A program made the translations under genes and the position numbers. From contig OZ244561.1 in assembly GCA_965217585.1 (NCBI GenBank), forward strand, positions 7,104,001 through 7,168,000: a DNA stretch of 64,000 bases, given 5' to 3'. A model generated the notes under the pieces. The model was not told where the DNA came from. It saw nothing but the letters and a program-made list of their open reading frames with translations, and ran no database searches. The DNA comes from Candidatus Latescibacterota bacterium. GTDB lineage: Bacteria; Latescibacterota; UBA2968; UBA8231. This document shows, piece by piece, positions 1 through 64,000 of the stretch. Positions within the stretch are counted from its first letter, which is position 1. The number at the start of each line of letters is the position of its first letter.

Positions 1-209
1 GGCCGCGCAGCAAAATCCACGCTTGTAGGAAGAGCGGAGTTAGTAGAGGGTTGCAGGAGAGTTTCCCAGGAGACCTCTTCCCCTGGAATGGCGTACCACT
101 CGACAGCGGCTCCGAGATTTATAGGAAGGCCACAGAGGAACAGGACGAGGATATAATAAAAAACAGCGCCTGTTGCCCCTGGAGCTTCTATCTTTTGGGG
201 GGCATGCAT
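1..209 (-). CDS. Putative secreted protein, 5' part only (runs off the left edge)
   Basis: Open frame from ATG 209: MHAPQKIEAPGATGAVFYYILVLFLCGLPINLGAAVEWYAIP..., with a hydrophobic signal-like segment and no stop before base 1. Not in the ORF track. Confidence 0.4.
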   Translation of the reverse strand, partial: MHAPQKIEAPGATGAVFYYILVLFLCGLPINLGAAVEWYAIPGEEVSWETLLQPSTNSALPTSVDFAAR

Positions 210-224
210 GGGATGTTGTGAGAA

Positions 225-260
225 AAGAGAGAGGAGAAGCTGGAGCTTCTCCTCTCTCTT
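225..260 (-). terminator. Rho-independent terminator
   Basis: Perfect 17-bp inverted repeat aagagagaggagaagct / agcttctcctctctctt, followed by T's on the minus strand, 28 nt past the stop of the 288-1217 gene. Confidence 0.75.
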
Positions 261-287
261 AAATTCTAATACTGATCCGCCAGTTTC

Positions 288-1217
288 TTACTGGGCGAAC
301 GTGGATTTGATTGCTCCCCAGGAATCCGTTTCCACTGCCGTCGCGCCAGAAGGTGAGGCGAGGAGAAAGTCTACAAAGTTGTCGGCATTGTTCCAGGTGG
401 AGCCCCCTCCCAGATTCGGGTAGGCATAATAAACGGCGCGACCTTCCTCGTTAAAGGAGTCGAAGTCCGCAACATTGACCTGCATGTGGACGATTTCGCC
501 TGCTTGCAGGTCGCGTTCGATGCTATCATTCGCTCCTGCTGGATTCAGGTCGTCCCAGGGAGTCGTATACGCTTCATAAATAAAGGAAGCCGGGCCGGAG
601 TTATGTTCGCCAATTGTCGTATTGGCAGCGTCCATGTAGGGCGGGACAGCGACCCAGGATGCGCCAGCGGAAAATAGCGTCACTCCGTGGAAGGGATCGA
701 GCACGATCTGCTGCGCCTGCGAATAAGCCCAGCGCGTCTCCTCTTCGGCCTCGAGTCCCAAGCAAGCGTAAGGGCCGCCACTGTGATCCGCATCGACATT
801 CCACTCGATGTTATCCGACTGGGTGTCAAAGATCCCCGAGGTCAGGGTTTCCGAGATGTAGAGATTGTCGAACACTTCTGCGCCGAGGTAGAGCCGGTTC
901 GTATTTTCGGCCCAGCCTAGGGCAAAACGCACGGCGAGATTGTCCAAGTTGTAAGTCGCTCCGGTACCCCAGAAATCGTTGCTGGTCATGGCTTCGGTAG
1001 TGATCCAGAAGACCGGGTCAGTTATCGTAGCCTCCCAATCGCCGATATCTGCGTTCAGAGTGGGAATCTCGTTCTCCGCAAACCCGTATGCCACCAGCAG
1101 ACCGCCGTAATCTTCGCCGGTGTCACCTACGACATTGAGGTGGGCCCGGGAATCCGTAGGCACACCGATGAGTAGGCCGATCGCCAGCACAGAAATGAGC
1201 AATTTATTCATTCTCAT
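288..1217 (-). CDS. Secreted acidic protein with C-terminal 'TAVETDSWGAIK' tail
   Basis: Start moved to MRMNKLLISVLAIGLLIG (signal peptide, GGAG upstream). 'DNIEWNVDADHSGG' resembles CBM9/DOMON-like sugar-binding folds. The ORF-track extension to 1550 looks non-coding. Confidence 0.7.
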   Translation of the reverse strand: MRMNKLLISVLAIGLLIGVPTDSRAHLNVVGDTGEDYGGLLVAYGFAENEIPTLNADIGDWEATITDPVFWITTEAMTSNDFWGTGATYNLDNLAVRFALGWAENTNRLYLGAEVFDNLYISETLTSGIFDTQSDNIEWNVDADHSGGPYACLGLEAEEETRWAYSQAQQIVLDPFHGVTLFSAGASWVAVPPYMDAANTTIGEHNSGPASFIYEAYTTPWDDLNPAGANDSIERDLQAGEIVHMQVNVADFDSFNEEGRAVYYAYPNLGGGSTWNNADNFVDFLLASPSGATAVETDSWGAIKSTFAQ

Positions 1218-1512
1218 TATTAACTCCCTGATGAAAGATAAAGGGTGAATATAGCCGTAATACATTCCAGCCGAGCAAGTTGAAAACACTCTCTTCCCCT
1301 CCTTTCTATTTTTGTTTTGAGAGTAAAAAAATCGCTTGAAATGGTAAGATAAGCACCTAGGGTTCCCGCGCAACCATACTTTAAATATCGATAACCCCGC
1401 ATGCTTTCCTGACCGTTCCATGAATTCGCCGGCGGCGACTACGTCTTCGTACACGGGCAATTGCATAAAATCCTCCGCTTGACGGCTAGAAAGCTGAGGC
1501 CGCATTTTACTG

Positions 1513-3852
1513 GTGACCCATACTGGCAACACTACCCTGGGGACGTGCAAAACGTTGAACTATCTACCATCCATTGCCAAAAGCGCCGTCGTCCTAGCGC
1601 TGCTCGCCGCACCAAGCCAAGCGCGGGAAACCCCCGTCGTCCAAGCCACCCGCACGCCCACGCCCCCTAGCATCGACGGTCGCCTCGACGATTCGGTCTG
1701 GCACCAAGCCCCGACCATAGCCGACTTTTTCCAGCGCGAGCCCGTCGAAGGCGCCCCGCCCACCGAGCAGACCCAAGTCCGCATCCTCTTTGACGACGAC
1801 CACCTATACTTTGCCCTGCGCTGTTTCGACAGCCAAGCCGACCGCCTAGTGGCCAACCAGATGCGGCGCGATGCCGACTTGGACGAAAACGACAATATCC
1901 AGATTATCCTCGATCCCTATAACGACCGCCGCGGCGGCTTCTACTTTAGCACCAATCCCCTAGGTGCTCGCCAAGATCTGCTGCTCACCGACGAGGGCCG
2001 CACCCGCAACCAAGCCTGGGACAGCGTCTGGCAGAGCCGCACCCGGATCGACAGCCTGGGCTGGAGCGCCGAAGTGGCCATTCCCTTCGATCAGGTGCGC
2101 TATCCCGACAGCGACCAAGCCGTGTGGGGCATTAATATCGGCCGCGCCATTCGCCGCAAAAACGAGGAAGTCTTCCTCGTGCCTCCGCCCCAATCCTATG
2201 GTTTTAGAGGCCGCTACCGCACCTCGCTTCTAGCGACCCTGACGGGTTTGGGCCAGCTGCAGAGCCGCCCGCCCCTAGCGGTCGTCCCCTTCTTGCTGAG
2301 CGGCACCCAGCGCGATTTTACGGCCGACGGCCCCACTGAATACGACCTAGATCCGGGCTTGGATTTCAAATACGGCCTCACTCCCTCGCTGACTTTGGAC
2401 CTTTCCTACAAAACCGACTTCGCCCAAGTGGAAGCCGACCAAGAGCAGATCAACCTCACCCGCTTCAGCCTGTTCTTTCCCGAAAAACGCGACTTCTTCC
2501 TCGAAGGGGCTGGCATTTTTGAATTTGGCGAACGCGTCGAAAGGCAGGGCAGTGGCGGTCGTCCGCCCACCCTGCTGTTCTACAGCCGCCGCATTGGCAT
2601 TGAAGAGGGCCATAATCTGCCCGTATTGGCCGGAGGCAAACTCACCGGACGAGCCGGTCCCTACCAGATTGGTACCCTGCGCATGACCACCCAAGCCATG
2701 ACCTTTGTCGATGAAGAAGAGGAGGATCGCTTTGTAACCGCAGGCGGCGACTTGCTCGACGAGGACCAAGTCGGGCTAAGTGGGGCAGCCATCGTCGATA
2801 CCTTGCAGCTAAACATCCTCGACACCCTGCGCGTAGCCCAGACCGACTTCACGGTCCTGCGCCTCAAGCGCGACCTGCTGGGCCGCTCCAACCTCGGCTT
2901 TATCGCCATCGACAAGCAACCCGGCTCCGAGGGTGATTACAACCGCACCGGCGGCGTGGACTTCACCCTGTCGCTGTTGCAGGCCGCTCTCAACCTGCGC
3001 GGCTTTGCCGCCAAGACTTGGATACCCCAAATAGAAGGCCGTGACCGGGCCGGCCTCCTGGAGCTGGACTACCGCCAAGGCCGCTTTGAGACCCGCCTGA
3101 GTTATCTGGACGTGGAAGAGGACTTTGCGCCCGAAGTAGGCTTTGTGCCGCGCACCGACATCCGCCGCCTCAAAGGCAGCGGGCGCTACCGGCCCCGACC
3201 GGCTATCGACTGGATCCGCATGTTCTCGCTCGGGCCGCGCTTTACCTACCTGACGGACCGGAACAATACCTTGCAGAGCCGCGATTTTGAATTCTCCGCC
3301 TTTGTCAATTTGGAAGTGGGAGACTGGTTCGGGGCGCGCTACCGCCAGCGCTACGAGCTTTTGGAGGAGGCGTTTGAGATACGCGACGACCAAGAAATTT
3401 CCCCAGGCGCGTACGAATTTGGCAGCTACCAGTTCAATCTCTTCGCCAATTCGAGCCGCCGCCTCTCGGGCCGCACTTCGTACGAATACGGCGATTTCTT
3501 CAACGGCATCCGCCAGCGCGTTTCCACCGAGGCCATCTGGCGCTACAATGCCCGCTTAGAGCTGGAGGGGACCTACGAGTTCAACCACATCAACCTGCCC
3601 AACGGTGCCTTCAACACCCACCTGTTCGGGCACCGCTTCCTCTATTCCTTCTCGCCCGACATGTTCGTGCGCGGCTTCTTGCAGTGGAACAGCGCCCAAG
3701 AGCTAGTGGGTGGCAATTTCCTATTCAACTACCGCTATCTGCCCGGCAGCGATCTGTTCCTCGTGTACAATCAGGTTTGGGATACGGAGGGAGGGTTGCA
3801 GCAGGCCAGCCGCTCGCTGCAACTCAAGTTGTCGTACTATTGGCAGCGCTGA
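1513..3852 (+). CDS. DUF5916 / CBM9-like domain outer-membrane protein
   Basis: 'PPSIDGRLDDSVW' CBM9-like N-terminus, 'TDFAQVEADQEQINLTRFSLFFPEKRDFFLEG' and 'LFYSRRIG' motifs, beta-barrel-like C-terminus (KLSYYW). Confidence 0.85.
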   Translation: MTHTGNTTLGTCKTLNYLPSIAKSAVVLALLAAPSQARETPVVQATRTPTPPSIDGRLDDSVWHQAPTIADFFQREPVEGAPPTEQTQVRILFDDDHLYFALRCFDSQADRLVANQMRRDADLDENDNIQIILDPYNDRRGGFYFSTNPLGARQDLLLTDEGRTRNQAWDSVWQSRTRIDSLGWSAEVAIPFDQVRYPDSDQAVWGINIGRAIRRKNEEVFLVPPPQSYGFRGRYRTSLLATLTGLGQLQSRPPLAVVPFLLSGTQRDFTADGPTEYDLDPGLDFKYGLTPSLTLDLSYKTDFAQVEADQEQINLTRFSLFFPEKRDFFLEGAGIFEFGERVERQGSGGRPPTLLFYSRRIGIEEGHNLPVLAGGKLTGRAGPYQIGTLRMTTQAMTFVDEEEEDRFVTAGGDLLDEDQVGLSGAAIVDTLQLNILDTLRVAQTDFTVLRLKRDLLGRSNLGFIAIDKQPGSEGDYNRTGGVDFTLSLLQAALNLRGFAAKTWIPQIEGRDRAGLLELDYRQGRFETRLSYLDVEEDFAPEVGFVPRTDIRRLKGSGRYRPRPAIDWIRMFSLGPRFTYLTDRNNTLQSRDFEFSAFVNLEVGDWFGARYRQRYELLEEAFEIRDDQEISPGAYEFGSYQFNLFANSSRRLSGRTSYEYGDFFNGIRQRVSTEAIWRYNARLELEGTYEFNHINLPNGAFNTHLFGHRFLYSFSPDMFVRGFLQWNSAQELVGGNFLFNYRYLPGSDLFLVYNQVWDTEGGLQQASRSLQLKLSYYWQR

Positions 3853-3998
3853 AACTACCGCTGGCTTTGCACCTCATCAAATCACGAGAGATCGCACTGC
3901 TTCTCCAAGCTCTTCACCGCTACCCTTGCCCCCGCCCGAGAGTTTAAAGGGGCGTTGTTGCATGAATCATCTTGGTTGTCAAGAGATGCCCTAAATAT

Positions 3999-4024
3999 GT
4001 AGGGGGCCCCCTTGTGGGCACCCT
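3999..4024. repeat. GTAG-type REP-like palindrome
   Basis: gtagggggcccccttgtgggcaccct: GTAG tetranucleotide followed by an imperfect stem, between convergent genes. Confidence 0.5.
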
Positions 4025-4048
4025 CAGTTCTTGACGCGGTACAGATTC

Positions 4049-5518
4049 CTATTCAACAGGTCGTGCATCGTTGCGGTCTTCGAGCCAGTAGGCGTAGAGG
4101 CGGGCTTGGTGCAGGTAGAACTTCAGGCGCACCGGTTTTTCAAATACCAAGTCGTGCGGGTGCTTCCAGACGTATTTGGCGCGCAGGCTGTCGCCGCTAA
4201 AAGGCGGCGGCTCCTCCCCGGGCACCCAGAAGTTAGGGAGGGGGCTGCCGGTCTCGGCGTCTTGGATCTCGGCGTAGATTTCGCCCCAGCGGGCGTCGGC
4301 GTTGAGGTAGAGGTCTTCGCCGCGCCAGTGGAAGGGATGGGTGACGAGGGTGGCGATTTCGTCGCCGTCGATGGAGACGAAGCGGTCGGGCGGCAGCTTG
4401 GCCAAGCAGAGCGCGCCCGGGTCGGCGAAGTGGCGCTGGTCCACCCCGAGCCGGAACAGCTCCTTGCAGCGGTTAAAGCGCTGGTACATTTCCACGCTGC
4501 TCGGGATGCGGAGGGCGTTGTAGTAAATCCAAATCTCGCCGTCTTCGCGCACCAGCGGCGCACCGGACATGAGGAGTTGGCTGGTGCCGTAGTTTTCCCC
4601 GTCAAAGGGTTCGATGCCGATAAAGGGCGTGCGCTCGGCCACCCGATCATAGGTGTGCAGGTCGCGCGAGACCGCCATTTCAATCTGGTTGATGCGGGTG
4701 AAGTTGGTGGCCGGCGGCGGGATAGCGCCGATGGGGTTAAAGACGGTGGGGAAGCCGATGTACAGGCCCTGATAGGGCATGACGGCCATGTTGTAGATCT
4801 CGGCGTAGTAGTCTTCGTCATCGACGATTGGCGGGGTGATGTACGCTGGGTCGTCGATGATGGTGCGGACGCGCTGGCGGCAGTTTTCCCAGTCGGTTTC
4901 GTCGGCGTGGAAGATGAGTTCGGGCGCGGTGAAGTGGTCGAAGTCACGGCTGGTCGCCAGCCAGACCGAGCGGCCCCACTCGGTGGGCTGCTTGACCAAG
5001 GCGAGGAATTGCTCGGTATAGGGATCGTACGCGAACTGGGACTCGTCTTGGCTGGGGATGAAGGCGCTGGTGAGCGGGGTCCAGGCAAACCCGTCGGGCG
5101 AGATGGCACCGCAGCGGCCGCGGCCGTCGGGCGCGTTGAACAGGGCCTTGTAGCGGCGGCCGGGGTCTGGGTCGCGCTCGTCGCGGACGATGTGGTACAG
5201 GCCCGGGCCGTTGGGATCGCAGGCGATGTTGTTGTCTTTGCTGCCGTTCCACTCGTATAGCCCCAGAGAGGGTTTTTCCCAGTGCTCGCCGTCGCGGGAG
5301 ATGGCAAAGCGGGCTTGCGGGCCGTTGTACCACCATTCGTAGCGCTCCTCGTCCGGGTTCCACAAGGGCGCGCTGCGGCTCTGGATGCCGCCAGTGATGA
5401 GGGGGCCACACCTTTTGGGCGGATGCAGAGTGCGGGTGGTGCCTTGCTCAGAGACTAAGGCGCGGCTGTCGAGGAAGAGCTGGCGATGCTTTTTGGGGTC
5501 GATGAGGTCAGTGGACAT
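4049..5518 (-). CDS. Hypothetical protein, glycoside-hydrolase-like five-bladed beta-propeller
   Basis: 'RQLFLD', 'AISRDGEHWEKPSLG', 'ISPDGFAW', 'ATSRDFDHF', 'VSRDLHTY' Asp-box-like repeats; C-terminal 'LYLNADA...VRLKFYL...LYAY'. Confidence 0.7.
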   Translation of the reverse strand: MSTDLIDPKKHRQLFLDSRALVSEQGTTRTLHPPKRCGPLITGGIQSRSAPLWNPDEERYEWWYNGPQARFAISRDGEHWEKPSLGLYEWNGSKDNNIACDPNGPGLYHIVRDERDPDPGRRYKALFNAPDGRGRCGAISPDGFAWTPLTSAFIPSQDESQFAYDPYTEQFLALVKQPTEWGRSVWLATSRDFDHFTAPELIFHADETDWENCRQRVRTIIDDPAYITPPIVDDEDYYAEIYNMAVMPYQGLYIGFPTVFNPIGAIPPPATNFTRINQIEMAVSRDLHTYDRVAERTPFIGIEPFDGENYGTSQLLMSGAPLVREDGEIWIYYNALRIPSSVEMYQRFNRCKELFRLGVDQRHFADPGALCLAKLPPDRFVSIDGDEIATLVTHPFHWRGEDLYLNADARWGEIYAEIQDAETGSPLPNFWVPGEEPPPFSGDSLRAKYVWKHPHDLVFEKPVRLKFYLHQARLYAYWLEDRNDARPVE

Positions 5519-5527
5519 GGTTATCGC

Positions 5528-6529
5528 TCATAGCGCAAAGGGTGGAATGCGGAGAAACGCGCCCCCTTGCCGGGCGGACTCTTGGGCCAGCAGGCAGGCT
5601 TGGGCGGTGGCGAACACCGAGCGGGTGGGGATGAAGAGGTCGGTGCCGCGTTCAATGGCGTCGATCAGGTTGGCGACTAACGCGCCGCTTTGGTCTTCAG
5701 GCAAATCGGGCGCGTACGGGCCGCGCTCGTTGGTGGCGATGAGCAGATGGGCTTCGGCATAGGCGCGCAAGTGCGCCGAGCCGGCCGTGCCCATGACGAT
5801 GAAACGCGTGTCGCCAAACGAGGGTGCGGATTGGGGCGTAAGCCAGTCGGCGGTGAGGGTCGCCAGCGCGCCGTCGGATAGCTCGAAGGAAGCCTGCACG
5901 TGGTCGTCTAAGCGCGGCTCTGCCGTGAACCGCTTGCAGGTGGTGAGGGCGTGGACGCCGACGCATTCGGCACCGGTGAGCCAGCGGATTTGATCGACGC
6001 CGTGGCAAGCTAGGTCGTGGAACGCGCCCGTGTACTGATTGGGGTCGAAATACCAAGCCGGAGCAGTGGCGCGGCGGATCTTGTGCGGGTGGGTGGAGAT
6101 GAGGCTGGCGATGGTCCCGAGCGCACCGTCGAGAATGGCTTGGCGCAGGGTGATAAACGGCGGATAGCTGCGCGAGGTGAACCACATGGACACGTGGATT
6201 GGGCTGGCGGCCACGGCGCAGCGCATGCGCTCCCAGTCGTCGAGCGTGCGGCACAGAGGTTTGTCGAGGAGCAGGTGAATGCCAGCGCGGGCGCAGGTTT
6301 CCACGAGCGCGGTTTTCTCGTGGTGGATCAAGCCTTCGAGGATTAGCTCGGGTCGGGCGCGGGCGATCATGTCGTCCAAGGTGGCAAAGCGGGGGATGGA
6401 TGCATAGCGCACGCAGAGCGCGTCGTCGTCTTCAACCAAGCCGACGATTTGGCCGTTTGATGCCTGCAAAGCGGATTGGATCATGCCGCTGATGTGGCCG
6501 TAGTGGACGCCCATGATGCCGATGCGCAT
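5528..6529 (-). CDS. Gfo/Idh/MocA family oxidoreductase
   Basis: Start MRIGIMGVHYGH; 'HLLLDKPL' and 'GAFHDLACHGVDQIRWL' motifs. Confidence 0.85.
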   Translation of the reverse strand: MRIGIMGVHYGHISGMIQSALQASNGQIVGLVEDDDALCVRYASIPRFATLDDMIARARPELILEGLIHHEKTALVETCARAGIHLLLDKPLCRTLDDWERMRCAVAASPIHVSMWFTSRSYPPFITLRQAILDGALGTIASLISTHPHKIRRATAPAWYFDPNQYTGAFHDLACHGVDQIRWLTGAECVGVHALTTCKRFTAEPRLDDHVQASFELSDGALATLTADWLTPQSAPSFGDTRFIVMGTAGSAHLRAYAEAHLLIATNERGPYAPDLPEDQSGALVANLIDAIERGTDLFIPTRSVFATAQACLLAQESARQGGAFLRIPPFAL

Positions 6530-6670
6530 GATGAACCCTCCGAGTGAAGCTGACGCGATTGGCGCAGATGAAAGTAAGGCGCGGTGGGTTAATGCGCTAC
6601 GGCTATTGTGGCGTATATTCAGGCACGGAATAGCGCCTGACGCGCTGCCCGCAAACAAAGGACCCGAACC

Positions 6671-8191
6671 ATGTCTGATTGGCTTACCACGAGACAGTTG
6701 CAGCACTTGCAGCGCGGCTACCGCAAGCGGGTCGAGACGCCCATCCCAACCCAAGTCGTATCCAGTGGCGAGTGCTTCCCGCCGCCGCAGTCTCGCCGCC
6801 AAGCCCAAGCCGAGGCGCTAATGCGCGAAAAGACCGACTTCTACGCGGGTCGCCAGGGGATGCCCCGCCAGCGGTATCTCCGCTCGCCCAGCGGCATGGC
6901 CGCGGCGTTTATGGCGATGAATCAAGTCTATGGCGATGTCTATCGCGTCGATCCGGCAGAGGCCGAAGACCCGGCGGCTGCCGAAGACCAGCGCAACCAG
7001 ACCCGCGATCAGTTTATCTTTGACGTCCACACCCACCACGTGCGCGAGGACTACACCTGGGAAGGTCAGCTCTGGCTGCGCGATGTGGCGCGGGGCAACA
7101 ACCAAGCCCAGACCCCGTGGAATCCAGCGCTGGTCGAGCAGGAGCTGGACCTGAAGTACTACAAGTTCGATTACTACGTCAAAGACATGTTTTTCGACAG
7201 CGACACCACGCTGGCGCTGTTGAGCACCTCGCCCTCGGTCGATCCCGAAAAGACGCTGTTGTCCGATCGGCAGATGGTCGCCACGCGGGACCAAGTCAAC
7301 GAGATCGCCGGTACGCGGCGCATGTTCGCCCACGGGGTCATCTGGCCGAGCGCACCCGAGTACCTCGAGCTAATGGAACCGGCGGCGACGGAATTGAAGG
7401 TGGACTCTTGGAAGGGCTACACCATCGGCGACGTGCTGGGCTACCATCCCACCTTTGACCGGCCCTGGTGCCTCGACGACGAAAAACTAACGTGGCCCAC
7501 CTACGAAAAGGCCCGCCAGCTCGGCGTGCGCAACATCTGCATCCACAAAGGCGTTTTGCCGATTGACTACGAGCGCCTTCCCAACTGGCAATACGCCAGT
7601 GTCGAGGACGTGGGCGGCGCGGCGGCAGCGTGGCCCGACCTGAATTTCCACATCTACCACGCGGGTCTGAAGATGTGGCGGGACGCCGAATCAGTCAGCG
7701 AGGAATTTGAACGCACCGGGCGGCTGGCTTGGATCGACGAGCTGGCTGCCATCCCCGCCGAATACGGGGTGTCGAATGTGTACGCGGATATTGGCCTGTC
7801 GTTTGGGGCGCTGGCGATCACGCATCCGCGACTGGCCGCGGCTATGGTGGCTAAGTTGATCAAGGGCCTCGGCGTTGATCACGTGTTGTGGGGGACGGAT
7901 TCTATTTGGTTTGGCTCGCCGCAATGGCAGATTGAGGCCTTTCGCCGGATTGAGCTGCCGCCCGACTTGCAGGACAAACTCGATCTAGCGCCGCTCGGCC
8001 CGGCCGACGGCCCGGTGAAAAACGCGATCTTCGGTATCAACGCCGCTGGGCAATACGGCCTTGCGATGGACGATCAGGGCCGACCTGTTACCGACTATGC
8101 TGGCGACGCGCTGTCGCAACTCAAGGCCGAATACTTGGCGGCGGGCAATGAGCGCGATAATCTATTTTGGGGGTGGATTCACAGGGAGTAG
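6671..8191 (+). CDS. Amidohydrolase family protein
   Basis: 'FIFDVHTHH' HxH metal site, 'ICIHKG', 'IYHAG', 'VLWGTDSIWFGSPQWQIEAFRR'. Confidence 0.85.
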   Translation: MSDWLTTRQLQHLQRGYRKRVETPIPTQVVSSGECFPPPQSRRQAQAEALMREKTDFYAGRQGMPRQRYLRSPSGMAAAFMAMNQVYGDVYRVDPAEAEDPAAAEDQRNQTRDQFIFDVHTHHVREDYTWEGQLWLRDVARGNNQAQTPWNPALVEQELDLKYYKFDYYVKDMFFDSDTTLALLSTSPSVDPEKTLLSDRQMVATRDQVNEIAGTRRMFAHGVIWPSAPEYLELMEPAATELKVDSWKGYTIGDVLGYHPTFDRPWCLDDEKLTWPTYEKARQLGVRNICIHKGVLPIDYERLPNWQYASVEDVGGAAAAWPDLNFHIYHAGLKMWRDAESVSEEFERTGRLAWIDELAAIPAEYGVSNVYADIGLSFGALAITHPRLAAAMVAKLIKGLGVDHVLWGTDSIWFGSPQWQIEAFRRIELPPDLQDKLDLAPLGPADGPVKNAIFGINAAGQYGLAMDDQGRPVTDYAGDALSQLKAEYLAAGNERDNLFWGWIHRE

Positions 8192-8194
8192 GGA

Positions 8195-8446
8195 ATGAAT
8201 CCAAGAGTATTAGAAATCACTCCAATAGAAGGGCACAAATTGAAGCTGCTTTTCGATAATGGGGAGCAGAGGTTCTACGACTGTTCTGGATTGTTGGATT
8301 TTGGTGTGTTTCAAGAATTGCAGGATAAAAGTTACTTTAGGAAGGCAAAAGTCGTGGATGGAACCATTGTTTGGCCTCATGGGCAAGATATATGTCCTGA
8401 TACATTGTATTTGGATTCTATAAAAAATGTGGGCGGTAGATTTTAG
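8195..8446 (+). CDS. DUF2442 domain protein (antitoxin-like)
   Basis: 'LKLLFDNGEQRFYD...GTIVWPHGQDICPDTLY' pattern; more AT-rich than neighbours. Confidence 0.8.
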   Translation: MNPRVLEITPIEGHKLKLLFDNGEQRFYDCSGLLDFGVFQELQDKSYFRKAKVVDGTIVWPHGQDICPDTLYLDSIKNVGGRF

Positions 8447-8523
8447 CTGGTGTAATCTAGCAAAGTGCCTATGGGCACGATCTGATATAGACTTCCAAGA
8501 TCTTCCTAGGAGGATACAGACAG

Positions 8524-8751
8524 ATGGACGATATCCTAACCATAGCCCAAATCGAAGCGCAGTTTGTCTCAGAATGGGTACTAGTCGAAGCCCCACAGAC
8601 CAACGACGCCTTGGAAGTGCAAAGCGGCAAGGTCCGCTGGCACAGCAAGGATCGGGAAGAGGTCTATCGCCAAGCTGTAGTATTGCGTCCTAAACGGTTC
8701 GCCATCTTGTACACGGGGAAGATGCCCGAGGACACGGCGATCGTCCTATGA
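8524..8751 (+). CDS. Small hypothetical protein (DUF5678-like partner of aspartyl proteases)
   Basis: AGGAGG upstream; 'EWVLV...GKVRWHSKDREEVYR...LYTGKMP'; ATGA overlap with the protease stub. Confidence 0.65.
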   Translation: MDDILTIAQIEAQFVSEWVLVEAPQTNDALEVQSGKVRWHSKDREEVYRQAVVLRPKRFAILYTGKMPEDTAIVL

Positions 8752-8864
8752 GCTTCTCCTTTGATCCACAGCAGGGGTTGATCATTGTGCCGGCAGAGCT
8801 GTGGGGGCCGAGTGGCAGTGCTGTTCTCCGCCTAGCGCTCGACACTGGAGCAAGCCTGCCCTAG
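8748..8864 (+). pseudogene. Truncated retropepsin-like aspartyl protease (38 codons)
   Basis: MSFSFDPQQGLIIVPAELWGPSGSAVLRLALDTGASLP*: catalytic LDTGA motif, then the frame ends at the stop of the convergent sulfatase. Confidence 0.7.
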
Positions 8865-10624
8865 TCCGACAACTTCCGAACATACACGTAGTAAGGGGCG
8901 ATGGTCCGCTCGGTGTGGTCGTAGAACGAGGCGTATAGCCGGTCGAGGCCAGCGGCGAGGTCGATCTCAAAGCAAGCGCTCGTCGCGGTGGGATCGACTT
9001 CTTGCTGGAGGTTCTGGCCGCCGATGGATAGCTGCGCCCAGCCGAGAGTGAGGGCGACCCCGCCTTCGTAGGCCGGAGCATCTTTCGGCTGGATGCCATC
9101 GCGGTACCAGCCGCTGTCGTCGCCCTCAATCCCCGCAGCCAGCGCATAGCCGGTTTCCTCGGGCCAGCGCCGCAGCTCAATCTGGTAGCGCCCCGCCTCT
9201 TTGACATCGACGGCCCAAAAACCACTCGCGACCTGCCCGGCGCGAACTTGGCGCTGATTCCAGACGGCGTTACACGCCTCATTGCGAATATCGTGGGTGG
9301 TGAGTTTGGCCGGTTGGTCGTCCCCGCCCAAGGCAATCGGCTCGTCGCGGTCGAATTGCTTGGATACGAGCTCCCACCAGTCATCGTACGCAGCGCACAG
9401 TTCGGCGACGGTGTCGGGATGCTCAGCGGCGATGTCCTGCCGCTGCCCGGGATCCGCGCCGAGGTCGTAGAGCGCGCGACCGTCGATGAGTCGCCACTTG
9501 CCCTTCATCACCGCGCTCTTGCGCCATTTGACCGGATCGGCCACGCGCTGGGTGTCACAGACGTTGACGCGGTTGGCCCAAGCCGAATCGTCTGCGTCGT
9601 GCAGTAACGGCGTTAGGCTCTGACCGTGGAAGGTGCGGCCGGCCGGGACCTCAACACCGCACAAGTCGAGCAGGGTCGGCATGAAATCCACGTAGCTGGT
9701 CAGCGCGTTGATGTCGCGGCCGCCGGCGATGTGCCCGTTGGGGTAGCGGATGAGGAAGGGCACGCGGTGGCCGCCTTCGTACTGGGAGCCTTTTTTGCCG
9801 CGCATTCCAGCGTTGTAACTGCCCGGCCCTTCGCGGGGGAACTGATCGGCGTCTAATTCGACGCCCGTGGCCGTGCCGTTGTCGGTCATAAAGATGAGGA
9901 TGGTATTGTCGGCGATACCCAATTCGTCGAGATGGGCCTGCAAGCGGCCGAAGTTCTCGTCGATGTTGGTGATCATGCCGTAGAAGCGGGCGCGCGCTTC
10001 GTGCGGGGTGGCGTCGCGGTATTGCTCGACGTAGTGTGGCTCCACGTTGAGCGGTCCGTGCGGCGCGTTGGTAGCGATGTAACAGAAAAAGGGCGCGTCG
10101 GCGTTCTCTTCGATAAAGCGCCGACCCTCGCGGAAGAACACGTCCGTGCAATAGCCCTCGTACGGGGTGGGGACGCCGTTTTTGAAATAGGTGTCGTCAA
10201 AGTAATCGTTGCCCCAAGGGTCGCCCGTATTGCCGATGCCGCCGCCCGCGTGGTACACGGATTCGGCAAAGCCGCGCTCGTGCGGGCGATAGGGCGGGCT
10301 GTCGCCGAGGTGCCACTTGCCGAAGTGCCCGGTGCGGTAGCCAGCGCCGGTGAGCGCGTCGGCGAGGGTCCACTCATCGGCGCGCAACAGCGAGCGGCCG
10401 CCGATGGTGTGCCAGACGCCGGCGCTATTGCAGTAGTGGCCGGTGAGAAGACCGGCGCGGGTGGGGGCGCAGGTAGAGCCGACGTGGTAGTCGGTGAAGC
10501 GCACGGCCTCTTGATGGAAGCGATCGAGACAAGGCGTGCGGATCGCGCTGTTGCCGTGGCAGCCCAAGTCGCCGTAGCCTTGGTCGTCGGTGAGGACGAA
10601 GACGATGTTGGGGCGCGGGGCCAT
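8861..10624 (-). CDS. Arylsulfatase (FGly-dependent)
   Basis: 'PNIVFVLTDDQG', 'CAPTRAGLLTG' (CxPxR), 'GKWHLG', 'TDNG', 'EGGHRVP'. Confidence 0.92.
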   Translation of the reverse strand: MAPRPNIVFVLTDDQGYGDLGCHGNSAIRTPCLDRFHQEAVRFTDYHVGSTCAPTRAGLLTGHYCNSAGVWHTIGGRSLLRADEWTLADALTGAGYRTGHFGKWHLGDSPPYRPHERGFAESVYHAGGGIGNTGDPWGNDYFDDTYFKNGVPTPYEGYCTDVFFREGRRFIEENADAPFFCYIATNAPHGPLNVEPHYVEQYRDATPHEARARFYGMITNIDENFGRLQAHLDELGIADNTILIFMTDNGTATGVELDADQFPREGPGSYNAGMRGKKGSQYEGGHRVPFLIRYPNGHIAGGRDINALTSYVDFMPTLLDLCGVEVPAGRTFHGQSLTPLLHDADDSAWANRVNVCDTQRVADPVKWRKSAVMKGKWRLIDGRALYDLGADPGQRQDIAAEHPDTVAELCAAYDDWWELVSKQFDRDEPIALGGDDQPAKLTTHDIRNEACNAVWNQRQVRAGQVASGFWAVDVKEAGRYQIELRRWPEETGYALAAGIEGDDSGWYRDGIQPKDAPAYEGGVALTLGWAQLSIGGQNLQQEVDPTATSACFEIDLAAGLDRLYASFYDHTERTIAPYYVYVRKLSD

Positions 10625-10627
10625 GAG

Positions 10628-11368
10628 CTATTGTTCCTGTTCGGCGCGCCAGGCTTCGTATTCGGCGCGGGCTTCTTCGCTGAGCGGGTAGTACTTGCGC
10701 AGGTGTCCGCCCTCGGCCAGCTTCATGCGGCTGAAGTCCTCCCACTCGGCGTGGGCTTGGGCCTTTTCGGTCAGTTCAGGGGCGAGCTGGGCCGGAACGA
10801 CGGTAGCGCCGTCGTCGTCGGCAACGATGATGTCGCCGGGCATGACGAGGGTGTTGCCGCAGGCGATGGGCACGTTGACCGCGAAGGGGACGATGTTGGT
10901 CTGGGTGTGGAAATTGGGGGTCGTGCCGCGCAGCCAAAGCCCGATATCGAGGTCTTTGAGCACCTGGGGGAAGTCGCGGATGCAGCCGTCGATGACCGCG
11001 CCGATGCCGCCGCGCCCCATGAAAAAGGTGAGCATCATCTCGCCGAAGACCCCGCTGTGCAGGTCGCCACGGGCATCGACGACGATGATGTCGCCAGGTT
11101 GGGTGTGGTAGAGGGCGTGACGGTGAAGTTGTTTTTCCGGGTCGGCGTATTCATCGACGGCATACTGGTCTTCGCGTTTGGGCATAAACTGCAAGGTCAG
11201 GGCTGGGCCGACGACGTGCTTGCCTGTGGTGCGGGCGACCGGGCCCTGGATATGAGGGTCGCGGATGCCCAAGCGGGCGAGTTCGCCAGCGGCCGTGGCG
11301 CTGCTAATGCCGGAGAGCTGGGCGACGAGGTCTTTAGGGGGGCGTTGGATGTCGTTGGTTTCGACCAT
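10628..11368 (-). CDS. RraA / HMG-CHA aldolase family protein
   Basis: Start MVETND with AGGAG; 'GDIIVVDA', 'GVFGEMM', 'IDGCIRD', 'VMPGDIIVADDDG'. Confidence 0.85.
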   Translation of the reverse strand: MVETNDIQRPPKDLVAQLSGISSATAAGELARLGIRDPHIQGPVARTTGKHVVGPALTLQFMPKREDQYAVDEYADPEKQLHRHALYHTQPGDIIVVDARGDLHSGVFGEMMLTFFMGRGGIGAVIDGCIRDFPQVLKDLDIGLWLRGTTPNFHTQTNIVPFAVNVPIACGNTLVMPGDIIVADDDGATVVPAQLAPELTEKAQAHAEWEDFSRMKLAEGGHLRKYYPLSEEARAEYEAWRAEQEQ

Positions 11369-11544
11369 GATATCTCCTGTTTTTAGGTGCGAGTAATTCA
11401 TTTAAGCTAAGAATGAGGCGTCAGTAGGGTCAATCCCGAATGAGTAGCAGGAGCTTAAGCGGTTGGCTATTATTGGACATCTGGCATAGTGAGCGGTCGT
11501 GGACGAACCAAGAGATGTAAGCCCTCCCAATGAGGAGATGATCT

Positions 11545-13056
11545 ATGTTGACCCGACTAAAAGTCTCTAACTTCAAAAATTTGGTGGATGTGGATTTGTA
11601 TCTTGGTCCGTTTACCTGTGTAGTCGGACCGAATGGGGTGGGTAAGTCGAATCTATTCGACGCGATTCGATTTCTGAGCGCGCTGGCCAACCGCACGCTC
11701 ATGGAGGCCGCCGCCACCGTGCGCGACCAAGACAGCCGCACCACACCCGTGCGCGACCTTTTCCACCGCGTGGGAGACCACTATGCCGAGCGCATGACTT
11801 TTGAAGCAGAGATGATCGTGCCGCGGCGGGCCATCGACGACTTGGGACAGGAGGCCGAGGCCAGTATTACATTTTTGCGTTATTCCCTAGAGCTTGCCTA
11901 TCGAGAGACGGCCGACAGCTTGGTGCGAGGTAATCTCGCTATCGTCAAAGAAGAATTAGTCCATATCACCCACGGCGATGCCCCCCGACATCTTTTATTT
12001 CCTCACAGTGTAAAGGACTGGCGCAAATCCGCAGTGTACGGCAAGCGCCACGCACCCTATTTCATTTCAACTACAGGCGAGGGCGAAAACAGGGTCATAA
12101 AACTACATCAGGATGGCGGCAGCAGCGGGCGTCCTTTGCCCCGGTCGGCCGCTAATCTACCTCGCACGGTGCTTTCCATCGCCAATGCGGCGGAAAGCCC
12201 TACAGTATTGGCTGCTCGCCGAGAGATGGAATCTTGGCAGATGCTGCAACTGGAACCTTCGGCACTGAGAAGACCCGATGAATTTAGTGCTCATACACGC
12301 TTAGGAGCGGATGGCCGCTATCTGGCGGCTACGTTGCATCGCTTGGCTCGCCATGATGGGCAAAACCAAGACATCACTGAACAACAGCTTCTAGACTTGA
12401 CGATCCAACTCGAAACTCAACCCTCGGCTCCCCAAAAAGTATATAGTCAGATCGCCAACCGCTTGGCCGAACTCATCGACGGTGTGCATGAGATCCATAT
12501 AGAGCCAGATGAGAAGCGGGAGTTATTGACTTTATATGTAAAAAACGAGGAGGGAACCTTTCATCCAGCACGCGCCCTATCGGATGGCACCTTGCGCTTC
12601 CTCGCGCTGGCCGTCCTGGAGAGCGACCCGCAAATGCAGGGGGTGCTCTGTTTGGAAGAGCCGGAAAACGGCATTCATCCGGCGCGGATTCCGGCCATAC
12701 TGCAACTACTCAGGGATATTGCGGTGGATACCCAAGAGCCTGTTGGGGAGGATAATCCATTACGCCAAGTGATCGTCAATACTCACTCGCCTGCAGTATT
12801 CCAACAAGTCCCGGATGATAGCGTCGTATTTGTAAAGGCAAGAGAGGCCATAGACGAGGAAAGACGCCTCTGCAAAAAGGCCCATTTTCTCTGCCTGTCC
12901 GATACTTGGCGAGCCAAAGTGAGCGAAGACGCCGCCCGCGGTGATCTGCTCCCTTATTTGAATCCAGTACTGCCTAAGAATTACGTAGAGGTATCAAGGC
13001 AGAAGCGGGTAGTCGATAGAGAAGATATGCAGCAACTGCTTCTGGCACTTTCCTAG
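11545..13056 (+). CDS. ABC-type AAA_21 (AbiEii/OLD-like) ATPase
   Basis: Walker A GPNGVGKS, signature 'LSDGTLR', Walker B 'LEEPENGIHP', 'IVNTHSP'. Confidence 0.88.
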   Translation: MLTRLKVSNFKNLVDVDLYLGPFTCVVGPNGVGKSNLFDAIRFLSALANRTLMEAAATVRDQDSRTTPVRDLFHRVGDHYAERMTFEAEMIVPRRAIDDLGQEAEASITFLRYSLELAYRETADSLVRGNLAIVKEELVHITHGDAPRHLLFPHSVKDWRKSAVYGKRHAPYFISTTGEGENRVIKLHQDGGSSGRPLPRSAANLPRTVLSIANAAESPTVLAARREMESWQMLQLEPSALRRPDEFSAHTRLGADGRYLAATLHRLARHDGQNQDITEQQLLDLTIQLETQPSAPQKVYSQIANRLAELIDGVHEIHIEPDEKRELLTLYVKNEEGTFHPARALSDGTLRFLALAVLESDPQMQGVLCLEEPENGIHPARIPAILQLLRDIAVDTQEPVGEDNPLRQVIVNTHSPAVFQQVPDDSVVFVKAREAIDEERRLCKKAHFLCLSDTWRAKVSEDAARGDLLPYLNPVLPKNYVEVSRQKRVVDREDMQQLLLALS

Positions 13057-13124
13057 TAGGCTTGGCGTAGGATGCAGCGACTGCGCTACACGCTGGTGGC
13101 AAATCTTAAAATAGGAGGAAGCTC

Positions 13125-14219
13125 ATGACAGTGGAAGATCGCGGCTCGGCCATTCGGGTCGAGCGCCTGACGGCCATTCCGGTGGGGGCCAAGGGCTACG
13201 TGAAGGTGGAGACGAACATGGGGGTGGTCGGCTGGGGCGAGATCAACAACATGGAGACCAAGGTCGCCTGCGCCTTGGCCGAGTCGCTGGGATCGCTCAT
13301 CGTCGGCGAAAACCCGACGCGCATTGAGCACCACTGGCAGCGGCTGTTCCGCGCCCATCGCAACCTGCGCGGCGGCGGGTTGATGCTGCACGTGATTGCG
13401 GCCATTGACATGGCGCTGTGGGACATTGCCGGCAAGCTCTATCAGGTGCCGGTGTATCGCCTGTTGGGCGGCCCCTGCCGCGACAAGGTGTGGATGTACC
13501 CTAGCCCCAAGGCGATCAAGGTCGGCCCTGGGGGCGCGCAATATCACGCAGGTACGCCGGCTGAGGTGGCAGAGTTGGTGCAGCGGGTGGCCGACGCCCG
13601 CGCCAAGGTGGGGCCGGATGGGGCGGTGATGTTCGACGCGCATAGCATGTTGCCGCTGCCGCTGGTCAAGCAATTTGCCGGTTATCTCAAGCCGGACGAT
13701 TTGCTCTTTTTGGAAGAGGCGTGGGTGCCGGGCAACATCGAGGCCATGCACAAGCTGCGCGCGGCCGTGCCCGTGCCGTTGGCTACCGGCGAGCGCGACC
13801 GCACCATTTGGGAGGTGCGTGAGATCTTGGAGGCCCAGGTCGTCGATATCCTGCAGCCCGACTGCGGCCACGGCGGCGGCATCAGCCAGATGCAGAAAGT
13901 CGCCGCCCTGTGCGAGGCGCATCACGTGCCGATCGCCCCGCATTGCACCATGTCGTTTTTGGGCCTGACAGCGAGCTTACACGTGGCAGCATCGGTGGCG
14001 TTTTTCCTCATCCACGAGGGCTACGATCACCAATTGCCCGAAGGCGTGGCGCACAAGACGTGGACCTTGGACGCGGAGGGATTTGCGTCGTTGCCCGAGG
14101 GGCCGGGGTTGGGAGTGGAGATCGACGAGGGAAAGGCCATTGCCGTGGGGCAGGAGAGCGGGCGGCAGTTTAAGTGGCCGGATAATCGGCTGCGGGATGG
14201 ATCGGTGGCGGATTATTAA
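13125..14219 (+). CDS. Mandelate racemase/muconate lactonizing enzyme family (acid-sugar dehydratase-like)
   Basis: 'AAIDMALWDIAGK...PVYRLLGG', 'MFDAH', 'LEE', 'LATGER', 'ILQPD', 'IAPHC'. Confidence 0.88.
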   Translation: MTVEDRGSAIRVERLTAIPVGAKGYVKVETNMGVVGWGEINNMETKVACALAESLGSLIVGENPTRIEHHWQRLFRAHRNLRGGGLMLHVIAAIDMALWDIAGKLYQVPVYRLLGGPCRDKVWMYPSPKAIKVGPGGAQYHAGTPAEVAELVQRVADARAKVGPDGAVMFDAHSMLPLPLVKQFAGYLKPDDLLFLEEAWVPGNIEAMHKLRAAVPVPLATGERDRTIWEVREILEAQVVDILQPDCGHGGGISQMQKVAALCEAHHVPIAPHCTMSFLGLTASLHVAASVAFFLIHEGYDHQLPEGVAHKTWTLDAEGFASLPEGPGLGVEIDEGKAIAVGQESGRQFKWPDNRLRDGSVADY

Positions 14220-14222
14220 AAG

Positions 14223-14265
14223 GGAGCCTTTATCTGCAAAAGCGATTGATGCAGATAAAGGCTCC
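14223..14265. terminator. Hairpin between convergent genes, likely terminator
   Basis: Perfect 16-bp inverted repeat ggagcctttatctgca / tgcagataaaggctcc. Confidence 0.7.
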
Positions 14266-14337
14266 ACAACTTATAGCGGGAATTGAGAAGCTGCTTTGAA
14301 ATTCCCGATTTTAACGGGACGTATGATTACTGGTCTG

Positions 14338-16716
14338 CTACTCCTCTTCTACTACTTCCTCTTCTACTGCTTCCCCTGCCACTACTTCTATCTCAAGGAT
14401 TTTAAAACCTTCGAGCAATAAATCGACGTCTTGCTGCGTGGAAATAGGCGCAGGGGGGGCAGGAGGAGGACCGGGAGGAAAGGCTCCAGGTGGCGGAAGT
14501 TCATCAAAGCCGCCTTCGGGTTCGCCTTCACCTTCTTCACCTTCACCACCTTCAGGTTCACCCTCACCTTCTCCTTCACCTTCACCACCTTCAGGTTCAC
14601 CCTCACCTTCTCCTTCACCTTCACCACCTTCAGGTTCACCCTCACCTTCTCCTTCACCTTCACCACCTTCAGGTTCACCCTCACCTTCTCCTTCACCTTC
14701 ACCACCTTCAGGTTCGCCTTCTCCATCTACAAACTCAGGCGGTGGCTCGGGAAATGCCGGTGGCGGGGGTGGCGGGGGTGGCGCGACAAACGTCAAGCGA
14801 GCTTTTAAGAGGACATTCTCGTCGGGTTTATTCAGTCGTGCAAAAACATCATCGAGCGTTTCCTCACCCCCAAAAAACGATGGCGGTGGGCCGAACAACA
14901 GCGCATCGTCCCCTAATAGTGCGGCGGACCCCACTTCGAGTTGGTAAAAGCCAGGGAAGAGCGTGTCCGGCACGCTGAGGGCTAGCTCGACTTCCCGGTC
15001 CTTGGTCCGTCCCACGCGCAGTGAAGAGGTAATATTCAGCGTACTCCCAAGACTGACGACCGTGTCGGCAGTAACCTTCGTCAGGGTGGCAAAACGAGTC
15101 TCAGGAATCATTTCGACATGCACCTCGGCCTCGCGCACATATACGGCGTAATCGTACCTCGTCATAAGCTCCGAAAGTGCGAACGACACGTCGCCATAGG
15201 CATTAAAAATTGAGGCAAAGAGCCGTCCGCCTGGTGAGGAGTAGAGCCGGGAACGAGTGAGTGTTGAATCGGAGCCGGCAAAAGCGATATCCGTCGTAAC
15301 GCGGATACTGTGATCAGGATCGTTGTCGACCCGGTTGGCCAAGGGATAAAAGAATGCATTGGAGACGAGATCGAGCGAGGTATATGGGCTGATACCGACG
15401 GCCATCCTGTGCGTAAGTTCGAGTTCGCTCCCTGAAGGAAACGTATAGACGCTCTTAACAGGTACTAATTCTGGTTCCTGATCGAGCACGCCGCGCACCG
15501 CGGGCAAACGGTCTTCGGTCAGAGTGCCCCGCACCGTTGGATTCAGCGTTGCAAACTTGAACGGAGCGGACAAATTGGAAATTTCGCCGAGCACCTTTGC
15601 TTCGATTATGGGAAGCTCTACCGGACCGCTACTATTCATTGGATGCCCAAACCCATAGACCCGGTTGCCATCGACGTACGATATGGTTCCCATCGCACCC
15701 AGCGTAAGCTCACCGAGCAGCAACCCAACGGTCAGTGGCCTGCCGGCCTCAAAGCTGGCCTGACGCTCTTGGGTCAGACCAGCGGCGCTGGCTCCGCTCA
15801 GGATAGACGAACGCCCTTCAGGCAGCGAACGCACCCCATTGAGTCCCGTGCTGAGCAAGGGGGTATCCAAGGGAGTAATGCCGTTTCCTTCCCACGTGGC
15901 CGTGGGTTTGGCCGCAGGCATCATTCCCCGCGTGCCGATGACCCATTCTATGGGCGTGGCAAAAAAGTAGTACGGCGGGTTGTCTTGGGCAGAAAATCCA
16001 TAAGCAATGGCACCCCAGGTGCCCTGCTCCGTAAAAATGGGCGAACCGCTCATCCCCTGAGCAATGCCCCCAAGCTGTATCAGAACAGGGTCCGAGGCTT
16101 CGACCATATAGACCGGCATCGGTGCCAAAAAATCATCAACCACCTGGACGAACGTCATTTCGAGATCGGCGAGCTCGCCGTTAGCAAATTCAGTGCGCAG
16201 GAATACGGGCGTGCCCGGGGGCATGGCACGAACCTCGTCAGCCGAGACTATGGGCGAAAGATCCCAAGGCTTTAACTCCCCGGTGGGCCGCAAAATCGCT
16301 TCTGGAGCCAGGATGGAACCGGCAGCCGCCAGCATGGAATCAGCGGCGGCCAGCATGGTATTCGCGGCGGCTAGCATGGAAGCCGCATCGGCCGCTATCG
16401 TCGAATCTGCGTCTGCGGCGACCATTGCATTGGCGGCGGCGATCATCGAATTCGCGGTAGCCATCATGTCATTAGCAGCGGCCAGCATGGAATCGGCATC
16501 GGCGGCTATTGTTGAATCCGCGTCCGCAGCGATCATTATATTCGCGGTGGTCAGCATGGAATCGGCGGTGGCCAGCATGGTATTGGCGGCGACCAGCATG
16601 GAATCCGCGGTGGCGATCATCGAATCGACGGCAGCCGCCGTTGGTGCAGGATCGTCGTCGTCCCCACAACTCCATAGACCAACGGCGAGTGCGAGTAGTG
16701 CTAAACGAATCGGCAT
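14338..16716 (-). CDS. Lipoprotein with SpoIVB/S55 peptidase domain and two low-complexity repeat regions
   Basis: Lipobox-like LWSC; 'GGIAQGMSGSPI...GAIAYG', 'GTISYVDGNRVYGFGHP'; N-terminal AADSML repeats and C-terminal GEPEGGEGEGEGE repeats. Confidence 0.8.
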   Translation of the reverse strand: MPIRLALLALAVGLWSCGDDDDPAPTAAAVDSMIATADSMLVAANTMLATADSMLTTANIMIAADADSTIAADADSMLAAANDMMATANSMIAAANAMVAADADSTIAADAASMLAAANTMLAAADSMLAAAGSILAPEAILRPTGELKPWDLSPIVSADEVRAMPPGTPVFLRTEFANGELADLEMTFVQVVDDFLAPMPVYMVEASDPVLIQLGGIAQGMSGSPIFTEQGTWGAIAYGFSAQDNPPYYFFATPIEWVIGTRGMMPAAKPTATWEGNGITPLDTPLLSTGLNGVRSLPEGRSSILSGASAAGLTQERQASFEAGRPLTVGLLLGELTLGAMGTISYVDGNRVYGFGHPMNSSGPVELPIIEAKVLGEISNLSAPFKFATLNPTVRGTLTEDRLPAVRGVLDQEPELVPVKSVYTFPSGSELELTHRMAVGISPYTSLDLVSNAFFYPLANRVDNDPDHSIRVTTDIAFAGSDSTLTRSRLYSSPGGRLFASIFNAYGDVSFALSELMTRYDYAVYVREAEVHVEMIPETRFATLTKVTADTVVSLGSTLNITSSLRVGRTKDREVELALSVPDTLFPGFYQLEVGSAALLGDDALLFGPPPSFFGGEETLDDVFARLNKPDENVLLKARLTFVAPPPPPPPPAFPEPPPEFVDGEGEPEGGEGEGEGEGEPEGGEGEGEGEGEPEGGEGEGEGEGEPEGGEGEGEGEGEPEGGEGEEGEGEPEGGFDELPPPGAFPPGPPPAPPAPISTQQDVDLLLEGFKILEIEVVAGEAVEEEVVEEE
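14512..14723. repeat. 39-bp coding tandem repeat (4 perfect copies plus degenerate flanks)
   Basis: Unit accttcaggttcaccctcaccttctccttcaccttcacc, encoding a 13-aa Gly/Glu/Pro repeat on the minus strand. Confidence 0.9.
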
Positions 16717-16928
16717 AATACGTGTTCTCCTACATTAAAGTGTACTCGGTGTGTGCAGTTCAATCTTGTCCCGTTCCATCAAGAGATGGTCGGCCAAATC
16801 CTATCCTGCTTGGGGGTAGCGGGTGTGGATCAGGAGGGAAATATAAAGTACGCAGAATTTCCGTTTTGTGAAAGGTCGCAACCGCAAGGCGAAGGACACC
16901 CGCACCGTACGTGCCGGCTGCTATTCCA

Positions 16929-17573
16929 CTACGCGGTCAGGGTGTCCATCAGGGCTTGGGCGATCACCAAATGTCCGGCTTGATTGGGGTGGACCGGTTC
17001 TGGACAGAAGGTATCGGCGTCGCGGTACTGGAGCTGCCGTTGGAAGATGTCGTGTAGGCGCACTAGGCGGGCATCAAAGCGCTCGGCTAGCCGCTCCACT
17101 ACTTCGATGTACCGAGGCAATAGTTCGAGCACTTGGCTACGGAAGGTTTGGTCGCTGTGGTCGGTGGAAATGTAAAATGGAGTGAGCAATACGAGGGGAC
17201 AGCCCAGTTCGTCTTGGGTAAGCCCTAGTACGTGTTCATAGACGGCGGCGAAGCGGGCTGGATCGACGCCGTCTTCGGCACCGCGCAAATGGCTGTGCAG
17301 GTCGTTGATGCCGATTTTGACAGACAGCCGGTCCGGCCGGTGGTAGAGCACGTCGTCCCGCCAGCGGGCGGCTAGGTCGGTGACGCGGTTGCCGCCGATG
17401 CCTTTGTTGATGTAGCGGACCCGTCGCTCGGGGAAGCGGGCAGTGGCCAACTCGGTGAACAGGCGCGCGTACCCATTGCCCAGCGGGGCCTCGGCACCGC
17501 GGCGACCGCAGTCGGTGATGCTGTCGCCGATCAACAGCAGCGTTTGTCCGTCTTCAATCCAGTATTGGCTCAT
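16929..17573 (-). CDS. SGNH/GDSL hydrolase
   Basis: Start MSQYWIEDG; 'IGDSITD', 'NKGIGGN', 'IGIND', 'EPVHPN'. Confidence 0.88.
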   Translation of the reverse strand: MSQYWIEDGQTLLLIGDSITDCGRRGAEAPLGNGYARLFTELATARFPERRVRYINKGIGGNRVTDLAARWRDDVLYHRPDRLSVKIGINDLHSHLRGAEDGVDPARFAAVYEHVLGLTQDELGCPLVLLTPFYISTDHSDQTFRSQVLELLPRYIEVVERLAERFDARLVRLHDIFQRQLQYRDADTFCPEPVHPNQAGHLVIAQALMDTLTA

Positions 17574-17602
17574 GGATATTTCTCTTGGTTGGAGGAGGTG
17601 GC

Positions 17603-18367
17603 TCAGACGCAGCCGGCGTGTTCTTGCCCCCGCAGCAGGGGATAGTCGGGTTTGTCTTGGGGAGCACCCGTCCAGCGCGAGTGGGCGCTCATGTAGTGGG
17701 TGGCCATACCGCGGCGGCGCGTCGTCGTCTGGTTGGGGCCGGAGCGATGCAGGAGCAGGCTGTGGTGGAAGGAGCAGTCGCCCGCTTGCAGCAGGATGGG
17801 CTGTTCGCGCTGGTGGTCGATGGCTGCGTCGGGAACTGTCTTGTCTTGCCGCGAGCCGACCATCCACACCTCGCTGTGGTCCACTAGCCCCTCGCGGTGG
17901 CTGCCCGACACGACCCATAGGCAGCCATTTTCAAGGGTTACATCGTCTAAGGCGACCCAAGCGGTGGCGAGGGCCATCGGCTCGATGTGAAAGTACGCGG
18001 AGTCTTGGTGATAGGTCTTTTCTATGCCGCCTGGCCCCTTAATAAAAACTTGGTCGCCGTAGAGCTTGACGTCTGGGCCGAGCAGGTCGGCAGCGGCGGT
18101 GAGGAGGGCCCCCCGCATTGCGTGGTCGCGGAAGAAAGCATCGCATTCGGACGGGCCGTTGATCTTGCGCAGATGGTCGATGTGGCGTTGCTGGGGCGCG
18201 TTGGGGTCGAACTCGATGTTCGCCTCCGGGAAGGGCAGCGCGCCCGAGGCGATCCCTTCGATGTGGGTGCGGAGCTCGTGCAAGTCTTCTGCGGAAAGGG
18301 CGTTGCGCAAGATGGTGTACCCGTCTTGCTGGTACTGGGCGATTTGTTCGGGGCTGAGTACGGACAT
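17603..18367 (-). CDS. Phytanoyl-CoA dioxygenase (PhyH) family
   Basis: Start MSVLSPEQ; 'YHQDSAY' HxD, 'WVALDD...ENGCL', 'HHSLLLHRSGPN'. Confidence 0.88.
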   Translation of the reverse strand: MSVLSPEQIAQYQQDGYTILRNALSAEDLHELRTHIEGIASGALPFPEANIEFDPNAPQQRHIDHLRKINGPSECDAFFRDHAMRGALLTAAADLLGPDVKLYGDQVFIKGPGGIEKTYHQDSAYFHIEPMALATAWVALDDVTLENGCLWVVSGSHREGLVDHSEVWMVGSRQDKTVPDAAIDHQREQPILLQAGDCSFHHSLLLHRSGPNQTTTRRRGMATHYMSAHSRWTGAPQDKPDYPLLRGQEHAGCV

Positions 18368-18381
18368 GGTTTGCTCCAAAT

Positions 18382-19707
18382 TTAGGCTATCTCCGCCAGC
18401 GCGTTCCCCACCGCGGCGACTAAGCCGTCGATGTGCCCGGCGTCCATGGGCGTAGAAAGCGCGCACATGCCCAACCCTGAGCCGAGGAAGTACCCTTGCT
18501 CGATGAGCGAGAGAAAGAGCGGATGAATGGGGGTTTTGTCGGTGGCGGCGAGATCGCGGTAGTTGGCGATGGGGCCGCGGGCGAAGTGGATACTGAAGAC
18601 CGACCCCGTGCAGACCGCTTGGGCGGCGATGGCACGGGTGGCAAAGAGCGCGTTGAGTTGGTCCTTTAAGCGTGCTCCGAGTGCGTTCAGGTGGGCGATG
18701 GTTTGCGGCGTCAGCTCGCTCAGGGTCGCTAGGCCGGCGGCCATAGCTACTGGATGCGCGCTAAAGGTGCCGCTCTGGAAAAAGCCGGTGGATTGCTGCG
18801 AGTTGTCAAACAGGTCCATCAGGTCGGCCCGGCCGCCAAAGGCCCCCACCGGAAAGCCGCCGCCGATGATCTTGCCAAAGCAACTCAGGTCCGGGTCGAT
18901 GCCGTACAGGCCCTGCAAGCCGCCGGTGTCTGTGCGGAAGCCAACGATTTCGTCGAAGATGAGTAAGACTCCGTGGCGGCGGGTGATGTCGCGTACGGCG
19001 CGGGCAAAATCCGGCTGGACGTCCATGATACCGACCTTGGGATCGAAGAGGACGCAGGCTAGTTCGCTGGCGTGCGCGGCGACGAGCCGCTCGACGGCTT
19101 CTAGGTCGTGGTAGGGGAGGATGATGGCCTCGGACGCGGCCGACGGGGACATGCCGCCGGCTGTTGGCAGCGCGATGGGCGCGTCTGCGGGGCCGGCTCG
19201 GTCCAGGGGCGGAGCTACGCTGACTTCCACGGCGTCGTGGCTGCCGTGGTAGCCACCCTCGAACTTGGCGATTTTGCCGCGCTTGGTGTAGCCCCGCGCC
19301 AAGCGAATCGCGTGTAGCGTGGCCTCGGTTCCAGAGTTGACAAAGCGAATCCGCTCCAGCGCATCCACTCGGTCGCACATTGCGCGGGCGATTTCGCTCT
19401 CAATGCCGGTGGGCGCGCCCAAGGCAATGCCCTTTTGCATCTGCTCGCGCACGGCCGCTTCCACGCGCTCGTGCCCGTGCCCGAGGACTTGGGCCGTGTG
19501 GTGGTTGGCGCAATCGACGTAGCGCCGGCCATCGACATCCCACAGGTAGCAGTCCTTGCCACGGGCCATGGCGAGCGGATAGGGCGAGTAGTAATACGCG
19601 CCTTTGGCCGCACCGGCCGTATAGGCGCGGCCCTGCTCAAAAAGGGCGCGGGAGCGCGGGCTGGCGCGGCGATAGCGCGCTTCGAGGTCGGCGAGTGAGG
19701 TAGGCAT
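18382..19707 (-). CDS. Class III aminotransferase (glutamate-1-semialdehyde aminomutase-like)
   Basis: 'WDVDGRRYVD', 'FVNSGTEAT', 'LIFDEIVGFR', 'FGKIIGGGFPVGA', 'SGTFSAHP'. Context suggests a catabolic paralog rather than hemL. Confidence 0.85.
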   Translation of the reverse strand: MPTSLADLEARYRRASPRSRALFEQGRAYTAGAAKGAYYYSPYPLAMARGKDCYLWDVDGRRYVDCANHHTAQVLGHGHERVEAAVREQMQKGIALGAPTGIESEIARAMCDRVDALERIRFVNSGTEATLHAIRLARGYTKRGKIAKFEGGYHGSHDAVEVSVAPPLDRAGPADAPIALPTAGGMSPSAASEAIILPYHDLEAVERLVAAHASELACVLFDPKVGIMDVQPDFARAVRDITRRHGVLLIFDEIVGFRTDTGGLQGLYGIDPDLSCFGKIIGGGFPVGAFGGRADLMDLFDNSQQSTGFFQSGTFSAHPVAMAAGLATLSELTPQTIAHLNALGARLKDQLNALFATRAIAAQAVCTGSVFSIHFARGPIANYRDLAATDKTPIHPLFLSLIEQGYFLGSGLGMCALSTPMDAGHIDGLVAAVGNALAEIA

Positions 19708-19839
19708 AATGGGATATTATACTACTAAATGAGGCTGGTGCCCAACTCTCGCGGGCACGTGGAGTTGACGCAGCCCATGTTCGCCCCCATCCTTCTAGAA
19801 ACCACTCGCCCTATAAACCCTTCACCACCAATTGCTACC

Positions 19840-20934
19840 ATGTCCCAAACCGAATACGCCGTCCAAGTCGCGTCCTCGGCTGACGTTTCGCTGATCGACT
19901 GCGATGTCCACAACTACCCGAACTCCATCGACGAGCTCATGCCCTATCTGTCGGCGCGCTGGCAGGCGTACGTGCGGCAATCCGGGTTTAGCGGCCCGCC
20001 CGGGCCGACCTATCCCAAGGGGTTTGCCCAAGCTGCGCGGCGCGATGCTTGGCCGCCATCGGGCCTGCGGCCGGGCGGCGACCCGGATTTTGCACGCACC
20101 CAATTACTCGACGCTTGGGGCATTGACGTGGCCTTGCTCAATCCGCTCTACGGCATGACGTCCCTGCACAACCTCGACTTTGCCAACGCGCTAATGCGGG
20201 CGGTCAACGAGTGGACCGCGCACGCTTGGCTCGACCACGATCCGCGCTGGCGCGGCTCGATTGTGGTCAATGCCAGCGACCCGGCGGAGGCGGCCGCGGA
20301 AATCAAGCGGGCCGCGGCTGATCCGCGCTTTGTGCAGGCGCTGCTCTTAGTGCGGTCGAGCGCGCCGTATGGCAAGCGGCAGTTCCGGCCGATTTTTGCC
20401 GCGGCCTGCGAGGTCGGTCTGCCGGTGGGCATCCACTTTGGCGGCAGCGGCCAGCCCATCACGGCCTGCGGCTGGCCTTCCTATTACATCGAAGATCACA
20501 CGGCCATGTCGCAAGCCTTTGAGGCCCAGGTCGTCAGCCTTGTTTGCGAAGGGGTGTTCTGCGAGTTCCCAGAGCTGCGTGTCGCGCTTATCGAGGGGGG
20601 ATTCGCGTGGTTGCCCGGGCTGATGTGGCGGCTGGACAAAAACTACCGGGGCTTGCGCAGCGAGGTGCCGTGGCTAAAGAAGCGGCCCAGCGAATACATC
20701 CGCCAGCACTTCCGCTCCACGACCCAACCCATGGAAGAGCCAGACGATCCCCAGCACTTGTTGCAGATCATCGACATGATCGGCTGCGAGGAGTTCTTGA
20801 TGTTCGCCACGGATTATCCGCATTGGGACTTTGACTCGCCGGCCCGCGCCCTGCCGCCAGTGATTGACGACGCGCTGCGCCAGGGCATCAGGGTCGATAA
20901 TGCCGAGGCATTATATGGATTCGCGGCGCGTTGA
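19840..20934 (+). CDS. Amidohydrolase_2 family protein
   Basis: 'IDCDVHN', 'VGIHFG', 'LIEGGFAW', '[12 protein letters not shown]'. Confidence 0.87.
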
Positions 20935-21280
20935 CGTAGGGCCGGTCGATGCCTTTGCCGATGGCGAGGTCCGCCGGGTCGAGGTCCAGGGGCGGGGCTT
21001 GGCCATCGTGCGGCAGGGGAATGCTTGGTACGCGCTCCGCGATATTTGTCCACATCAAGGAGCACGCCTGTCGGATGGCCGGGTTGGGGGCACGGCGCTG
21101 GCGCGGCACCCAGGGGACGAAATCGTCTTGGGACGCGCGGGCGAAATTCTGAGCTGCCCGTGGCACGGCTGGGAATACGACGTGCGCACGGGCCGCTCGC
21201 TCTGCGAGCCTGAAAAGGTGCGGGTGCGGACCTATCCGGCCCGCGTGGAGGCCGGTCGGGTGGTCGTGGAACTGGACTAG
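20915..21280 (+). CDS. Rieske (2Fe-2S) ferredoxin
   Basis: 'CPHQG...[13 protein letters not shown]'; start taken at MDSRRVDVG. Confidence 0.88.
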
Positions 21281-22263
21281 GCCCGTGGCACCGGAATGGG
21301 CACCGGCGCGTTGCCCTGTTTTTGCGATTCTAAAAACCCAATAATCAGCTCTACTACAGTGTGCCCGGCCCGGCCCGGCGACACCGACTCGACGCCTTGG
21401 TCCATGGATGCAATCAACTCGTGGATGCCGGCGGGGATACCCTCGATCGGCCATGTGGGCGGCTCAATCGGTTCGGCCTCTTCGCCCCGGTACAGGATGC
21501 TCGTTTGGCCGAGGAGTAATCGTCCGGTGGTGCCGACCACTTCGAGTTGCTGCTTGGGCGCTGGCGTGGTCTTAGAGCCGCCGATGTAGAAGCCCCGCAC
21601 CCCCCCGGCAAAGTGGATGTACCCGTTAGCTCCCGGCTCGGTGGCTGGCACGTGGCCGCCGTCGCCGCGGTACTCGGCGTAGTCCGCGTATCCTTCCTCC
21701 AACTCGGCCACCACCCACTGGGGCTGCGCGCCCGCGTAGTAGCATATAGCGTCGAGGGTGTGGGTGCCGTTGCGGAAGAGCATGGCGCGGGGGCCGGAGA
21801 GCGTGCCGATGACGTATTGCACCGGGCCGATGACGCCTTGATCGACGATCTCTTCTTTGGCGTGCCGCCACAGGGGCATGAAGCGCCGGGTGTGATCGAC
21901 CGACAGGGTGGTGTTGTTGGCATCGCAAGCGGCGATCATGCGGTCGGCGTCTGCGAGGTTGGTAGCCAGCGGTTTTTCGCAGAAGATGCCCTTGGCCCCG
22001 GCGTTGGCCGCATCGACGACTAAGTCGGCGTGGCGGTGGTCCGAGGTGGCGACGGTGACGATGTCCAGCGATTCGCGGGCGAGCATCTCGCGGTGATCGC
22101 GGTACAGGGTAAGGTCCGCATCTGGCCAGCGTTGCTCAAACTCGCGGAGGGTTGCTTCGTCGAGGTCGCAAGCCGCTGTGAGGCTGGCGCGGTCTGACCC
22201 GACAATCCCGGTGGCGTGGGCCACGCCAATGCCGCGGCAGCCAATGACTCCAGCTTTATACAT
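21277..22263 (-). CDS. Gfo/Idh/MocA family oxidoreductase
   Basis: 'GVIGCRGIG', 'IFCEKPLA', 'NGTHTLD'. Confidence 0.88.
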   Translation of the reverse strand: MYKAGVIGCRGIGVAHATGIVGSDRASLTAACDLDEATLREFEQRWPDADLTLYRDHREMLARESLDIVTVATSDHRHADLVVDAANAGAKGIFCEKPLATNLADADRMIAACDANNTTLSVDHTRRFMPLWRHAKEEIVDQGVIGPVQYVIGTLSGPRAMLFRNGTHTLDAICYYAGAQPQWVVAELEEGYADYAEYRGDGGHVPATEPGANGYIHFAGGVRGFYIGGSKTTPAPKQQLEVVGTTGRLLLGQTSILYRGEEAEPIEPPTWPIEGIPAGIHELIASMDQGVESVSPGRAGHTVVELIIGFLESQKQGNAPVPIPVPRA

Positions 22264-22293
22264 GTCGTGCTCCTTTGTTTAGGGTTTCACTCA

Positions 22294-23661
22294 TCATGCA
22301 GTGTAAGGAACGGTGCCTCGTGCATCTACTTGGTACCCCCAGCGTTCGAGATAGGCTGGGCCGGGGAGGAAGAGGTCGTCGGCTGCGGCGAGGCGGCGCG
22401 TTAGGGTCGCGTCTAATTCGTCGAGCAAGTCCTGCTGGCCAGGCTGTCCGACGAGGTTGTCCTGTTGGAAGGGATCGGCCTCGTTGTCGTAGAGCAGCCA
22501 CGGCCCCTCTAGGGCGCGCACGTACGTGTGGCGGCGGGTGCGTAGGCCCCGGTAGGACCGGCCGCCGCCGCCGGTCCACCACTGCCCAAAGGGATGGGGG
22601 CACTGCAAGAGCGCGGTGCCGTCCGAGGGGTCTGAACCGCCTTGTAGGTACTCGGAAAAGTCGATGCCCTCCACGGTGGAAGGGATCGGTAGGTCGCACA
22701 GTCCCAACAGGGTCGGCATGATGTCCGGCAGGTCAATCAGCGCGTCGAGTTGGCGGCCGGCGGTGTCCATCCCTGGATAGCGCAGCAGGAACGGCACGCG
22801 GATGGACTCTTCATAGGGCTTTTGCTTTTTGTCCATGCCCTGCGAGCCGAGCATGTCGCCGTGATCCGAGAAGAACAGAAAGACTGTCTCTTGCTCCAAT
22901 CCCTCCTCTTGTAAGGTCTGGAGCAACATGCCGACGCAGTCGTCCAAGGCCGTGCAATGGGCGTAGTACCCGGCGAGCCACTGCCGCGCGGGTTCGGCCC
23001 AGTCGCTCGGCACATTGGGCCGCAGGGCGATAGCTGCCGGATCGTACAGAGCTTGGTATACTTCCGGGGCCGTGTGATAGGGGGCGTGCGGCGGCCCCCA
23101 CGACAGGACCAGCAAAAAAGGATTGGTCTCGCCTGAAGTCGAGGTGAAGCCGCGTCGGCTGCGCAGGTACGCTTGGGCGTCGCGGGTCTGGGCCAAGGCG
23201 TCGTAGCCCTCCCACACGAGCTGCTCGTCCGAGTCGCCGGCATAGTACGCGGAATGGTTGTAGTCGTGAGTGCATTCGAGCACCTTCCAGTACTCGAAGC
23301 CCTGCCGCCGCTCGGGCGGGATATAGCGGGAGCGGCCGCGGCCATTGACGTGCCATTTGCCGATATAGGCCGTGTCGTAGCCGCCCGCGCTGAAAGCCTG
23401 CGCGAGGCTCGTGGCGTCTTGGCCCAGCTCTACGTCGTTGACGAAGACGCCGTGCGTGAGGGGGTATTGACCAGTCAGGATCGAGGCCCGCGCTGGCGAG
23501 CACACCGAGCAGCCAGACACCGCGTGGGTGCAGTTGACGCTGCGGCGCGCTAACGCGTCCAAATTGGGGGTTTGCACGTTGGGGTCGCCGGCGTATCCGC
23601 AGGCTTGGGCACGCCATTGGTCGGCGAAGACGAGGACGACATTCGGCTTTTTGTTGGTCAC
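22294..23661 (-). CDS. Sulfatase
   Basis: GTG start (VTNKKPNVVLVFADQWR) with AGGAG; 'CSPARASILTG', 'GKWH', 'SDHGD'. Confidence 0.9.
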   Translation of the reverse strand: MTNKKPNVVLVFADQWRAQACGYAGDPNVQTPNLDALARRSVNCTHAVSGCSVCSPARASILTGQYPLTHGVFVNDVELGQDATSLAQAFSAGGYDTAYIGKWHVNGRGRSRYIPPERRQGFEYWKVLECTHDYNHSAYYAGDSDEQLVWEGYDALAQTRDAQAYLRSRRGFTSTSGETNPFLLVLSWGPPHAPYHTAPEVYQALYDPAAIALRPNVPSDWAEPARQWLAGYYAHCTALDDCVGMLLQTLQEEGLEQETVFLFFSDHGDMLGSQGMDKKQKPYEESIRVPFLLRYPGMDTAGRQLDALIDLPDIMPTLLGLCDLPIPSTVEGIDFSEYLQGGSDPSDGTALLQCPHPFGQWWTGGGGRSYRGLRTRRHTYVRALEGPWLLYDNEADPFQQDNLVGQPGQQDLLDELDATLTRRLAAADDLFLPGPAYLERWGYQVDARGTVPYTA

Positions 23662-23727
23662 TGCGCGTCTCCTGCGTTGGAACTGGACTAGCCCCAATAT
23701 CTTCGCGTTGGGGGTTGGCTGTCAATG

Positions 23728-23756
23728 TTGACCGGGTTCGACGCGCGCGGTACTTT
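23728..23756 (+). promoter_or_regulatory. Sigma70-like promoter, copy 1
   Basis: TTGACC-N17-TACTTT upstream of the AAA/PD-(D/E)XK gene; the -35 box is half of the palindrome GTCAA-tg-TTGAC. Confidence 0.55.
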
Positions 23757-23790
23757 GGCCGCTTGAAAGCCCTGTCTGGAGGATGCCCCC

Positions 23791-25338
23791 ATGAGCAAAC
23801 GCAGATTACCCATCGGCATTCAAACCTTCCGCGAGATCCGCGAGGAAGACTGCTACTACGTCGATAAGACCGGCTACATCTGCCGGCTGCTCGACGAGGG
23901 CAAGCACTACTTTCTGTCGCGTCCGCGCCGCTTTGGCAAAAGCCTGTTGTTGGACACGCTCAAGGAGGTGTTCGAGGGCAACAAATCGCTGTTTGAGGGG
24001 TTGGACATCCACGACCACTGGGATTGGTCACGGCGGTATCCGGTTGTGCGGCTGGACTTCAGCGGCGGCAGTTACTACGAGCGGGGTGGTCTGCACGAAG
24101 ACGCGATGGCGCAACTACAAGATTTGGCAGAAGAGGCCGGGGTTACGACCCGTTACGAGAGCGCCTCGGCGTGCTTTCGCCATCTGCTTGGGGCACTGAG
24201 TCGGCAGGCTGGGCAGCGCGTTGTAGTGCTGGTAGATGAGTATGACAAGCCGATTTTGGATGCGCTGGAGGTGCCGGACATCGCCCGCGCTAACCGCGAC
24301 TTTCTGCGCGACCTGTACGCGATGATCAAATCCAGCGATGCACACATCCGCTTCGCTTTCATTACGGGGGTGAGCAAGTTTTCCAAGGTCAGTTTGTTTT
24401 CTGGACTCAACAACCTCAAGGACATCACCCTCGACCCGCGCTACTCCGCTATCTGCGGCTACACCGAGGCAGACCTCGACGCGGTGTTCGCACCGGAGTT
24501 GCCCGGCCTCGATAGGGACGAGATCCGCGACTGGTACAACGGCTACCGTTGGCTCGGTGACGAGAAGGTGTACAATCCCTTCGACATCCTGCTGCTCTTC
24601 GACAGCCGCAAGTTCGGTGCCTATTGGTTCGAGACGGGTACACCGACGTTCTTGGTCGAAACCCTGTGCAAGCGCCACGTCAGCTCCTTGGAGTTGGGCA
24701 GCATGGAGGGCAGCAGCGACCTGTTGTCCACCTTCGACGTGGACGACATAGCGACCGAGGCCCTGCTGTTCCAGACCGGCTACCTCACCATCCAAGACGA
24801 GGAAGACCTCGGCGGTGAGCCCGTCTATCGGCTAGGCTATCCCAACCGCGAGGTACGGCAGAGCCTGAACCGCAGCCTGCTGCGCTACTTGGTGCAGGAT
24901 GCCACGCGGCAGATGGCCAATAGCGTCCGGCTCTACCGGCTATTAGAGGCCAACGACTTCGCCGGGCTGGAGACGCTATTCCACGCCTTTTTCGCCAGCA
25001 TTCCCTATGAGTGGTACACCAACAACGACATCGCCCGGTACGAAGGCTATTACGCCAGCGTGTTCTACTCCTATTTCGCCGGGCTAGGGCTGGACATCAA
25101 GGTAGAGGACAGCAGTAGCCACGGACGATTGGACATGGCGGTTCTATTCAACGGCAACGTCTATCTATTTGAGTTCAAGGTGGTCGAGTTGGCGTCCGGG
25201 GGCGCGGCGATGGGGCAATTGAAGGAGCGGCGCTACGCGGATAAGTATCGCGGTTTGGGGCAGCCGATATACCTGATTGGCGTGGAGTTTAGTAAGGATA
25301 CGCGCAATGTGGCGGCGTTTGCGGTGGAGCGGGCGTGA
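23791..25338 (+). CDS. AAA-ATPase-like + PD-(D/E)XK (DUF1703/PDDEXK_9) nuclease
   Basis: 'LPIGIQTF...YVDKT', 'SRPRRFGKS', 'LVDEYDKP', 'YWFETGTP', 'GRLDMA...FEFK', 'YADKY'. Confidence 0.92.
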   Translation: MSKRRLPIGIQTFREIREEDCYYVDKTGYICRLLDEGKHYFLSRPRRFGKSLLLDTLKEVFEGNKSLFEGLDIHDHWDWSRRYPVVRLDFSGGSYYERGGLHEDAMAQLQDLAEEAGVTTRYESASACFRHLLGALSRQAGQRVVVLVDEYDKPILDALEVPDIARANRDFLRDLYAMIKSSDAHIRFAFITGVSKFSKVSLFSGLNNLKDITLDPRYSAICGYTEADLDAVFAPELPGLDRDEIRDWYNGYRWLGDEKVYNPFDILLLFDSRKFGAYWFETGTPTFLVETLCKRHVSSLELGSMEGSSDLLSTFDVDDIATEALLFQTGYLTIQDEEDLGGEPVYRLGYPNREVRQSLNRSLLRYLVQDATRQMANSVRLYRLLEANDFAGLETLFHAFFASIPYEWYTNNDIARYEGYYASVFYSYFAGLGLDIKVEDSSSHGRLDMAVLFNGNVYLFEFKVVELASGGAAMGQLKERRYADKYRGLGQPIYLIGVEFSKDTRNVAAFAVERA

Positions 25339-25360
25339 GCGTCGGGGGTGGCTGTCAAAA

Positions 25361-25389
25361 TTGACCGGGTTCAACGCACCCGGTACAAT
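25361..25389 (+). promoter_or_regulatory. Sigma70-like promoter, copy 2
   Basis: TTGACC-N17-TACAAT upstream of the VOC gene; palindrome GTCAA-aa-TTGAC; near-identical to the 23711-23756 segment. Confidence 0.65.
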
Positions 25390-25428
25390 CGAATTCTATC
25401 GACTTAAACTCATCCACGGGAGGAAAAT

Positions 25429-25947
25429 ATGAGAAGTCACAGAATTGCCGCAGCAGTAGTAGTTGCAGGAATCGCCATCGGCATTAGCTCAATCGCCGTC
25501 GCCCACGAGGACCACGACAAGGCTTCCGCACCCACGGCGTTCACCGCCATGACGCCGATTCTGAACGTCGCAAGCGTGGAGGCGAGCATCGAGCACTACA
25601 CCTCGGTTCTTGGTTTCAACAAGGACTGGGACTGGCCCGCCGAGGCCGAGGACAAGACCTTTGCCTCCCTATCCAATGGCGAGGTGCATATCTTTCTCGC
25701 CGAGAATTCGCAGGGTGCCCGACCGGTGTGGCTCTACTACAACGTCGGGGATGTTGACAAGCTGCACGAGGGGTACGCGGCGGCGGGGGCGAACATAAAG
25801 AAGGTGCCTGTTGACGAGCCTTGGGGGGCGCGGGAGATGCTGGTTGAGGACTTAGATGGGCATGTTTTGCGGATTGGCGGGCCGCCTAGCAGGGGAGAGG
25901 GTGGTGAGAGTGAGGAAGGGGGCGATGAGACGAAAGAAGATGGCTAA
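25429..25947 (+). CDS. VOC/glyoxalase family protein with signal peptide
   Basis: GGAGG RBS; 'PILNVASVEASIEHYTSVLGF', 'DVDKLH', 'EPWGAREMLVEDLDGHVLRIG'. Confidence 0.85.
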   Translation: MRSHRIAAAVVVAGIAIGISSIAVAHEDHDKASAPTAFTAMTPILNVASVEASIEHYTSVLGFNKDWDWPAEAEDKTFASLSNGEVHIFLAENSQGARPVWLYYNVGDVDKLHEGYAAAGANIKKVPVDEPWGAREMLVEDLDGHVLRIGGPPSRGEGGESEEGGDETKEDG

Positions 25948-26143
25948 AGTCAACGACACAGAGCAGCCTTCAGAGAGTGAGAACACTCGAACTATCCCTT
26001 CGGCGGTCAAACTCAAGCAGCTAATAGGCACCTCGCCCGCTTGCCGAATGCTGACGCCGGAAGAAATCGAGTTGCTGAGGAAAAGCAAGCAGGAAATGGA
26101 TCAAGTCGTGGGCGAGGTCCTTGCGGGGAAACGAGATACATAG
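25940..26143 (+). CDS. Small protein of an 'MLTPxEI' family, stand-alone paralog of the ORF hidden in csb2
   Basis: MAKVND...GTSPACRMLTPEEIELLRKSKQEM...; 30/47 identities with 29212-29421 over the C-terminal part. Overlaps the VOC stop; alternative start 25925. Confidence 0.6.
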   Translation: MAKVNDTEQPSESENTRTIPSAVKLKQLIGTSPACRMLTPEEIELLRKSKQEMDQVVGEVLAGKRDT

Positions 26144-26300
26144 GATTTGACCAAGCCGATAAACCTGATTGGCGTGGAGTGCAGCAAGGATGGGAGCGAA
26201 GCGGGGGCAGGCAGGCTCTGAGACGCCAATGCCGATGGAGTGGGCGACGCCAATGCTGCGGTAGCCGATGACTCCAGATCGGGTACATAGTAGGTTGCCT

Positions 26301-26424
26301 TATTCAATGAGGCCGGGGCAACGAGGCCCCGGAAATACGCACATACTTTGTGCGAGAAAATCACAACTCCCATACTTCAATGAGGCCCGACGATAGGGGA
26401 CGCTATTGCGCTGTCGGGGAAAAT
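26301..26424 (-). ncRNA. CRISPR-like mini-array (pseudo-repeat / 37-nt spacer / pseudo-repeat), putative regulatory crRNA
   Basis: 26301-26336 matches the array repeat at 27/36 with the stem kept. 26374-26424 keeps the 3' GGCCTCATTGAAG(T) and a longer hairpin. Spacer 26337-26373. Confidence 0.8.
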
Positions 26425-26439
26425 TTCATAGATTTATGG

Positions 26440-26459
26440 TTCATGGGAGTAGTAATATT
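26440..26459 (+). promoter_or_regulatory. Predicted target of the mini-array spacer (TTC PAM + partial protospacer) in an AT-rich promoter region
   Basis: TTC-ATGGGAGTAGTAATATT versus spacer ATGGGAGTTGTGATTTT: 14/17, first 8 perfect. Confidence 0.65.
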
Positions 26460-26484
26460 AAACATTTTAGGAGGATAGAGTCCA

Positions 26485-26688
26485 ATGAGAAATAAATATT
26501 GCCTCACACATTTAGCTTTTCAGTTTGAGCAGGTTTCGGTCGAGATCGTTAATGACGAGCCATCCTACGGGACTAGATATGAGCAACGATCTAGGCCCTC
26601 CAACCCGGAACAGACTACTGTACCAAAACTCAAGCCCTTGTTGCTCCCCGCCGGGGACAGCGCGAGGAATACTAAAGATGACCTCTAA
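26485..26688 (+). CDS. Small hypothetical ORF (67 aa) ahead of csb1; candidate CRISPR-repressed toxin or leader peptide
   Basis: AGGAGG at 26469-26474; no recognisable motif. Confidence 0.35.
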   Translation: MRNKYCLTHLAFQFEQVSVEIVNDEPSYGTRYEQRSRPSNPEQTTVPKLKPLLLPAGDSARNTKDDL

Positions 26689-26760
26689 CCAAACGAAACG
26701 TCGCGACTAATGTCAATCACCGCTGCGGCAAGACGCAGCCAAAACGAACGAGGATAGACT

Positions 26761-27969
26761 ATGATAATTGATCTACAGACCTTGCGGGACGCGGTTGGCG
26801 GAACGGCGGCAGCATTTCGGTGTGTGACCGACTATCAGCCGACGGGAGGCCGTGGTGATAAGGTTTTTCCGCCAACCTATGAAGGCGGCAAATACGCCAC
26901 AGAGGAGCGCGTTGATCCCGCTACTGGCGAGGTTCGGCAGTGCATTCTCTTGGATTCAGTGCAGTCGCAGGCCAACCGGATGGAGTTGGCATTGCTGGAG
27001 GCACACTGCGCCGGAACGGTACAGCTTCCTCTGCTAGTAACGCGCTTCGATCAGGAGAAACTGCTCAAGAAGTTCTCGGTGACCAGCTTGGAGGCACCTC
27101 ATCGCATCGCGGATGCGTTGTTCCGCGACAGCCTGCTTGAAGGCACGATTTTCCGCAAATCAGAGAAAGGTCGAATACTCGACACTGCGGAGGTGAGGAA
27201 CGCCACCGGCCTATTTGGCTTGTGTCCGACCGCACTGATATTTGGGCTGTGGGACTCGACTGGACCGCGTGGAGGCTTGGGGTGCAAGTTTCAGCGGGCG
27301 GTAGTGTCGGAGATTATGGGATATGATGCGGTGGCAGGGGAGAAAACAGGAAGCCGCATCGATCCCGCTCAGATCATGCTTGGAGCGGGTCCGTTATACG
27401 AGCGCAAGTCTTCAGATGATGATGTACCTGATTGGACCTTGGATGAAAAAGCGGGATCTAAAAAGTTGGGGAAGGACAAGAAAGGAAGGCCATCGGAAGC
27501 CAATCACGGAAACGTCACGCCAACTATTACGGAAGGCGGATTCACCATCTCCAGTGCCCGGCAAACGACAACCTTGTCTCTGGCCGTCTTGCGCCGTCTC
27601 CGTTTTCCCCACAACGGTGCCGCTGATTCTAACCACGATACCGACCTCGCGGCACGCACCGCACTGGCCGCCTTGGGCCTCACCGCCGGTATTCTAGCGA
27701 GGATCGATACGGACCTTCGCTCTCGTTGCCAGCTTTTCGCTGAACAAGAACCTGTGTGGGAACTGCTCGACCGCCCAGGAGAACCTCCACGGAAATTTGA
27801 ACTTAGTCCCGAAGATGCGCTGAAACTGTTGGCAGCGGCCATTACCGAGGCGAAAAACGCGGGACTACCGTGGGAGGACGAAATTGAGTTGACCCCATCG
27901 CCCGAACTTGTCGAACTGGTTCGGCGTAGCCAGGAATTGGCCAGCACATCGGGAGAAGGGGAAGACTGA
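26761..27969 (+). CDS. csb1: Type I-G Cas7 (Csb1)
   Basis: 'GDKVFPPTY', 'LLDSVQSQANRME', 'LEAPHRIADA', 'PTALIFGLWDS', 'PSEANHGNV', 'LRSRC'. Confidence 0.93.
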   Translation: MIIDLQTLRDAVGGTAAAFRCVTDYQPTGGRGDKVFPPTYEGGKYATEERVDPATGEVRQCILLDSVQSQANRMELALLEAHCAGTVQLPLLVTRFDQEKLLKKFSVTSLEAPHRIADALFRDSLLEGTIFRKSEKGRILDTAEVRNATGLFGLCPTALIFGLWDSTGPRGGLGCKFQRAVVSEIMGYDAVAGEKTGSRIDPAQIMLGAGPLYERKSSDDDVPDWTLDEKAGSKKLGKDKKGRPSEANHGNVTPTITEGGFTISSARQTTTLSLAVLRRLRFPHNGAADSNHDTDLAARTALAALGLTAGILARIDTDLRSRCQLFAEQEPVWELLDRPGEPPRKFELSPEDALKLLAAAITEAKNAGLPWEDEIELTPSPELVELVRRSQELASTSGEGED

Positions 27970-30329
27970 TGTTCTCTCTTGGCATCCATTACCTGAATGG
28001 ATGGTCCATGGCAGCGGCGGACGGGGCGCGAAAAGAGCAGGCCGAATGGCCACCGCATCCCGATCGGGTGTTCATGGCGTTGGCGGCAGCTTGGTTCGAG
28101 ACCGGCGAAGATCCCGCCGAAGGCGAGGCCCTGCGCTGGCTTGAAGCCTTGCCACCCCCTGCGATTGCCGCCTCGGATGCGGACAGTCGCGTCACTGTTG
28201 TTAGCTATGTGCCCGTCAACGACGCGAACCTTAGTAGCAAGGTGCCTACTAGCGGAGACTTGAACAAACTAAAGAATGCCGGACTGGCCCAGCTTCCAGA
28301 GCATAGATCGCGCCAACCCCGTGGTTTCCCAGTTGCCATCCCCCATGATCCGACGGTACATCTAATTTGGCCGGATGCCGAATTGGGCGTACATCGCGTC
28401 GCCTTAGAACGGCTGGCCGCCAAAGTTACTCATGTGGGTCATTCGGCCTCCTTTGTGCAAATGTGGCTGGAAGCCAAGCCGCCGCCGCCCGCGTGGATTC
28501 CGACGTTTGGCGTCGCCCGTCAGCGACTGCGCGTAGCGAGCCCTGGGCGCTTGAAGGTGTTGGAAACGCGCATGAACCGCGCCGCATGGATCGCCTACCA
28601 CGATCTTCGCAGCGAGATTGAGCAAGCTGAGGCGGACCTCAAGGCGATGAAGCAACCGCCAAGGGTGCCTTGGAAGGCATTCGCGGATGTGGTGCTACTG
28701 GCCAGTGAATCTGCGGTCAAGCAGCATCCAGATTATCCCGGTGCCAAGACGGGTGACATCGTGGTCGCGACGAAACTAGTCAACAGCTTGGTTGACGAAG
28801 CGGGGATCGCCGCGATGCGGGAACTGATCGCCGAGGTTAGTGAAAGCGGCGATCCTGTACTAGTCAGCGCACATGCCTACGAACGCCAAAGCGTCAATGC
28901 CATTCCGATTGCCTTGGCGAAGTTGCTGAGCGAGCGACTCGGGATCCAGTTCGAGACTAATATCGTGCAGACCAATGTCGTTTCCCACACGGGTGCGGAC
29001 GGTTATGGCCGCCTTGCCCGCCAAGCTCGCTTTGAAGGCGGCGTTGATAAGGGCCGCGAATACGTGATGGTTGATGATTTCGTCGGTCAGGGCGGTACGT
29101 TGGCGAATCTGCGTGGCTGGATCCAAAAACAGGGCGGCAAGGTCGTCGGTGCCGTTGTGCTGACCGGCAAGCCGTACTCCGCTAAATTAAATCCTTCACA
29201 GGAGCAACTGCATGAACTCCGACAAAAACACGGATCAGACTTCGAGAGATGGTGGAAGGAACACTTCGGACACCCCTTCTCTTGCCTCACTCAATCAGAA
29301 GCTCGGTACCTCGCCCGCTCCCCGGATGTTGACACCATCCGAAATCGTCTTGCTGCGGCAAAGCAAGAAGGAAATGGCCCAAGTTGCACACGAAGTCCTC
29401 GCGAGCAAAGACAATACATAAAGGAAATGAAAGCGCGTTTGGAAGACTGTTTCCCCGATGGGAAGAAACCCGTGAGTCTGCCTCCGGTGCCGGGCCGTTG
29501 GCAGGGATACGATAGACCCCCGAAAGACAAGGCCCCCGAAGCTCCCGGCTCGGTTTTCGACCCTCAGCTCATTGTCCTCGGCATCAAAGGCAAGCGCGTG
29601 TCCTTGCCGGCGACGCTCAAGCTCACGGCGGCCCTGCGCAGCTTATTGATGAAAGAGTGTCCCGAACAACCGCCGCCCGAGTGGTTCAGTGGACATCGCT
29701 TGGACGGTACGCCCACCGCCGAACCGCATCTGGCTTTGACTCCGCTCCCCTTCGTCGGCGCAGAACATGCAGATGGTCGCATTATGGGTTTGGCTCTGGT
29801 TCTGCCGACGGGTTTGGATCAGCAGGAGGAGGCCGGGCATTGTCTCGAACCGTTCCTGCGCGACATAGCTACCGGATTGCCGCGTGAACATCCTTTGTTC
29901 GATGGCCAGTGGTTCGAGTGCGCTATTGAACTGGAAACCCGCGAACGCCCGCCGAAAAACCTTGACCCGGATACTTGGACACGGGAATCGCGCATTTGGG
30001 CGAGTGTGACCCCGGTGGTCCTGAACCGACATTTCGATGGTAAGGACAAGTGGGAGCGGGCGGCTGAGAGCGTGAAAGATGCATGTCTGCACATTGGTCT
30101 GCCGCGCCCACGCGAGGTGTTGCTGCACCCGGTTTCGCTGGTTGAGGGCGTCCCCCATGCGAGGGAGTATCCGCAACTGATGCGTAAGAACGGTGGGCGA
30201 CGGAGCCATAATCACGCGGTGATCGTCTTTGATGAGCCGGTGCGCGGGCCGGTGCTCGTGGGGGCAGGTCGCTTCCGGGGATATGGGTTGTGCCGCCCGA
30301 TGGATGGAAAAGGTGAAGATCGTGACTGA
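27969..30329 (+). CDS. csb2: Type I-G Csb2 (Cas5/Cas6-like) with an inserted phosphoribosyltransferase domain
   Basis: 'AEWPPHPDRVFMALAAA', 'YVPVND', 'THVGHSASFV', 'FSGH', 'WASVTPVVL', 'GPVLVGAGRFRGYGLC'; insert at about aa 230-470 with 'YVMVDDFVGQGGTL'. Confidence 0.9.
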   Translation: MFSLGIHYLNGWSMAAADGARKEQAEWPPHPDRVFMALAAAWFETGEDPAEGEALRWLEALPPPAIAASDADSRVTVVSYVPVNDANLSSKVPTSGDLNKLKNAGLAQLPEHRSRQPRGFPVAIPHDPTVHLIWPDAELGVHRVALERLAAKVTHVGHSASFVQMWLEAKPPPPAWIPTFGVARQRLRVASPGRLKVLETRMNRAAWIAYHDLRSEIEQAEADLKAMKQPPRVPWKAFADVVLLASESAVKQHPDYPGAKTGDIVVATKLVNSLVDEAGIAAMRELIAEVSESGDPVLVSAHAYERQSVNAIPIALAKLLSERLGIQFETNIVQTNVVSHTGADGYGRLARQARFEGGVDKGREYVMVDDFVGQGGTLANLRGWIQKQGGKVVGAVVLTGKPYSAKLNPSQEQLHELRQKHGSDFERWWKEHFGHPFSCLTQSEARYLARSPDVDTIRNRLAAAKQEGNGPSCTRSPREQRQYIKEMKARLEDCFPDGKKPVSLPPVPGRWQGYDRPPKDKAPEAPGSVFDPQLIVLGIKGKRVSLPATLKLTAALRSLLMKECPEQPPPEWFSGHRLDGTPTAEPHLALTPLPFVGAEHADGRIMGLALVLPTGLDQQEEAGHCLEPFLRDIATGLPREHPLFDGQWFECAIELETRERPPKNLDPDTWTRESRIWASVTPVVLNRHFDGKDKWERAAESVKDACLHIGLPRPREVLLHPVSLVEGVPHAREYPQLMRKNGGRRSHNHAVIVFDEPVRGPVLVGAGRFRGYGLCRPMDGKGEDRD
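29212..29421 (+). CDS. Overlapping (+1 frame) small ORF inside csb2, 'MLTPxEI' family
   Basis: AGGAG 7 nt before the ATG; homologous to 25940-26143 with the same stop position. Confidence 0.55.
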   Translation: MNSDKNTDQTSRDGGRNTSDTPSLASLNQKLGTSPAPRMLTPSEIVLLRQSKKEMAQVAHEVLASKDNT

Positions 30330-33282
30330 GTTGAACGACGCTACGGACTTCGCTGAGTTTTTCAACGAGTTGTGGGGCCATAAGCCTTTTGCTTGGCAGC
30401 AGGAATTGGCGGATAGAGTGCTGAAGCGGGCAGAGGCTCCTTGGCCCGAAGCCATTGCCTTGCCGACAGCAGCAGGCAAGACCGCGTCCTTGGATATCGC
30501 CGTGTTCGCGTTGGCAGCCCAAGCATCTCGGTTGGCTCGGAAGCAAGCCATCACTGCACCGCGTCGCATCTTCTTCGTGGTGGACCGGCGCGTGATAGTG
30601 GACCAAGCATATGAGCGGGCACGCCTGTTAGCAGACCATCTTGAGAAAGCGCAGGACGGCGTTATCAAGCGCGTTGCGGACAACCTGCGCCAGATTGCTC
30701 ACGGCGAGGCGGACGGGTTTGAGAAGGCACGGCCGTTGGCCGCTTATGTATTGCGCGGTGGCATGTATCGGTCGGAGGCTTGGATGAATAGCCCGCTTCA
30801 ACCCATGGTGGTGGCCTCGACCGTCGATCAAATCGGCTCTCGCTTGTTATTTCGCGGCTATGGACGCGGCCATCGCACGTGGCCGATAGCTGCGGGATTG
30901 GTCGCCAACGACAGCCTAATCCTACTCGACGAGGCGCAGTGCGCCCAGCCGTTCTTACAAACCCTGCAAGCGGTGCGGCGCTATCAAAAATGGGGGCATA
31001 CGCCGCTTGAACGTCCCTTTTACCCGGTGGTGATGTCGGCGACCCCGCCGTCGGGGGTGGACCTATTCGAGGACCTATCCGCCGAAAGCCGCAATCCTGA
31101 CCATACGCTAGGTAAGCGCCAACTAGCACAAAAGCCCGCCATCCTGAAGACAGTCGGAAAAGCCAAGGGAAAGCGGGCTACGAGTGTGCTGGCTAGGGCT
31201 TTGGCCGATGCTGCATCGGAGCTGGTCAACGACGAATGCCGCGCTATCGTGGTGTTCGTCAACCGCGTTGCCACGGCGAGGGAGACTTATTGCTTGCTCC
31301 ACAGTCGGGAAGACATTGACGCTGTACTGCTAACAGGTCGGATGCGCCCCGTTGACAAAGAGGTCGTCGTACAACGCTTAAAACCCCTCCGGTCGAGCCA
31401 ATCCGCAGAACGCACTTTGGAAAAGCCGATGATCGTCGTGGCTACCCAAACTCTGGAAGTGGGGGCCGATCTCGACTTTGACGGCTTGGTGACCGAGTGC
31501 GCGAGTCTCGATGCCTTGCGCCAGCGCTTTGGTCGATTGAATCGCATGGGGCGGAAGATTGATGCGCGAGCAGAGATTCTCGTACGCGGCGACCAAACAG
31601 GCGACAAAGGGGACGACCCCGTGTACGGCGAGGCCCTTACTAAGACTTGGGCTTGGCTCAACGAGTGCCAAGACGAAAACGGCGAGGTCGATTTCGGGAT
31701 TGCCCATCTTGAAGAGAAATTGCCAAAGGGCGATTCCCTGACTGCACTCAACGCACCTTCCGTCAATGCCCCGGTGATGCTTCCTGCCCATGTTGATTGC
31801 TGGGCACAGACAGCACCGCAACCACAACCTTCTCCTGATGTGGCTCCGTTTCTGCATGGTCCTCGTGAAGGCGCGGCGGATGTGCAGGTCTGCTGGCGTG
31901 CTGATGTGGATTTGACCCGTGAAAAGGAGACGTTGGAACTTCTGTCCTTGTGCCCGCCGAGCAGCAGTGAGACGCTCCCGGTGCCGGTCGGTGTGTTCAA
32001 GCGTTGGTTAGCCGGAGAGGACGCCGCAGACGACAGTGCCGATGTAGAAGGAATCGGTGCAGAGGATGGCATTAGCGGGAACAGTTCGTCCAAGGTGGAA
32101 CGTCAGATAATCCGATGGCGAGGGGTGGCCGAAACGGAATCCGAACACATCACAGCGGACCCTAGGACGATTCGTCCCGGCGATGTTATTGTGATCCCAG
32201 CTAACCATCCGGGGCTAGCGCGTCAACTCGGAGACCTGCCGCCGGACGCCGACTTGGATGTGGGAGATCGCGCCTATCGGCTCGCCCGCGCTAAGCCCAT
32301 CCTTCGCTTGCACCCGAAGTTAGTGGACGATTGGCCGGATTCCGTTACGGCTAAAGGTCCCGCAGACGAACTGCTAAAGGATCTGGAGCAGAAGTACGAC
32401 GACGATCCGCATGAGGTCGGCAATGCCTTGAGGGAGCTTCTACAGGAACTGGCCGCCTCTGAATCGCTCCCAGAACACTGGTCTTGGTTGCCGAAAGCGG
32501 CAAAAGAATTGAGCAAGGAATACTCCGGCTCCAAGCTGGCCCGTGCCTATCGCGCTGTCGGCGGCAAAAGTATCGTCCTCGTCGGGCGGCAGCGCATACC
32601 GGAACTCACCCTCGAAGCCGACCACTTCAGCGATGAGGACGACGCTAGCGCGTCTGGGATCGGGCGTCCCGTCAAATTGTTAAGTCACCTGCCCGGCGTC
32701 GAAGCGTTTGCCCGCCGTCATGCCTCGGGCTGCGGCTTGCCAGCGGACTTGGTCGAAGTTCTCGCCTGCGCTGGCCTGTTGCATGACTTGGGCAAGGCCG
32801 ATCCTCGATTTCAGTCGTTATTGCGTGGTGGCACTCGCTGGTTGGGCGGGGAACTTCTCGCCAAGTCTGCCGAAATGCCGAGAAGTCCGGCAGCCTATGA
32901 GAAGGCTCGGACCGCTTCCGGCTATCCGAAAGGTGGGCGGCACGAACTGCTTTCGGTGCGCTTGGCAGAAAGCGCGTCGATTCTTTTGCCGGAAAGGGAC
33001 GATCTGCGAGACTTGGTTCTGCATTTGATTGCCAGCCATCACGGCCACGGTCGGCCGTTCGCGCCGGTGGTGTGTGACGAGCAGGGCGAGGATGTAGATT
33101 TCGAGTTGCGCGGCCAACGGACGCACTGGTCTGGTCCCACCGGCCTTGAGCGTCTCGACTCCGGCGTCGCGGATCGCTATTGGCGGCTGGTGCGGCGCTA
33201 TGGCTGGTGGGGTTTGGCTTGGCTGGAATCTCTGCTGCGACTTGCTGATTGGCGGCAGAGCGAACAGGAGGAGACACAATGA
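30322..33282 (+). CDS. cas3: Type I-G Cas3 (helicase with C-terminal HD nuclease)
   Basis: 'LPTAAGKT', 'VVDRRVIVDQ', 'LLDEAQ', 'MSAT', 'QRFGRLNR', then HD 'LLHDLGKAD', 'RHELLS', 'SHHGHGRP', 'LRLAD'. GTG start overlapping the csb2 stop (ATG 30304 is an alternative). Confidence 0.93.
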   Translation: MTELNDATDFAEFFNELWGHKPFAWQQELADRVLKRAEAPWPEAIALPTAAGKTASLDIAVFALAAQASRLARKQAITAPRRIFFVVDRRVIVDQAYERARLLADHLEKAQDGVIKRVADNLRQIAHGEADGFEKARPLAAYVLRGGMYRSEAWMNSPLQPMVVASTVDQIGSRLLFRGYGRGHRTWPIAAGLVANDSLILLDEAQCAQPFLQTLQAVRRYQKWGHTPLERPFYPVVMSATPPSGVDLFEDLSAESRNPDHTLGKRQLAQKPAILKTVGKAKGKRATSVLARALADAASELVNDECRAIVVFVNRVATARETYCLLHSREDIDAVLLTGRMRPVDKEVVVQRLKPLRSSQSAERTLEKPMIVVATQTLEVGADLDFDGLVTECASLDALRQRFGRLNRMGRKIDARAEILVRGDQTGDKGDDPVYGEALTKTWAWLNECQDENGEVDFGIAHLEEKLPKGDSLTALNAPSVNAPVMLPAHVDCWAQTAPQPQPSPDVAPFLHGPREGAADVQVCWRADVDLTREKETLELLSLCPPSSSETLPVPVGVFKRWLAGEDAADDSADVEGIGAEDGISGNSSSKVERQIIRWRGVAETESEHITADPRTIRPGDVIVIPANHPGLARQLGDLPPDADLDVGDRAYRLARAKPILRLHPKLVDDWPDSVTAKGPADELLKDLEQKYDDDPHEVGNALRELLQELAASESLPEHWSWLPKAAKELSKEYSGSKLARAYRAVGGKSIVLVGRQRIPELTLEADHFSDEDDASASGIGRPVKLLSHLPGVEAFARRHASGCGLPADLVEVLACAGLLHDLGKADPRFQSLLRGGTRWLGGELLAKSAEMPRSPAAYEKARTASGYPKGGRHELLSVRLAESASILLPERDDLRDLVLHLIASHHGHGRPFAPVVCDEQGEDVDFELRGQRTHWSGPTGLERLDSGVADRYWRLVRRYGWWGLAWLESLLRLADWRQSEQEETQ

Positions 33283-34208
33283 CCGCAAATGAATCAACTC
33301 CGGGGCTTTTGCTGAACGGACTTGACGGCAGCAATCCGCTCGGATTTCTCGCGGCCATTGGCACTGCGGTTGTCCTGCAAGATGTATTCCCAGAAATACG
33401 CCTTGGCTGGGAACAAATAGAGGGCGGTTGGAGGCCATCCTTGGCAGGTTGTGGCGACGATGAGCAGGAATTTGCGGAAAAACTCTCAGAAGCTCTAAAA
33501 GACGCACCCATGACTGTCTTTGATGTTGACAACAAGATGCCTTTTGACACCGAGAAATTTTCTCGCAAACTGCGAGATGTTCAGTGCTGTTCGTCTATTG
33601 CCGATCGTCGAGATGCCGATTTTCTGTCCAGCTTTGGAACCGAACTATATCCCGATGAGAAAAACGGACAGTTCCAAGATTCAAGGTTCAGGATGGTACG
33701 TAGCGGAGATAGTGCGGGACAAGGATTGCCGTTCTATGCCAAGGAAATGCGAAAAAAGGTCAGCATAGATCACATTCAACGCACTTTGTTTCACGCTTGG
33801 GATTACCAAGACACAGGGTATAGCCTGCGTTGGGACCCTATTGAAGATCAGCGGTATGCTCTGCGTTGGCGCGATCCGAGCAAGTCAAGCCAAGACACCA
33901 TGTTGGCGGCCAATAGCTTGGCGGTTGAGGCATTACAGTGGTTTCCGGTGGTAATGCCCGTTGGGAACCAAGCGCAAACTACGGGATTTCAGCGACTCAG
34001 GCGGCGCGAGACCTATTTCGTCTGGCCGATTTGGACCCCGATGGTGGGCATAGAAACTGTGCGTTCTCTGCTGGCCTTGGACGATCTTTGCAAAGAACCC
34101 GTACCCCGTTCATCCCTTGTCAAGAGAGGTATTGAGGAAGTTTATCGCAGTCAGCGCATCCAGCAAAGCCAGTACTACAGCAACTTCCTTGTTGCTGTCC
34201 CAGCGTGA
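33279..34208 (+). CDS. csb3: Type I-G short large-subunit (Csb3/Cas8u2-type)
   Basis: 'LNGLDGSNPLGFLAAIG', 'LRWDP', 'ANSLAVEAL', 'FVWPIW'; ATGA overlap with cas3; gene order csb1-csb2-cas3-csb3. Confidence 0.8.
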   Translation: MTANESTPGLLLNGLDGSNPLGFLAAIGTAVVLQDVFPEIRLGWEQIEGGWRPSLAGCGDDEQEFAEKLSEALKDAPMTVFDVDNKMPFDTEKFSRKLRDVQCCSSIADRRDADFLSSFGTELYPDEKNGQFQDSRFRMVRSGDSAGQGLPFYAKEMRKKVSIDHIQRTLFHAWDYQDTGYSLRWDPIEDQRYALRWRDPSKSSQDTMLAANSLAVEALQWFPVVMPVGNQAQTTGFQRLRRRETYFVWPIWTPMVGIETVRSLLALDDLCKEPVPRSSLVKRGIEEVYRSQRIQQSQYYSNFLVAVPA

Positions 34209-34387
34209 AACGCTTCGTGAACCAAGCCTCGGTTAGGAGCCGATGCTGATCTTCAGAGCAAGGCAATTAACTTGGGTATAGAAGTTCTCTGACAGATGAA
34301 ATTTGAAATTATTCCATAGCGTAGTAGGTTTACGGCGCATGTTGAACTCTTGTCATCGCCGTGCATTCCGATTGGATACCGCAATCT

Positions 34388-35857
34388 ATGAGCAAAGCAG
34401 TCTATTTGGCTGGTGATTTTTCTGGAATCCAGCGTTATGTGCTGGGTGTGAAGAGCGCGGGCAAAGCACAGGCGAAGCGCTTGCGAGCCCGGTCTTTCCT
34501 GCTCGAACTCTTTGAACATGCCGCACTTTGGACGGTAAAGGAACGTTTGCGTATTGCTGACGATGATGTCCTAGTCCGGGGTGGGGGTGGTTTCCTGATA
34601 AGGATTCCACCTGATACCGATCCCGTTCGCCTTGAGGAGATTCGTTCCGGCTTGCAACGCAAGCTGTGGGATGAATCCGGCGGAGAAGTCCAGTTCTCGT
34701 TGGGCTGGGCTGAGACGCCACTCGCCGCCCGCGCTCATCTGGAACTTCAGAAGCGCCGTATAGGAGCTTTCATGCTGCAAAGCAGCGGCGGTTGGAACCC
34801 GGCGGGTTGGAGCCAACCTTCACTTGACAAGCCGTGTGAAGTCTGCCGCCAATCTCCAGGACAGCAGAGCGTGCAGGATGAAGGTGAGGAAGTCCTACAT
34901 TGTAGAAGCTGTCTGGAGGCCCGCAAACTCGGTGAAAAGCTGACTCGGTGGAAATGGATGCGCCCAGGTGGCGGCTCAGTGCAAGCGCTGGGCGTTGGCT
35001 TCGAGCACGTGAACGATCAGGAGTCTGAGGCTTTTCGCGTGGGCCGCTGGATACCGCGTCATTCCGATTCCCGCGAACCGCTGACATTCCAAGAAATCGC
35101 AGAGCAAGCCCGTAGCGACCGTCGTTTGGCTGTGTTGAAAGCCGATGTGGACGACATGGGCGTCCGGGTCGGACAAATTGCCGGAGAAGACCAGTCGTAT
35201 AACCGGCTGCGGTCTTTCAGTTACAGTCTGCACGAGTTCTTCGGGCAGACAATTCAGGAATTGTTGGCAAAGTCATGGCCTTTGATCTATACGCTGTATG
35301 CCGGCGGGGACGATCTGCTGCTAGTTGGCCCTTGGGACGTTGTGCTCGACTTTGCGGGGTCTCTGGTAAGAAAGTTTGAGACGGGTCCGGCCCAAGAGTA
35401 TTCACCGCTAACCTTAAGTGCTGGAATCGCTCTAACCCCTTACCGCGTACCGATCCGTCACGCAGTCGAGCGTGCGGAGGAACTCTTGGAGTCGGCTAAG
35501 CAACGTCCGGGCAAGAATCGGTGCGCCGCCCTCGGGGCGGATTGGAGTTGGAAGCAACACGAATCTGTAGTAGGCGATGGCAAGCGGCTGGCGGACTGGG
35601 TTGGGGATGGAGTGGCTCCTCGCTCCCTACTACATCGTTTGCTGCGTCTCGCGGAGAGCAGCAAGCCTGTGCGAGTGGCTCGCTGGGCTTATCAAATCGA
35701 GCGCAACGTGCATCGACGCCACACCGACTTTCGTCGCTGGGCAAACCGTGTGATCGAATATCTAGGGCGCGACGAACAGCGCACAAACGAATTGGCGGCA
35801 AGTCTCCGCTATGCCTTGTTGGCAACACGACCGCGAAAGGAAGGACGCGATGAGTAG
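34388..35857 (+). CDS. cas10: Compact Cas10/Csm1 lacking the HD domain
   Basis: Begins at Palm1 'GDFSGIQRY...KRLRARSF'; Zn finger CEVC/CRSC; 'LKADVDDMG'; intact 'YAGGDDLLLVG'; 'LSAGI'. Confidence 0.9.
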   Translation: MSKAVYLAGDFSGIQRYVLGVKSAGKAQAKRLRARSFLLELFEHAALWTVKERLRIADDDVLVRGGGGFLIRIPPDTDPVRLEEIRSGLQRKLWDESGGEVQFSLGWAETPLAARAHLELQKRRIGAFMLQSSGGWNPAGWSQPSLDKPCEVCRQSPGQQSVQDEGEEVLHCRSCLEARKLGEKLTRWKWMRPGGGSVQALGVGFEHVNDQESEAFRVGRWIPRHSDSREPLTFQEIAEQARSDRRLAVLKADVDDMGVRVGQIAGEDQSYNRLRSFSYSLHEFFGQTIQELLAKSWPLIYTLYAGGDDLLLVGPWDVVLDFAGSLVRKFETGPAQEYSPLTLSAGIALTPYRVPIRHAVERAEELLESAKQRPGKNRCAALGADWSWKQHESVVGDGKRLADWVGDGVAPRSLLHRLLRLAESSKPVRVARWAYQIERNVHRRHTDFRRWANRVIEYLGRDEQRTNELAASLRYALLATRPRKEGRDE

Positions 35858-36380
35858 CATGGAGGATGCTATGAAAAAGGCGGGATTCAAACCGGAACGA
35901 CAACAGCGGCGAGATCTCGGCGGCGATAATCGTAACAGACCGCAAAGGGAAGCACTTCCGGAATTCCCAAGTTCGTACTTTGAAGTCGATCCACAAAGCC
36001 GAAAATACCTTCAACCTATATTCGTCGCCAAACAATCTGTCGATCGTTTGGCGAGGATATTGGGGAAGGAATCCAGACCGAAACTCACTACCGGCCAGAT
36101 GCGCCGCTTCTTCAATCACTGCCGCGAGATTGAACGTCAATTGAAAGTTGACGGCAGAAGCTGGCATCAAGTATCTGCCCGCTTCGAGGGACTCTGTTAC
36201 CAAGCTCAGTACGCAAAATCGGCGGGTAAGATACCCAAGGAATTTCAAGATTTCATCGATGACAACGTGAAACGGGTAGGCTCCGCGAAAGAGCCGGAAA
36301 GGGCCTTTCTGGACGGCTTTCTACCCCATTTCGAGGCATTGGTTGGCTTTGGGGCCGCTTATATGAGGGAGGTTTCCTGA
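35850..36380 (+). CDS. csm2: Type III-A small subunit Csm2 (Cas11)
   Basis: 'LTTGQMRRFF', 'FLDGFLPHFEALVGF'; position between cas10 and csm3. Confidence 0.85.
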   Translation: MSSMEDAMKKAGFKPERQQRRDLGGDNRNRPQREALPEFPSSYFEVDPQSRKYLQPIFVAKQSVDRLARILGKESRPKLTTGQMRRFFNHCREIERQLKVDGRSWHQVSARFEGLCYQAQYAKSAGKIPKEFQDFIDDNVKRVGSAKEPERAFLDGFLPHFEALVGFGAAYMREVS

Positions 36381-36381
36381 C

Positions 36382-37053
36382 ATGCAAAGAACCGCTATTC
36401 ACACCATTACCTTTACCGCTCGCTGCGAAAGCGGTCTTCATATTGGAGGTTCGCAAGACGAGTTGGCAATTGGTGGGTCCGACAATCCGGTGATCAAGAA
36501 TCCAGAAACTCGTCAGCCCTATATCCCCGGTTCCTCGCTGAAGGGAAAGATGCGAGGCGAATTGGAGAAGCAATTGGGCCGATTCAGCGGTCGGGATAAT
36601 GATCGTCCGTGCAGTTGTGCAAAGGATGAATGCCCCGTTTGTCGGATATTTGGAGCGCACATGAACACCAGAAGCAATCTCGGCCCTTCCCGTATCATCG
36701 TCCGCGACGGTAGGCCCCTCACGGGTGTTCGCATCGAGAACAAAACGGAAAATGTCATAAATCGCCAAACTGGCGCGGCTCAACATCCGCGCTCAAACGA
36801 GCGGGTCGTTGAGGGAACAGAGTTTGGGATGCAGATCGTTCTACAAGTCTTCGATCTTGATAGAGATTTCTCGTACACGGACACCAACGGTGGCTCGCAT
36901 CGAGGCGACGAAGCCCTCCAAGCGGTCGTCGCTGATGGCTTGAATCTGGTGCAGATGACGGGTCTGGGCGGTGGGACAAGCCGGGGTTCAGGCGCGGTGA
37001 GTTTCGACGATTTCAAATTGGACGGCAATACATGGACCCATTGGTCCGTCTGA
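36382..37053 (+). CDS. csm3: Type III-A Csm3 (Cas7)
   Basis: 'SGLHIGG', catalytic Asp in 'IGGSDNPV', 'PYIPGSSLKGKMR', 'CRIFG', 'KTENVINR', 'LGGGTSRGSG'. Confidence 0.92.
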   Translation: MQRTAIHTITFTARCESGLHIGGSQDELAIGGSDNPVIKNPETRQPYIPGSSLKGKMRGELEKQLGRFSGRDNDRPCSCAKDECPVCRIFGAHMNTRSNLGPSRIIVRDGRPLTGVRIENKTENVINRQTGAAQHPRSNERVVEGTEFGMQIVLQVFDLDRDFSYTDTNGGSHRGDEALQAVVADGLNLVQMTGLGGGTSRGSGAVSFDDFKLDGNTWTHWSV

Positions 37054-37982
37054 GGCTGAAGCCTCTCGGGGTTTGGACCACGCCTTGGCAGGCGGATTCG
37101 CTGCTTGGCGCGATGGCGTGTGCATGGGCGCGTTCTCGGGGGCAGGATGCGCTCCAGCGGGACTTTTTGGAGCCGTGGCTCGCCCACGAGCCGCTGTTTG
37201 TCATCTCCGATGCTTTTCCTGGCGATTCTTTGCCAGCACCGGCGGGCCTGCCGTTATGGTGGGACTGGCCTTCGGAAGAACGCAAAACCGTCAAGAAATG
37301 TCGCTGGATGACTACGACCGACTTTCGTCGAGTCCAAGAGGGGAAAAAACCCAATCTAGAAGATCCCGGTATCTCTATCCGCGATCGCGTGCGGCTGCGC
37401 AATACCATCTCCCGCGTTTCCAATACCACGGGTGCTGGTGGTGAACTCTTTGAAGTGCCGTTTTCAAATCTCAGCAAGTCCGACGGCAGCCTGACCATTT
37501 TTGCTCGCGCTGCCGACGGTGGCTTGCAGATTTTGCTGGAGGCCTTGGAAATGCTGGGGCGGACCGGGTATGGTGCCGATGCCTCGGTGGGCCACGGCGG
37601 TTTTGAGCTAGACGGCGATCCAACTTCCTGTCCCGAACTGGATAATGTTCTTGGGGCTGACGGGTTCACATCCCTCTCAACGTTCCAGCCAGCGGCTACT
37701 GACCCAGTGGAAGGTTTCTGGCGACTCTTCGTCAAGTACGGAAAACTGGCCCCAGAGTTCCACTCTAGCGCCGTGTTCAAACGTCCACAGGTCATGCTGG
37801 CGGCCGGTGCCTGCTTCCGCACGAAACACCCTCCAAAACCTTTCTACGGTGCTCCGATTGGGCCGGAGCGCTTGCTTAGCAAAAGTGCCCGTGAATCGCT
37901 TGCCGCACGGGGCATTCACCCGGTTCAAGCGGCTTTCGCGCTCGCTGTTCCCATGATCTGGCTAAAGGGAACAGACGGGTGA
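37032..37982 (+). CDS. csm4: Type III-A Csm4 (Cas5)
   Basis: 'ADSLLGAMA', 'VISDAFP', 'RNTISR', 'GYGADASVGHGGF', 'FKRP...GACF'. Confidence 0.85.
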   Translation: MDPLVRLRLKPLGVWTTPWQADSLLGAMACAWARSRGQDALQRDFLEPWLAHEPLFVISDAFPGDSLPAPAGLPLWWDWPSEERKTVKKCRWMTTTDFRRVQEGKKPNLEDPGISIRDRVRLRNTISRVSNTTGAGGELFEVPFSNLSKSDGSLTIFARAADGGLQILLEALEMLGRTGYGADASVGHGGFELDGDPTSCPELDNVLGADGFTSLSTFQPAATDPVEGFWRLFVKYGKLAPEFHSSAVFKRPQVMLAAGACFRTKHPPKPFYGAPIGPERLLSKSARESLAARGIHPVQAAFALAVPMIWLKGTDG

Positions 37983-38009
37983 GCTTACAGTTAAAGGATT
38001 GACGCTTAT

Positions 38010-39083
38010 ATGGCACACCTACTCATCACCACTGTTGGCACGTCTCTGCTAACCAACCGCGATGACCGTCCATGGGCAGGATGGAATGGGCGGGCTGGCG
38101 ACCCGTTGCCAGACGTAGTGGACGTAGATCAGTGGCTGGATCAGGCAGAGGTGGTCACAGCTAGCGCCGAAACTAATACCTTGTACGCCATTGGCGTCCA
38201 TGACTCAGATCATATCCTCTTCCTCCACTCCGACACACCAGAAGGGCGCTTTTGTTCAGAGCGGCTGCAACATTTCTACGCCAAGCGTTGCCGTCAAGTT
38301 TACGGTCGTTCGCTAACTGCCTTGGGGTACTCCCACGCTAGCTTCTCGCAAAAAGGGTTGAAAGTCTTGGTCGAAGAAGCCATCAAAGCCGTGCGTGAAG
38401 CGCGTAAAAAATCTCTTCAACCCGTATTTTGTGCCACAGGTGGGTTCAAGGCCGAAATCGCTTTTCTCAACTTATTGGGTGCCTTGTTAGAGGTCGAAGT
38501 GTACTACATCCACGAGCAATTTAGAGAGATTGTTCGCCTGCCTCGCTTGCCATTGAATTGGGATATGCAATGGGTTATAGAACGCCAGGATTTTTTTCAG
38601 TGGATTGATGACGAGCCACGTCCAAGCGCAGAGGTGGAGAACCGATTAAAGGCGCGCCCAGAACTTCGGCCGCTCATCGAAGATGATGCGGATGGAAACT
38701 CGTACCTCAATGCGGCGGGCGACTTGCTGTTTCGCGTTGCCAAGGAACGGTTGAGCCTTGAACCTCGTGCGACTTGGCCCGATGTGGTGGCGAGACCGCC
38801 GCAAGAAAAAGATCACCTTTCTGATGTGGAGCATCACCGTCCGAAAGGTTGGAAGAATTTCGTCTCTCGCCTTTGTGCGATTGATTGCGTAAGCCGAGTC
38901 TCTTATGATACGGCCGCCTTTGGCGGCGAAGTGGTCAAGGTGCTCGACGGTGCCAACGGCGTCATTGCGGTGCGATATGGTAAGGGCGACAAGGAGTTAC
39001 CCTTACGCATTGAGACATCTGCTCGTGGGACAGAGCAAACGGAGTTGGTTGAAGAATACATTGCACGGTGTCTTCGGAACTGA
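38010..39083 (+). CDS. APE2256/Crn1-like CARF protein with wHTH-like region and an extra C-terminal domain
   Basis: 'ITTVGTSLL', 'SAETN', 'HSDTPEG', 'ATGGFKAE', 'YYIHE...LP'; C-terminal about 100 aa with 'EHHRP...IETSARG'. Confidence 0.82.
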   Translation: MAHLLITTVGTSLLTNRDDRPWAGWNGRAGDPLPDVVDVDQWLDQAEVVTASAETNTLYAIGVHDSDHILFLHSDTPEGRFCSERLQHFYAKRCRQVYGRSLTALGYSHASFSQKGLKVLVEEAIKAVREARKKSLQPVFCATGGFKAEIAFLNLLGALLEVEVYYIHEQFREIVRLPRLPLNWDMQWVIERQDFFQWIDDEPRPSAEVENRLKARPELRPLIEDDADGNSYLNAAGDLLFRVAKERLSLEPRATWPDVVARPPQEKDHLSDVEHHRPKGWKNFVSRLCAIDCVSRVSYDTAAFGGEVVKVLDGANGVIAVRYGKGDKELPLRIETSARGTEQTELVEEYIARCLRN

Positions 39084-39179
39084 CCGCTTTGCGTAATTTA
39101 CATCAGGTTTTAAATACCTAAAGGCTTGAAGGCATGATTACTCCGCTGGTTGCTTTAACCATATAGGGAACGCCACCCC

Positions 39180-40892
39180 ATGCCTCACGACTCCCAACTC
39201 ACCCTACCTCTACCCCCGCCGCCAGTCGATGAGAATACGCCGCTGGTCCCGGCCCGCATGGTCAACGAATGGGTTTATTGCCCGCGGCTGGCCTATTTGG
39301 AATGGGTGGAAGGCGAGTGGGCTGAGAGCGGAGACACGGCTGAGGGGCGGCGCGCTCATGGGCGAGTTGATGAAGGTGGGGGTCGCTTGCCTGCGCCCGA
39401 CGAACTCGGCGAGGAGATGACCCGCGCCCGGGCCGTTACCCTTGCCTCGGAGCGGCTCGGCGTTATCGCCAAGATGGATGTCGTGGAGGCCGACGAGGGT
39501 ATCGCAATGCCGGTGGACTTCAAGAAAGGGAAGCGGCCCCACGTCGCCGCCGGAGCCTACGAGCCTGAGCGCGTCCAAATCTGCACCCAAGCCATGATCC
39601 TCGAAGACAATGGCTATAAGGTCGAGCAGGGGGTGCTTTGGTACGCTGGCTCACGCGAGCGGGTGCAGGTCGTTATCGACGACGAACTCCGCGCCCAGAC
39701 TTTGGAGGCGATTGCCGGCCTGCGATGGGCAGCGGCCAGTGGTCGTCGGCCACCGCCGCTTGAAAATAGCCCCAAGTGCCCGCGCTGTTCGCTGGCTGGC
39801 ATCTGCCTGCCGGATGAGACCAATCTGTTCCGCAAGGGGTATCCGCCGCGCCCGCTGAACCCGTCCGACGATCCGGCGCTGCCGCTCTACGTGCAAACGC
39901 CGGGGGCGCGGCTGCGCAAAAGCGGCGAGCGCTTGGTGGTGGAGACCAAAGAAGAGACCGTGGAAGTGCCCCTGATTGACGTTTCCCAAGTCGATCTGTT
40001 CGGCCCGGTCTCGGTGACTACGCCGGCTCTACACGCGCTGATGAACGCCGAGATTCCAGTGTCGTGGTTTTCTACGGGCGGCTGGTTCCTCGGCCACACC
40101 GTGGGGACTGGCAATGGCAATGTGGCCGTGCGCCAAGCCCAGTACCAAGCTGCTTTTGACGAGCCTCGCCGCCTCGCCTTTGCGCGCGACTTGGTGGCGG
40201 CTAAGGTGCGTAATGCGCGGACGATGCTGCGGCGCAACTGGCGTGTCAGTGGAGACGCGGAGGCGAAAAGCGACGTCTTGGTGCGATTACAGCGCATTGT
40301 CCAGCGGGTGCCCCGCGCTAAAGACGACCGTCAATTGCTCGGCATTGAGGGCGAGGCCGCGGCGATCTATTTCGCCTGTTTTGAGAACATGCTCACCGAG
40401 GGTGGGAAAGAGGATGTGCCCGCGTTCGCTTTTGCAAAGCGCAATCGGCGTCCGCCCACCGATCCGGTGAATGCCATGCTCTCGCTGGCTTATGCCTTGT
40501 TGACGCGGGTTTTCACGACCGCGATCTCGGCGACCGGCTTGGACCCTTACATGGGCCTCTACCATCGCCCGCGTCATGGTCGCCCGGCGCTGGCCCTCGA
40601 TTTGATGGAGCCATTTCGGCCTATTGTCGCGGACTCCTGCGTACTTCAGGCTATCAATAACGGCGAGGTCAAACCGGGGGATTTCGTATTCAACGGCCCG
40701 GCGTGTTCGCTAAAGACTAATGGGCGCAAGGCGTTTATCGCCGCGTTTGAGCGTCGTCTGGAGCAGGAAACCACGCATCCGCTTTTTGGCTATCGCGTCT
40801 CTATGCGGCGGCTGATTGAGGTGCAGGCTCGGTTGTTTGCCCGGCATTTGCAGGGCGAAATTGTCCCCTATCCGCATTATCTGCCCCGGTAG
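39180..40892 (+). CDS. cas1: Cas4-Cas1 fusion
   Basis: 'WVYCPRL', 'DFKKG', 'KCPRCSLAGICLP' (Cas4); 'GIEGEAAAIYF', 'NRRPPTDPVNAMLS', 'LALDLMEPFR' (Cas1). Confidence 0.95.
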   Translation: MPHDSQLTLPLPPPPVDENTPLVPARMVNEWVYCPRLAYLEWVEGEWAESGDTAEGRRAHGRVDEGGGRLPAPDELGEEMTRARAVTLASERLGVIAKMDVVEADEGIAMPVDFKKGKRPHVAAGAYEPERVQICTQAMILEDNGYKVEQGVLWYAGSRERVQVVIDDELRAQTLEAIAGLRWAAASGRRPPPLENSPKCPRCSLAGICLPDETNLFRKGYPPRPLNPSDDPALPLYVQTPGARLRKSGERLVVETKEETVEVPLIDVSQVDLFGPVSVTTPALHALMNAEIPVSWFSTGGWFLGHTVGTGNGNVAVRQAQYQAAFDEPRRLAFARDLVAAKVRNARTMLRRNWRVSGDAEAKSDVLVRLQRIVQRVPRAKDDRQLLGIEGEAAAIYFACFENMLTEGGKEDVPAFAFAKRNRRPPTDPVNAMLSLAYALLTRVFTTAISATGLDPYMGLYHRPRHGRPALALDLMEPFRPIVADSCVLQAINNGEVKPGDFVFNGPACSLKTNGRKAFIAAFERRLEQETTHPLFGYRVSMRRLIEVQARLFARHLQGEIVPYPHYLPR

Positions 40893-40897
40893 CGAAT

Positions 40898-41191
40898 ATG
40901 GCCAACGAGCGTCTCTACATCGTTGCTTATGACATTGCCGAGCCGAAGCGTTGGCGGCGCGTGTTCAAGGTGATGAAAGGCTATGGACACTGGTTGCAGT
41001 TATCGATTTTCCAGTGTCGGCTGACGGCCCGGCGACGGGCTGAGATGACGGCGCGGTTGGAAGGTTTGATCAAATTGGCAGAGGATCACATTCTGATTTT
41101 GGATTTGGGGCCTGCTGACCAAGTTGATCCTCTGGTAGAAAGTCTGGGCAAGACGTATGAAGCGCCGAGTCGGCAGGCGACAATTGTTTAG
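40898..41191 (+). CDS. cas2: Cas2
   Basis: 'YIVAYDIAEPKRWRRV', 'LQLSIFQC'. Confidence 0.95.
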   Translation: MANERLYIVAYDIAEPKRWRRVFKVMKGYGHWLQLSIFQCRLTARRRAEMTARLEGLIKLAEDHILILDLGPADQVDPLVESLGKTYEAPSRQATIV

Positions 41192-41400
41192 CGGGGAATC
41201 TGCCGTGTCCCCTGCGAGTGCTCGGATGCAAAGAAAAAGGCCGGTAGCTCTCGCAATGCGCTTTCTATTTGTATTACAAGGAGATAGGTCGTATTATGAT
41301 ATGCGTTTGGCGAACAATTTGCATGTTCGAGAAGACAAAGCGGCCACCGCTCGCAAAAGGGGTGGAAAACCCAAGCCGCACAGGGAGTTCCGAAGGGACT
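41192..41400 (+). promoter_or_regulatory. CRISPR leader
   Basis: Non-coding with an AT-rich core, between cas2 and the first repeat; the degenerate repeat is at the far end of the array. Confidence 0.8.
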
Positions 41401-44400
41401 AATTTCCGGGGTGGAAACGCCCCGGCCTCATTGAAGCTACCACTTGAGTATTTGTGACAAGTTCCTCTTTATTAGCAATTTCCGGGGTGGAAACGCCCCG
41501 GCCTCATTGAAGCTCGTTCCACGGCATCATGTTCACCTTCTCGATCAACAATTTCCGGGGTGGAAACGCCCCGGCCTCATTGAAGCACGAATACGCCGAG
41601 ATGGAGTTCTTTTCTGAGGGCCAATTTCCGGGGTGGAAACGCCCCGGCCTCATTGAAGCTCGAGTTGAGGAAAAATATTTTTCTTAAATTTTTGTTAATT
41701 TCCGGGGTGGAAACGCCCCGGCCTCATTGAAGCTTGATGCTTTTGACGAGCGCCAACCCGCCCCGCGATAGCGGGAAATTTCCGGGGTGGAAACGCCCCG
41801 GCCTCATTGAAGCATCGCGTAAGCTGTCGAGAGGGGAACCTGCCCGCCGAAATTTCCGGGGTGGAAACGCCCCGGCCTCATTGAAGCGCGCAAGGTCGCG
41901 TCTTTGCTCCGCGGCGCTGGCGTAATTTCCGGGGTGGAAACGCCCCGGCCTCATTGAAGCGACATGCGCACGGATGCGGCCTCGGGTCATCGAAAGCAAT
42001 TTCCGGGGTGGAAACGCCCCGGCCTCATTGAAGCAGAAAAGGCCGATAAGTCTCGGAGCATAGCTGTCGAAAGAAATTTCCGGGGTGGAAACGCCCCGGC
42101 CTCATTGAAGCGAGGTCGTATGGTTTGACCTGCCTACACCTACGGGCCAATTTCCGGGGTGGAAACGCCCCGGCCTCATTGAAGCCCGGATGGCCCACCA
42201 TTGAAGGCGGCGAATCGTGAAAATTTCCGGGGTGGAAACGCCCCGGCCTCATTGAAGCATTTCTAAGCTCCTTTAAATAAAAATCTAATATAATAATTTC
42301 CGGGGTGGAAACGCCCCGGCCTCATTGAAGCCCTCTGCAGAAGAATTCGCTGCAAAAAACTGAATACAATTTCCGGGGTGGAAACGCCCCGGCCTCATTG
42401 AAGCTCTTGCTGGTTTTGTTGCAGGTTCCTTACGGTCGCCGAATTTCCGGGGTGGAAACGCCCCGGCCTCATTGAAGCCGATATGCTTCTATATACATTT
42501 TTTGCCTTAGACAAAATTTCCGGGGTGGAAACGCCCCGGCCTCATTGAAGCAGGCAAAGCACCCCTATACTCACCCTCACGACAGGAAATTTCCGGGGTG
42601 GAAACGCCCCGGCCTCATTGAAGCCACCTATACCAGACTCTCTATGTATGCGCCCCGGCTGCAATTTCCGGGGTGGAAACGCCCCGGCCTCATTGAAGCC
42701 TTTCATGATTTATCCTTTCACATTTAGCTACTGAAATTTCCGGGGTGGAAACGCCCCGGCCTCATTGAAGCTCTTGGATGTTGGGGTAAGTTTCCTTACC
42801 GACGCTATAATTTCCGGGGTGGAAACGCCCCGGCCTCATTGAAGCGCTCCTTCTTGAATGAGTTGGATAGTTGATGCAGGCGCAATTTCCGGGGTGGAAA
42901 CGCCCCGGCCTCATTGAAGCGAGTGAGGATCGAGACATCCCCACAGGTCTCGGCACAATTTCCGGGGTGGAAACGCCCCGGCCTCATTGAAGCTCTCGCT
43001 CACAACGCGCAAAAGCTCACCGCAGCCGACAATTTCCGGGGTGGAAACGCCCCGGCCTCATTGAAGCTCCGATAGCAAGCTGTTTCTGTTGGGCAATCCG
43101 CAAGAATTTCCGGGGTGGAAACGCCCCGGCCTCATTGAAGCTAGCTATTGCAGGCTCCGCAAAATCCGTTCTCGGTAATTTCCGGGGTGGAAACGCCCCG
43201 GCCTCATTGAAGCACCGCTTGGGGCAATACCTATGGTCGTATGGGCCGCAATTTCCGGGGTGGAAACGCCCCCGCCTCATTGAAGCTTCGGCAACGCGAA
43301 CATCAGCGCCAAAGCCTCCGCAAATTTCCGGGGTGGAAACGCCCCGGCCTCATTGAAGCGATCGACTGCTTGCGCGACTCAAAATCGTTGATGACAATTT
43401 CCGGGGTGGAAACGCCCCGGCCTCATTGAAGCTCTTCAGCAGACCTTCAAAAAACCTTCAAATGAGAATAATTTCCGGGGTGGAAACGCCCCGGCCTCAT
43501 TGAAGCTTGGCCTCATGGGAAACAAGATACAGAAAGTTGCTCAATTTCCGGGGTGGAAACGCCCCGGCCTCATTGAAGCTTCTAGGCGGGCGGTGGAAAG
43601 GGGGATCTTCTGCATCAATTTCCGGGGTGGAAACGCCCCGGCCTCATTGAAGCTTCTTGTGAGAGGCCCTGCAGCCGGAACGAGTCGGCAATTTCCGGGG
43701 TGGAAACGCCCCGGCCTCATTGAAGCTTCTTATCGGCTAAATCCTCTTAGTCTAGGTTTGGCCCAATTTCCGGGGTGGAAACGCCCCGGCCTCATTGAAG
43801 CTACCAATTAGCGATTTAGAATTGATGCAGGAGAAAGACAATTTCCGGGGTGGAAACGCCCCGGCCTCATTGAAGCGTGCGGAGGGCGTTGACGTGCCAC
43901 GGCGATAGAAATAATTTCCGGGGTGGAAACGCCCCGGCCTCATTGAAGCACCGCTTATGGAGAGTAAAAGTTGCAGGGGGGTACGAATTTCCGGGGTGGA
44001 AACGCCCCGGCCTCATTGAAGCTGAGCCTCCCCGGTCGATTGTATCAGCATCTTCCCCAAATTTCCGGGGTGGAAACGCCCCGGCCTCATTGAAGCAATC
44101 ACACTGGGACGCTGCAAAGCCAATTTGACACGGCCAATTTCCGGGGTGGAAACGCCCCGGCCTCATTGAAGCATGGCAGCCACCGCGCTTTCGAGGATCT
44201 CCAAGGGGTAATTTCCGGGGTGGAAACGCCCCGGCCTCATTGAAGCTTGTATTCGACGAAGTGCTCGGAGTTGGCACCCGAAGGGGGCGCGAATTTCCGG
44301 GGTGGAAACGCCCCGGCCTCATTGAAGCTTGTGGTTGATGACGAACCCCTGGTTCTCTATCTCGCAATTTCCGGGGTGGAAACGCCCCGGCCTCATTGAA

Positions 44401-47400
44401 GCAGCTCCAACAGCGACTTGAGCATCGGCTTTTCGCCGGTAAATTTCCGGGGTGGAAACGCCCCGGCCTCATTGAAGCAGCCAACGAGATAAACGAATGG
44501 TTTCAGGCGACGGGAATTTCCGGGGTGGAAACGCCCCGGCCTCATTGAAGCGGCTATGGGCGTTGAAGTATGCTCCAGGTGCGACGAGAATTTCCGGGGT
44601 GGAAACGCCCCGGCCTCATTGAAGCTTGATGTGTGTGAACGTCCGATAAATATCGTCGCGTGAATTTCCGGGGTGGAAACGCCCCGGCCTCATTGAAGCT
44701 GGAAAAAAGGTCGCGCAGATCCACATCCAAATCCCAATTTCCGGGGTGGAAACGCCCCGGCCTCATTGAAGCTTTGAAACGAGTGTGTCATTTGGTGTCG
44801 GTTGGTCCAATTTCCGGGGTGGAAACGCCCCGGCCTCATTGAAGCCAAATAACGAATCGAACACCGAAGCATCATAGCCAAATTTCCGGGGTGGAAACGC
44901 CCCGGCCTCATTGAAGCTGCCATTCGGCATGTTTTTCCAGCTGGTAGGCCAAGAATTTCCGGGGTGGAAACGCCCCGGCCTCATTGAAGCGAGAAAATGA
45001 TGGCGTTCAAGGCATTCCATACGGCCTAATTTCCGGGGTGGAAACGCCCCGGCCTCATTGAAGCTATCGCCTCGCTCTCCCCCGCTCAAATCGACCAGTT
45101 CACACAAATTTCCGGGGTGGAAACGCCCCGGCCTCATTGAAGCGTGGCCTCAATCAGAGTATCGTCCAGCTCAACAATACGGATTTCCGGGGTGGAAACG
45201 CCCCGGCCTCATTGAAGCCCGTATGACGACCGGCATCTCCGTATCCTCTCAGGCCTATTTCCGGGGTGGAAACGCCCCGGCCTCATTGAAGCGATTGGAG
45301 TTCAGCAAATGAAAGTCCTCATCGCCTGCATTTCCGGGGTGGAAACGCCCCGGCCTCATTGAAGCTTATCAGCGACGAGCTGCCCAACGGCACGGCCTCC
45401 CGATTTCCGGGGTGGAAACGCCCCGGCCTCATTGAAGCTCAGTATCAGTGCGAGCGGATACCCGATGTTCTGACAAATTTCCGGGGTGGAAACGCCCCGG
45501 CCTCATTGAAGCTGTACATGCTGGATACCCTTACCCTTGCAGGTGGTACAATTTCCGGGGTGGAAACGCCCCGGCCTCATTGAAGCTTGGGCTTACGCTG
45601 CCGGTAACAGTCGGCTGTCCTGCATTTCCGGGGTGGAAACGCCCCGGCCTCATTGAAGCCAGCAAAACAGGGGTAGCGACGCATCTGCATTGCACAATTT
45701 CCGGGGTGGAAACGCCCCGGCCTCATTGAAGCGGCCTGACGGGCAAGACGATCAAGGAAATCTACGTCATTTCCGGGGTGGAAACGCCCCGGCCTCATTG
45801 AAGCCTGTCGTTGATCGCGTAGAGCTGGCCGTTGTGGTTGGTCATTTCCGGGGTGGAAACGCCCCGGCCTCATTGAAGCTGTGATACCCGGTGTTGTCTA
45901 AGGCTACGTTCAGCCCGATTTCCGGGGTGGAAACGCCCCGGCCTCATTGAAGCGCGGTGAGATTGAGCACGGGCGTCGTTTTGAAAAAGATTTCCGGGGT
46001 GGAAACGCCCCGGCCTCATTGAAGCAAATAGCATTTTTTTTGTACGTGATAACTTCCTTAGATTTCCGGGGTGGAAACGCCCCGGCCTCATTGAAGCTCC
46101 CCCGAAGGCATCGAAGGGAACGTCTGGAATGTCCGATTTCCGGGGTGGAAACGCCCCGGCCTCATTGAAGCACACCAAAGGCAGCAACCTATCAGCCGAT
46201 GAGGTCATTTCCGGGGTGGAAACGCCCCGGCCTCATTGAAGCCGTATCTCATGGTCAAATCTTCCATCAACTTCTGCCCATTTCCGGGGTGGAAACGCCC
46301 CGGCCTCATTGAAGCCGTATCTCATGGTCAAATCTTCCATCAACTTCTGCCCATTTCCGGGGTGGAAACGCCCCGGCCTCATTGAAGCATGTCGTTGACG
46401 TAGAACATTTCATTGCGGATCGGGGCATTTCCGGGGTGGAAACGCCCCGGCCTCATTGAAGCTGGCCACCGTAGGTTGTCCGTATATCTTTCCAAGGTGT
46501 CATTTCCGGGGTGGAAACGCCCCGGCCTCATTGAAGCGCTGGGGTATTGCGGTCAAAGAATCGCTGTAGTAGCCCATTTCCGGGGTGGAAACGCCCCGGC
46601 CTCATTGAAGCTTGTACAGCTTGGCAAAGGAGCGGAACTGATCGGCTGGATTTCCGGGGTGGAAACGCCCCGGCCTCATTGAAGCCCGCAGGAGACATAT
46701 GTCCATATAGTGCAAAACTAAAATTTCCGGGGTGGAAACGCCCCGGCCTCATTGAAGCAGGTGTCGGTGGATTTACCCCAACCCATAGCGAGAGATTTCC
46801 GGGGTGGAAACGCCCCGGCCTCATTGAAGCACGGCTCAAGATTTTTCGCATATAGGCTACCTCGGCGAAATTTCCGGGGTGGAAACGCCCCGGCCTCATT
46901 GAAGCTGCCATCGGCGGACATTCATATCCTCAGACTGCATCCATTTCCGGGGTGGAAACGCCCCGGCCTCATTGAAGCACAGTGATCCTAATTTGTCTGA
47001 CAACAAAGGCAGACCATTTCCGGGGTGGAAACGCCCCGGCCTCATTGAAGCGAGGCCATGTCTCCTGCTTCGGAGTCGGAATTGCCGATTTCCGGGGTGG
47101 AAACGCCCCGGCCTCATTGAAGCAGCTCATCAGTGCGGCGACGCAACTCCCCTATCAGGTCATTTCCGGGGTGGAAACGCCCCGGCCTCATTGAAGCTTG
47201 AACACGCGCTCCATGTAGTCCGCCAGATCGCCCATTTCCGGGGTGGAAACGCCCCGGCCTCATTGAAGCTGCAAGAGGGACTTGAGATACGCCCGCTTGT
47301 TCAAAATATTTCCGGGGTGGAAACGCCCCGGCCTCATTGAAGCCACGGCGGTGGAGTTAATGACGCCCTCATGACTCCGTTATTTCCGGGGTGGAAACGC

Positions 47401-48004
47401 CCCGGCCTCATTGAAGCGCCGTCTCGTCGCACCAGGTCGTATCGTGCTGCGGGCATTTCCGGGGTGGAAACGCCCCGGCCTCATTGAAGCTCGATACCGA
47501 CGATGTAAAAGCAGTCCACCTGTTGCGATTTCCGGGGTGGAAACGCCCCGGCCTCATTGAAGCGCCGTCTCGTCGCACCAGGTCGTATCGTGCTGCGGGC
47601 ATTTCCGGGGTGGAAACGCCCCGGCCTCATTGAAGCCTCTTGGGAATATAGGATAGTCAAACACATTGCCATGATTTCCGGGGTGGAAACGCCCCGGCCT
47701 CATTGAAGCAAGAAATTCCGGTATCGCGCCCTGTTGACCGTGATCGAATTTCCGGGGTGGAAACGCCCCGGCCTCATTGAAGCAAGAGCAACGACTCATC
47801 CGAGATACCGCCCTGCTGCCATTTCCGGGGTGGAAACGCCCCGGCCTCATTGAAGCCTCAATCCGGCAAGCTCATTTACCACTGCCATGCCCTATTTCCG
47901 GGGTGGAAACGCCCCGGCCTCATTGAAGCTACTACGTCTACGAAGACACCGAAGCCGGGTCTAACCGGATTTCCGGGGTGGAAACGCCCCGATCTCATTG
48001 AAGC
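41401..48004 (+). CRISPR. CRISPR array, about 90 repeats / 89 spacers (manual count)
   Basis: 36-nt repeat ATTTCCGGGGTGGAAACGCCCCGGCCTCATTGAAGC (hairpin plus ATTGAAGC handle). Spacers about 35-46 nt. Last repeat 47969-48004 is degenerate. Confidence 0.98.
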
Positions 48005-48074
48005 GCTCCAATCGAGTTGGGTGATTGTATCGCTTCTGAGAAGAGATTATCTTAAGTTAAACTTGAAAGGGGGC

Positions 48075-48326
48075 ATGACTATGCCAGAGGTGATCAGCGC
48101 CAAACAGCTCCGAGAGCGTCTACAGGATGTCGTTAAAAAAGTGCGACACGGGGAGCGATTTACCGTTCTATACCGCAGTCGTCCGGCTTTCGACATCGTC
48201 CCGGTTGGCAGTCCACCGCTCGAAAACGCGCCACTGGAATCGGATTCGCTGTACCAGGCCCCAGCCGTTGGGGCATCCGAATCGGGGGACGCTGCCGCAC
48301 GGCATGACGAGGTGCTGTACCGGTGA
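48075..48326 (+). CDS. Phd/YefM family antitoxin
   Basis: 'ISAKQLRERLQDVVKKVRHGERFTVLYRSRP'; GTGA overlap with the PIN gene. Confidence 0.8.
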   Translation: MTMPEVISAKQLRERLQDVVKKVRHGERFTVLYRSRPAFDIVPVGSPPLENAPLESDSLYQAPAVGASESGDAAARHDEVLYR

Positions 48327-48730
48327 GGCAAATGTTCGTGGATACGGCCGCATGGGTTGCGGCCGCGGATAGCAGTGATACGGCGGGTTCGGCTGTACGA
48401 GAAGCTCGGGATCAATGGCTGTCGTCAGGAGGTATACTGACGACGACCGACTATGTGATCGACGAGACTCTGACCACCGTCCGGTTCCGCCTTGGTCTTA
48501 ATGCTGCTGAAGCTTGGTGGCAGCAAATCGACGGTTCGGCTCGACTGCGGATCGAGTCCATTGACGAACCGCGAAGAGAACGGGCGCGGTCACTCTTCTT
48601 CGGCTATCGGGATAAGGAATTCTCCTTTACCGACTGCTGCAGCTTTGTTCTCATGCGAGAACTGCGAATCCGTCGAGCATTGACGTTGGACCACCACTTT
48701 CGACAGATGGGCTTTGAAGTTATCCCGTAA
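48323..48730 (+). CDS. vapC: VapC-like PIN domain toxin
   Basis: 'MFVDTAAW', 'YVIDET', 'FSFTDCCSF', 'LTLDHHF'. Confidence 0.88.
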   Translation: MRQMFVDTAAWVAAADSSDTAGSAVREARDQWLSSGGILTTTDYVIDETLTTVRFRLGLNAAEAWWQQIDGSARLRIESIDEPRRERARSLFFGYRDKEFSFTDCCSFVLMRELRIRRALTLDHHFRQMGFEVIP

Positions 48731-48769
48731 GCGCAGCAGGTTTTGACAAGCCGTGTGAAGTCTGTCGCC

Positions 48770-48961
48770 ATTTCCGGGGTGGCAACGCCCCGGCCTCATT
48801 GAAGTCCGTAGGGGCTCTTGTTCCTCGTCGATGCGTCCGCGGTAATTTCCGGGGTGGCAACGCCCCGGCCTCATTGAAGTCCGTAGGGGCGACCGGCCGG
48901 TCGCCCCTACATCGCCATTTCTCATATTTCCGGGGAGGCCCCGCCCCGCCCTCATTGAGGC
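48770..48961 (+). CRISPR. Degenerate three-repeat mini-array between two TA operons
   Basis: Repeats at 48770-48805 and 48845-48880 (34/36, identical to each other) and 48926-48961 (more decayed). Confidence 0.85.
48883..48910. repeat. Perfect 28-bp GTAG-type REP-like palindrome in spacer position
   Basis: GTAGGGGCGACCGGCCGGTCGCCCCTAC. Confidence 0.75.
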
Positions 48962-48983
48962 TTACCGCAACTTCATATATATT

Positions 48984-48998
48984 TGACTAACATAGTCA
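48984..48998. promoter_or_regulatory. Likely antitoxin operator
   Basis: TGACTA-aca-TAGTCA just before the AGGAGG of the Phd gene. Confidence 0.55.
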
Positions 48999-49013
48999 TA
49001 AGGAGGAAAATCC

Positions 49014-49310
49014 GTGGGAAAGTCTCGTCGAGCCGAACAGATTGGGCCGGTATCGATTCCCGGCTGGAAGCTGGGGGAGGCCAAAGCCAAGTTCAGCGAG
49101 GTGGTCCGCCTTGCTGCTGCGGGCCAGCCACAGCGGGTAACGGTTCACGGTAAGGTCGTCGTGGTCATCGTCGCAGTAGATGAATTTGAAAATCTCCAGG
49201 CGCGGGAAAAGTCGGCCAGTTTGCACGAACTCCTGTCCCAATCCCCTCTGAACCGCATCGAGTTCGGCGACGATAGTATTCGGAGCCCGGTTCGAGAGGT
49301 CGAGTTGTGA
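49014..49310 (+). CDS. Phd/YefM family antitoxin
   Basis: 'WKLGEAKAKFSEVVRLA...PQRVTVHGK'. Confidence 0.85.
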   Translation: MGKSRRAEQIGPVSIPGWKLGEAKAKFSEVVRLAAAGQPQRVTVHGKVVVVIVAVDEFENLQAREKSASLHELLSQSPLNRIEFGDDSIRSPVREVEL

Positions 49311-49732
49311 ATGGATGGCTGCTCGACACCAACGTCGTGTCCGAGTTACGGAAAAAGCGGCCCGATCGTCGGGTGAAAGCATGGTCGGATGTGCAAGTAG
49401 CGGACAGCCTGTTCCTCAGCAGCGGCACGCTGGCCGAGATTCGGTACGGCATCGAAAAACAGCCGGACCCTAAGTTTCGCAAAGAACTCGCAACGTGGCT
49501 TGACCACAGGCTGAGACCCTGGTTTGCAGGACGTATCCTACCCGTGGACGAGGAAGTAATCTTGGAATGGCGCCGAATGGTTGCACGGGGCCGGGAACAG
49601 TCGATCACTTTTAGCCAGCCAGATCTTTTTATAGCCGCCACCGCGCACGTACATTCCCTGACCGTCTGTACCCGCAACGAGGGCGACTTTCTCAGGGCCG
49701 CCGTCCCGGTCTTCAACCCGTGGTCGGAATGA
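49307..49732 (+). CDS. vapC: VapC/FitB-like PIN domain toxin
   Basis: 'WLLDTNVVSE', 'LAEIRYG', 'DLFIAATA', 'TRNEGDF', 'NPW'. Confidence 0.9.
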   Translation: MNGWLLDTNVVSELRKKRPDRRVKAWSDVQVADSLFLSSGTLAEIRYGIEKQPDPKFRKELATWLDHRLRPWFAGRILPVDEEVILEWRRMVARGREQSITFSQPDLFIAATAHVHSLTVCTRNEGDFLRAAVPVFNPWSE

Positions 49733-49769
49733 ATATCGGCGAGAAAAGGTTTCTTAGGGATCCAAAGCC

Positions 49770-50561
49770 ATGAACGACCTCGAAACGCTACAATACCTGT
49801 TCGACGTGCAGGGCTACTTGGTGCTCGAAAACGTCCTCGACGCCGAGGAAGTAGCCGCTCTCAACCACTTGCTCGACGCGCACCTGCCGCCCGCAAAGGG
49901 CAACCGCTTTGGTGCTGCCCCCGACGGCTCGGGCTTTTTGGACTGGGGCCAGCCCTTTATCGATCTGCTTGACCACCCCCAGATCATGCCCGTGCTGCGC
50001 TTCCGCCTAGGCGATTGCTTCCGTCTCGACCGGATCTACGGCTTGTGTTTGCGCCACGGCATGTCCAGAGGAGCCCTGCACAGTGACTACGGCCCCACGT
50101 CGCCTACCTCCGGGGCGCAGCCGGGCCAGTACCATCCTCTGCGCGATAACCAGATCCTCAACGGCTTTGTCGTGGCGACTTGGAATTTGACCGATGCCGG
50201 ACCGGACTACGGCGGCTTTTGCTGCATTCCCGGTAGCCACAAGAGCAATTTCATACTGCCGCAACCGATTGCCGACGCGCCCGAACAAGCCCCCTGCGTG
50301 ATCATCCCCTCGGCCCGGCCCGGCTCTGTCACTTTGTTCTCCGAAGCCCTGACTCACGGGACGGCCGCTTGGCACGGGCACCACCAGCGGCGCGCCTTGC
50401 TCTACAAATACTGCGTCTCGCAAATGGCCTGGACCAACAGGCGCGTGCAACCGCCAGCCGACCTAACCCGGCGGCAACAACTTCTCTTTGGCGAGCCGGC
50501 CGATCCACATCGCTTTTTCCCCTCGCTCTTTGAGGGCGTTGAAGAAGAGGACGTCCCATGA
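49770..50561 (+). CDS. Phytanoyl-CoA dioxygenase (PhyH) family
   Basis: 'FDVQGYLVL', 'LHSD', 'IPGSHK', 'EALTHGT'. Confidence 0.85.
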   Translation: MNDLETLQYLFDVQGYLVLENVLDAEEVAALNHLLDAHLPPAKGNRFGAAPDGSGFLDWGQPFIDLLDHPQIMPVLRFRLGDCFRLDRIYGLCLRHGMSRGALHSDYGPTSPTSGAQPGQYHPLRDNQILNGFVVATWNLTDAGPDYGGFCCIPGSHKSNFILPQPIADAPEQAPCVIIPSARPGSVTLFSEALTHGTAAWHGHHQRRALLYKYCVSQMAWTNRRVQPPADLTRRQQLLFGEPADPHRFFPSLFEGVEEEDVP

Positions 50562-51756
50562 GGTCAATGCCCCCCAACCCCTTGCTCGAAGATCAATTAG
50601 CCGATCCTCTGTGGGAACGTTTCCTACACAGTTCCACCAGCAATTTGGCTCGGGCGAGTAGGCCGGATTTTCTAGGCGACGAACCTACACCTCTCCAATG
50701 GATGGCAGAAGACTGGGAGCGCTTAGAGGCCGAGCGCCGCGATATTTTTGACTTGGACAAGCTAGAGGCCCAATTCGACCACGACGCTTATCTGCGCGAT
50801 GGGTACGCCGTGCTGCGGGGCATCGTGCTCCCGTCCGTCATTGAGACTTGGACCAAGGTGCTGCAGTACGGCCAACGGCGCAATGACGCCCTTTTACAGG
50901 CGGACTGGAGCCAAATAGACTGGCTCACTTTGGGCCGCCGCCCGCCCGAGTGCCAACTCAGCGCCGAGGCTATTACCGGTGCTCTGGGCGGCAGCCAGAA
51001 AGCCCCGCAAAAAACCGACGAGGCTGGTGTGCCGACTCTGCGGCGGCACAGCGTTTTTACCGAGTATTTCCCCGCTGGCCATGTCCCGCTCCTCATGGAC
51101 GTGCTGACCCATCCGCAGATGCTGCACCTGCAGAGGTTGTGCTTGGGCACGGAAGCCGTGTATTTCGATCACAACCAGCTTCTGACGCGGCCACCGGGTT
51201 ATGCTGGCGGCGGCTGGCACAGTCACAAGATCGGTGCTGGCTACGACCGCGGCCCCGTCCGCGATGTGGCCGAGTACCAGGCCCAGCCCAATACTAACCT
51301 CACCCTGTGCTATCCCCAGGGCTTTAGCGCCGCCGATGATGGCGGCCTCAAGCTCATTCGCGGCAGCCACCTGTTCCGCGACCCGGACAACTGCCGAGGA
51401 GACACCGACGAGGAGATCGAAGCCGGTTGGCTCAAGGGGCGCGTCCATCCCATCACCAAGAAGCCGCTGACCATCGAACACCTCGAACTGCCCCCGGCTC
51501 GGTCGTCTGTTGCCTGTCGCACGGAGCACACGGCGTGGCTGTGAAGGGAGCGGACAAAGAGACTCGCTGGTGTAGCCTATACGCGTACAAAAAAGCCGAC
51601 GATCACACCGGCTTGGCGCAGCCGCCTCACGCCGTGCCGCCGCTATGGGCACTCAAAGCGCAGCGGGGCGAACTGCCGCCCGTTTTAACCGAACTGCTGC
51701 GCCCTAGCTTTGACCGCGCCTTGACCGGAGGCCGCACCGAGCCTTATCAAAATTGA
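50558..51756 (+). pseudogene. PhyH family gene with a one-base frameshift near 51491-51495
   Basis: Frame 1 reads to 'HLELPP'; adding one C gives 'GSVVCCLSHGAHGV...' in the frame ending at 51756. May be a sequencing error. Confidence 0.75.
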
Positions 51757-51790
51757 AGCACGGACCCCACACCTTTCGACGAGGTTGCCG

Positions 51791-52576
51791 ATGACTCCCG
51801 AACAAGCCGTAGAAAAACGTCAACAGCTACTGCGCGACGGATTCTGCGTGGTCGATAATATTCTCAGCGACGAATTCTTACGGGAATTGCGCGACGAGAC
51901 CGAGCGCATGATGGAAGACTGGGTGCCGCCGCCCGACTTTAAGTACCAAGGCCAACACGTCAGCGCGCGAGGAGAGGACAACCCGACCATCCAGAAGCTG
52001 CTCGACTGGCCCCCCACGCGCCGTGCCCTCGAACAAATGGGCTTGGGTGACTTTGCCAGCACGGGTGGCATCATCCTCTTGACTAAAGACCCCGACGAAC
52101 CGGCCCTGTATTGGCACCAGGACTGGATGCAGTGGAACGATCCCTTGAGCTGTTCGCCGTGGCCGCAGATCATTTTCGTGTCCTACTATTTGAGCGATAC
52201 CGCGCCGGAAAACGGTTGCCTCAAAGTCATCCCCGGCACCCACCACAAGCGCATCTCCTTGCACGATGAAATGGTGCCGGCCCACGAGCAAGGGGCGCGT
52301 TTCATCGAAGAAGACCACCCGACCATGTTCAGCGACCACCCGGACCAAGTCGATGTCTGCGTCAAGGTCGGCGACTTGGTGCTGGCCGACGCCCGCGTGC
52401 TGCACTCGGCGTATCGCAACCAGACCGACGAACGCCGCACGTTGGTGCTGGCTTGGCACCGGCGTCCGGAGACCGTTCCCGCCTATTGGACCGACGAAGT
52501 GCCGGCCATCATTGCCGAGCGCGACCCAGAAAAGGAATACCCCGGCTCGCGCATCCCCGGCGAACTCCTGCAATAG
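51791..52576 (+). CDS. Phytanoyl-CoA dioxygenase (PhyH) family
   Basis: 'WHQDW', 'ENGCLKVIPGTH', 'DARVLHSA'. Confidence 0.88.
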   Translation: MTPEQAVEKRQQLLRDGFCVVDNILSDEFLRELRDETERMMEDWVPPPDFKYQGQHVSARGEDNPTIQKLLDWPPTRRALEQMGLGDFASTGGIILLTKDPDEPALYWHQDWMQWNDPLSCSPWPQIIFVSYYLSDTAPENGCLKVIPGTHHKRISLHDEMVPAHEQGARFIEEDHPTMFSDHPDQVDVCVKVGDLVLADARVLHSAYRNQTDERRTLVLAWHRRPETVPAYWTDEVPAIIAERDPEKEYPGSRIPGELLQ

Positions 52577-52859
52577 GAATCTTGCATTGCCGTTTCGACG
52601 CTCTGCGCGTCCAATGACCCCATAGATACACGAACCTTTTATGCAGACGGATATAGGTTATGACAAGCTTTCAATACCTTGGGAGTTTGAGAAACGCAAC
52701 CCAGATGGAACTATGGAGAAGGATGTGCCGGCTGACCAATCAGACCTGCTAGAACTGGAGAGACGGCTCAAGCAGCCGATGGAAATTGATTATGTGGAGT
52801 TCTCGGACGATAGGTAGCGTTCAGTCAAGAAGCATAGACTCGTTGAGAGAGCCATCAAT

Positions 52860-53470
52860 GTGAGTGAATCCGTCCAATGCTTTTACGATGATCTAGCCGC
52901 TGATTACCATCATGTTTACGCAGACTGGGAATCGGCAATCAAACGGCAGTCGTCCACACTGGATCAGTTGATTCGATGTGCGTCTTCAGCGAGTTCACCG
53001 GTTATCCTAGACTGCTCGTGCGGAATAGGCACCCAAGCAATTGGCTTGGCACAGCGAGGATACAAAGTCTTCGCGTCCGATCTTAGCCCGGAGGCGATCG
53101 CGAAGGCGAAATCAGAAGCAGCCAAGCGGGGGGTGAGCATGCGATTCGCTGTTGCCGATGTTCGCGAGTTGGAATGTGCATTTGACCAGAAATTTGATGT
53201 AGTGATTAGCTGTGACAATTCCCTACCGCACCTTTAATAATGTTTCAGATCTGGGACTGGTCTAAGGAATCAGACACCTATCTATTGCGGCTTTTCATAA
53301 TGAGTCAGGCATCGAGTGGCTGGCAAGTGAAGGAGACCAAGACTCGCTACAGGGCACTAACACGCAACGAGCTTACTACGGCCTTGGAGTCAGCCGGATT
53401 TGCAAGAATCACTTGGCATGAGCCCGAGCAGTCTGGCTATTTTCAACCAATTGTGACGGCGCAGGCCTAA
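52860..53470 (+). pseudogene. Class I SAM methyltransferase broken by an internal deletion
   Basis: 'LDCSCGIGTQA...DNSLPHL*' then 'FQIWDW...YFQPIVTA' in another frame; the middle of the fold appears to be missing. Confidence 0.7.
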
Positions 53471-53516
53471 ACGAGTAGAAAATTCTCAAACTTCGACAAG
53501 GAGTCGGCTGACAACT

Positions 53517-54215
53517 ATGGTTGACAGATCAATTTTGAGAGAACAAGTAGCCTATTATCGGGCGCGAGCTGCCGAGTATGACGAGTGGCATTTACGCTCT
53601 GGGCGATACGACCGAGGCGAGGAGCATAAGCTCCAATGGCGTACAGAGTTGGATACTGTGCGATCGGCACTTGAGCGGGAGAGGCCGTTCGGCAAGTGTC
53701 TTGAGCTCGCTTGCGGCACGGGATTGTGGACAGCATGTCTGGCGCAAGGTGCCACCGACCTGACTGCCATAGATGCTTCTTCCGAGACGATTGAGATCAA
53801 TCGCACCAAGACTGGTAATGCTCCATTGCGGTATGTGGTGGCGGATCTTTTCGAGTGGTGGCCAGCCGAAAAGTATGACTTTGTCTTTTTTGGTTTCTGG
53901 CTGTCACACGTTCCGGCACAGCAATTCAATCGGTTCTGGGAGATGATTCGCGCCGCCCTAAATCCGGGGGGTAGAGCTTTTTTTGTAGACAGTCTGGCAA
54001 CTCAAGAGTCAACTGCACGCGATCACGCAGAAATCGACGATTCTGGAGTAATGGAAAGGAAGCTGAACGATGGTCGGACTTTTAACATCGTAAAAGTATT
54101 CCACGACCCGGATCAGTTGGAACGGCAATTACGCGATCTTGGCTGGAGCGGCTCAATTGGAAGAACCGAACAATTCTTTTACTACGGTTGCATGGTGCCA
54201 ACAGAAATTGGCTAA
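53517..54215 (+). CDS. Class I SAM-dependent methyltransferase
   Basis: 'YYRARAAEYD', 'LELACGTG', 'FWLSHVP', 'LNPGG'. Confidence 0.88.
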   Translation: MVDRSILREQVAYYRARAAEYDEWHLRSGRYDRGEEHKLQWRTELDTVRSALERERPFGKCLELACGTGLWTACLAQGATDLTAIDASSETIEINRTKTGNAPLRYVVADLFEWWPAEKYDFVFFGFWLSHVPAQQFNRFWEMIRAALNPGGRAFFVDSLATQESTARDHAEIDDSGVMERKLNDGRTFNIVKVFHDPDQLERQLRDLGWSGSIGRTEQFFYYGCMVPTEIG

Positions 54216-54272
54216 CAAGCAGATGTCGACAAGCTGTGCCGTCAATTGCCTTCACAAAGAAGCACAAGACAG

Positions 54273-54440
54273 ATGAGTCGGTATTCTGTTGGGTACGATG
54301 AGCGCACGGCTTGTTTCTTCGAGGAACGTACAGCCGACACACACGCCCAGTTCCTGCTGGATTACCTTGTTCCTGGGATGGACCTCTTGGACGATGGATG
54401 TGGACCTGGGACAATAACCAAAGGACTCGCGGAGATCGTG
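54273..54440 (+). pseudogene. N-terminal fragment of a SAM methyltransferase
   Basis: 'MSRYSVGY...RTADTHAQFLL...LLDDGCGPGTITKGLAEIV', after which similarity is lost. Confidence 0.6.
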
Positions 54441-54526
54441 ACACAACATATTCTACATTCCCAGCCGATGACCATAGGGCGGACCGCTCGAATCCCTGTC
54501 CATACGATACTTGTGAGGGGTTCCGC

Positions 54527-56377
54527 CTACCGATACTGCTTCGCTTGCGTATTGAACATCTGCGCGTACCTGCCGTTTTGGGCCAAGAGTTGCTCGTGAC
54601 TCCCCTGCTCGACAAGCTCTCCCTGATGCAGAACGAGGATGTGATCAGCCATGCGCACGGTGGAGAAGCGGTGGGAGATGAAGATAGCCGTGCGGTCTGA
54701 CGTGAGCTCGGCGAAGCGCGAGAAAACATCGCGTTCAGCAAACGCATCGAGGGCGGCTGTAGGCTCGTCCAAGATGAGGACCTCAGCTTCTTTCATGAAC
54801 GCGCGACTCAGCGCGATCTTCTGCCACTCGCCACCAGACAGATCAACACCCCCGTCGAATTCCTTTCCCAAGATTGTATCGTATTCCTTCGGCAGGCCCT
54901 TGATGAGGTCCGAGGCACCGCCCTCGTATGCCGCGCGTTCGATCCGGTCCGCATCGTCCAACAGGTCCACTTGACCAAAGCCGACGTTCTCCTTGGCTGA
55001 GAGGTCGTAGCGAACAAAATCCTGGAAAATCACCCCGATTTGGTGGCGCAGGCTTGCTAGATCGTATTCCCGAAGATCTCGTCCATCCAAGTAAATAGCG
55101 CCTTCCGTGGGGTCGTAGAACCGCGTCAAGAGCTTGACGACGGTCGTCTTACCCGCTCCGTTCTCCCCGACAACGGCTACCGATTCGCGCACCCTGATCG
55201 TAAAGGAAATGTTCTTTAACACATACTTGTCGGAGCCTGGATAGCAGAAGGAGACGTTGCGGAACTCAATGCCCTGGGTTAGACGGTCGGGGACTGGTAT
55301 CGGCGACGCAGGAGGCGGTGCCAGCGCCCCTTCAACTGAGCGGGGGTCGAGGTCGAGGAACCGAAAGAGAATCCCAGCGAAGATCGTATGCTCGTAGAAC
55401 AGCCCAAGATTGCGGAACAGGCTGGAAAACCCAGATCGTGCCTGCTCGGCAGCCTGGAACGCCAGTGCCACGGTGCCCACGCTGATATAGCCACCCACGG
55501 CTCGCACAACGGCGTAAGCCCAGATGGAGGCCGTCCCCATCATCGTGATCAGTCCCAGGAGAAAACTAAATCGTTCCTCGGCGAACCGGAGGCGAAATGC
55601 CTCCTTTCCGAATAAGCCCCAAAAATTGCTGAATCGTCTCAGCAATTCCTCGTGCAGTGCGAAGATGCGGATCTCCTTGACTGCCTCGCGAGAGCCGAGT
55701 AGCCGCGACATGTATTCTGCCATGCGCCGGTTACTGGCCACTGCTCCGTACAATGAGAAGCGCTTTCCAGCGTAATGACCACCGACGATCACCTGTGGTG
55801 CCGAAGTGACGAGCAGTATTATTGGCGCTGCCCAGTGTACTGAGAGCAGCACGGCCAACATGGCTGTAAGTCCGGTCAATGAGGAGACGATTAGCAGGGG
55901 TAAGATGGCGAGGTTGTGGGCGCGGTAGATTTCACTCCTGGCCTTCTCCATTTCATCGAAGAAGGCCGAGTTCTCGAAGAAGGCGATGTCGAGCTGAGCC
56001 GCCTTCCTTAGGATCAAATACTGGCTGTGATTGCTGACAAGGTACCCGACTTTTTCCAGCAGCCCATTCGCTGCTGCGCCACATAGAGACCCCAAGATCC
56101 AAACGCTGAAAACACCAGCGACCGGTATCAGCAGCCCGATCCAGTCCACTGCGGCTCCACCCCCATCACCCACAGCACTGACTACATTGTCGATGACAAT
56201 CTTGGTGATCCAGACCTGCGCAGCCGGGACCACAGCACCGAGCATGCTCACTGCGAAGGCCAGGATGGCATCCAGCTTGGCCGCATCCCAAATCAGGCGG
56301 ACGCACCGAGGGTAATATTCGATTACTTGGGCTATGGGCCGGAGAATCGCCAGCACTGAGCCTCCCTTATCCGACAT
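54527..56377 (-). CDS. ABC exporter, fused permease/ATP-binding protein
   Basis: TM helices, 'GENGAGKT', 'LSGGEWQKIALSRA', 'ILDEPT', 'ISHRFSTV'. Confidence 0.92.
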   Translation of the reverse strand: MSDKGGSVLAILRPIAQVIEYYPRCVRLIWDAAKLDAILAFAVSMLGAVVPAAQVWITKIVIDNVVSAVGDGGGAAVDWIGLLIPVAGVFSVWILGSLCGAAANGLLEKVGYLVSNHSQYLILRKAAQLDIAFFENSAFFDEMEKARSEIYRAHNLAILPLLIVSSLTGLTAMLAVLLSVHWAAPIILLVTSAPQVIVGGHYAGKRFSLYGAVASNRRMAEYMSRLLGSREAVKEIRIFALHEELLRRFSNFWGLFGKEAFRLRFAEERFSFLLGLITMMGTASIWAYAVVRAVGGYISVGTVALAFQAAEQARSGFSSLFRNLGLFYEHTIFAGILFRFLDLDPRSVEGALAPPPASPIPVPDRLTQGIEFRNVSFCYPGSDKYVLKNISFTIRVRESVAVVGENGAGKTTVVKLLTRFYDPTEGAIYLDGRDLREYDLASLRHQIGVIFQDFVRYDLSAKENVGFGQVDLLDDADRIERAAYEGGASDLIKGLPKEYDTILGKEFDGGVDLSGGEWQKIALSRAFMKEAEVLILDEPTAALDAFAERDVFSRFAELTSDRTAIFISHRFSTVRMADHILVLHQGELVEQGSHEQLLAQNGRYAQMFNTQAKQYR

Positions 56378-56510
56378 TGCTGTCTCTATCCACTTCTATA
56401 TACACACATCTACTACACGCTCGGTCAAGGCTGGCGTCTTCCACCAAATTAGCAAAACTTTGCCTTCTTCTTTTATTTACTTTCGTTCATAGTCCATCAA
56501 CCAACAAAAT

Positions 56511-57599
56511 ATGCCACTCTACTTCTTAGCCCTCTTCTTGGTCTCCACCGCCGCCGCCGACACCTGGAGCACCTTCCGCGGCAACCCCCAACTCACCGGC
56601 GTCGCCACCTCCGACCTCGCCCCGCCCCTAACGCTACTCTGGGCCTACTCCACCCAAGACGTCATCGAATCCACCGCCGCTATTCACGAGGGCACCGTGT
56701 ACGTCGGCTCGCTCGACGGCCAGCTCTATGCCCTCGACTTGCACACCGGTGCGCTAGTGTGGCAGTACCAAGCCGCCGACGAAATCAAGTCCTCCCCCAC
56801 CGTCGTCGACAGCACCGTGTACTTCGGCGACGAAGCCGGTACCTTCCACGCCGTCGCCACCCGGAGCGGTCAGCGCCGCTGGACTTTCGCCGCCGACGCC
56901 GGCATCATCTCATCGGCCAACCACACCGGCGACCGTCTCTACTTCGGCAGCTATGACCAGCACCTATATTGCCTCGACGCAACCGCCGGGACCCTGATTT
57001 GGAAAATCGCCACAGAGGGGTATATTCACGGTACGCCGGCGCTGTATGAAAATCGCGTCGCCGTGGCCGGTTGCGACGGATACTTGCGGCTCTTGGATCG
57101 CGCCGACGGCACGCAACACCAGCAACTCGCGCTAGGCGGCTACGTGGCCTCCAGCGCCGCCATCCACGCGGGACGCGCATACCTAGGCACCTTTGGCAAC
57201 GAAGTACTCGGTATCGATTTAGACACAGGAGAAATCCGCTGGCGCTACGCCCACGCGGTGCGAAAATTCCCGTTTTACTCGTCAGCGGCCGTCACCGACC
57301 AAGCAGTCGTCATCGGCGGCCGGGACAAGCTCGTACACGCCCTCGACCCGCAAACCGGCCAACCCTTGTGGACCTTTGCCGCGGGCGCGCGGGTAGATTC
57401 TTCGCCGGTCATCGCCGGCGATTACATTTATGTGGGTGCTCGTGCGCTCATCGCCCTCGCGCTCGCATCGGGCGCGGAAGTCTGGCGCTTTGAAACGGGC
57501 GCGGCCATCGCCGCTTCGCCGGCCGTCGCCGCCGACCGGCTCGTCATCGGTGCCACCGACGGCGTGCTGTATTGTTTCGGGCGCGAGGTCAAACCATGA
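56511..57599 (+). CDS. PQQ-like/BamB-type beta-propeller protein
   Basis: Signal peptide, 'WSTFRGN', repeated 'VYVGSLDGQLYALD..TG..VW' blades. Confidence 0.85.
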   Translation: MPLYFLALFLVSTAAADTWSTFRGNPQLTGVATSDLAPPLTLLWAYSTQDVIESTAAIHEGTVYVGSLDGQLYALDLHTGALVWQYQAADEIKSSPTVVDSTVYFGDEAGTFHAVATRSGQRRWTFAADAGIISSANHTGDRLYFGSYDQHLYCLDATAGTLIWKIATEGYIHGTPALYENRVAVAGCDGYLRLLDRADGTQHQQLALGGYVASSAAIHAGRAYLGTFGNEVLGIDLDTGEIRWRYAHAVRKFPFYSSAAVTDQAVVIGGRDKLVHALDPQTGQPLWTFAAGARVDSSPVIAGDYIYVGARALIALALASGAEVWRFETGAAIAASPAVAADRLVIGATDGVLYCFGREVKP

Positions 57600-57633
57600 T
57601 GCACCAAACATTTCGACCCAAAGGTCACAACCC

Positions 57634-58971
57634 ATGAGTCCACTCGGCAGCGACCCAGCTACCACCCGCGCCGACCGCACCGAAACCGAGGTCGGCAGCG
57701 TCTTTGTTTCCAACTATCCGGCCTATTCGTTTTGGGGTGAAGAGGACGTCCCGCAGGCACACCGCGCACTCGCTGACCCACCGCGACCCGACACCAAGCT
57801 CGGCCTCTATCTCCACATCCCCTTCTGCCGCAAGCGCTGCAAGTTCTGCTACTTCCGCGTTTACACGGACAAAAACAGCCAACAGATCCAGACCTATCTC
57901 GACGCCCTCGCCCGCGAGGTGGAACACTACGCGCAGCAACCGTCGGTCAAAGACCGGCCGCTGCACTTTATCTACTTTGGCGGCGGCACCCCCTCCTACA
58001 TCAGTTCGCGCCACCTGCGCTCCTTAGTCCAGCGCCTCAAAGACGCCCTGCCCTGGGACCGTGCCGACGAAATCGCCTTTGAATGCGAGCCTGGCACCCT
58101 AACCCAAGCCAAATTAGAAGCCATCCGCGACATCGGCGTCACCCGCCTCAGCTTGGGAATAGAAAACCTCGACGACGAGATTCTGCGCCACAACGGCCGC
58201 GCCCACGTCAGCAAGGAAATCTACCAAGTCATGCCCTGGATCCACGCGCTCGACTTCGATCAGGTCAACGTCGATCTGATCGCCGGCATGGTCGGCGAGA
58301 CCTGGCCGAACTGGCGTCAGACCGTGCAAAAGACCATCGAATTCGACCCCGACAGCGTCACCGTCTATCAGATGGAGCTGCCCTACAACACGGTTTACTC
58401 CAAGGACCTACTCGCTGGCGACGGCGAGCCGCTGGCCTTAGCTGACTGGAAGACCAAGCGCGCCTGGCACGCCTATGCCTTCGAGCAATTGGCCGCCGCT
58501 GGATACGTGCGTTCGAGCGCCTACACCATGAAGAAAACGCCCGACGCCCGCTTCGTGTACCGCGACGCCGTGTGGACCGGCCAAGACATGATCGGCACCG
58601 GCGTCGCCTCCTTTTCGCATCTGGGCGGTGTCCACTACCAGAACGCGCCGCAATGGGACGAGTACCTCGCCACCATCGACCGCGGCGACCTCCCCATCCA
58701 CCGCGCCTTCGCCACCGACCACGAAGAACAACTCACCCGCGAGGTGATTCTGCAACTCAAACTAGGCGCGATCGACACCGCGTATTTTCGCGCCAAATTC
58801 GGGATCGATATCGTCGTCCACTTCGCCGCTGCACTCCGCGGCCTGCGCGACGAAGGCATGCTCCAATTCGACGCCGACGCGATAGCGCTGACCGACGAGG
58901 GCCTCATGCGCGTCGATCAGCTCCTGCCCGACTTTTACCAAACCCAATACCGCAACGCACGCTATACCTAA
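57634..58971 (+). CDS. HemN-like radical SAM protein
   Basis: 'LYLHIPFCRKRCKFC' CxxxCxxC, 'FGGGTPS', 'NVDLIAG'. Start codon uncertain. Confidence 0.88.
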   Translation: MSPLGSDPATTRADRTETEVGSVFVSNYPAYSFWGEEDVPQAHRALADPPRPDTKLGLYLHIPFCRKRCKFCYFRVYTDKNSQQIQTYLDALAREVEHYAQQPSVKDRPLHFIYFGGGTPSYISSRHLRSLVQRLKDALPWDRADEIAFECEPGTLTQAKLEAIRDIGVTRLSLGIENLDDEILRHNGRAHVSKEIYQVMPWIHALDFDQVNVDLIAGMVGETWPNWRQTVQKTIEFDPDSVTVYQMELPYNTVYSKDLLAGDGEPLALADWKTKRAWHAYAFEQLAAAGYVRSSAYTMKKTPDARFVYRDAVWTGQDMIGTGVASFSHLGGVHYQNAPQWDEYLATIDRGDLPIHRAFATDHEEQLTREVILQLKLGAIDTAYFRAKFGIDIVVHFAAALRGLRDEGMLQFDADAIALTDEGLMRVDQLLPDFYQTQYRNARYT

Positions 58972-58984
58972 GTAGGAGGCAGCA

Positions 58985-60238
58985 TTGAAAACCGCGATCT
59001 CACTTCTGCTATTCTTGACCGCTGCCGCACAGGCGGCCGACTGGCCCCAGTGGCGCGGCCCCCAGCGCAACGGCATCTCCAGCGAAACGGACCTACTGCA
59101 AAGTTGGCCGGCCGACGGTCCCGCCGTTCAGTGGCGCACCCCCCTCGGCAATGGCTTTTCCGGCATCTCCATCGCCAACGGCCGGGTCTTCACCATGTTC
59201 GCCCAAGGCGGCGACGAGTTCGCCATCTGCCTCGACGCCGAGACTGGCGCGGAACGCTGGCGTCACCGCACCGGCCCTTACTACAAGGAAACCCAAGGCG
59301 GCGACGGCCCGCGCTCGACGCCCACCGTGGATGGTGAGACCGTCTATGTGCTCGGTGCCACCGGCAAGCTTTTCGCGCTCGCAGCCGCGAGTGGTACGCC
59401 GATCTGGGAAAAGGACTTGGTCGCCGAATTTAGCAGCCAAGTGCCCAGGTGGGGGTTTAGTACCTCCCCATTAGTCGAGGGCAACCTGCTCCTAGTCGAA
59501 GCAGGCGGCCACGACGGCAACTTCGTCGTCGATATGGCCATCGACCGCACAACCCCTGTCACCGCCGTAGCCCTCGACAAGAACACCGGCGCAACCGCTT
59601 GGACCGCCCTCGACGAAAAGATGAGCTATTCATCGCCCATCGCCTTCACTGCGGCCGGCACCCGCCAACTCGCCTATTTCACGGCCTATTCGCTTACCGG
59701 CCTAGCACCGGAAGACGGCCGCGTTTACTGGCGCTACCCTTGGAAAACCCGCTACGACGTCAGCGCGGCTACGCCCGTTTTCATCGCGCCCGACCGAATT
59801 TTTATCTCCACCGTCAACGGCAACGGCGGCACGGTCTTGCAAATCAAGGGCAACGGCGGCAGCCTCGCCGTCGAGCAGGTCTGGCAAAACAAAAAGATGG
59901 AAAACGAGTTCGGCACCTCGGTCCTCTACGAGAACCATCTCTACGGCTTTGGCGGCTCAATCCTCAAGTGCCTCGACGCCGCGACCGGTGAAGAAAAGTG
60001 GAAGACCCGAGGCTACAACAAGGGCACCCTGCTCGTCGCCGATGGCCAGCTCATCGTCCTCGGCGAAGAAGGCCAACTCGGCCTAGTCGAGGCCACGCCA
60101 GCAGCCTTCCGCGAAAAGAGCAAGGCCCAGATCCTCAATAGCCGCTGCTGGACAGTCCCCTCGCTGGCCGACGGCCGGCTCTACGTCCGCGACGAAAGCG
60201 AAATAGTCTGCCTCGACATGCGGGAGTCAGTCCAATGA
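58985..60238 (+). CDS. PQQ-binding-like beta-propeller protein
   Basis: AGGAGG + TTG start; 'DWPQWRGPQRNG', 'GPRSTP', 'YSSP', 'LADGRLYVRD'. Confidence 0.87.
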   Translation: MKTAISLLLFLTAAAQAADWPQWRGPQRNGISSETDLLQSWPADGPAVQWRTPLGNGFSGISIANGRVFTMFAQGGDEFAICLDAETGAERWRHRTGPYYKETQGGDGPRSTPTVDGETVYVLGATGKLFALAAASGTPIWEKDLVAEFSSQVPRWGFSTSPLVEGNLLLVEAGGHDGNFVVDMAIDRTTPVTAVALDKNTGATAWTALDEKMSYSSPIAFTAAGTRQLAYFTAYSLTGLAPEDGRVYWRYPWKTRYDVSAATPVFIAPDRIFISTVNGNGGTVLQIKGNGGSLAVEQVWQNKKMENEFGTSVLYENHLYGFGGSILKCLDAATGEEKWKTRGYNKGTLLVADGQLIVLGEEGQLGLVEATPAAFREKSKAQILNSRCWTVPSLADGRLYVRDESEIVCLDMRESVQ

Positions 60239-61449
60239 AGAAGATATTGGGAACGTCCCTAGCCCTCGTATTATGCTCCTGCTGGCAATCAACGGGCTGG
60301 CCGCAATGGCTCGGCCCCGACCGCAACGGCATCTCGCCAGAGACGGGTTTGTTCGGCAACGAGCTGTCTTTTAAAGAGGCTTGGCGGGTCCAAGGTGGGA
60401 AGGGCTTTTCCGGCCTGTCCATCGTCGGCAATCGCATCTATACGATGTACATCCACAGCGGGGAGGAATTCGCAGTCTGCCTCGACGCCGGCAATGGCGA
60501 AGTGCTGTGGCGCACCCGCACCGACGACAATCTCGTGGAACGGCAGGGCGGCGACGGTCCGCGCGCCACCCCAACCGTTGACGGTGAGACGGTCTATGTC
60601 TTCAGCGCCTATGGCAAACTCCACGCCCTCGACAGCCAGACCGGCACCCAGCAATGGAGCCACGACCTAGTCCGCGAATTCGGTAGCGAGAGGCCCAACT
60701 GGGGTTTTTGCGCGTCGCCGCTGGTCGAAGGGGACCTCGTCCTAATCGAAGCCGGCGGTAAGGATGGCCAGTCGCTGATAGCCTTTGACAAAACCAGTGG
60801 CAAGGTCGCCTGGGCCACTGGCAGCGACAAGACGGGCTACTCCTCTCCCATCGCCACCACCATCGGCCAAATGCGCCAAGCGGTGTTTTTCACCGGTTAC
60901 GGGCTGATCTCGGTCGCGTCGCAACACGGCCGGGTGCTGTGGAAACACCCCTGGAAGACCAGCCACGACATCAACATCGCTACCCCGGTTTTCATCCCGC
61001 CCAACCGCTTCTTTATCTCCTCCGACTACGGCACGGGCGGCTCCGTGGTGGAGGTCAACCTTACAGACGGCGGCTATGAGGTAGCGGAGGTCTGGCGCAA
61101 TAAGGAAATGAAAAATCACTTCGCTACCTCCATCTACTACCAAGGGCACCTCTACGGCTTTGACAGCTCGATCCTCAAATGCCTCGATGCCGAGACCGGG
61201 ACCGAAAAATGGAAGACTCGTGGCTACGGCAAGGGCGCTCTGATCATCGCCGACGGCCACCTCGTCATCTTGGGCGAACAAGGCAATCTCGGCATAGCCG
61301 CAGCCTCACCCGCCGGCTTCGTCGAAAAGGCCAACACCCAGGTCTTCAGCAGCAAATGCTGGACGGCCCCCGCGCTGGCCGACGGCCGGCTCTACCTCCG
61401 CGACGAAAGCGAAATCGTCTGCCTCGACATGCGGGCGTCGGTCCAATGA
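60235..61449 (+). CDS. PQQ-binding-like beta-propeller protein (tandem paralog)
   Basis: Same motifs; ATGA overlap with the upstream gene. Confidence 0.87.
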   Translation: MKKILGTSLALVLCSCWQSTGWPQWLGPDRNGISPETGLFGNELSFKEAWRVQGGKGFSGLSIVGNRIYTMYIHSGEEFAVCLDAGNGEVLWRTRTDDNLVERQGGDGPRATPTVDGETVYVFSAYGKLHALDSQTGTQQWSHDLVREFGSERPNWGFCASPLVEGDLVLIEAGGKDGQSLIAFDKTSGKVAWATGSDKTGYSSPIATTIGQMRQAVFFTGYGLISVASQHGRVLWKHPWKTSHDINIATPVFIPPNRFFISSDYGTGGSVVEVNLTDGGYEVAEVWRNKEMKNHFATSIYYQGHLYGFDSSILKCLDAETGTEKWKTRGYGKGALIIADGHLVILGEQGNLGIAAASPAGFVEKANTQVFSSKCWTAPALADGRLYLRDESEIVCLDMRASVQ

Positions 61450-62687
61450 AGAAGATATTGGGTACGTCCCTAGTCCTCGCCTTGTGTGCCTTTCCAGCCT
61501 TGGCCCAAGATTGGTCGAACTGGCAATCAACGGGCTGGCCGCAATGGCTCGGCCCCGACCGCAACGGCATCTCGCCGGAGACGGGTCTGTTCGGCGACAA
61601 GTCGTCTTTTAAAGAGATTTGGCGGGTCCAAGGCGGGAAGGGCTTTTCCGGCCTGTCCATCGTCGGCGATCGCATCTATACGATGTATATCCACAGCGGG
61701 GAGGAATTCGCAGTCTGCCTCGACGCCGGCAATGGCGAAGTGCTGTGGCGCACCCGCACCGACGACAATCTCGTGGAACGGCAGGGCGGCGACGGTCCGC
61801 GCTCCACCCCCGCCGTTGATGGCGGGATGGTCTATGTCTTCAGCGCCCATGGCAAACTCCACGCCCTCGACAGCCAGACCGGCTCCCGACAATGGAGCCA
61901 CGACCTCGTGAGCGAATTCGGTGGTAAGAAGCCCCGCTGGGGCTTTTCCGCGTCGCCGCTGGTCGAAGGGGACTTAGTCCTAATCGAAGCTGGCGGTAAG
62001 GGCGGCCAATCGCTGATAGCCTTTGATAAAACCAGCGGCGAGGTAGCCTGGAAAACCGGCAGCGACAATCCGGGCTATTCCTCTCCCATCACCACCACCA
62101 TCGGTCAAACGCACCAAGCGGTGTTTTTTACCGGCTACGGGCTGATCTCAGTCGTGCCGCAACACGGCCGAGTGCTGTGGAAACACCCTTGGAAGACCAG
62201 GCACAACGTCAACGCCGCCACTCCGGTTTTCATCCCGCCCAATCGCTTCTTTATCTCCTCCGGCTATGGCACAGGCGGCTCCGTGGTGGAGGTCTCCGCC
62301 ACAGACGGCGGCTATGCGGTAGCCGAGGTCTGGCGCAACAAGGAAATGAAAAATCACTTCGCCACCTCCATCTACTACCAAGGGCACCTCTACGGCTTTG
62401 ATAGCTCGATCCTCAAATGCCTCGACGCCGAGACGGGCACCGAAAAGTGGAAGACCCGGGGCTACGGCAAGGGCAGCCTGATCATCGCCGACGGTCACCT
62501 CGTCATCTTGGGCGAAAAAGGCAATCTCGGCCTAGCCGCAGCCACGCCCGAAGGCTTCGTCGAAAAGGCCAATACTTGGGTCTTCCGCAGCAAATGCTGG
62601 ACGGCTCCCGCGCTGGCCGACGGCCGGCTCTACCTGCGCGACGATAGCGAAATCGTCTGTATAGATGTGGTGGGGGCAGCCCAATGA
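61446..62687 (+). CDS. PQQ-binding-like beta-propeller protein (near-duplicate of 60235-61449)
   Basis: Start MKKILGTSLVL at 61446; long identical DNA stretches shared with the previous gene. Confidence 0.87.
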   Translation: MKKILGTSLVLALCAFPALAQDWSNWQSTGWPQWLGPDRNGISPETGLFGDKSSFKEIWRVQGGKGFSGLSIVGDRIYTMYIHSGEEFAVCLDAGNGEVLWRTRTDDNLVERQGGDGPRSTPAVDGGMVYVFSAHGKLHALDSQTGSRQWSHDLVSEFGGKKPRWGFSASPLVEGDLVLIEAGGKGGQSLIAFDKTSGEVAWKTGSDNPGYSSPITTTIGQTHQAVFFTGYGLISVVPQHGRVLWKHPWKTRHNVNAATPVFIPPNRFFISSGYGTGGSVVEVSATDGGYAVAEVWRNKEMKNHFATSIYYQGHLYGFDSSILKCLDAETGTEKWKTRGYGKGSLIIADGHLVILGEKGNLGLAAATPEGFVEKANTWVFRSKCWTAPALADGRLYLRDDSEIVCIDVVGAAQ

Positions 62688-64000
62688 GGAATTTACGTGG
62701 TACACTGCTGGTTTTTGCTCTGTCACTGACGACAACCCTCGCCCATGCCCAGAGCGCCGACGACTCACTCCACGTCGTCGACGAGACCATTGTCACCGGC
62801 TCGCGCCTGGCCATTCCCCGCGCCAATGCCATCGCCACCAAAATGCCACTGCCCCTGCGCAAAACCCCCTTGAGCGTCGGGATCGTCCCCCAAGCCCTGA
62901 TCGAGACCCAAGACGGCGCGACCCTCAGCGACGCGCTGGCCAATGTCAGCGGCGTCGGCGTCCACACCAACTTTGGCGTCCACGATCTGTTCTATCTGCG
63001 CGGCTTCGACTCGCTCGCCAACGGCTTGGTGCTCTCCGACGGAGTCCCCGAACCCGAAGCGACCTTCTACCAACTCTACAATGTGGATCGCGTCGAAGCC
63101 CTCAAAGGCCCCGGTGCCTTCCTCTACGGCGGCAACCCGCTGTCGGGCACCATCAACCTCGTCCGCAAACGACCAGACCCGGCGAGCAACTTTGCCCGCA
63201 TCAACGCCTCCTTAGGGAGCTTCTCCACCTACCGCGCCACCCTCGACGCTAGCCGCGCCCTATCCGCCCAGGGCCACGCCCTGTGTCTCAACGCCCTATG
63301 GCAGGAAGCGGCAGGCTACCGCGACGATAAAAACAGCTCGATCCTCGCCGTAAACCCAACGCTGCGGCTGGACCTCGGCGAGCGCTCGACGCTGCACCTC
63401 GACTTCGAGTATCTGACGAGCGAACATAGCTCCGACTCGGGGCTGCCCATCGTCGGCGGCGCGCTGCCCGACGTGCCGCGCACCCGCTCCTACCAGTCGC
63501 CCTTCGACCTTTCCGCACAGACCATCCTGCGCTTTCGCGCCAATTATGAATGGCATCTAACGCCTAATTTCACGTTGCGCGACAAACTCTACTACACCAG
63601 CCTCGACTGGCCCTCGCAGGGCACCCTCTTCAACGGAGCCTTCCCCAACGCGGCCGGTTCGCTGGACCTCGCCCGCACGTTGCTCGACCTCGACGACCAG
63701 CAGCGGATCGTCGGCAACCAGCTTGAAGGCCTGCTGGAACTGCAAACCAGCGGTATCGAGCACCAGCTCCTCTTTGGCGTCGAGATCGCCAACCTCGCCG
63801 ACGACTTCACCTTGGACGTGGCGCTGCTTTCGTTCGTCGATCTGTTCACCCTCGACGCGACATTGCCGCCGAGTCTGGCCCCCTTCATGCCAGCGGAAGC
63901 CGGGACCGATTCCCTCGTGGTCCCCCTCCCCGACCAAGCGACAGCCGGCCAGACCGCCGCGCAATCCCTCGCACCCTACTTTGTCGACCGCATAATCTTC
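62684..64000 (+). CDS. TonB-dependent receptor, 5' part (runs off the right edge)
   Basis: MRNLRGTLLV...AHA signal; TonB box 'ETIVTG'; plug 'ATKMPLPLRKTPLSV', 'LRGF', 'DRVEALKGPGAFLYG...GTINLV'. Not in the ORF track because it has no stop. Confidence 0.88.
   Translation, partial: MRNLRGTLLVFALSLTTTLAHAQSADDSLHVVDETIVTGSRLAIPRANAIATKMPLPLRKTPLSVGIVPQALIETQDGATLSDALANVSGVGVHTNFGVHDLFYLRGFDSLANGLVLSDGVPEPEATFYQLYNVDRVEALKGPGAFLYGGNPLSGTINLVRKRPDPASNFARINASLGSFSTYRATLDASRALSAQGHALCLNALWQEAAGYRDDKNSSILAVNPTLRLDLGERSTLHLDFEYLTSEHSSDSGLPIVGGALPDVPRTRSYQSPFDLSAQTILRFRANYEWHLTPNFTLRDKLYYTSLDWPSQGTLFNGAFPNAAGSLDLARTLLDLDDQQRIVGNQLEGLLELQTSGIEHQLLFGVEIANLADDFTLDVALLSFVDLFTLDATLPPSLAPFMPAEAGTDSLVVPLPDQATAGQTAAQSLAPYFVDRIIF

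Follow-up and report, generated by a model that had tools for sequence, protein, structure and literature searches.

The window, a stretch of 64,000 nucleotides from contig OZ244561.1 of a Candidatus Latescibacterota bacterium, contains a type I-G CRISPR-Cas operon in which the Csb2 subunit carries a PRTase insert (Table 1). The csb2 product matches Cas_GSU0054 (E 2.7e-19) and TIGR02165 Csb2 (E 6.4e-89), and the PADLOC model Cas56g (E 8.1e-123) aligns to it in two stretches that flank the insert. Its assignment as Csb2 is supported by matches of both the N- and C-terminal parts to these models and by its place in a csb1-csb2-cas3 operon. Within the insert there is a weak Pribosyltran match at residues 361-405; alignments indicate a type I PRTase fold with a VMVDDFVGQGGT PRPP loop, and the AF2 model of the domain (pLDDT 91.2) has Foldseek matches to OPRT, ComF, APRT and ShosT. 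We found 39 full-length orthologous Csb2-PRTase fusions, at 63-87% identity. The finding points to a so far unreported enzymatic insert in a type I-G Cascade subunit.

The final ~70 codons of the PRTase domain are dual-coding. A small open reading frame, here called copy A, occupies the +1 frame, and the AGGAG that precedes its ATG reads as Gln-Glu codons in the csb2 frame. Its product contains a conserved core motif, PRMLTPSEI.LLRQSK, and in the AF2 model residues 1-40 are predicted to be disordered and residues 42-67 to form an amphipathic helix, so that the folded part is a single long helix, in agreement with the helical peptide described in the initial annotation. No DNA-binding fold is predicted in that model, and searches of Pfam, NCBIfam and PADLOC returned zero matches to the small protein. 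Across the whole 7.32-Mb genome there are just two copies of the gene, A and the free-standing copy B, both on the + strand and at the positions first proposed for them. A degenerate CRISPR repeat pair lies between copy B and csb1; the main array is oriented oppositely.

Table 1. Coordinates of the small gene copies and neighbouring features in the window
Feature	Position	Strand	Details and basis
Glyoxalase/bleomycin-resistance family gene	25429..25947	+	Pfam; upstream neighbour of copy B in related genomes (synteny)
Small gene copy B, free-standing	25940..26143	+	67 aa from that ATG; PRTase frame dead
Degenerate CRISPR repeat (26300-26335), 40-nt spacer-like stretch, truncated repeat (from 26376)	26300..26388	+	
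csb1 (Cas7-like, Cas_GSU0053), which opens the type I-G operon	26761..27969	+	Pfam E 9.9e-51
csb2 (type I-G Cas5/Cas6-like subunit) with PRTase insert	27969..30329	+	786 aa; Pfam, NCBIfam, PADLOC
PRTase domain in Csb2	28611..29468	+	~residues 215-500; limits from stand-alone homologs
AGGAG, Shine-Dalgarno-like	29200..29204	+	7 nt 5' of copy A ATG (sequence)
Small overlapping gene copy A	29212..29421	+	69 aa; +1 frame of csb2; 120 called homologs
cas3 (helicase and C-terminal HD domain), 3' of csb2	30229..33282	+	Pfam

Conservation of the overlapping frame

Loci picked by similarity in the small frame give biased counts, as in our genome set; we also assembled an unbiased set of 80 metagenome loci chosen by the non-overlapped N-terminal part of the PRTase alone, 73 of which have at least 200 nt downstream and are testable. 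The small protein has a homolog at E <= 1e-3 in 71 of these 73 loci, 69 times in the +1 frame, with open reading frames of 53-137 aa (median 62). Stops in the +1 frame fall from 4.39 per 100 codons in the N-part to 0.28 in the overlap; the +2 frame has 6.14. When synonymous codons were shuffled with the PRTase protein kept, 7.7 of 60 open frames were expected (12.8%) and 60 of 60 were observed. Pairwise synonymous differences in the host frame of the unbiased set drop from 0.60-0.76 to 0.23-0.47 over the small frame, and in 40 Csb2 fusions the corresponding values are 0.47 overall and 0.14-0.17 at residues 431-480. In both sets the drop begins at the start of the small frame and ends at its stop; broadly, it runs from about 0.5-0.65 to 0.14-0.45.

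Further signatures come from the genome set, to which the selection bias noted above applies. The start codon is ATG in 80 of 84 copies, and an SD-like 4-mer precedes 71 of these 84 as well as 27 of the 69 copies from metagenomes, the background being 0.10. Starts of the small frame vary between two positions 6 codons apart. The small frame also exists apart from an intact PRTase frame, in 20 of the 84 genome-set copies (copy B and 19 others), and in five loci of the unbiased set the PRTase frame has an early stop and the small one is intact. Codon-position signal in the 20 small-only copies is weak (0.29 at position 3; 0.20 and 0.21 at positions 1 and 2). Some lineages (L145, L146, L153 and L159) carry a C-terminal extension of ~70 aa on the small protein. 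RNA-library contigs covering the region derive from relatives and are no proof of transcription. Stop depletion, synonymous suppression and the dN/dS of the copy B lineage (below) bear out the proposal that selection acts on the small-protein frame, and we conclude that copy A is almost certainly a genuine protein-coding gene, with its own ATG and ribosome-binding site, overprinted on the +1 frame of the PRTase.

A predicted partner of the PRTase

Modeled together, the small protein and the PRTase reach an ipSAE of 0.89, 0.90 and 0.89 in three runs that share at least 88% of their contacts, with a partner pLDDT of at least 72; the best of three controls scored 0.00. Of 80 solved complexes 58 attain that mark, as do 2 of 110 mismatched pairs; these numbers are a rough guide, our own alignments having been used. 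The small protein makes the predicted contacts through its best-conserved positions, L40, E44, I45, L48 and R49. On the PRTase side, by hand count, conserved residues are not enriched in the interface (10 of 44 versus 73 of 286), and the DD loop that binds PRPP (residues 152-163 of the segment) is absent from the predicted interface list, so that occlusion of the active site is not indicated. This structural modeling, suggested at the outset as a check, supports binding, and the small protein probably binds the PRTase that is encoded by the same DNA.

Distribution in phages and polyvalent proteins

The overlap extends well beyond CRISPR-Cas. All 14 PRTase homologs from viral contigs (38-57% identity) and both of the cultured phages examined carry the +1 open reading frame, with small-protein profile scores of 27-80 bits across the two groups. 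Relatives at this level of identity are either MuF-PRTase fusions, with Phage_Mu_F joined to the PRTase in L187, L188 and L190, or polyvalent proteins of 2,334-2,467 aa, and there are metagenome loci with PRTase and peptide whose scanned neighbours are unrelated to CRISPR. Among clusters formed at 50% identity, 2,748 representatives match the PRTase profile, and the length spectrum of 150 of these fits fused, giant and solo forms. In each architecture examined, whether stand-alone, phage/polyvalent or Csb2 fusion, the peptide accompanies the PRTase. Since the embedded gene is present in stand-alone, giant polyvalent and Csb2 forms alike, the overlap pre-exists in stand-alone and phage PRTases, and PRTase and peptide were captured into csb2 as a unit, as the initial annotation had supposed.

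The PRTase of phage and plasmid polyvalent proteins was described by Iyer et al. 2017 (PMC5512222) as a domain with a DD motif that occurs in MuF, giant multidomain and solo forms. Compared with the main-text description in that paper, the PRTase studied here shares the DD motif, the MuF fusions, the giant proteins and the solo forms; in the same main text the word 'overlapping' is absent and we found no mention of Csb2. A literature search yielded no earlier description of the hidden small gene, and in Moraxella phage Mcat8 merely a 39-aa tail of it is annotated.

Copy B and its lineage

In the small frame, copies A and B agree at 30/47 of their C-terminal residues, and their stops align, both as originally reported; in the PRTase frame we count 23/48 identical residues, close to the earlier 22/44, and the TGA at 25978-25980 in copy B is reproduced. 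In the genome search the two match with E 1.3e-13 and 58% identity in the small frame, versus E 1.1e-8, 44% identity and one TGA in the PRTase frame. Their DNA is alike at 100 of 144 nt across the aligned C-terminal part and at chance level beyond the open reading frame (16/60 nt past the stop, 13/60 before the ATG). The ATG of copy B and the stop of the preceding glyoxalase-family gene overlap (ATGGCTAA), and the open frame of copy B permits an earlier ATG at 25856.

Orthologs of copy B occur in six genomes of the same genus, one of them frameshifted, and throughout this lineage the old PRTase frame is riddled with stops. From the five intact orthologs and the window's copy, a sample of six short sequences, the dN/dS of the small frame is 0.44 (15 pairs, 0.22-0.68), whereas the former PRTase frame gives 1.07 and the third frame 0.70; within the small frame the core and helix have 0.29 and the N-part has 0.74. 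In five genomes of the genus, B-type copies sit immediately 5' of a variant cas3, the place that intact pairs of PRTase and small gene occupy elsewhere (e.g. L042, L064, L066 and L088). A query with the PRTase N-part found no match in these five genomes (87-95% complete). The claim that a second copy is kept beside a regulatory mini-array needs modification: copy B is not simply a duplicate but belongs to a separate lineage that in related genomes lies 5' of a variant cas3. Because this lineage persists where the PRTase query is empty, its role cannot be solely to neutralise a PRTase of the same genome, and its retention fits an inhibitor only if the targets are incoming PRTases or if another role exists.

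Alternative explanations

It is hardly credible that there is no second protein at all, with an RNA or DNA element behind the frozen synonymous sites and an open frame that follows from base composition and conserved PRTase residues. The invariant GG of the small protein is indeed the +1 reading of invariant WW codons, and the N-part is weakly constrained (dN/dS 0.74), but shuffling leaves the frame open in far fewer cases than observed, the frame is still open and under selection where the PRTase frame has decayed, in some lineages it extends past the PRTase stop, and the complex model outscores its controls. Very improbable, too, is programmed frameshifting into the +1 frame, yielding a shortened enzyme that ends in a different tail. 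Forms in which the PRTase N-part and the small protein are joined in frame (L093, P0125 and P0126) would be in keeping with it; however, L093 and P0125 shift at different points, so that there is no common slippery site, and the +1 frame becomes open (at locus position 5980) just 21 nt before the conserved ATG in the majority of genome-set loci. Conservation of ATG and SD, and free-standing copies that have a start of their own with no PRTase before it, likewise argue against frameshifting.

As to function, a positive partner is an unlikely alternative, be it an obligate subunit needed for structure or activation, or an adaptor to Cas3/Cascade or, in phages, to the head or injection machinery: it would share with an inhibitor the same co-inheritance and complex model, and it would suit an interface that avoids the PRPP loop and shows no catalytic-site enrichment, the retention of the peptide with enzymes built into Csb2 or into polyvalent proteins of 2,000-2,500 aa and, for an adaptor, the C-terminal extensions of some lineages. 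An obligate subunit should, however, vanish with its enzyme, and orphans persist under selection with no detectable PRTase; in the unbiased set the small frame outlives a broken PRTase, at the five loci mentioned, more often than the reverse. We regard it as improbable that the peptide chiefly serves CRISPR-Cas, through regulation of the cas3 operon or binding of a Cas protein, with its PRTase link being historical. The location of B-type copies and of intact pairs before cas3 speaks for such a role, as does the peptide's in-frame fusion (P0122 and P0127) to a protein of 636 aa that carries a DxTHG-like motif. Yet the peptide is found with the PRTase of phage MuF and polyvalent proteins too, and at metagenome loci with scanned neighbours unrelated to CRISPR, and the single predicted helix offers no DNA-binding fold.

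Proposed function and relation to known systems

We tentatively favour, at somewhat less than even confidence, the reading that the small protein is a 'safety catch', a cognate inhibitor that would bind the PRTase and hold it inactive until release, in the manner of an immunity protein or antitoxin. The unit of enzyme and small gene is old, occurring in phage MuF-PRTase fusions, inside giant polyvalent proteins and, standing alone, as a module of two genes, and type I-G CRISPR-Cas acquired it twice, once as a stand-alone pair before cas3 and once as the in-frame Csb2 insert seen here. Copy B is an orphan of the pair-before-cas3 arrangement that is still under selection. Considerably more speculative, and distinctly unlikely in its full form, is the proposal that the embedded peptide is the off-switch of a PRTase weapon delivered by phages and plasmids in polyvalent proteins, that type I-G systems domesticated both as a second effector tethered to Csb2 and released on target recognition, and that orphans such as copy B, retained at the front of cas operons in genomes lacking the enzyme, act as host decoys disarming phage-injected PRTases.

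Several known systems resemble parts of this arrangement. In the Rz/Rz1 spanins of phage lambda a small gene lies wholly in the +1 frame of a larger one, the products form a complex and the unit is conserved across phages; those are envelope lysis proteins with no relation in sequence or fold, whereas the host frame here is an enzyme domain, found also in cellular CRISPR-Cas. The comS gene of Bacillus subtilis encodes a short regulatory peptide out of frame within the large enzyme gene srfA-B, but ComS targets the unrelated MecA/ClpCP and is known from a narrow lineage only, whereas the small protein is predicted to bind the PRTase encoded by its own host gene. CreTA, an RNA toxin-antitoxin pair inside a type I cas operon, is repressed by Cascade. 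The likeness lies in a potentially harmful module placed with its antidote, here a putative one, inside such an operon; CreTA is RNA-based, whereas both parts here are proteins, one of them a domain of a Cascade subunit. Orphan immunity and antitoxin genes are familiar from polymorphic toxin, bacteriocin and toxin-antitoxin systems, and the 20 small-only copies similarly outlast the enzyme gene, with purifying selection in the B lineage.

Toxic effectors with a PRTase fold have been described in ShosT and in a type III-A3 retron, and published accounts of ShosTA (PMC11961720, PMC12961424) present ShosT as a PRTase-domain toxin and defence effector held in check by the antitoxin ShosA. The PRTase described here resembles ShosT (8zvc) by fold only (Foldseek E 9.3e-5), with no ShosT or ShosA profile match in PADLOC; among the PADLOC defence and toxin-antitoxin models the sole match, an unconvincing one, was PRTase_III-A (E 0.0042) in one homolog. 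The partners also differ, since ShosA is a separate, DprA-like protein and the small protein is an unrelated peptide of 60-70 aa inside the enzyme gene.

Significance

To our knowledge, well-supported out-of-frame overlapping genes conserved across phyla are rare outside viruses. The hidden small gene, which bears classical evolutionary signatures, reaches from phages and plasmid-like polyvalent proteins to a subunit of CRISPR-Cas, and standard annotation overlooks or shortens it; if most of the 2,748 cluster representatives carry it, the annotation is missing in thousands of genomes. Should the decoy proposal be true, copy B and its kind would be anti-counter-defence genes born by overprinting. 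The enigmatic PRTase of polyvalent proteins gains a directly testable candidate partner, and the dual coding described here provides a natural example of an enzyme and its partner locked in one piece of DNA.

The small ORFs and their surroundings

The 786-aa host ORF of copy A, the small ORF under study, is a type I-G Csb2 (TIGR02165, E 6.4e-89; Cas_GSU0054) whose N- and C-terminal matches are separated by an insert with the PRPP-binding loop of phosphoribosyltransferases (PRTases). Copy A and its free-standing relative, copy B, lie where the initial annotation had placed them (Table), and its comparison of the two holds: 30/47 residues are identical when both are read in the small frame and 23/48 in the PRTase frame, which in copy B meets a TGA at 25978-25980. 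Likeness at the DNA level (100/144 nt) begins near the ATG and ends at the stop codon, the flanks being at chance level, and no further copies of the small ORF were found in the same genome beyond A and B.

Table. Small ORFs and CRISPR features of the window.
Feature	Position	Strand or orientation	Description
Copy A	29212-29421	+	69 aa; +1 frame of 786-aa ORF 27969-30329
Shine-Dalgarno-like AGGAG	7 nt before ATG of copy A	+	seen in the sequence
Copy B	25940-26143	+	67 aa; between glyoxalase-family gene and csb1
Mini-array	26300-26388	opposite to main array	between copy B and csb1; degenerate repeat, 40-nt spacer-like stretch, truncated repeat
Type I-G part	from 26761		csb1, csb2 with PRTase insert, cas3, 319-aa ORF without Pfam hit
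Type III-like set	after type I-G genes		498-aa Cas10-like protein with palm2 domain, Csm2, RAMP protein, 316-aa ORF
Further genes	after type III-like set		Cas_APE2256 protein, Cas4-Cas1 fusion
Main CRISPR array	41.4-48.96 kb		~90 repeats of ~36 nt

Type I-G genes followed by a type III-like set make up a composite locus at 26761-48960. Within the mini-array, the degenerate repeat has kept its stem arms and changed its loop; the spacer-like stretch (26336-26375) has no significant partial match in the rest of the window (best 11 nt, E 0.37), and a repeat search over 25800-26800 returned none at the thresholds used. The predicted AAA-ATPase and PD-(D/E)XK protein at 23791-25338 (PF09820, PF08011) recurs at 57-87% identity beside type I-G loci and PRTase/small genes of other genomes (homolog loci L008, L017-L020, L031, L032, L046, L065, L070, L071 and L079). 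Tandem repeats at 14513-14715 (period 39, 5.3 copies, 96% matches) and 16307-16625 (period 21/42/111, imperfect) are far from these features.

Near-identical Csb2-PRTase operons (63-87% protein identity, L008-L087) are found in assemblies titled as very different phyla, among them Latescibacterota, Binatia, Nitrospirales, Gammaproteobacteria, Acidobacteriota, Dehalococcoidia and Rhodothermales. Operons so alike across phyla suggest that the whole type I-G locus spread horizontally, and recently.

Evidence for an embedded gene

Small proteins of this kind (120 in a database search, 56-96 aa) already have gene calls in many assemblies. One genome per species was scanned, which gave 241 relatives; the best 80 loci, from many phyla by their record titles, were retained, and the small frame is open in 82 of the 82 hits of this first set. 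Together with the window's two, its copies number 84: 40 within full-length Csb2-PRTase fusions that share 63-87% identity with the window's, 13 at the 3' end of stand-alone PRTase genes of ~250-290 aa, where the initial annotation had proposed to look for homologs, 20 with the PRTase frame broken and the small ORF intact, and 11 intermediate. The start codon is ATG in 80 of the 84. When the 40 fusions are aligned by codon (an internal stop in each of three being read as X), the csb2 frame shows pairwise synonymous differences of 0.47 over its whole length. The value is 0.14-0.17 for residues 431-480 and reaches 0.50 again at residues 481-500; the small ORF corresponds to residues 415-484. Codon-position diversity among the 20 small-only copies was weakly informative, their divergence having arisen for the most part before the PRTase frame was lost, and the dN/dS of the copy B lineage was used instead.

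Because these loci were picked by small-frame similarity, and are therefore a biased sample, the tests were repeated on a second set chosen without it. Metagenome contigs were scanned with an alignment of the PRTase N-part alone (Csb2 residues 225-410, upstream of the overlap), giving 80 loci at 49-70% identity, 73 of them testable once seven with <200 nt downstream had been set aside. A small-protein homolog (E <= 1e-3; 53-137 aa, median 62) is present in 71 of the 73, in 69 cases in the +1 frame, which is not riddled with stops in most of these PRTase loci. The exceptions are a locus with a different C-terminus (L156), one with an open +1 ORF alike in its N-part only (L165), and two in which a frameshift joins the small frame to that of the PRTase N-part (L093, L149); another five loci combine an early-truncated PRTase frame with an intact small ORF. 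Where both frames are intact (60 distinct sequences), the overlap has 0.28 +1-frame stops per 100 codons, compared with 4.39 for the N-part and 6.14 for the +2 frame. When codons were shuffled synonymously with the PRTase protein unchanged, the +1 frame stayed open in 12.8% of trials (7.7 of 60 expected, 60 of 60 observed), the sequences being kin, so that no joint probability should be quoted. From the first codon of the small ORF onward synonymous differences drop from 0.60-0.76, where sites outside the overlap are near saturation, to 0.23-0.47. Stop depletion and synonymous suppression, with a dN/dS of 0.44 in the copy B lineage, bear out the earlier proposal that selection acts on the small-protein frame.

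The two frames divide the shared DNA between them. The PRTase frame dominates its first half (LR.KHG, WW, FG, LTQSEARYL) and the small frame its second (PRML..SEI.LLRQSK), and the invariant GG of the small protein comes from reading the invariant WW codons of the PRTase in the +1 frame. In the free-standing lineage dN/dS is 0.74 over codons 2-30 and 0.29 over codons 31-64, consistent with this split.

At 29188-29341 each of the four sequencing runs shows a several-fold peak of summed contig depth, and contigs of many organisms match there; the peak fits extreme nucleotide conservation of the dual-coding stretch and says only that many organisms share it. Two metatranscriptome runs contain only 0.05-0.06 of the sampled words, with contigs 85-95% alike covering parts of csb2 including the small ORF, and we do not take these RNA libraries as evidence of expression: the contigs come from relatives, and transcription, strand and ends are not shown by them.

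Were the +1 frame reached by programmed frameshifting, the small protein would be an alternative ending of the PRTase, but in most genome-set loci that frame opens just 21 nt before the conserved ATG and Shine-Dalgarno sequence, and the rare in-frame fusions shift at differing places, so we give this explanation very little credence. Still less probable is a non-coding element behind the conserved stretch, since the frame remains open and selected after death of the host frame. The small ORF is almost certainly a real, ancient and widespread embedded gene. As far as literature searches reach it is new: they returned nothing relevant on a Csb2 with a PRTase insert or on PRTases with type I-G or type I-U CRISPR-Cas, and, among the matches listed, no case of an out-of-frame overlapping antitoxin/toxin gene resembling it.

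The enzyme family and the age of the overlap

Sequence profiles detect nothing of the PRTase insert but the PRPP loop. Its AF2 model is confident (pLDDT 91.2), and at E 1e-4 to 1e-5 the fold matches the type I PRTases OPRT, ComF, APRT, XPRT and PurR as well as ShosT (8zvc), a toxin of a defence system. A full profile search returned 2,748 cluster representatives, 1,088 of them at E <= 1e-30, and the best 150 of the 2,748 fall into four length forms: solo proteins of ~240-270 aa, proteins of ~500-620 aa with a C-terminal domain, Csb2-size fusions, and giants of 2,000-4,683 aa. The family matches the PRTase known from polyvalent proteins of phages and plasmids through Iyer et al., who called its role enigmatic (PMC5512222); the word 'overlapping' is absent from the main text of that paper.

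Viral contigs carry the domain at 38-57% identity, in MuF-PRTase fusions (L187, L188, L190) and in proteins of 2,334-2,467 aa. The +1 ORF is present in 14 of 14 such homologs, 11 in one profile search and the other three separately, a fifteenth locus (L193) having been left out as a fragment of the domain only. It is also present in both cultured phages examined of three records found, Moraxella phage Mcat8, where the annotation covers just a 39-aa tail of it, and Burkholderia phage vB_HM795; profile scores in viral contigs and cultured phages are 27-80 bits. In one of the MuF-PRTase fusions (L190:2023-4710, 896 aa) a weak Intein_splicing match (E 1.9e-5, below the Pfam cut-off) lies between both parts.

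Given its presence in viral and phage homologs, the overlap is a family trait older than capture by CRISPR-Cas, and enzyme and peptide came into Csb2 together on a single piece of DNA. Both the claim that the peptide travels with the PRTase and the claim that the pair was captured into csb2 as a unit agree with this distribution.

The copy B lineage

B-type copies are found in six same-genus genomes at 60-93% identity, one of them (G011) frameshifted late in the ORF, and every copy has several stops in its former PRTase frame. Six intact copies, the window's included, make 15 pairs and give a dN/dS of 0.44 (0.22-0.68) for the small frame, 1.07 for the ex-PRTase frame and 0.70 for the third. 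Gene order at these loci is the AAA-ATPase/PD-(D/E)XK gene, a glyoxalase gene, B and then a cas3 just 28-31% identical to the window's; at the same position elsewhere an intact PRTase-plus-small pair stands directly upstream of such a cas3 (e.g. L042, L064, L066, L088). No PRTase N-part match (E <= 1e-3) was found in five B-carrying genomes, four of them single contigs, completeness 87-95%, and a similar query did recover the window's own copy.

Synteny, intact pairs at the same position and selection all argue that copy B is an orphan of a PRTase-small-cas3 arrangement, still under selection and here now in front of a fusion-type operon. The initial annotation had seen in it a second copy kept next to the mini-array; that it is kept stands, and the setting gives way to a separate orphan lineage with the PRTase-small-cas3 order in relatives.

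Predicted binding and role of the small protein

Modelled alone (AF2), the small protein is disordered in its N-part and forms a single confident helix (42-67), in line with the helical peptide of the initial annotation. A ribbon-helix-helix or antitoxin-like DNA-binding fold, suspected from 'RMLTPSEI.LLR', was dropped given this single long helix. Searches against Pfam, NCBIfam and PADLOC gave no family match, and matches in a protein atlas were confined to unnamed clusters of 64-71 aa labelled 'hypothetical protein' (scores 0.84-0.92).

In four metagenome loci (L145:658-1062, L146:1489-1881, L153:3208-3606, L159:1027-1437) the small protein extends ~70 residues past the PRTase stop, the extensions being mutually similar (GQDEIDDAH...FEILQ...) with no Pfam family match. 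It is also fused to the C-terminal part of Csb2 (P0133, 358 aa) and, in frame, to the N-terminus of a 636-aa protein (P0122, P0127) carrying 'DVTHGFRH', which we take to resemble the DxTHG motif of CRISPR-associated CARF-type proteins.

Complex models of peptide and PRTase domain reach ipSAE 0.89, 0.90 and 0.89, while the best of three controls stays at 0.00. Of 80 solved complexes 58 attain that mark, as do 2 of 110 mismatched pairs, in a calibration that is rough, since alignments of our own were used; the runs agree in at least 88% of contacts, with partner pLDDT of at least 72. As a prediction, then, binding of the peptide to its host PRTase is well supported and probable. Peptide residues 33-42 and the helix are modelled against residues 48-58, 86-108 and 114-125 of the PRTase segment, which by textbook PRTases would be the helix following the first strand, the region of the PPi loop and the strand that precedes the flexible loop. 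The contacts listed do not include the PRPP loop, and the interface lacks the enrichment in invariant PRTase residues that had been expected (10/44 vs 73/286); therefore the model cannot tell whether binding would block or complete the enzyme.

We tentatively favour the reading that the peptide is a cognate inhibitor of the PRTase, at somewhat less than even chances. One comparison is with ShosTA, in which ShosA is DprA-like. The inhibitor reading is favoured because PRTase-fold defence effectors, in ShosTA (PMC11961720, PMC12961424) and a type III-A3 retron, are described as toxic and held by a partner, because a small partner at the 3' end resembles toxin-immunity gene order, and because the partner outlives the enzyme as orphans. 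Orphan peptides in genomes with no detected PRTase would fit an inhibitor only if they act on incoming PRTases or have a second role; a second role at the cas3 operon is kept as a rival explanation for them. Cognate inhibition is favoured, too, by the embedding itself, which would ensure that the enzyme is never inherited without its small partner.

Follow-up and report, generated by a model that had tools for sequence, protein, structure and literature searches.

To our knowledge, type I-G (formerly I-U) is the least studied of the type I CRISPR-Cas subtypes, and we know of no account of how its expression is controlled. CreR mini-CRISPRs have been described for types I-B, I-E and V-A (10.1101/2023.03.10.532045), and Fig. 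S7 of the same work includes creA-like elements of type I-U that were found by hand, none of them tested. CreTA comes from the type I-B system of Haloarcula hispanica (PMC9458426) and CrePA from the type I-F system of Acinetobacter baylyi (10.1101/2024.01.05.574328). In the census of Shmakov et al. 2023 (PMC10120712), type I-G is represented by 235 loci, and the fraction with mini-arrays is 0.04; the main text of that census analyses no I-G case, and its supplement may list some. In the canonical I-G system (Shangguan et al. 2022, PMC9638904), the repeat is 36 nt long and contains a hairpin, Csb2 cuts 4 nt 3' of the stem to leave an 8-nt 5' handle, the PAM is TTN, and every sixth base is unpaired along the Cas7 backbone.

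The locus analysed here lies in a stretch of 64 000 nucleotides (hereafter, the window) of a Latescibacterota contig, in a 7.32-Mb genome with no further CRISPR locus. On the minus strand at 26301-26424, 15 kb away from the main array, there is a mini-array composed of a degenerate repeat (PsiR1), a 37-nt spacer and a second repeat-like element (PsiR2). Judged from comparative evidence, this element is a CreR-type, that is, Cas-regulating, mini-CRISPR of type I-G that most likely parks Cascade on the cas promoter, a reading to which we assign a probability of about 0.8.

The cas genes on the opposite strand are those of a type I-G system (Cas7g, the Cas5-Cas6 fusion Csb2, Cas3g, a short Cas8g-like protein, Cas4-Cas1 and Cas2), with matches to the type I-G profiles TIGR02570 (E = 1e-20), TIGR02165 (E = 6e-89), TIGR02621 (E = 6e-225) and NF049934, and with the Cas1 and Cas4 domains contained in one 570-aa protein. 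The first effector gene, csb1/cas7g (26761-27969, plus strand), is preceded by a conserved 5' leader (26710-26760), and the operon runs to cas2 (41191). Two features are atypical of I-G: the Cas8g-like protein, which matches the PADLOC Cas8g model PDLC01514 (E = 5e-79), is short (319 aa), and Csb2, at 786 aa, contains an insert. A type III-like (Csm-like) module is embedded in the cas operon. The main CRISPR array (41401-48005, plus strand) has about 90 repeats, and PsiR1 and PsiR2 derive from its repeat; degenerate repeats trail this array. A second mini-array, at 48770-48960, has no PAM-flanked target nearby, and one of the ‘spacers' there is a multi-copy palindromic element. The search of the whole array against phages and plasmids produced no match, the comparison with the genus produced only array-to-array matches or matches to lone repeats, and the 89 array spacers had only short chance matches in their own genome; the PAM discussed below was inferred from the regulatory targets, not from array protospacers.

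The architecture proposed in the sequence-only reading, pseudo-repeat, 37-nt spacer and pseudo-repeat on the minus strand, is confirmed, with PsiR1 at 26424-26374 (51 nt), the spacer-like guide (PsiS) at 26373-26337 and PsiR2 at 26336-26301, and the proposed self-folding of the 3' half of the spacer is borne out as well, as a 6-bp hairpin in the minimum-energy fold. The 12-mer GGCCTCATTGAA is present in exact minus-strand copies at 26303-26314 and 26376-26387; when up to one mismatch is allowed, it has 93 matches, against 0.42 expected by chance, and all except those in the mini-array are on the plus strand within 41424-48878. PsiR2 differs from the array repeat only in the loop and the last 2 nt, is nearly invariant in the alignment with the loci L029, L033 and L036, and matches the Rfam family CRISPR-DR16 on the minus strand (32.6 bits, E = 8e-6, slightly below the gathering score of 35), whereas PsiR1 has no match in Rfam. 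In PsiR1, a hairpin whose stem is changed and whose loop is enlarged is followed by CCTC and then by the 8-nt 5' handle ATTGAAGT (26381-26374), which keeps seven of the eight handle bases of ATTGAAGC; the sequence of the stem has changed, and the pairing is retained. In the predicted fold, this hairpin ends exactly 4 nt 5' of the handle, and the same succession of hairpin, 4 nt and handle recurs in PsiR2, which, given that this is the geometry measured for the I-G Csb2 (PMC9638904), suggests the anatomy of a processable crRNA. It is the handle that is conserved in PsiR1 and the hairpin part in PsiR2, with the changes falling in the portions that would be cut off or in the loop, and functional repeats within this genus differ freely in their loops. 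PsiR2 would supply the 3' hairpin of the product, with the Csb2 cut expected past CCUC, between 26309 and 26308.

Nucleotides 1-17 of the guide (26373-26357) pair with a protospacer-like target at 26443-26459 on the plus strand, located 8 nt past the predicted -10 element of the cas promoter and thus approximately at the transcription start. The earlier claim that this match is 14/17, perfect over positions 1-8 and placed immediately behind TTC (26440-26442, read 5' to 3' on the non-target strand) holds; the mismatches are at spacer positions 9, 12 and 15. The probability of such a match was estimated by scanning the 813-nt intergenic region, with the mini-array masked, with 20 000 shuffled spacers and the 89 real array spacers. 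For a 17-nt window, at least 14/17 was reached by 32 of the 20 000 shuffles with any PAM, by two with TTN and by none of the 89 real spacers; the respective shuffle counts are 902 and 73 for a 12-nt window, and 706 and 66 for a 20-nt window, which corresponds to a chance probability, with the PAM and for the window alone, of about 1e-4 to 4e-3. Genome-wide, the 8-nt seed occurs at 96 other sites, six of them TTN-flanked, and the adjacent site is the best 17-nt match among those six. A coding origin of the 3-nt spacing of the mismatches, such that positions 9, 12 and 15 would be synonymous in the frame that starts from the target ATG, was considered and rejected: the corresponding frame in L067 holds a stop, and the changes in L092 are non-synonymous.

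The main support comes from homologous loci. We set the window beside 80 homologous csb1 loci taken from MAGs that span several phyla (81 loci in all; the csb1 relatives total 569), scoring as a device any 8-nt repeat-like handle that lies on the other strand from csb1 and is followed by a spacer of which the first 17 nt match a site between the handle and csb1. Such a device is present in 16 of the 81 loci, the window included, and in these 16, which differ in their spacers, the spacer and target co-vary, which answers the check on homologous I-G loci that the sequence-only reading had suggested. With handle, spacer, TTN and at least 13/17 all required, 14 of the 81 loci are recovered, compared with none for a strand-swapped decoy; with the PAM filter off, 15 loci match and the decoy yields one unrelated chance match, a result that speaks against a search artefact. 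The 16th locus, L036, has an 11/17 match, perfect over nt 1-11 except for position 6, which on its own is not significant, being reached by 499 of 2000 shuffles. The cognate pairs match at 14.5/17 positions on average, compared with 7.29/17 for 240 non-cognate pairs, and none of 10 000 permutations attains the cognate sum. Positions 1, 2, 4, 5, 7, 10, 11 and 16 are matched in all 16 loci, yet each is occupied by two to four different bases across the loci, and in L029, where the homologous spacer differs at positions 5 and 12, the position-5 change is mirrored in the target. TT is found at -3/-2 in 14 of the 15 targets detected without the PAM filter, against a background TT frequency of 0.052, with CTA in place of TTN in L056, so that the earlier designation of TTN as the I-G PAM agrees both with this family and with the canonical system (PMC9638904). 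The hairpin ends 4 nt 5' of the handle in the window and in eight of the 15 other loci (9/16).

The family also bears on the possibility that rearrangement left the mini-array behind as the relic of a former array and that its match to the AT-rich DNA next to it arose by chance. The gap between the glyoxalase gene and csb1 is indeed a mosaic of fragments (a small ORF that belongs to a different I-G variant, 39 nt from the 3' end of the AAA-ATPase gene and a 74-nt fragment), the genome G011 has a deletion scar and a lone repeat at the same hot spot, and degenerate repeats lie behind the main array, all as a history of decay would have it. Nevertheless, a relic does not account for the 15 further loci, spread over several phyla, in which the device recurs and its spacer and target change together, for the low chance probability in the window given above, or for a PsiR1 stem that has changed in sequence and still pairs. 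This explanation is strongly disfavoured, and we leave it hardly any probability.

The device is patchily distributed, with at least six gains or losses on a quick Csb1 tree, and the three same-genus loci with the closest cas genes (G014, G041 and G004) are without the module; together, these patterns indicate that the module is dispensable. A DNA search of 31 same-genus genomes with 26337-26709 found no match. Compared with the closest loci, the entire module is an indel. Sequencing run X4 contains it unchanged, probably from the same strain, and run X5 includes a contig that joins 25908 to 26715 and represents a relative without the module.

On the plus strand, a cas-operon promoter is predicted at 26406-26434, with the -35 element TTGCGC (26406-26411) within PsiR1, a 17-nt spacer and the -10 element TAGATT (26429-26434). 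This site is weak (7/12 consensus positions in a relaxed scan, without shuffle control) and was missed both by the strict scan and by the scan at 8/12. In L029, L033 and L036, the same -35 element and spacing are accompanied by a better -10 element, and the TTGCGC/TTGTGC -35 is aligned across the four closest loci. In 14 of the 16 mini-array loci, the best sigma-70-like plus-strand site, oriented towards csb1, ends 1-19 nt upstream of target nt 1; these promoter-like sites, which are consensus matches without shuffle control, have 17-nt spacing in 15/16 loci and TTGACA as the -35 element in nine. On the minus strand, a predicted mini-array promoter (26464-26491; -35 TTCTCA at 26491-26486, 16-nt spacer, -10 TAAAAT at 26469-26464) is the single site found in 25900-26900, with 0.6 expected in shuffles, and was found again by another scan; with low confidence, transcription from it would start near 26457, within the target. 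Comparable minus-strand sites are located 19-30 nt beyond target nt 1 in L033, L052, L060 and L065. The contigs from RNA runs X22 and X23 cover only the glyoxalase gene and divergent pieces of csb1, leaving 26156-26911 uncovered, and are uninformative on transcription.

The location of the mismatches across the family points to the machinery involved. Mismatches are found at position 6 in 12, at position 12 in 11 and at position 18 in 14 of the 16 loci, compared with none at eight of the pairing positions, and this pile-up is a Cascade signature; complementarity ends at nt 17-18 in all 16 loci. Seed position 3 and position 9 are mismatched in five of the 16 loci each, which counts against a Cascade guide because it is unexpected from known Cascade seeds. 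Could the 17-nt complementarity around PsiR1 instead be a Cascade-independent inverted repeat, forming a stem in the minus-strand transcript that acts as an antisense RNA or attenuator between the overlapping promoters? The predicted minus-strand promoter does place the start near the target, and in a transcript that starts upstream of 26459, the leader pairs with guide nt 1-17 in the minimum-energy fold (z = -3.7). However, an RNA stem would predict neither the conserved TT beside one DNA arm (14/15), nor the free drift of precisely positions 6, 12 and 18 as numbered from the handle, nor an arm that always starts right behind the 8-nt repeat handle, and G-U pairs would be tolerated in such a stem, whereas the matched positions are kept as identities; we consider this reading very improbable. 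The embedded Csm-like module could, in a type III reading, load the RNA, but the 17-nt match, with the conserved TT next to it on the DNA, speaks for DNA recognition by Cascade.

Downstream of the target, a Shine-Dalgarno sequence (AGGAGG, 26469-26474) precedes ORF67 (26485-26688, plus strand), a 67-aa ORF and the first cistron past the target. The earlier description of ORF67 as the first ORF on the cas strand stands for the region after the mini-array but not for the region upstream, where an intact 67-aa ORF is found on the same strand (25940-26143). The interval between ORF67 and csb1 yielded no terminator-like site. ORF67 is a real conserved coding sequence, given that two metagenomic homologs, 76-79% identical, differ from it by in-frame indels, and its HMM has matches only in mini-array loci (L037, L050 and L056; with the window, 4/16 versus 0/65). 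No family was found for it in Pfam, NCBIfam, PHROGs or PADLOC; AlphaFold2 models of three sequences show no secondary structure and no confident fold (pLDDT 63, pTM 0.16); the protein atlas contains no look-alike (best score 0.80, uninformative). The ORF67 alignment retrieved only the window's own copy and one weak match (E = 0.0017) from 168 genomes of the phylum, and pattern matches, none confirmed, from JGI metagenome contigs and GTDB genome contigs. The small ORFs of the other loci had only sub-threshold Pfam noise.

In an addiction module of the CreTA/CrePA kind, ORF67 would be toxic and its promoter would be held off by Cascade with the RNA until Cascade is lost or inhibited and the toxin set free, so that the module guards the locus and senses anti-CRISPRs, and cas regulation is secondary. 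Such a role would suit the position of ORF67 directly behind the target with a strong AGGAGG, its conservation as protein, its restriction to mini-array loci, the presence of at least two unrelated small-ORF families in the same slot between target and csb1, which parallels the known diversity of CreT and CreP toxins, and the status of the whole module as an indel. There are precedents for a Cascade-repressed protein toxin (10.1101/2024.01.05.574328) and for one CreA that represses a toxin together with cas genes (10.1101/2023.03.10.532045). On the other hand, six of the 16 mini-array loci have no small ORF, L029 has kept the RNA and the target with most of ORF67 deleted, in five other loci the stop of the small ORF overlaps the csb1 start, as if it were an operon member co-translated with Cas7, and ORF67 has no transmembrane segment or known toxin domain, in addition to the lack of a confident fold or atlas look-alike. 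Addiction is therefore unlikely as the primary function. Of the two alternatives offered in the sequence-only reading, autorepression of the cas operon and silencing of a small toxin, the former is better supported by these genomic patterns, given the six loci without a small ORF and the five with overlapping stop and start. Somewhat less doubtful, although still speculative, is a broader notion under which the small proteins encoded between target and csb1 (the ORF67 family and at least one other) would be new I-G-specific Cascade-repressed effectors, either protein toxins that make cells depend on a functional Cascade and punish anti-CRISPRs or small tuners of Cascade assembly, and the mismatches at positions 3 and 9 would be deliberate detuning that makes the switch sensitive to free Cascade.

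The core of the original proposal, namely a crRNA-like RNA that directs I-G Cascade to a seed-matched TTN site in the adjoining promoter, is supported by the covariation, the TTN, the pattern at positions 6, 12 and 18, and the predicted promoter upstream of the target. Under the preferred CreR-type autorepression, the minus strand would be transcribed from the AT-rich stretch, and the Cas6 domain of Csb2 would cut 4 nt past the hairpin in both PsiR1 and PsiR2, yielding a 73-nt crRNA-like RNA (26381 to 26309) made up of the AUUGAAGU handle, the 37-nt guide and the 3' hairpin. Guide nt 1-17 would bring Cascade to the TTC-flanked site at 26443-26459, the start point of the predicted promoter that reads into ORF67 and csb1. 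Pairing would comprise three Cas7 segments and none past nt 17-18, such that Cascade would bind without forming the full R-loop that licenses Cas3; we know of no I-G system in which repression without cleavage through a 17-nt match has been shown. Bound Cascade would be a roadblock that represses the cas operon, of which ORF67 is the first cistron, and probably also the promoter of the mini-array itself. The crRNAs of the main array would compete with the regulatory RNA for Cascade and, by analogy with the CreR elements described in the literature, an abundance of array crRNAs or the inactivation of Cascade by anti-CRISPRs would ease repression and raise cas expression.

The 16 loci constitute a sequence-defined set of natural I-G guide/target pairs. 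Their comparison indicates that I-G Cascade reads guide positions 1-5, 7-11 and 13-17 and ignores 6, 12 and 18, that this divergent I-G variant uses TTN as its PAM, and that 17 nt of pairing is the length on which evolution has settled for binding of host sites. These pairs should be useful for the design of I-G CRISPRi, and they should allow the general CreR model to be examined in a subtype new to it. The variant is 62-90% identical across MAGs of many phyla, which suggests that the regulator travels with a horizontally mobile defence island, and a new accessory function may reside in the associated small ORFs. Mini-CRISPRs of the CreR/CreA type being known, the present case is best read as adding an I-G example that comes with a family of co-varying pairs.

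Compared with the CreR elements (10.1101/2023.03.10.532045), the mini-array shares the two degenerate repeats around a guide, with the 5' handle kept in PsiR1 and the 3' handle in PsiR2, the partial match of the guide to a site that is PAM-flanked and located at the effector cas promoter (here, a predicted promoter), the sporadic presence among related loci, and the predicted autorepression that senses crRNA load and anti-CRISPRs. It differs in the subtype, I-G, in the location of the cas-promoter -35 element within PsiR1, in the match fixed at 17 nt, equal to three Cas7 segments, and in that roughly half of the loci have a small ORF between the target and csb1; the family described here is known from sequence alone. 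With CreTA (PMC9458426) and CrePA (10.1101/2024.01.05.574328), it has in common a crRNA-like CreA with two pseudo-repeats, the target of which is PAM-flanked, matched by the seed and placed in the promoter (a predicted one in the present case) of a small gene next to it within the cas locus, and ORF67 is a small protein, as is CreP of CrePA (103 aa). The CreT toxins, in contrast, are RNAs (PMC9458426), whereas ORF67 is conserved as a protein, and ORF67 has no KilAC or other known domain, the small ORF is missing from 6/16 loci, and, where present, it is often translationally coupled to csb1. The mini-arrays of the Shmakov et al. census (PMC10120712) are likewise intergenic, consist of two repeats and, in keeping with what is predicted here, match the promoter of the first effector gene through a 5' seed next to a PAM and are transcribed opposite to the cas genes; the present work differs in sampling this csb1 variant (16/81) and in working out the PAM, targets and covariation. 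Finally, the repeat with its hairpin, the cut geometry, TTN and the sixth-base pattern are common to this family and to the I-G Cascade of Shangguan et al. (PMC9638904), from which the system in the window is set apart by a guide that matches host DNA over just 17 nt, by the 786-aa Csb2 with its insert, by the 319-aa Cas8g-like protein and by the embedded type III-like module.

The mini-array, which is 15 kb upstream of the main array and on the minus strand, consists of two degenerate repeats, PsiR1 (26424-26374) and PsiR2 (26336-26301), flanking a 37-nt spacer (26373-26337). The two repeats have the exact 12-mer GGCCTCATTGAA in common. In PsiR2, which is recognized by Rfam as CRISPR-DR16 on the minus strand, the changes relative to the array repeat are confined to the loop and the final 2 nt; in PsiR1, the stem is altered but still paired and the loop is larger, with CCTC and then ATTGAAGT following. 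Nucleotides 1-17 of the spacer match plus-strand 26443-26459 at 14 of 17 positions, with positions 1-8 perfect and TTC directly 5' of the target. In the 813-nt intergenic region, a 14/17 match with a TTN PAM was reached by 2 of 20000 composition-preserving shuffles of the spacer (32 of 20000 with any PAM), and all 89 real array spacers fell short of it; with windows not chosen post hoc, the TTN shuffle test gave 73/20000 for 12 nt and 66/20000 for 20 nt. The structure and the TTC-flanked target described in the sequence-only reading are confirmed by the sequence itself, the shared 12-mer, the Rfam match and the shuffles, and, in its repeat anatomy and its partial match to a PAM-flanked site, the mini-array has the sequence-level defining features of CreR and CreA mini-CRISPRs (Cas-regulating and toxin-repressing, respectively).

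The cas operon (26761-41191, plus strand) combines type I-G genes with an embedded type III-like block. Its first effector cas gene is csb1/cas7g (26761-27969), followed by csb2 (27969-30329), the 786-aa product of which has an insert between the Cas5-like and Cas6-like parts; the operon also includes cas3g, a gene for a 319-aa protein (I-G 'Cas3-extension family' in NCBIfam, Cas8g in PADLOC), the type III-like block (34361-39083; a 498-aa Cas10 fragment, Csm2, Csm3, Csm4 and a CARF (APE2256) protein) and, at its end, cas4-cas1 and cas2. The type III-like module, with a Cas10 devoid of the N-terminal part, comes after the I-G effector genes and before cas4-cas1; among the related genomes of the genus, G041 has the same arrangement and G004 has the I-G genes without this module. 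Residues 308-420 of Csb2 show weak phosphoribosyltransferase matches, and residues 419-492, within the insert, are homologous to a free-standing 67-aa ORF at 25940-26143 as well as to the small gene at the start of the second I-G variant of the genus, in G001 and G002.

The main array (41401-48005, plus strand, about 90 repeats) comes next after the operon and is the sole CRISPR locus in the 7.32-Mb genome. At the 3' end of the main array (47970-48960), a degenerate repeat is followed by a small-ORF pair (48082-48730), which we would guess to resemble an antitoxin/PIN-toxin pair, and by three more degenerate repeats, two of which end in ATTGAAGT, as PsiR1 does; one 'spacer' past the array is a palindromic element with at least 10 genomic copies. 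The repeat loop varies freely within and between arrays of the genus, whereas the base of the stem and the final 12 nt are constant (L022 9570-9975; L023 700-1460 and 9346-9600; L025 12100-14550), and G041 has an additional array of four repeats, located between the genes for the Cas8g-like protein and Cas10. The final 12 nt of the repeat (CCTCATTGAAGC) recur exactly within the cas3g coding sequence of G014 (L024, about 5597), with similar sequences at the equivalent place in L098 and L029; the G014 copy may be due to chance or be a lone handle-like motif.

In the genomes of the genus, one or other of two I-G variants comes after an AAA-ATPase gene and a glyoxalase gene. The three same-variant loci (G014, G041 and G004), with csb1 75-88% identical to that of the window, contain neither the mini-array nor ORF67, the 67-aa ORF between the target and csb1. 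The csb1 leader directly adjoins the glyoxalase gene in G014 and G041, and a contig from sequencing run X5 likewise joins 25908 to 26715 without the intervening segment. The extra segment of the window is an 806-nt mosaic. It comprises a small ORF whose DNA is 93% identical to the gene that opens the other I-G variant, two short fragments of genes, the mini-array in inverted orientation, a stretch rich in AT (25-28% G+C) and ORF67. Furthermore, in G011 (L010 1490-1740), the small ORF 3' of the glyoxalase gene is joined to one terminal CRISPR repeat plus the array trailer, a scar from the deletion of a whole I-G locus, which shows that deletion scars with lone repeats arise at this very site. 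Because the closest loci are free of the module, which at first seemed to oppose a function, and because of the mosaic segment and the G011 scar, a relic with a chance match was a serious rival to a functional mini-array before csb1 loci were compared more widely.

A Csb1-alignment scan of one genome per GTDB species yielded 569 relatives, and the best 80 of the 569 loci (62-90% identical to the Csb1 of the window) were taken, each with 3 kb upstream; they come from MAGs labelled as at least nine phyla, including Latescibacterota, Nitrospirota, Binatota, Acidobacteriota, Chloroflexota, Pseudomonadota, Gemmatimonadota, Rhodothermota and Tectimicrobiota. The device was sought on the strand opposite csb1, at most 900 nt upstream, as the 8-nt handle ATTGAAGN with at most one mismatch and the next 17 nt matching a site between the handle and csb1. 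With the TTN filter and at least 13/17 matches, it was found in 14 of the 81 loci, window counted, compared with no matches in a strand-swapped decoy. Without the PAM filter, 15 loci match, of which 14 have TT at -3/-2 (background, 0.052), the exception being L056 with CTA; the decoy then gives three matches: two simply mirror the pair of L029 itself and one is due to chance. L036, with 11/17 after TTG, perfect over nt 1-11 save position 6, is not significant alone and was included as the 16th locus (window, L029, L033, L036, L037, L050, L052, L056, L059, L060, L065, L067, L076, L082, L092 and L104). A crude motif search detects both pseudo-repeats in 10 of the 80 loci.

The guides of the 16 loci fall into about ten unrelated sequence lineages, each paired with a matching target of its own. 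Among cognate pairs, 11-16 of the 17 positions match (mean 14.5), compared with a mean of 7.29 for the 240 non-cognate pairs, where high values are found mainly when both loci share a spacer lineage, and none of 10000 target permutations reached the cognate sum. Positions 1, 2, 4, 5, 7, 10, 11 and 16 are matched in all 16 loci, yet each is occupied by 2-4 different bases across loci. In the nearest relative of the window, L029 (Csb1 90% identical), the guide differs at positions 5 and 12, and the position-5 change is also present in the target. Covariation of spacer and target in homologous I-G loci, the test proposed in the sequence-only reading, is thus found.

The Cas7 backbone leaves every sixth guide base unread. 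Of the 16 loci, 12 have a mismatch at position 6, 11 at position 12 and 14 at position 18, which is close to the 75% expected of unconstrained bases, compared with none at eight pairing positions, and complementarity past nt 17-18 was found in none of the 16 loci. Positions 3 and 9 are mismatched in five loci each, mostly at A or T in the target. The 6/12/18 pattern agrees with the sixth-base rule, which has been reported for I-G too (PMC9638904). The same source cites TTN as the I-G PAM and describes cleavage by Csb2 4 nt 3' of the hairpin, leaving an 8-nt handle; the minimum-energy fold of PsiR1 stops exactly 4 nt before the handle in the window and 8 of the 15 other loci (9/16).

A relaxed consensus scan, run without a shuffle control, finds a csb1-facing promoter-like site in all 16 loci, with 17-nt spacing in 15, a perfect TTGACA -35 in nine and, in 14, a -10 ending 1-19 nt before target nt 1. 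The predicted site of the window (26406-26434, plus strand; TTGCGC-17-TAGATT, 8 nt before the target) is weak and was missed by a strict scan and an 8-of-12 scan, which both found minus-strand sites only; its -35 falls inside PsiR1, in a column that does not vary when the window is aligned with L029, L033 and L036. Both of these scans predict a mini-array promoter at 26491-26464 (minus strand, TTCTCA-16-TAAAAT), from which transcription would begin inside the target, so that Cascade on 26443-26459 would cover the start points of both predicted promoters.

Under the proposed mechanism, a minus-strand precursor would be cut in both pseudo-repeats by the Cas6 domain of Csb2, yielding a 73-nt RNA (26381-26309), and Cascade carrying this RNA would bind the TTC-flanked site via three 5-nt segments; Cas3 would not be licensed because the R-loop could not extend, and the bound complex would keep transcription from starting at the cas promoter. 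By analogy with CreR, competition from array crRNAs for the Cas proteins, or an anti-CRISPR that disables Cascade, would weaken the repression. With the anatomy, PAM, covariation, 6/12/18 pattern and conserved geometry shown from sequence, Cascade-guided autorepression of the cas operon, one of two outcomes put forward in the earlier reading, is supported by the covariation, the TT flank in 14 of 15 loci, the mismatch pattern and the predicted promoter geometry, and we put the probability of a CreR-type mechanism at roughly 0.8.

ORF67 (26485-26688) had also been taken for the first ORF on the cas strand; the ORF stands, and the intact 67-aa ORF at 25940-26143 precedes it on the same strand. 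Two metagenomic sequences are homologous to ORF67, at 76-79% identity and with in-frame indels, and an HMM built from the homologs detects relatives in no loci other than those with a mini-array (L037, L050 and L056; 4/16 compared with 0/65). The small ORFs of L082 and L036 resemble ORF67 by eye, L065 and L076 have one of a different kind, L029 keeps just the 3' end of ORF67, and L029, L033, L052, L059, L067 and L092 have no small ORF. Neither a family nor a confident fold nor a look-alike was identified for the small ORF, and no terminator-like site was found between ORF67 and csb1. The small-ORF stop overlaps the csb1 start codon in L037, L050, L056, L076 and L082. The small ORF is read here as the putative leading cistron of the operon under repression; it may encode a toxin, but this is not the favoured reading.

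A quick Csb1 tree shows the 16 loci scattered among the others (11 changes by parsimony, at least six forced by well-supported branches), so that the device is optional and repeatedly gained or lost, as reported in other subtypes. In 30 of the 65 device-less loci, the end of a large ORF lies immediately before csb1, so that csb1 is unlikely to be the first gene in these loci. The Csb1 tree and the phylum labels disagree, which suggests wide horizontal spread of this csb1 variant.

CreR has been reported in I-B, I-E and V-A (10.1101/2023.03.10.532045), and according to the same work, by Liu et al., manual inspection also identified creA-like elements for I-U. The available part of Shmakov et al. 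(PMC10120712) lists mini-arrays in 4% of 235 I-G loci and analyses no I-G case. Full-text literature searches returned nothing for I-G with CreR, only 10.1101/2023.03.10.532045 for I-U with CreR, and no analysed I-G case for I-G with mini-array. Regulatory mini-arrays are thus already known as a kind, and the comparative support from sequence appears unusually clean in the present case. New details are a predicted -35 within PsiR1, a match of fixed length (17 nt), the small ORFs that accompany the device and the mismatches tolerated at positions 3 and 9.

Follow-up and report, generated by a model that had tools for sequence, protein, structure and literature searches.

The five genes at positions 34388–39083 of the window (cas10-csm2-csm3-csm4-CARF7) are best read as a compact type III-A-derived module that would signal through cyclic oligoadenylate (cOA), embedded in a type I-G operon and probably guided by I-G crRNA that has been cut by Csb2. 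We put the probability of this reading at roughly two in three. The window is the whole 64,000-nt stretch of Candidatus Latescibacterota bacterium DNA that was analysed (contig OZ244561.1 of assembly GCA_965217585.1, positions 7,104,001–7,168,000, forward strand). The cassette is without Csm5, Cas6, adaptation genes or an array of its own. It is preceded by the I-G interference genes and followed by cas4-cas1g, cas2 and the array (Table 1), a placement given in an initial annotation of this DNA and now backed by profile identification of the flanking genes on both sides. That annotation also held that only csm2, csm3 and csm4 follow cas10, which needs correction as the same interval contains the 357-aa CARF gene.

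Table 1. Features of the type I-G locus and the embedded type III cassette (window positions)
Feature	Positions	Strand	Evidence and remarks
csb1 / cas7g, type I-G backbone subunit	26761..27969	+	TIGR02570 74.3 bits (cut-off 38); PF09617 1e-50
csb2, Cas5-Cas6 fusion, 786 aa, ~250-aa insertion	27969..30329	+	TIGR02165 299 bits, two stretches
cas3g helicase-HD nuclease	30229..33282 (ORF as listed)	+	TIGR02621 749.9 bits (cut-off 400)
'csb3', I-G Cas3-extension / Cas8g-like subunit	33249..34208	+	NF049934 212.8 bits; PADLOC Cas8g 5e-79
cas10/csm1, 489 aa: Palm1, Zn finger, Palm2 (GGDD), C-terminal domain, no HD	34388..35857	+	TIGR02578 265.8 bits (cut-off 170)
csm2 (Cas11 small subunit), 189 aa	35811..36380	+	TIGR01870 41.8 bits (cut-off 30.6); PF03750
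csm3 (Cas7), 223 aa; D34 and CxC...CxxC knuckle retained	36382..37053	+	TIGR02582 163.4 bits (cut-off 90)
csm4 (Cas5), 316 aa	37032..37982	+	TIGR01903 83.2 bits (cut-off 55); PADLOC Csm4 2e-53
CARF7-family sensor-effector, 357 aa: CARF, wHTH (Cami1/SSO1393-like), C-terminal domain 245-357	38010..39083	+	PF09651, TIGR02619
cas4-cas1g fusion (adaptation)	39180..40892	+	NF049935 777 bits (cut-off 560)
cas2	40898..41191	+	TIGR01573, PF09827
CRISPR array, 92 repeats of ATTTCCGGGGTGGAAACGCCCCGGCCTCATTGAAGC	41402..48880	+	spacers mostly 36-39 nt

The components that define type I-G are all found in the window, with Cas3g, Csb1, Csb2, a Cas8g variant and the Cas4-Cas1 fusion scoring above the cut-offs of TIGR02621, TIGR02570, TIGR02165, NF049934 and NF049935, respectively. 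The profile match of cas3g runs from residue 40 onward, so that the true start of this gene may lie further downstream than that of the listed ORF. The C-terminal Cas6-like half of Csb2, including its G-rich loop, aligns to other Csb2 proteins and, after the Thioalkalivibrio enzyme, the protein is presumed to be the crRNA endonuclease (PMC9638904). In the alignment with other Csb2 proteins no position can be assigned to the catalytic His of the window protein, and Arg stands where Csb2 of the Cas8g1 type has the His of its G-rich loop, which counts against our reading.

All four of the Cas10, Csm2, Csm3 and Csm4 proteins exceed the NCBIfam cut-offs of the type III-A models, and Cas10 and Csm3 can be aligned to solved Csm subunits. 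A test for type III-D signatures places the Cas5 subunit with Csm4 rather than with Csx10, and Csx10 and Csx19 are confined to another locus of the genome. In the alignment with Thermococcus onnurineus Csm1 (6kbd), residue 5 of Cas10 pairs with residue 234; the N-terminal ~230 residues, corresponding to the HD domain, are thus absent and the 489-aa protein does begin at Palm1, as had been claimed. The argument that the upstream DNA leaves no room for an HD domain also stands: a TGA at 34343–34345 shares the reading frame of the cas10 ATG (34388), and the gap between the csb3 stop (34208) and the earliest cas10 start available is just 153 nt, the candidates being GTG 34361 and ATG 34388. A survey of related proteins found that Cas10 is 580 aa or shorter in all of the best 64 of 150 listed representatives.

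The catalytic motifs are retained, in agreement with the initial annotation. The GGDD motif (G306–D309), D253/D255, the four Zn-finger cysteines and the GIQ motif of Cas10 are invariant in 19/19 family members, and Csm3 D34, which lies within 'GGSDNPVI' and which we take to be the catalytic Asp, is invariant in 15/15. Because this Asp is intact, cleavage of target RNA is also to be expected, and the earlier description of a 'signalling-only' complex is too strong.

Related copies of the cassette occur at 28 loci spread over about ten phyla, with Cas10 identities of 51–90% and a constant gene order; cas10-csm2-csm3-csm4 is seen in every one of the 26 loci that reach csm4, and a CARF gene lies downstream of csm4 in 25 of these. 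Interference genes of type I-G are found in the same locus in 17/28, with all three Cas8g variants represented, and csb2 or its C-terminal half is immediately upstream of cas10 in 11 loci. Five related loci have no cas genes upstream, and an I-G locus is present elsewhere in all three such genomes checked. The recurrence in I-G loci and the near-constant CARF gene lend partial support to the earlier proposal that the HD-less Cas10 acts through cOA.

Such conservation bears on the suggestion that the cassette is an inactive III-A remnant, from which the HD domain, Csm5, Cas6 and the array were lost during decay. Several canonical III-A parts are certainly absent, and three of the 28 related copies look damaged (an interruption in L026, a csm3 split in two in L030, and truncated cas10 and csm3 in L035). 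However, the ORFs of the cassette are intact, dN/dS is 0.07–0.39 across all of its genes, and the invariant catalytic motifs and the maintenance of sequence and gene order over about ten phyla also make decay very improbable. RNA-library contigs of relatives span cas10 to csm4, a weak hint in the same direction.

The absence of Csm5, reported initially for this stretch, extends to the whole genome, where TIGR01899 matches only the csm3 of the cassette itself, at 14.5 bits; with five other genomes searched (six in all), nothing exceeds the cut-off. Deletion of csm5 in S. epidermidis is described as abolishing crRNA maturation (PMC5389561), so that a complex without Csm5 must function differently. 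Cas6 is missing from the window as well as from the cassette. Two Cas6 models were used for the other genomes: TIGR01877 gives zero matches in 7/10, assemblies of unstated completeness, and PF10040 gives zero matches in 5/5 genomes searched. The short Cas10 is the sole Palm2 match in six of the same ten assemblies, again of unstated completeness, and in four (G003, G004, G005 and G008) there is neither a second Cas10 nor a match to the two Cas6 models. In two Dehalococcoidia genomes (G004 and G011) no Cas3g exceeds the cut-off and Csb1 has no match, and the sole Csb2 match is a Cas6-like half of 284–287 aa directly upstream of cas10. This half of Csb2 beside cas10 points to the processing enzyme and suggests how type III systems may acquire type I parts.

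The geometry of the array is consistent with the same enzyme. The window contains one repeat type only, in 92 copies, of which 89 share an identical CCTCATTGAAGC end; the array is interrupted by a 765-bp insertion (48005–48769), and its last repeats are degenerate, which places the leader on the cas2 side. Folding of the I-G repeat gives a stem of 8 bp and, after it, a tail of 4+8 nt (12 nt). Published work on Csb2 describes a cut 4 nt past the hairpin that leaves an 8-nt handle, and the geometry of the repeat matches this (PMC9638904). The handle ATTGAAGC is identical in 11 of 16 I-G-type arrays beside related loci, with a one-base difference in a further four. The earlier idea of Csb2-cut crRNA drawn from a shared array is thus supported in part, by the repeat geometry, by the genomes in which the short Cas10 stands alone and by the Csb2 half in the Dehalococcoidia.

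The claims of a single repeat type and of no Cas6 hold for the window but not for the genome. A separate type III-D locus lies at C1:1.960–1.977 Mb, about 5 Mb from the cassette, and contains a stand-alone Cas6 (PF10040, 2.4e-21), another short Cas10 and an array whose repeat differs from that of the I-G array. The initial annotation had named, as what would speak against it, csm5 or cas6 elsewhere in the genome that serve the module along with a distinct type III array; of these a distant Cas6 and array are present, and there is no sign that they serve the cassette, so that the objection applies only partly. Service in trans would mean that the III-D Cas6 processes the guides and that Csm1-4 loads III-D crRNA instead of, or besides, I-G crRNA. 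The 8-nt handles are only one base apart (ATTGAAAC at the III-D repeat end versus ATTGAAGC), and some cross-loading between the two systems in this genome is possible. Nevertheless, the III-D locus is complete by itself, with Csx10, Csx19, a multi-Cas7 protein, Cas1 and Cas2, and its repeat is predicted by folding to be unstructured, quite unlike the I-G repeat. Moreover, there is no second Cas10 in 6/10 other genomes, and the physical and syntenic tie of the cassette is to I-G loci (17/28 relatives). Dependence on the III-D locus is therefore considered quite unlikely.

The last gene of the cassette encodes a protein that matches the PADLOC profile CARF7--CARF_DUF2103 (PDLC01931) over almost its whole length (3.8e-137, residues 4–354 to profile positions 3–338 of 340). 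In an AF2 model (pLDDT 86.8) the CARF and wHTH parts (residues 3–252) superimpose on Cami1 with Z 23.6 and rmsd 2.8 over 240 aligned residues, and on the SSO1393 protein with Z 19.6. Both parts are shared with Cami1 (CARF-RelE, PDB 8phb/8phj) and with the CARF7 ring nucleases SSO1393 and Sis0811. Unlike Cami1, which ends in a RelE domain, the window protein is not classed by PADLOC as CARF_RelE; the Cami1 profile match (E-value 1.5e-24, residues 46–244) stops at residue 244, residues 245–357 do not align to RelE by sequence, and no RelE is present among the structural matches listed. When this C-terminal domain was modelled alone, the structure search matched no solved fold (best Z 4.5, Foldseek E 0.37). 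It belongs to a large family (598 matches), likewise without a matched fold.

Because the C-terminal domain matches no solved fold, the protein may be a regulator or a ring nuclease and not a toxic effector, and the module could be mainly regulatory, with cOA from Csm1-4 acting on a CARF-wHTH transcription factor or ring nuclease that modulates the I-G operon, adaptation or other genes. The N-terminal 250 residues do match CARF-wHTH proteins, with Csa3 appearing lower in the list than the SSO1393 protein, no nuclease fold is recognisable in the C-terminal domain and the gene is immediately upstream of cas4-cas1g. Regulation as the main role is nonetheless unlikely. The best structural match, Cami1, is an effector (according to the title of 8phb/8phj), and the polar residues of the C-terminal domain (K, H, R, TT) are nearly invariant and have the appearance of an active site. 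Furthermore, the same position is taken by a CARF-HEPN (Csx1-type) RNase in 19 of 22 tested relatives and so is normally an effector slot; the CARF types recorded are 19 TIGR02710/Csx1-type, two TIGR02619, one TIGR02221 and three that resemble the window protein (tblastn). It is the adjacent effector gene that makes cOA signalling meaningful.

For the cOA-signalling module guided by Csb2-cut crRNA, the following sequence of events may be envisaged. The array would be transcribed from the leader on the cas2 side, a direction suggested by the decay of the last repeats. The Cas6-like C-terminal domain of Csb2 would then cleave each repeat at a point 4 nt beyond the 8-bp hairpin, as judged from the repeat geometry and the published enzyme, to give an 8-nt 5' handle, AUUGAAGC. 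The resulting crRNA pool would load both the I-G Cascade and the Csm1-4 complex. Pairing of the Csm complex with a complementary transcript would activate the Palm domains of Cas10 to make cOA, most likely cA4, and Csm3 would cleave the bound RNA, both activities being predicted from conserved motifs. The neighbouring effector is likely to bind this messenger through its CARF domain and, like characterised relatives in the CARF7 family, probably breaks it down as well. The outcome would be an RNA-triggered, PAM-independent back-up to DNA targeting that relies on one adaptation module and one array.

A tentative and rather doubtful extension of this scheme is a Cascade-like type III complex. 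The crRNA would remain untrimmed because Csm5 is absent, and the 3' hairpin would stay bound by Csb2, or by just the Cas6-like half found in the two Dehalococcoidia loci that are type III-only, which would take over from Csm5 the capping of the Csm3 filament. The DNA-targeting and RNA-sensing effectors would in that case have Csb2 as a common subunit that splits one crRNA pool between them, with the cassette, adaptation genes and array forming a stable unit around which I-G interference modules are swapped.

If the main reading is correct, a single operon with one adaptation module and one array arms two mechanistically different effectors, combining PAM-dependent DNA degradation (Cascade-G and Cas3) with PAM-independent, transcription-dependent cOA signalling, and the locus would thereby come equipped against mutants that escape through changes in the PAM or seed. 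Since Csm5 is needed for crRNA maturation in staphylococci, the cassette also offers a natural test of the purpose of the 3' cap. With four subunits and a Cas10 of 489 aa it is among the smallest type III effectors with an active cyclase, as predicted from its motifs, and those who develop RNA diagnostics from type III systems may be interested in its small size and in the fact that it would rely on a Cas6-type nuclease that behaves well.

With the canonical III-A systems of S. epidermidis, S. thermophilus and T. onnurineus the cassette has in common Palm1, the Zn finger, Palm2 with GGDD, the C-terminal domain, Csm2, the Csm3 Asp and Csm4; it differs in lacking HD, Csm5, Cas6, cas1/cas2 and its own array and in being embedded in an I-G operon. 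In Marinomonas mediterranea, the I-F and III-B systems are reportedly separate loci, the III-B one being complete, whereas the type III genes of the window lie inside the type I operon, come without any enzyme for processing and move together with the adaptation module. The III-B effector of that organism is described as taking guides from the type I array, providing back-up against escape (PMC5576922). Loss of HD alone is common, with the domain reported absent from 35% of III-A Cas10 proteins (PMC11229360). [quoted passage not shown] In these three types, according to the same sources, the cyclase is inactivated and the HD active, CARF effectors are absent and cleavage of DNA is predicted (PMC12669027, PMC11229360). 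The window cassette is the opposite, with GGDD and D253/D255 intact, HD lost and a CARF effector present. The I-G effector described from Thioalkalivibrio sulfidiphilus shares with the window Csb1, Csb2, Cas3g, a repeat with a hairpin and 4+8-nt tail, and the 8-nt handle; there a III-B locus and its array are kept separate, whilst in the window Csb2 is much longer and the variant is Cas3-extension/Cas8g.

The small type III cassette nested within the type I-G locus, as the initial annotation observed it, is real, and two corrections to that observation are needed. The proposed loss of the HD domain from Cas10 is borne out, as a TGA codon (34343-34345) shares the reading frame of the ATG at 34388, the first possible cas10 start codon comes just 153 nt after the stop of csb3, and residues 5-108 and 232-482 of the protein pair with residues 234-336 and 501-772 of the Csm1 of Thermococcus onnurineus, an alignment from which the HD domain is absent and the region between the Palm domains is shortened. 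The GGDD motif (residues 306-309) is indeed intact, being invariant among 19 members of the Cas10 family together with D253/D255, four cysteines and a GIQ motif. The same is true of the aspartate within the GGSDNPVI motif of Csm3 (D34), which we take to be the catalytic residue and which is conserved in 15 of 15 sequences, with the CxC...CxxC knuckle also kept. The best 64 of the 150 protein representatives listed for Cas10 are all of 580 aa or less, and HD-bearing Csm1 proteins (~780-810 aa) appear among those listed only at or below 33-34% identity. By the figures quoted in PMC11229360, the HD domain is absent from 35% of type III-A and 97% of type III-D Cas10 proteins.

The statement that only csm2, csm3 and csm4 follow cas10 does not stand, since the interval assigned to the module includes a fifth gene encoding a 357-aa CARF protein. 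The absence of csm5 extends to the whole genome, a single 7.32-Mb contig in which the sole match (14.5 bits) is the csm3 of the cassette itself, but cas6, also noted as missing from the module, is present in another CRISPR locus of the genome (1.960-1.977 Mb). Likewise, a single repeat type is found in the window but not in the genome, where the array of the second locus has a different repeat. The identities of the genes from csb1 to cas2 in the table are from NCBIfam, and Pfam and PADLOC concur. No more cas genes are found in the rest of the window, which holds metabolic genes instead, and promoter and terminator scans gave counts that were not above those of shuffled sequences.

Features of the window discussed in the text, with window positions
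Feature	Position	Strand	Remark
AAA ATPase gene	11545-13056		503 aa; AAA_21/AAA_15
AAA-ATPase_like + PDDEXK_9 gene	23791-25338		515 aa; PF09820/PF08011
csb1/cas7g	26761-27969	+	NCBIfam cut-off passed
csb2	27969-30329	+	NCBIfam cut-off passed
cas3g	30229-33282	+	NCBIfam cut-off passed
Cas3-extension/Cas8g-like (csb3)	33249-34208	+	NCBIfam cut-off passed
cas10	34388-35857	+	NCBIfam cut-off passed
csm2	35811-36380	+	NCBIfam cut-off passed
csm3	36382-37053	+	NCBIfam cut-off passed
csm4	37032-37982	+	NCBIfam cut-off passed
CARF gene	38010-39083	+	NCBIfam cut-off passed
cas4-cas1g	39180-40892	+	NCBIfam cut-off passed
cas2	40898-41191	+	NCBIfam cut-off passed
CRISPR array	41402-48880		92 repeats, 36-nt unit
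Array part with two spacers each present twice	41402-48004		
Insertion between two array repeats	48005-48769		765 bp
Insertion ORF, Phd/YefM-like antitoxin	48075-48326		weak match below cut-off
Insertion ORF, PIN domain	48323-48730		PF01850, 4.4e-10

The second CRISPR locus (G000:C1:1960000-1976600, covering loci L006 and L007 of the window's own genome, outside the window) is a complete type III-D system. It encodes a 547-aa Cas10, Csx10, a Csx7-like protein, Csx19, an 875-aa multi-Cas7 protein fused to a cold-shock domain (TIGR03986), Cas6, Cas1 and Cas2, along with a CARF(NE0113)-sigma54 AAA+ regulator, DUF1232 and EcsC-like genes and one 363-aa gene. Its array of about 1 kb is built on the repeat GTTTGGAATATTGACCCGATTACTAGGGGATTGAAAC, which is unstructured and has the terminal bases ATTGAAAC.

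The cassette recurs well beyond this genome. A scan in which each species was represented by one genome yielded 28 loci with a Cas10 of 51-90% full-length identity, drawn from Latescibacterota, Verrucomicrobiota, Rhodothermota, Acidobacteriota, Binatota, Chloroflexota, Spirochaetota, Thermodesulfobacteriota and Gemmatimonadota, and including one MAG labelled Enterobacteriaceae. The order cas10-csm2-csm3-csm4 is kept in every one of the 26 loci extending as far as csm4, the two other contigs stopping within csm3, and all cassette genes have a dN/dS of 0.07-0.39 when the window is compared with four relatives; the copies in three loci (L026, L030 and L035) look damaged. Upstream of the cassette lie I-G interference genes in 17 of the 28 loci, with each of the three variants of the large subunit represented (Cas8g1/Csx17, Cas8g2 and Cas3-extension), and the Cas6-like half of Csb2 only in two; in five no cas genes were found upstream and in three the flank is too short to judge. 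Either csb2 or its C-terminal half is immediately upstream of cas10 in 11 loci. The one remaining locus (L031:3400-20500) carries a diverged cassette, with a Cas10 of 53% identity and with csm2 in three and csm3 in two paralogous copies. It comes immediately behind a type I-E module (Cse1, Cas7e, Cas5e, Cas6e and Cas1e) with I-E-type repeats adjoining, which suggests the same idea adapted to another type I partner.

The source of the guide was addressed in ten other cassette-bearing genomes. The short Cas10 is the sole Palm2 match in six of them, the Cas6 model TIGR01877 gives no match over its cut-off in any (sub-cut-off matches in three, none at all in seven), and PF10040 gives none in the five genomes tested; a second Cas10 and any match to these Cas6 models are both absent from four of the ten. 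The picture is plainest in G004, a 2.9-Mb Dehalococcoidia chromosome, and in G011, where Cas3g has no match over the cut-off of 400 bits (best scores 100 and 67) and Csb1, in a search of its own that lacked a positive control genome, no match at all. The sole Csb2 match in each is a 284-287-aa protein equal to the Cas6-like C-terminal half, 52-58% identical to the same half of full-length Dehalococcoidia Csb2, and it abuts cas10 and has an I-G-type array after it. The three further genomes checked (G012-G014) in which no I-G genes flank the cassette have full I-G loci elsewhere. I-G-type arrays stand beside 16 related loci, with the handle ATTGAAGC in 11 and one base different in four, the repeat of the last (L017) not being read to its end. 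The window repeat, whose end CCTCATTGAAGC is identical in 89 of 92 copies, folds as an 8-bp stem followed by a 12-nt tail, a geometry that fits the Csb2 cut described in PMC9638904, 4 nt beyond the hairpin to leave an 8-nt handle.

Taken with this geometry, the Cas10 and Cas6 searches and the two half-Csb2 genomes point to Csb2-processed I-G crRNA as the most likely guide of the cassette. The crRNA bound by the Csm complex would then be expected to carry the 5' handle AUUGAAGC and I-G spacers. The mechanism put forward in the initial annotation, a signalling Csm complex loaded from the shared I-G array, is the best-supported reading of what is comparative evidence only, with a probability of roughly two in three. 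In this genome the III-D locus has a Cas6 and an array of its own, the latter with a repeat that differs from the window's, and extra loading of the cassette complex from that array is possible.

No catalytic histidine could be assigned in the window's Csb2 from alignments. This protein has 786 aa against ~490-570 aa in most relatives, its insertions at ~232-475 match a phosphoribosyltransferase-like family weakly and below the cut-off (PF00156, 9.6e-4), and the long form is shared with loci L014 and L016. A further locus (L019:1689-9952) has a pair of csb2 genes from separate I-G lineages, ~21% identical to one another, and the second immediately precedes cas10, as though the cassette had brought its own.

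The lack of Csm5 bears on crRNA maturation. In Staphylococcus epidermidis, Csm5 is described as capping the crRNA 3' end and recruiting PNPase, and deletion of csm5 as leaving intermediate crRNAs untrimmed (PMC5389561). As Csm5 appears to be missing throughout the family, with none over the cut-off in the six genomes searched, its members probably use an untrimmed, type I-like crRNA, and Csb2 could possibly be retained on the 3' hairpin as a cap. This putative cap and the Csb2-only type III loci are the parts that most deserve experiment.

A CARF gene comes next after csm4 in 25 of 26 loci, the other (L026) having been left out of the check; 19 are of TIGR02710 (CARF-HEPN/Csx1-type by PADLOC), two of TIGR02619, one of TIGR02221 and three window-like by tblastn. 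The window's protein is a full-length CARF7--CARF_DUF2103 (PADLOC, 3.8e-137) from a family with 598 matches, most of the 120 best listed being ~355 aa. Residues 3-252 of its AlphaFold model (pLDDT 86.8) match Cami1 with Z 23.6, a match that sequence profiles see only across residues 46-244, and the model matches the SSO1393 protein with Z 19.6. The C-terminal domain, modelled alone (pLDDT 89.5), is a small alpha/beta domain whose motifs EK, EHHRPxGW and TTARG contain near-invariant K, H, R and TT; against solved structures it gave no usable match (best Z 4.5 with VIA wide, best Foldseek E 0.37, none in Atlas). Window-like csm genes are near only four of 80 metagenome relatives of the CARF gene, which argues that it is a portable accessory rather than cassette-specific.

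Three Latescibacterota loci have a repeat identical to the window's (L008 and L009) or one base off (L020), with cas4-cas1g and cas2 92-95% and Cas10 88-90% identical, together with an I-G effector of the Cas8g1 type, in which Csb2 shares only ~20% identity with that of the window. Decay of Cas8g1/Csx17 in L008 and L009 was considered and rejected, as by tblastn the gene is whole in L008 and broken at a single frame change in L009. In a quick Cas10 tree the clades track host phylum, and the labels of the I-G variants show no clustering (they take 8 changes, where shuffling gives 7.6 on average and no fewer than 5 are forced). From such sequence comparisons, the cassette, adaptation genes and array appear to behave as the stable unit.

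The cassette falls under kinds already known, type III-A and the sharing of guides between types I and III. Hybrid cas cassettes and shared arrays are generally recognised in the CRISPRCasTyper preprint, and PMC11229360 counts hybrid loci with the type III subtype that they contain. We found no published I-G-nested type III cassette and no natural Csm5-less Csm system in the literature searched; classification and census supplements, which lay outside the search, may list either. Contigs that resemble parts of the locus at 90-95% occur in three metatranscriptome runs, which belong to two studies; one of these contigs, 3.1 kb long, covers the stretch between the last part of cas10 and csm4 inclusive and is divergent beyond it. 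This divergence and level of likeness point to relatives as the source, and contigs from RNA libraries are not proof of transcription.

In the window's array the last repeats are degenerate, placing the leader on the cas2 side, and spacers matched their own genome no better than 17-18-nt chance matches, so giving no clue to self-targeting. Two spacers occur twice each, and the insertion in the array looks like a VapBC-type pair. The AAA-ATPase_like and PDDEXK_9 gene upstream of the I-G locus recurs at nine further places in the genome, eight of them full-length copies 72-82% identical, and two copies flank the III-D locus; copies also flank the related loci L008, L010, L014 and L034. The ATPase ~14 kb upstream of the CRISPR locus, with matches to AbiEii/OLD-like ATPase families, may be another defence gene.
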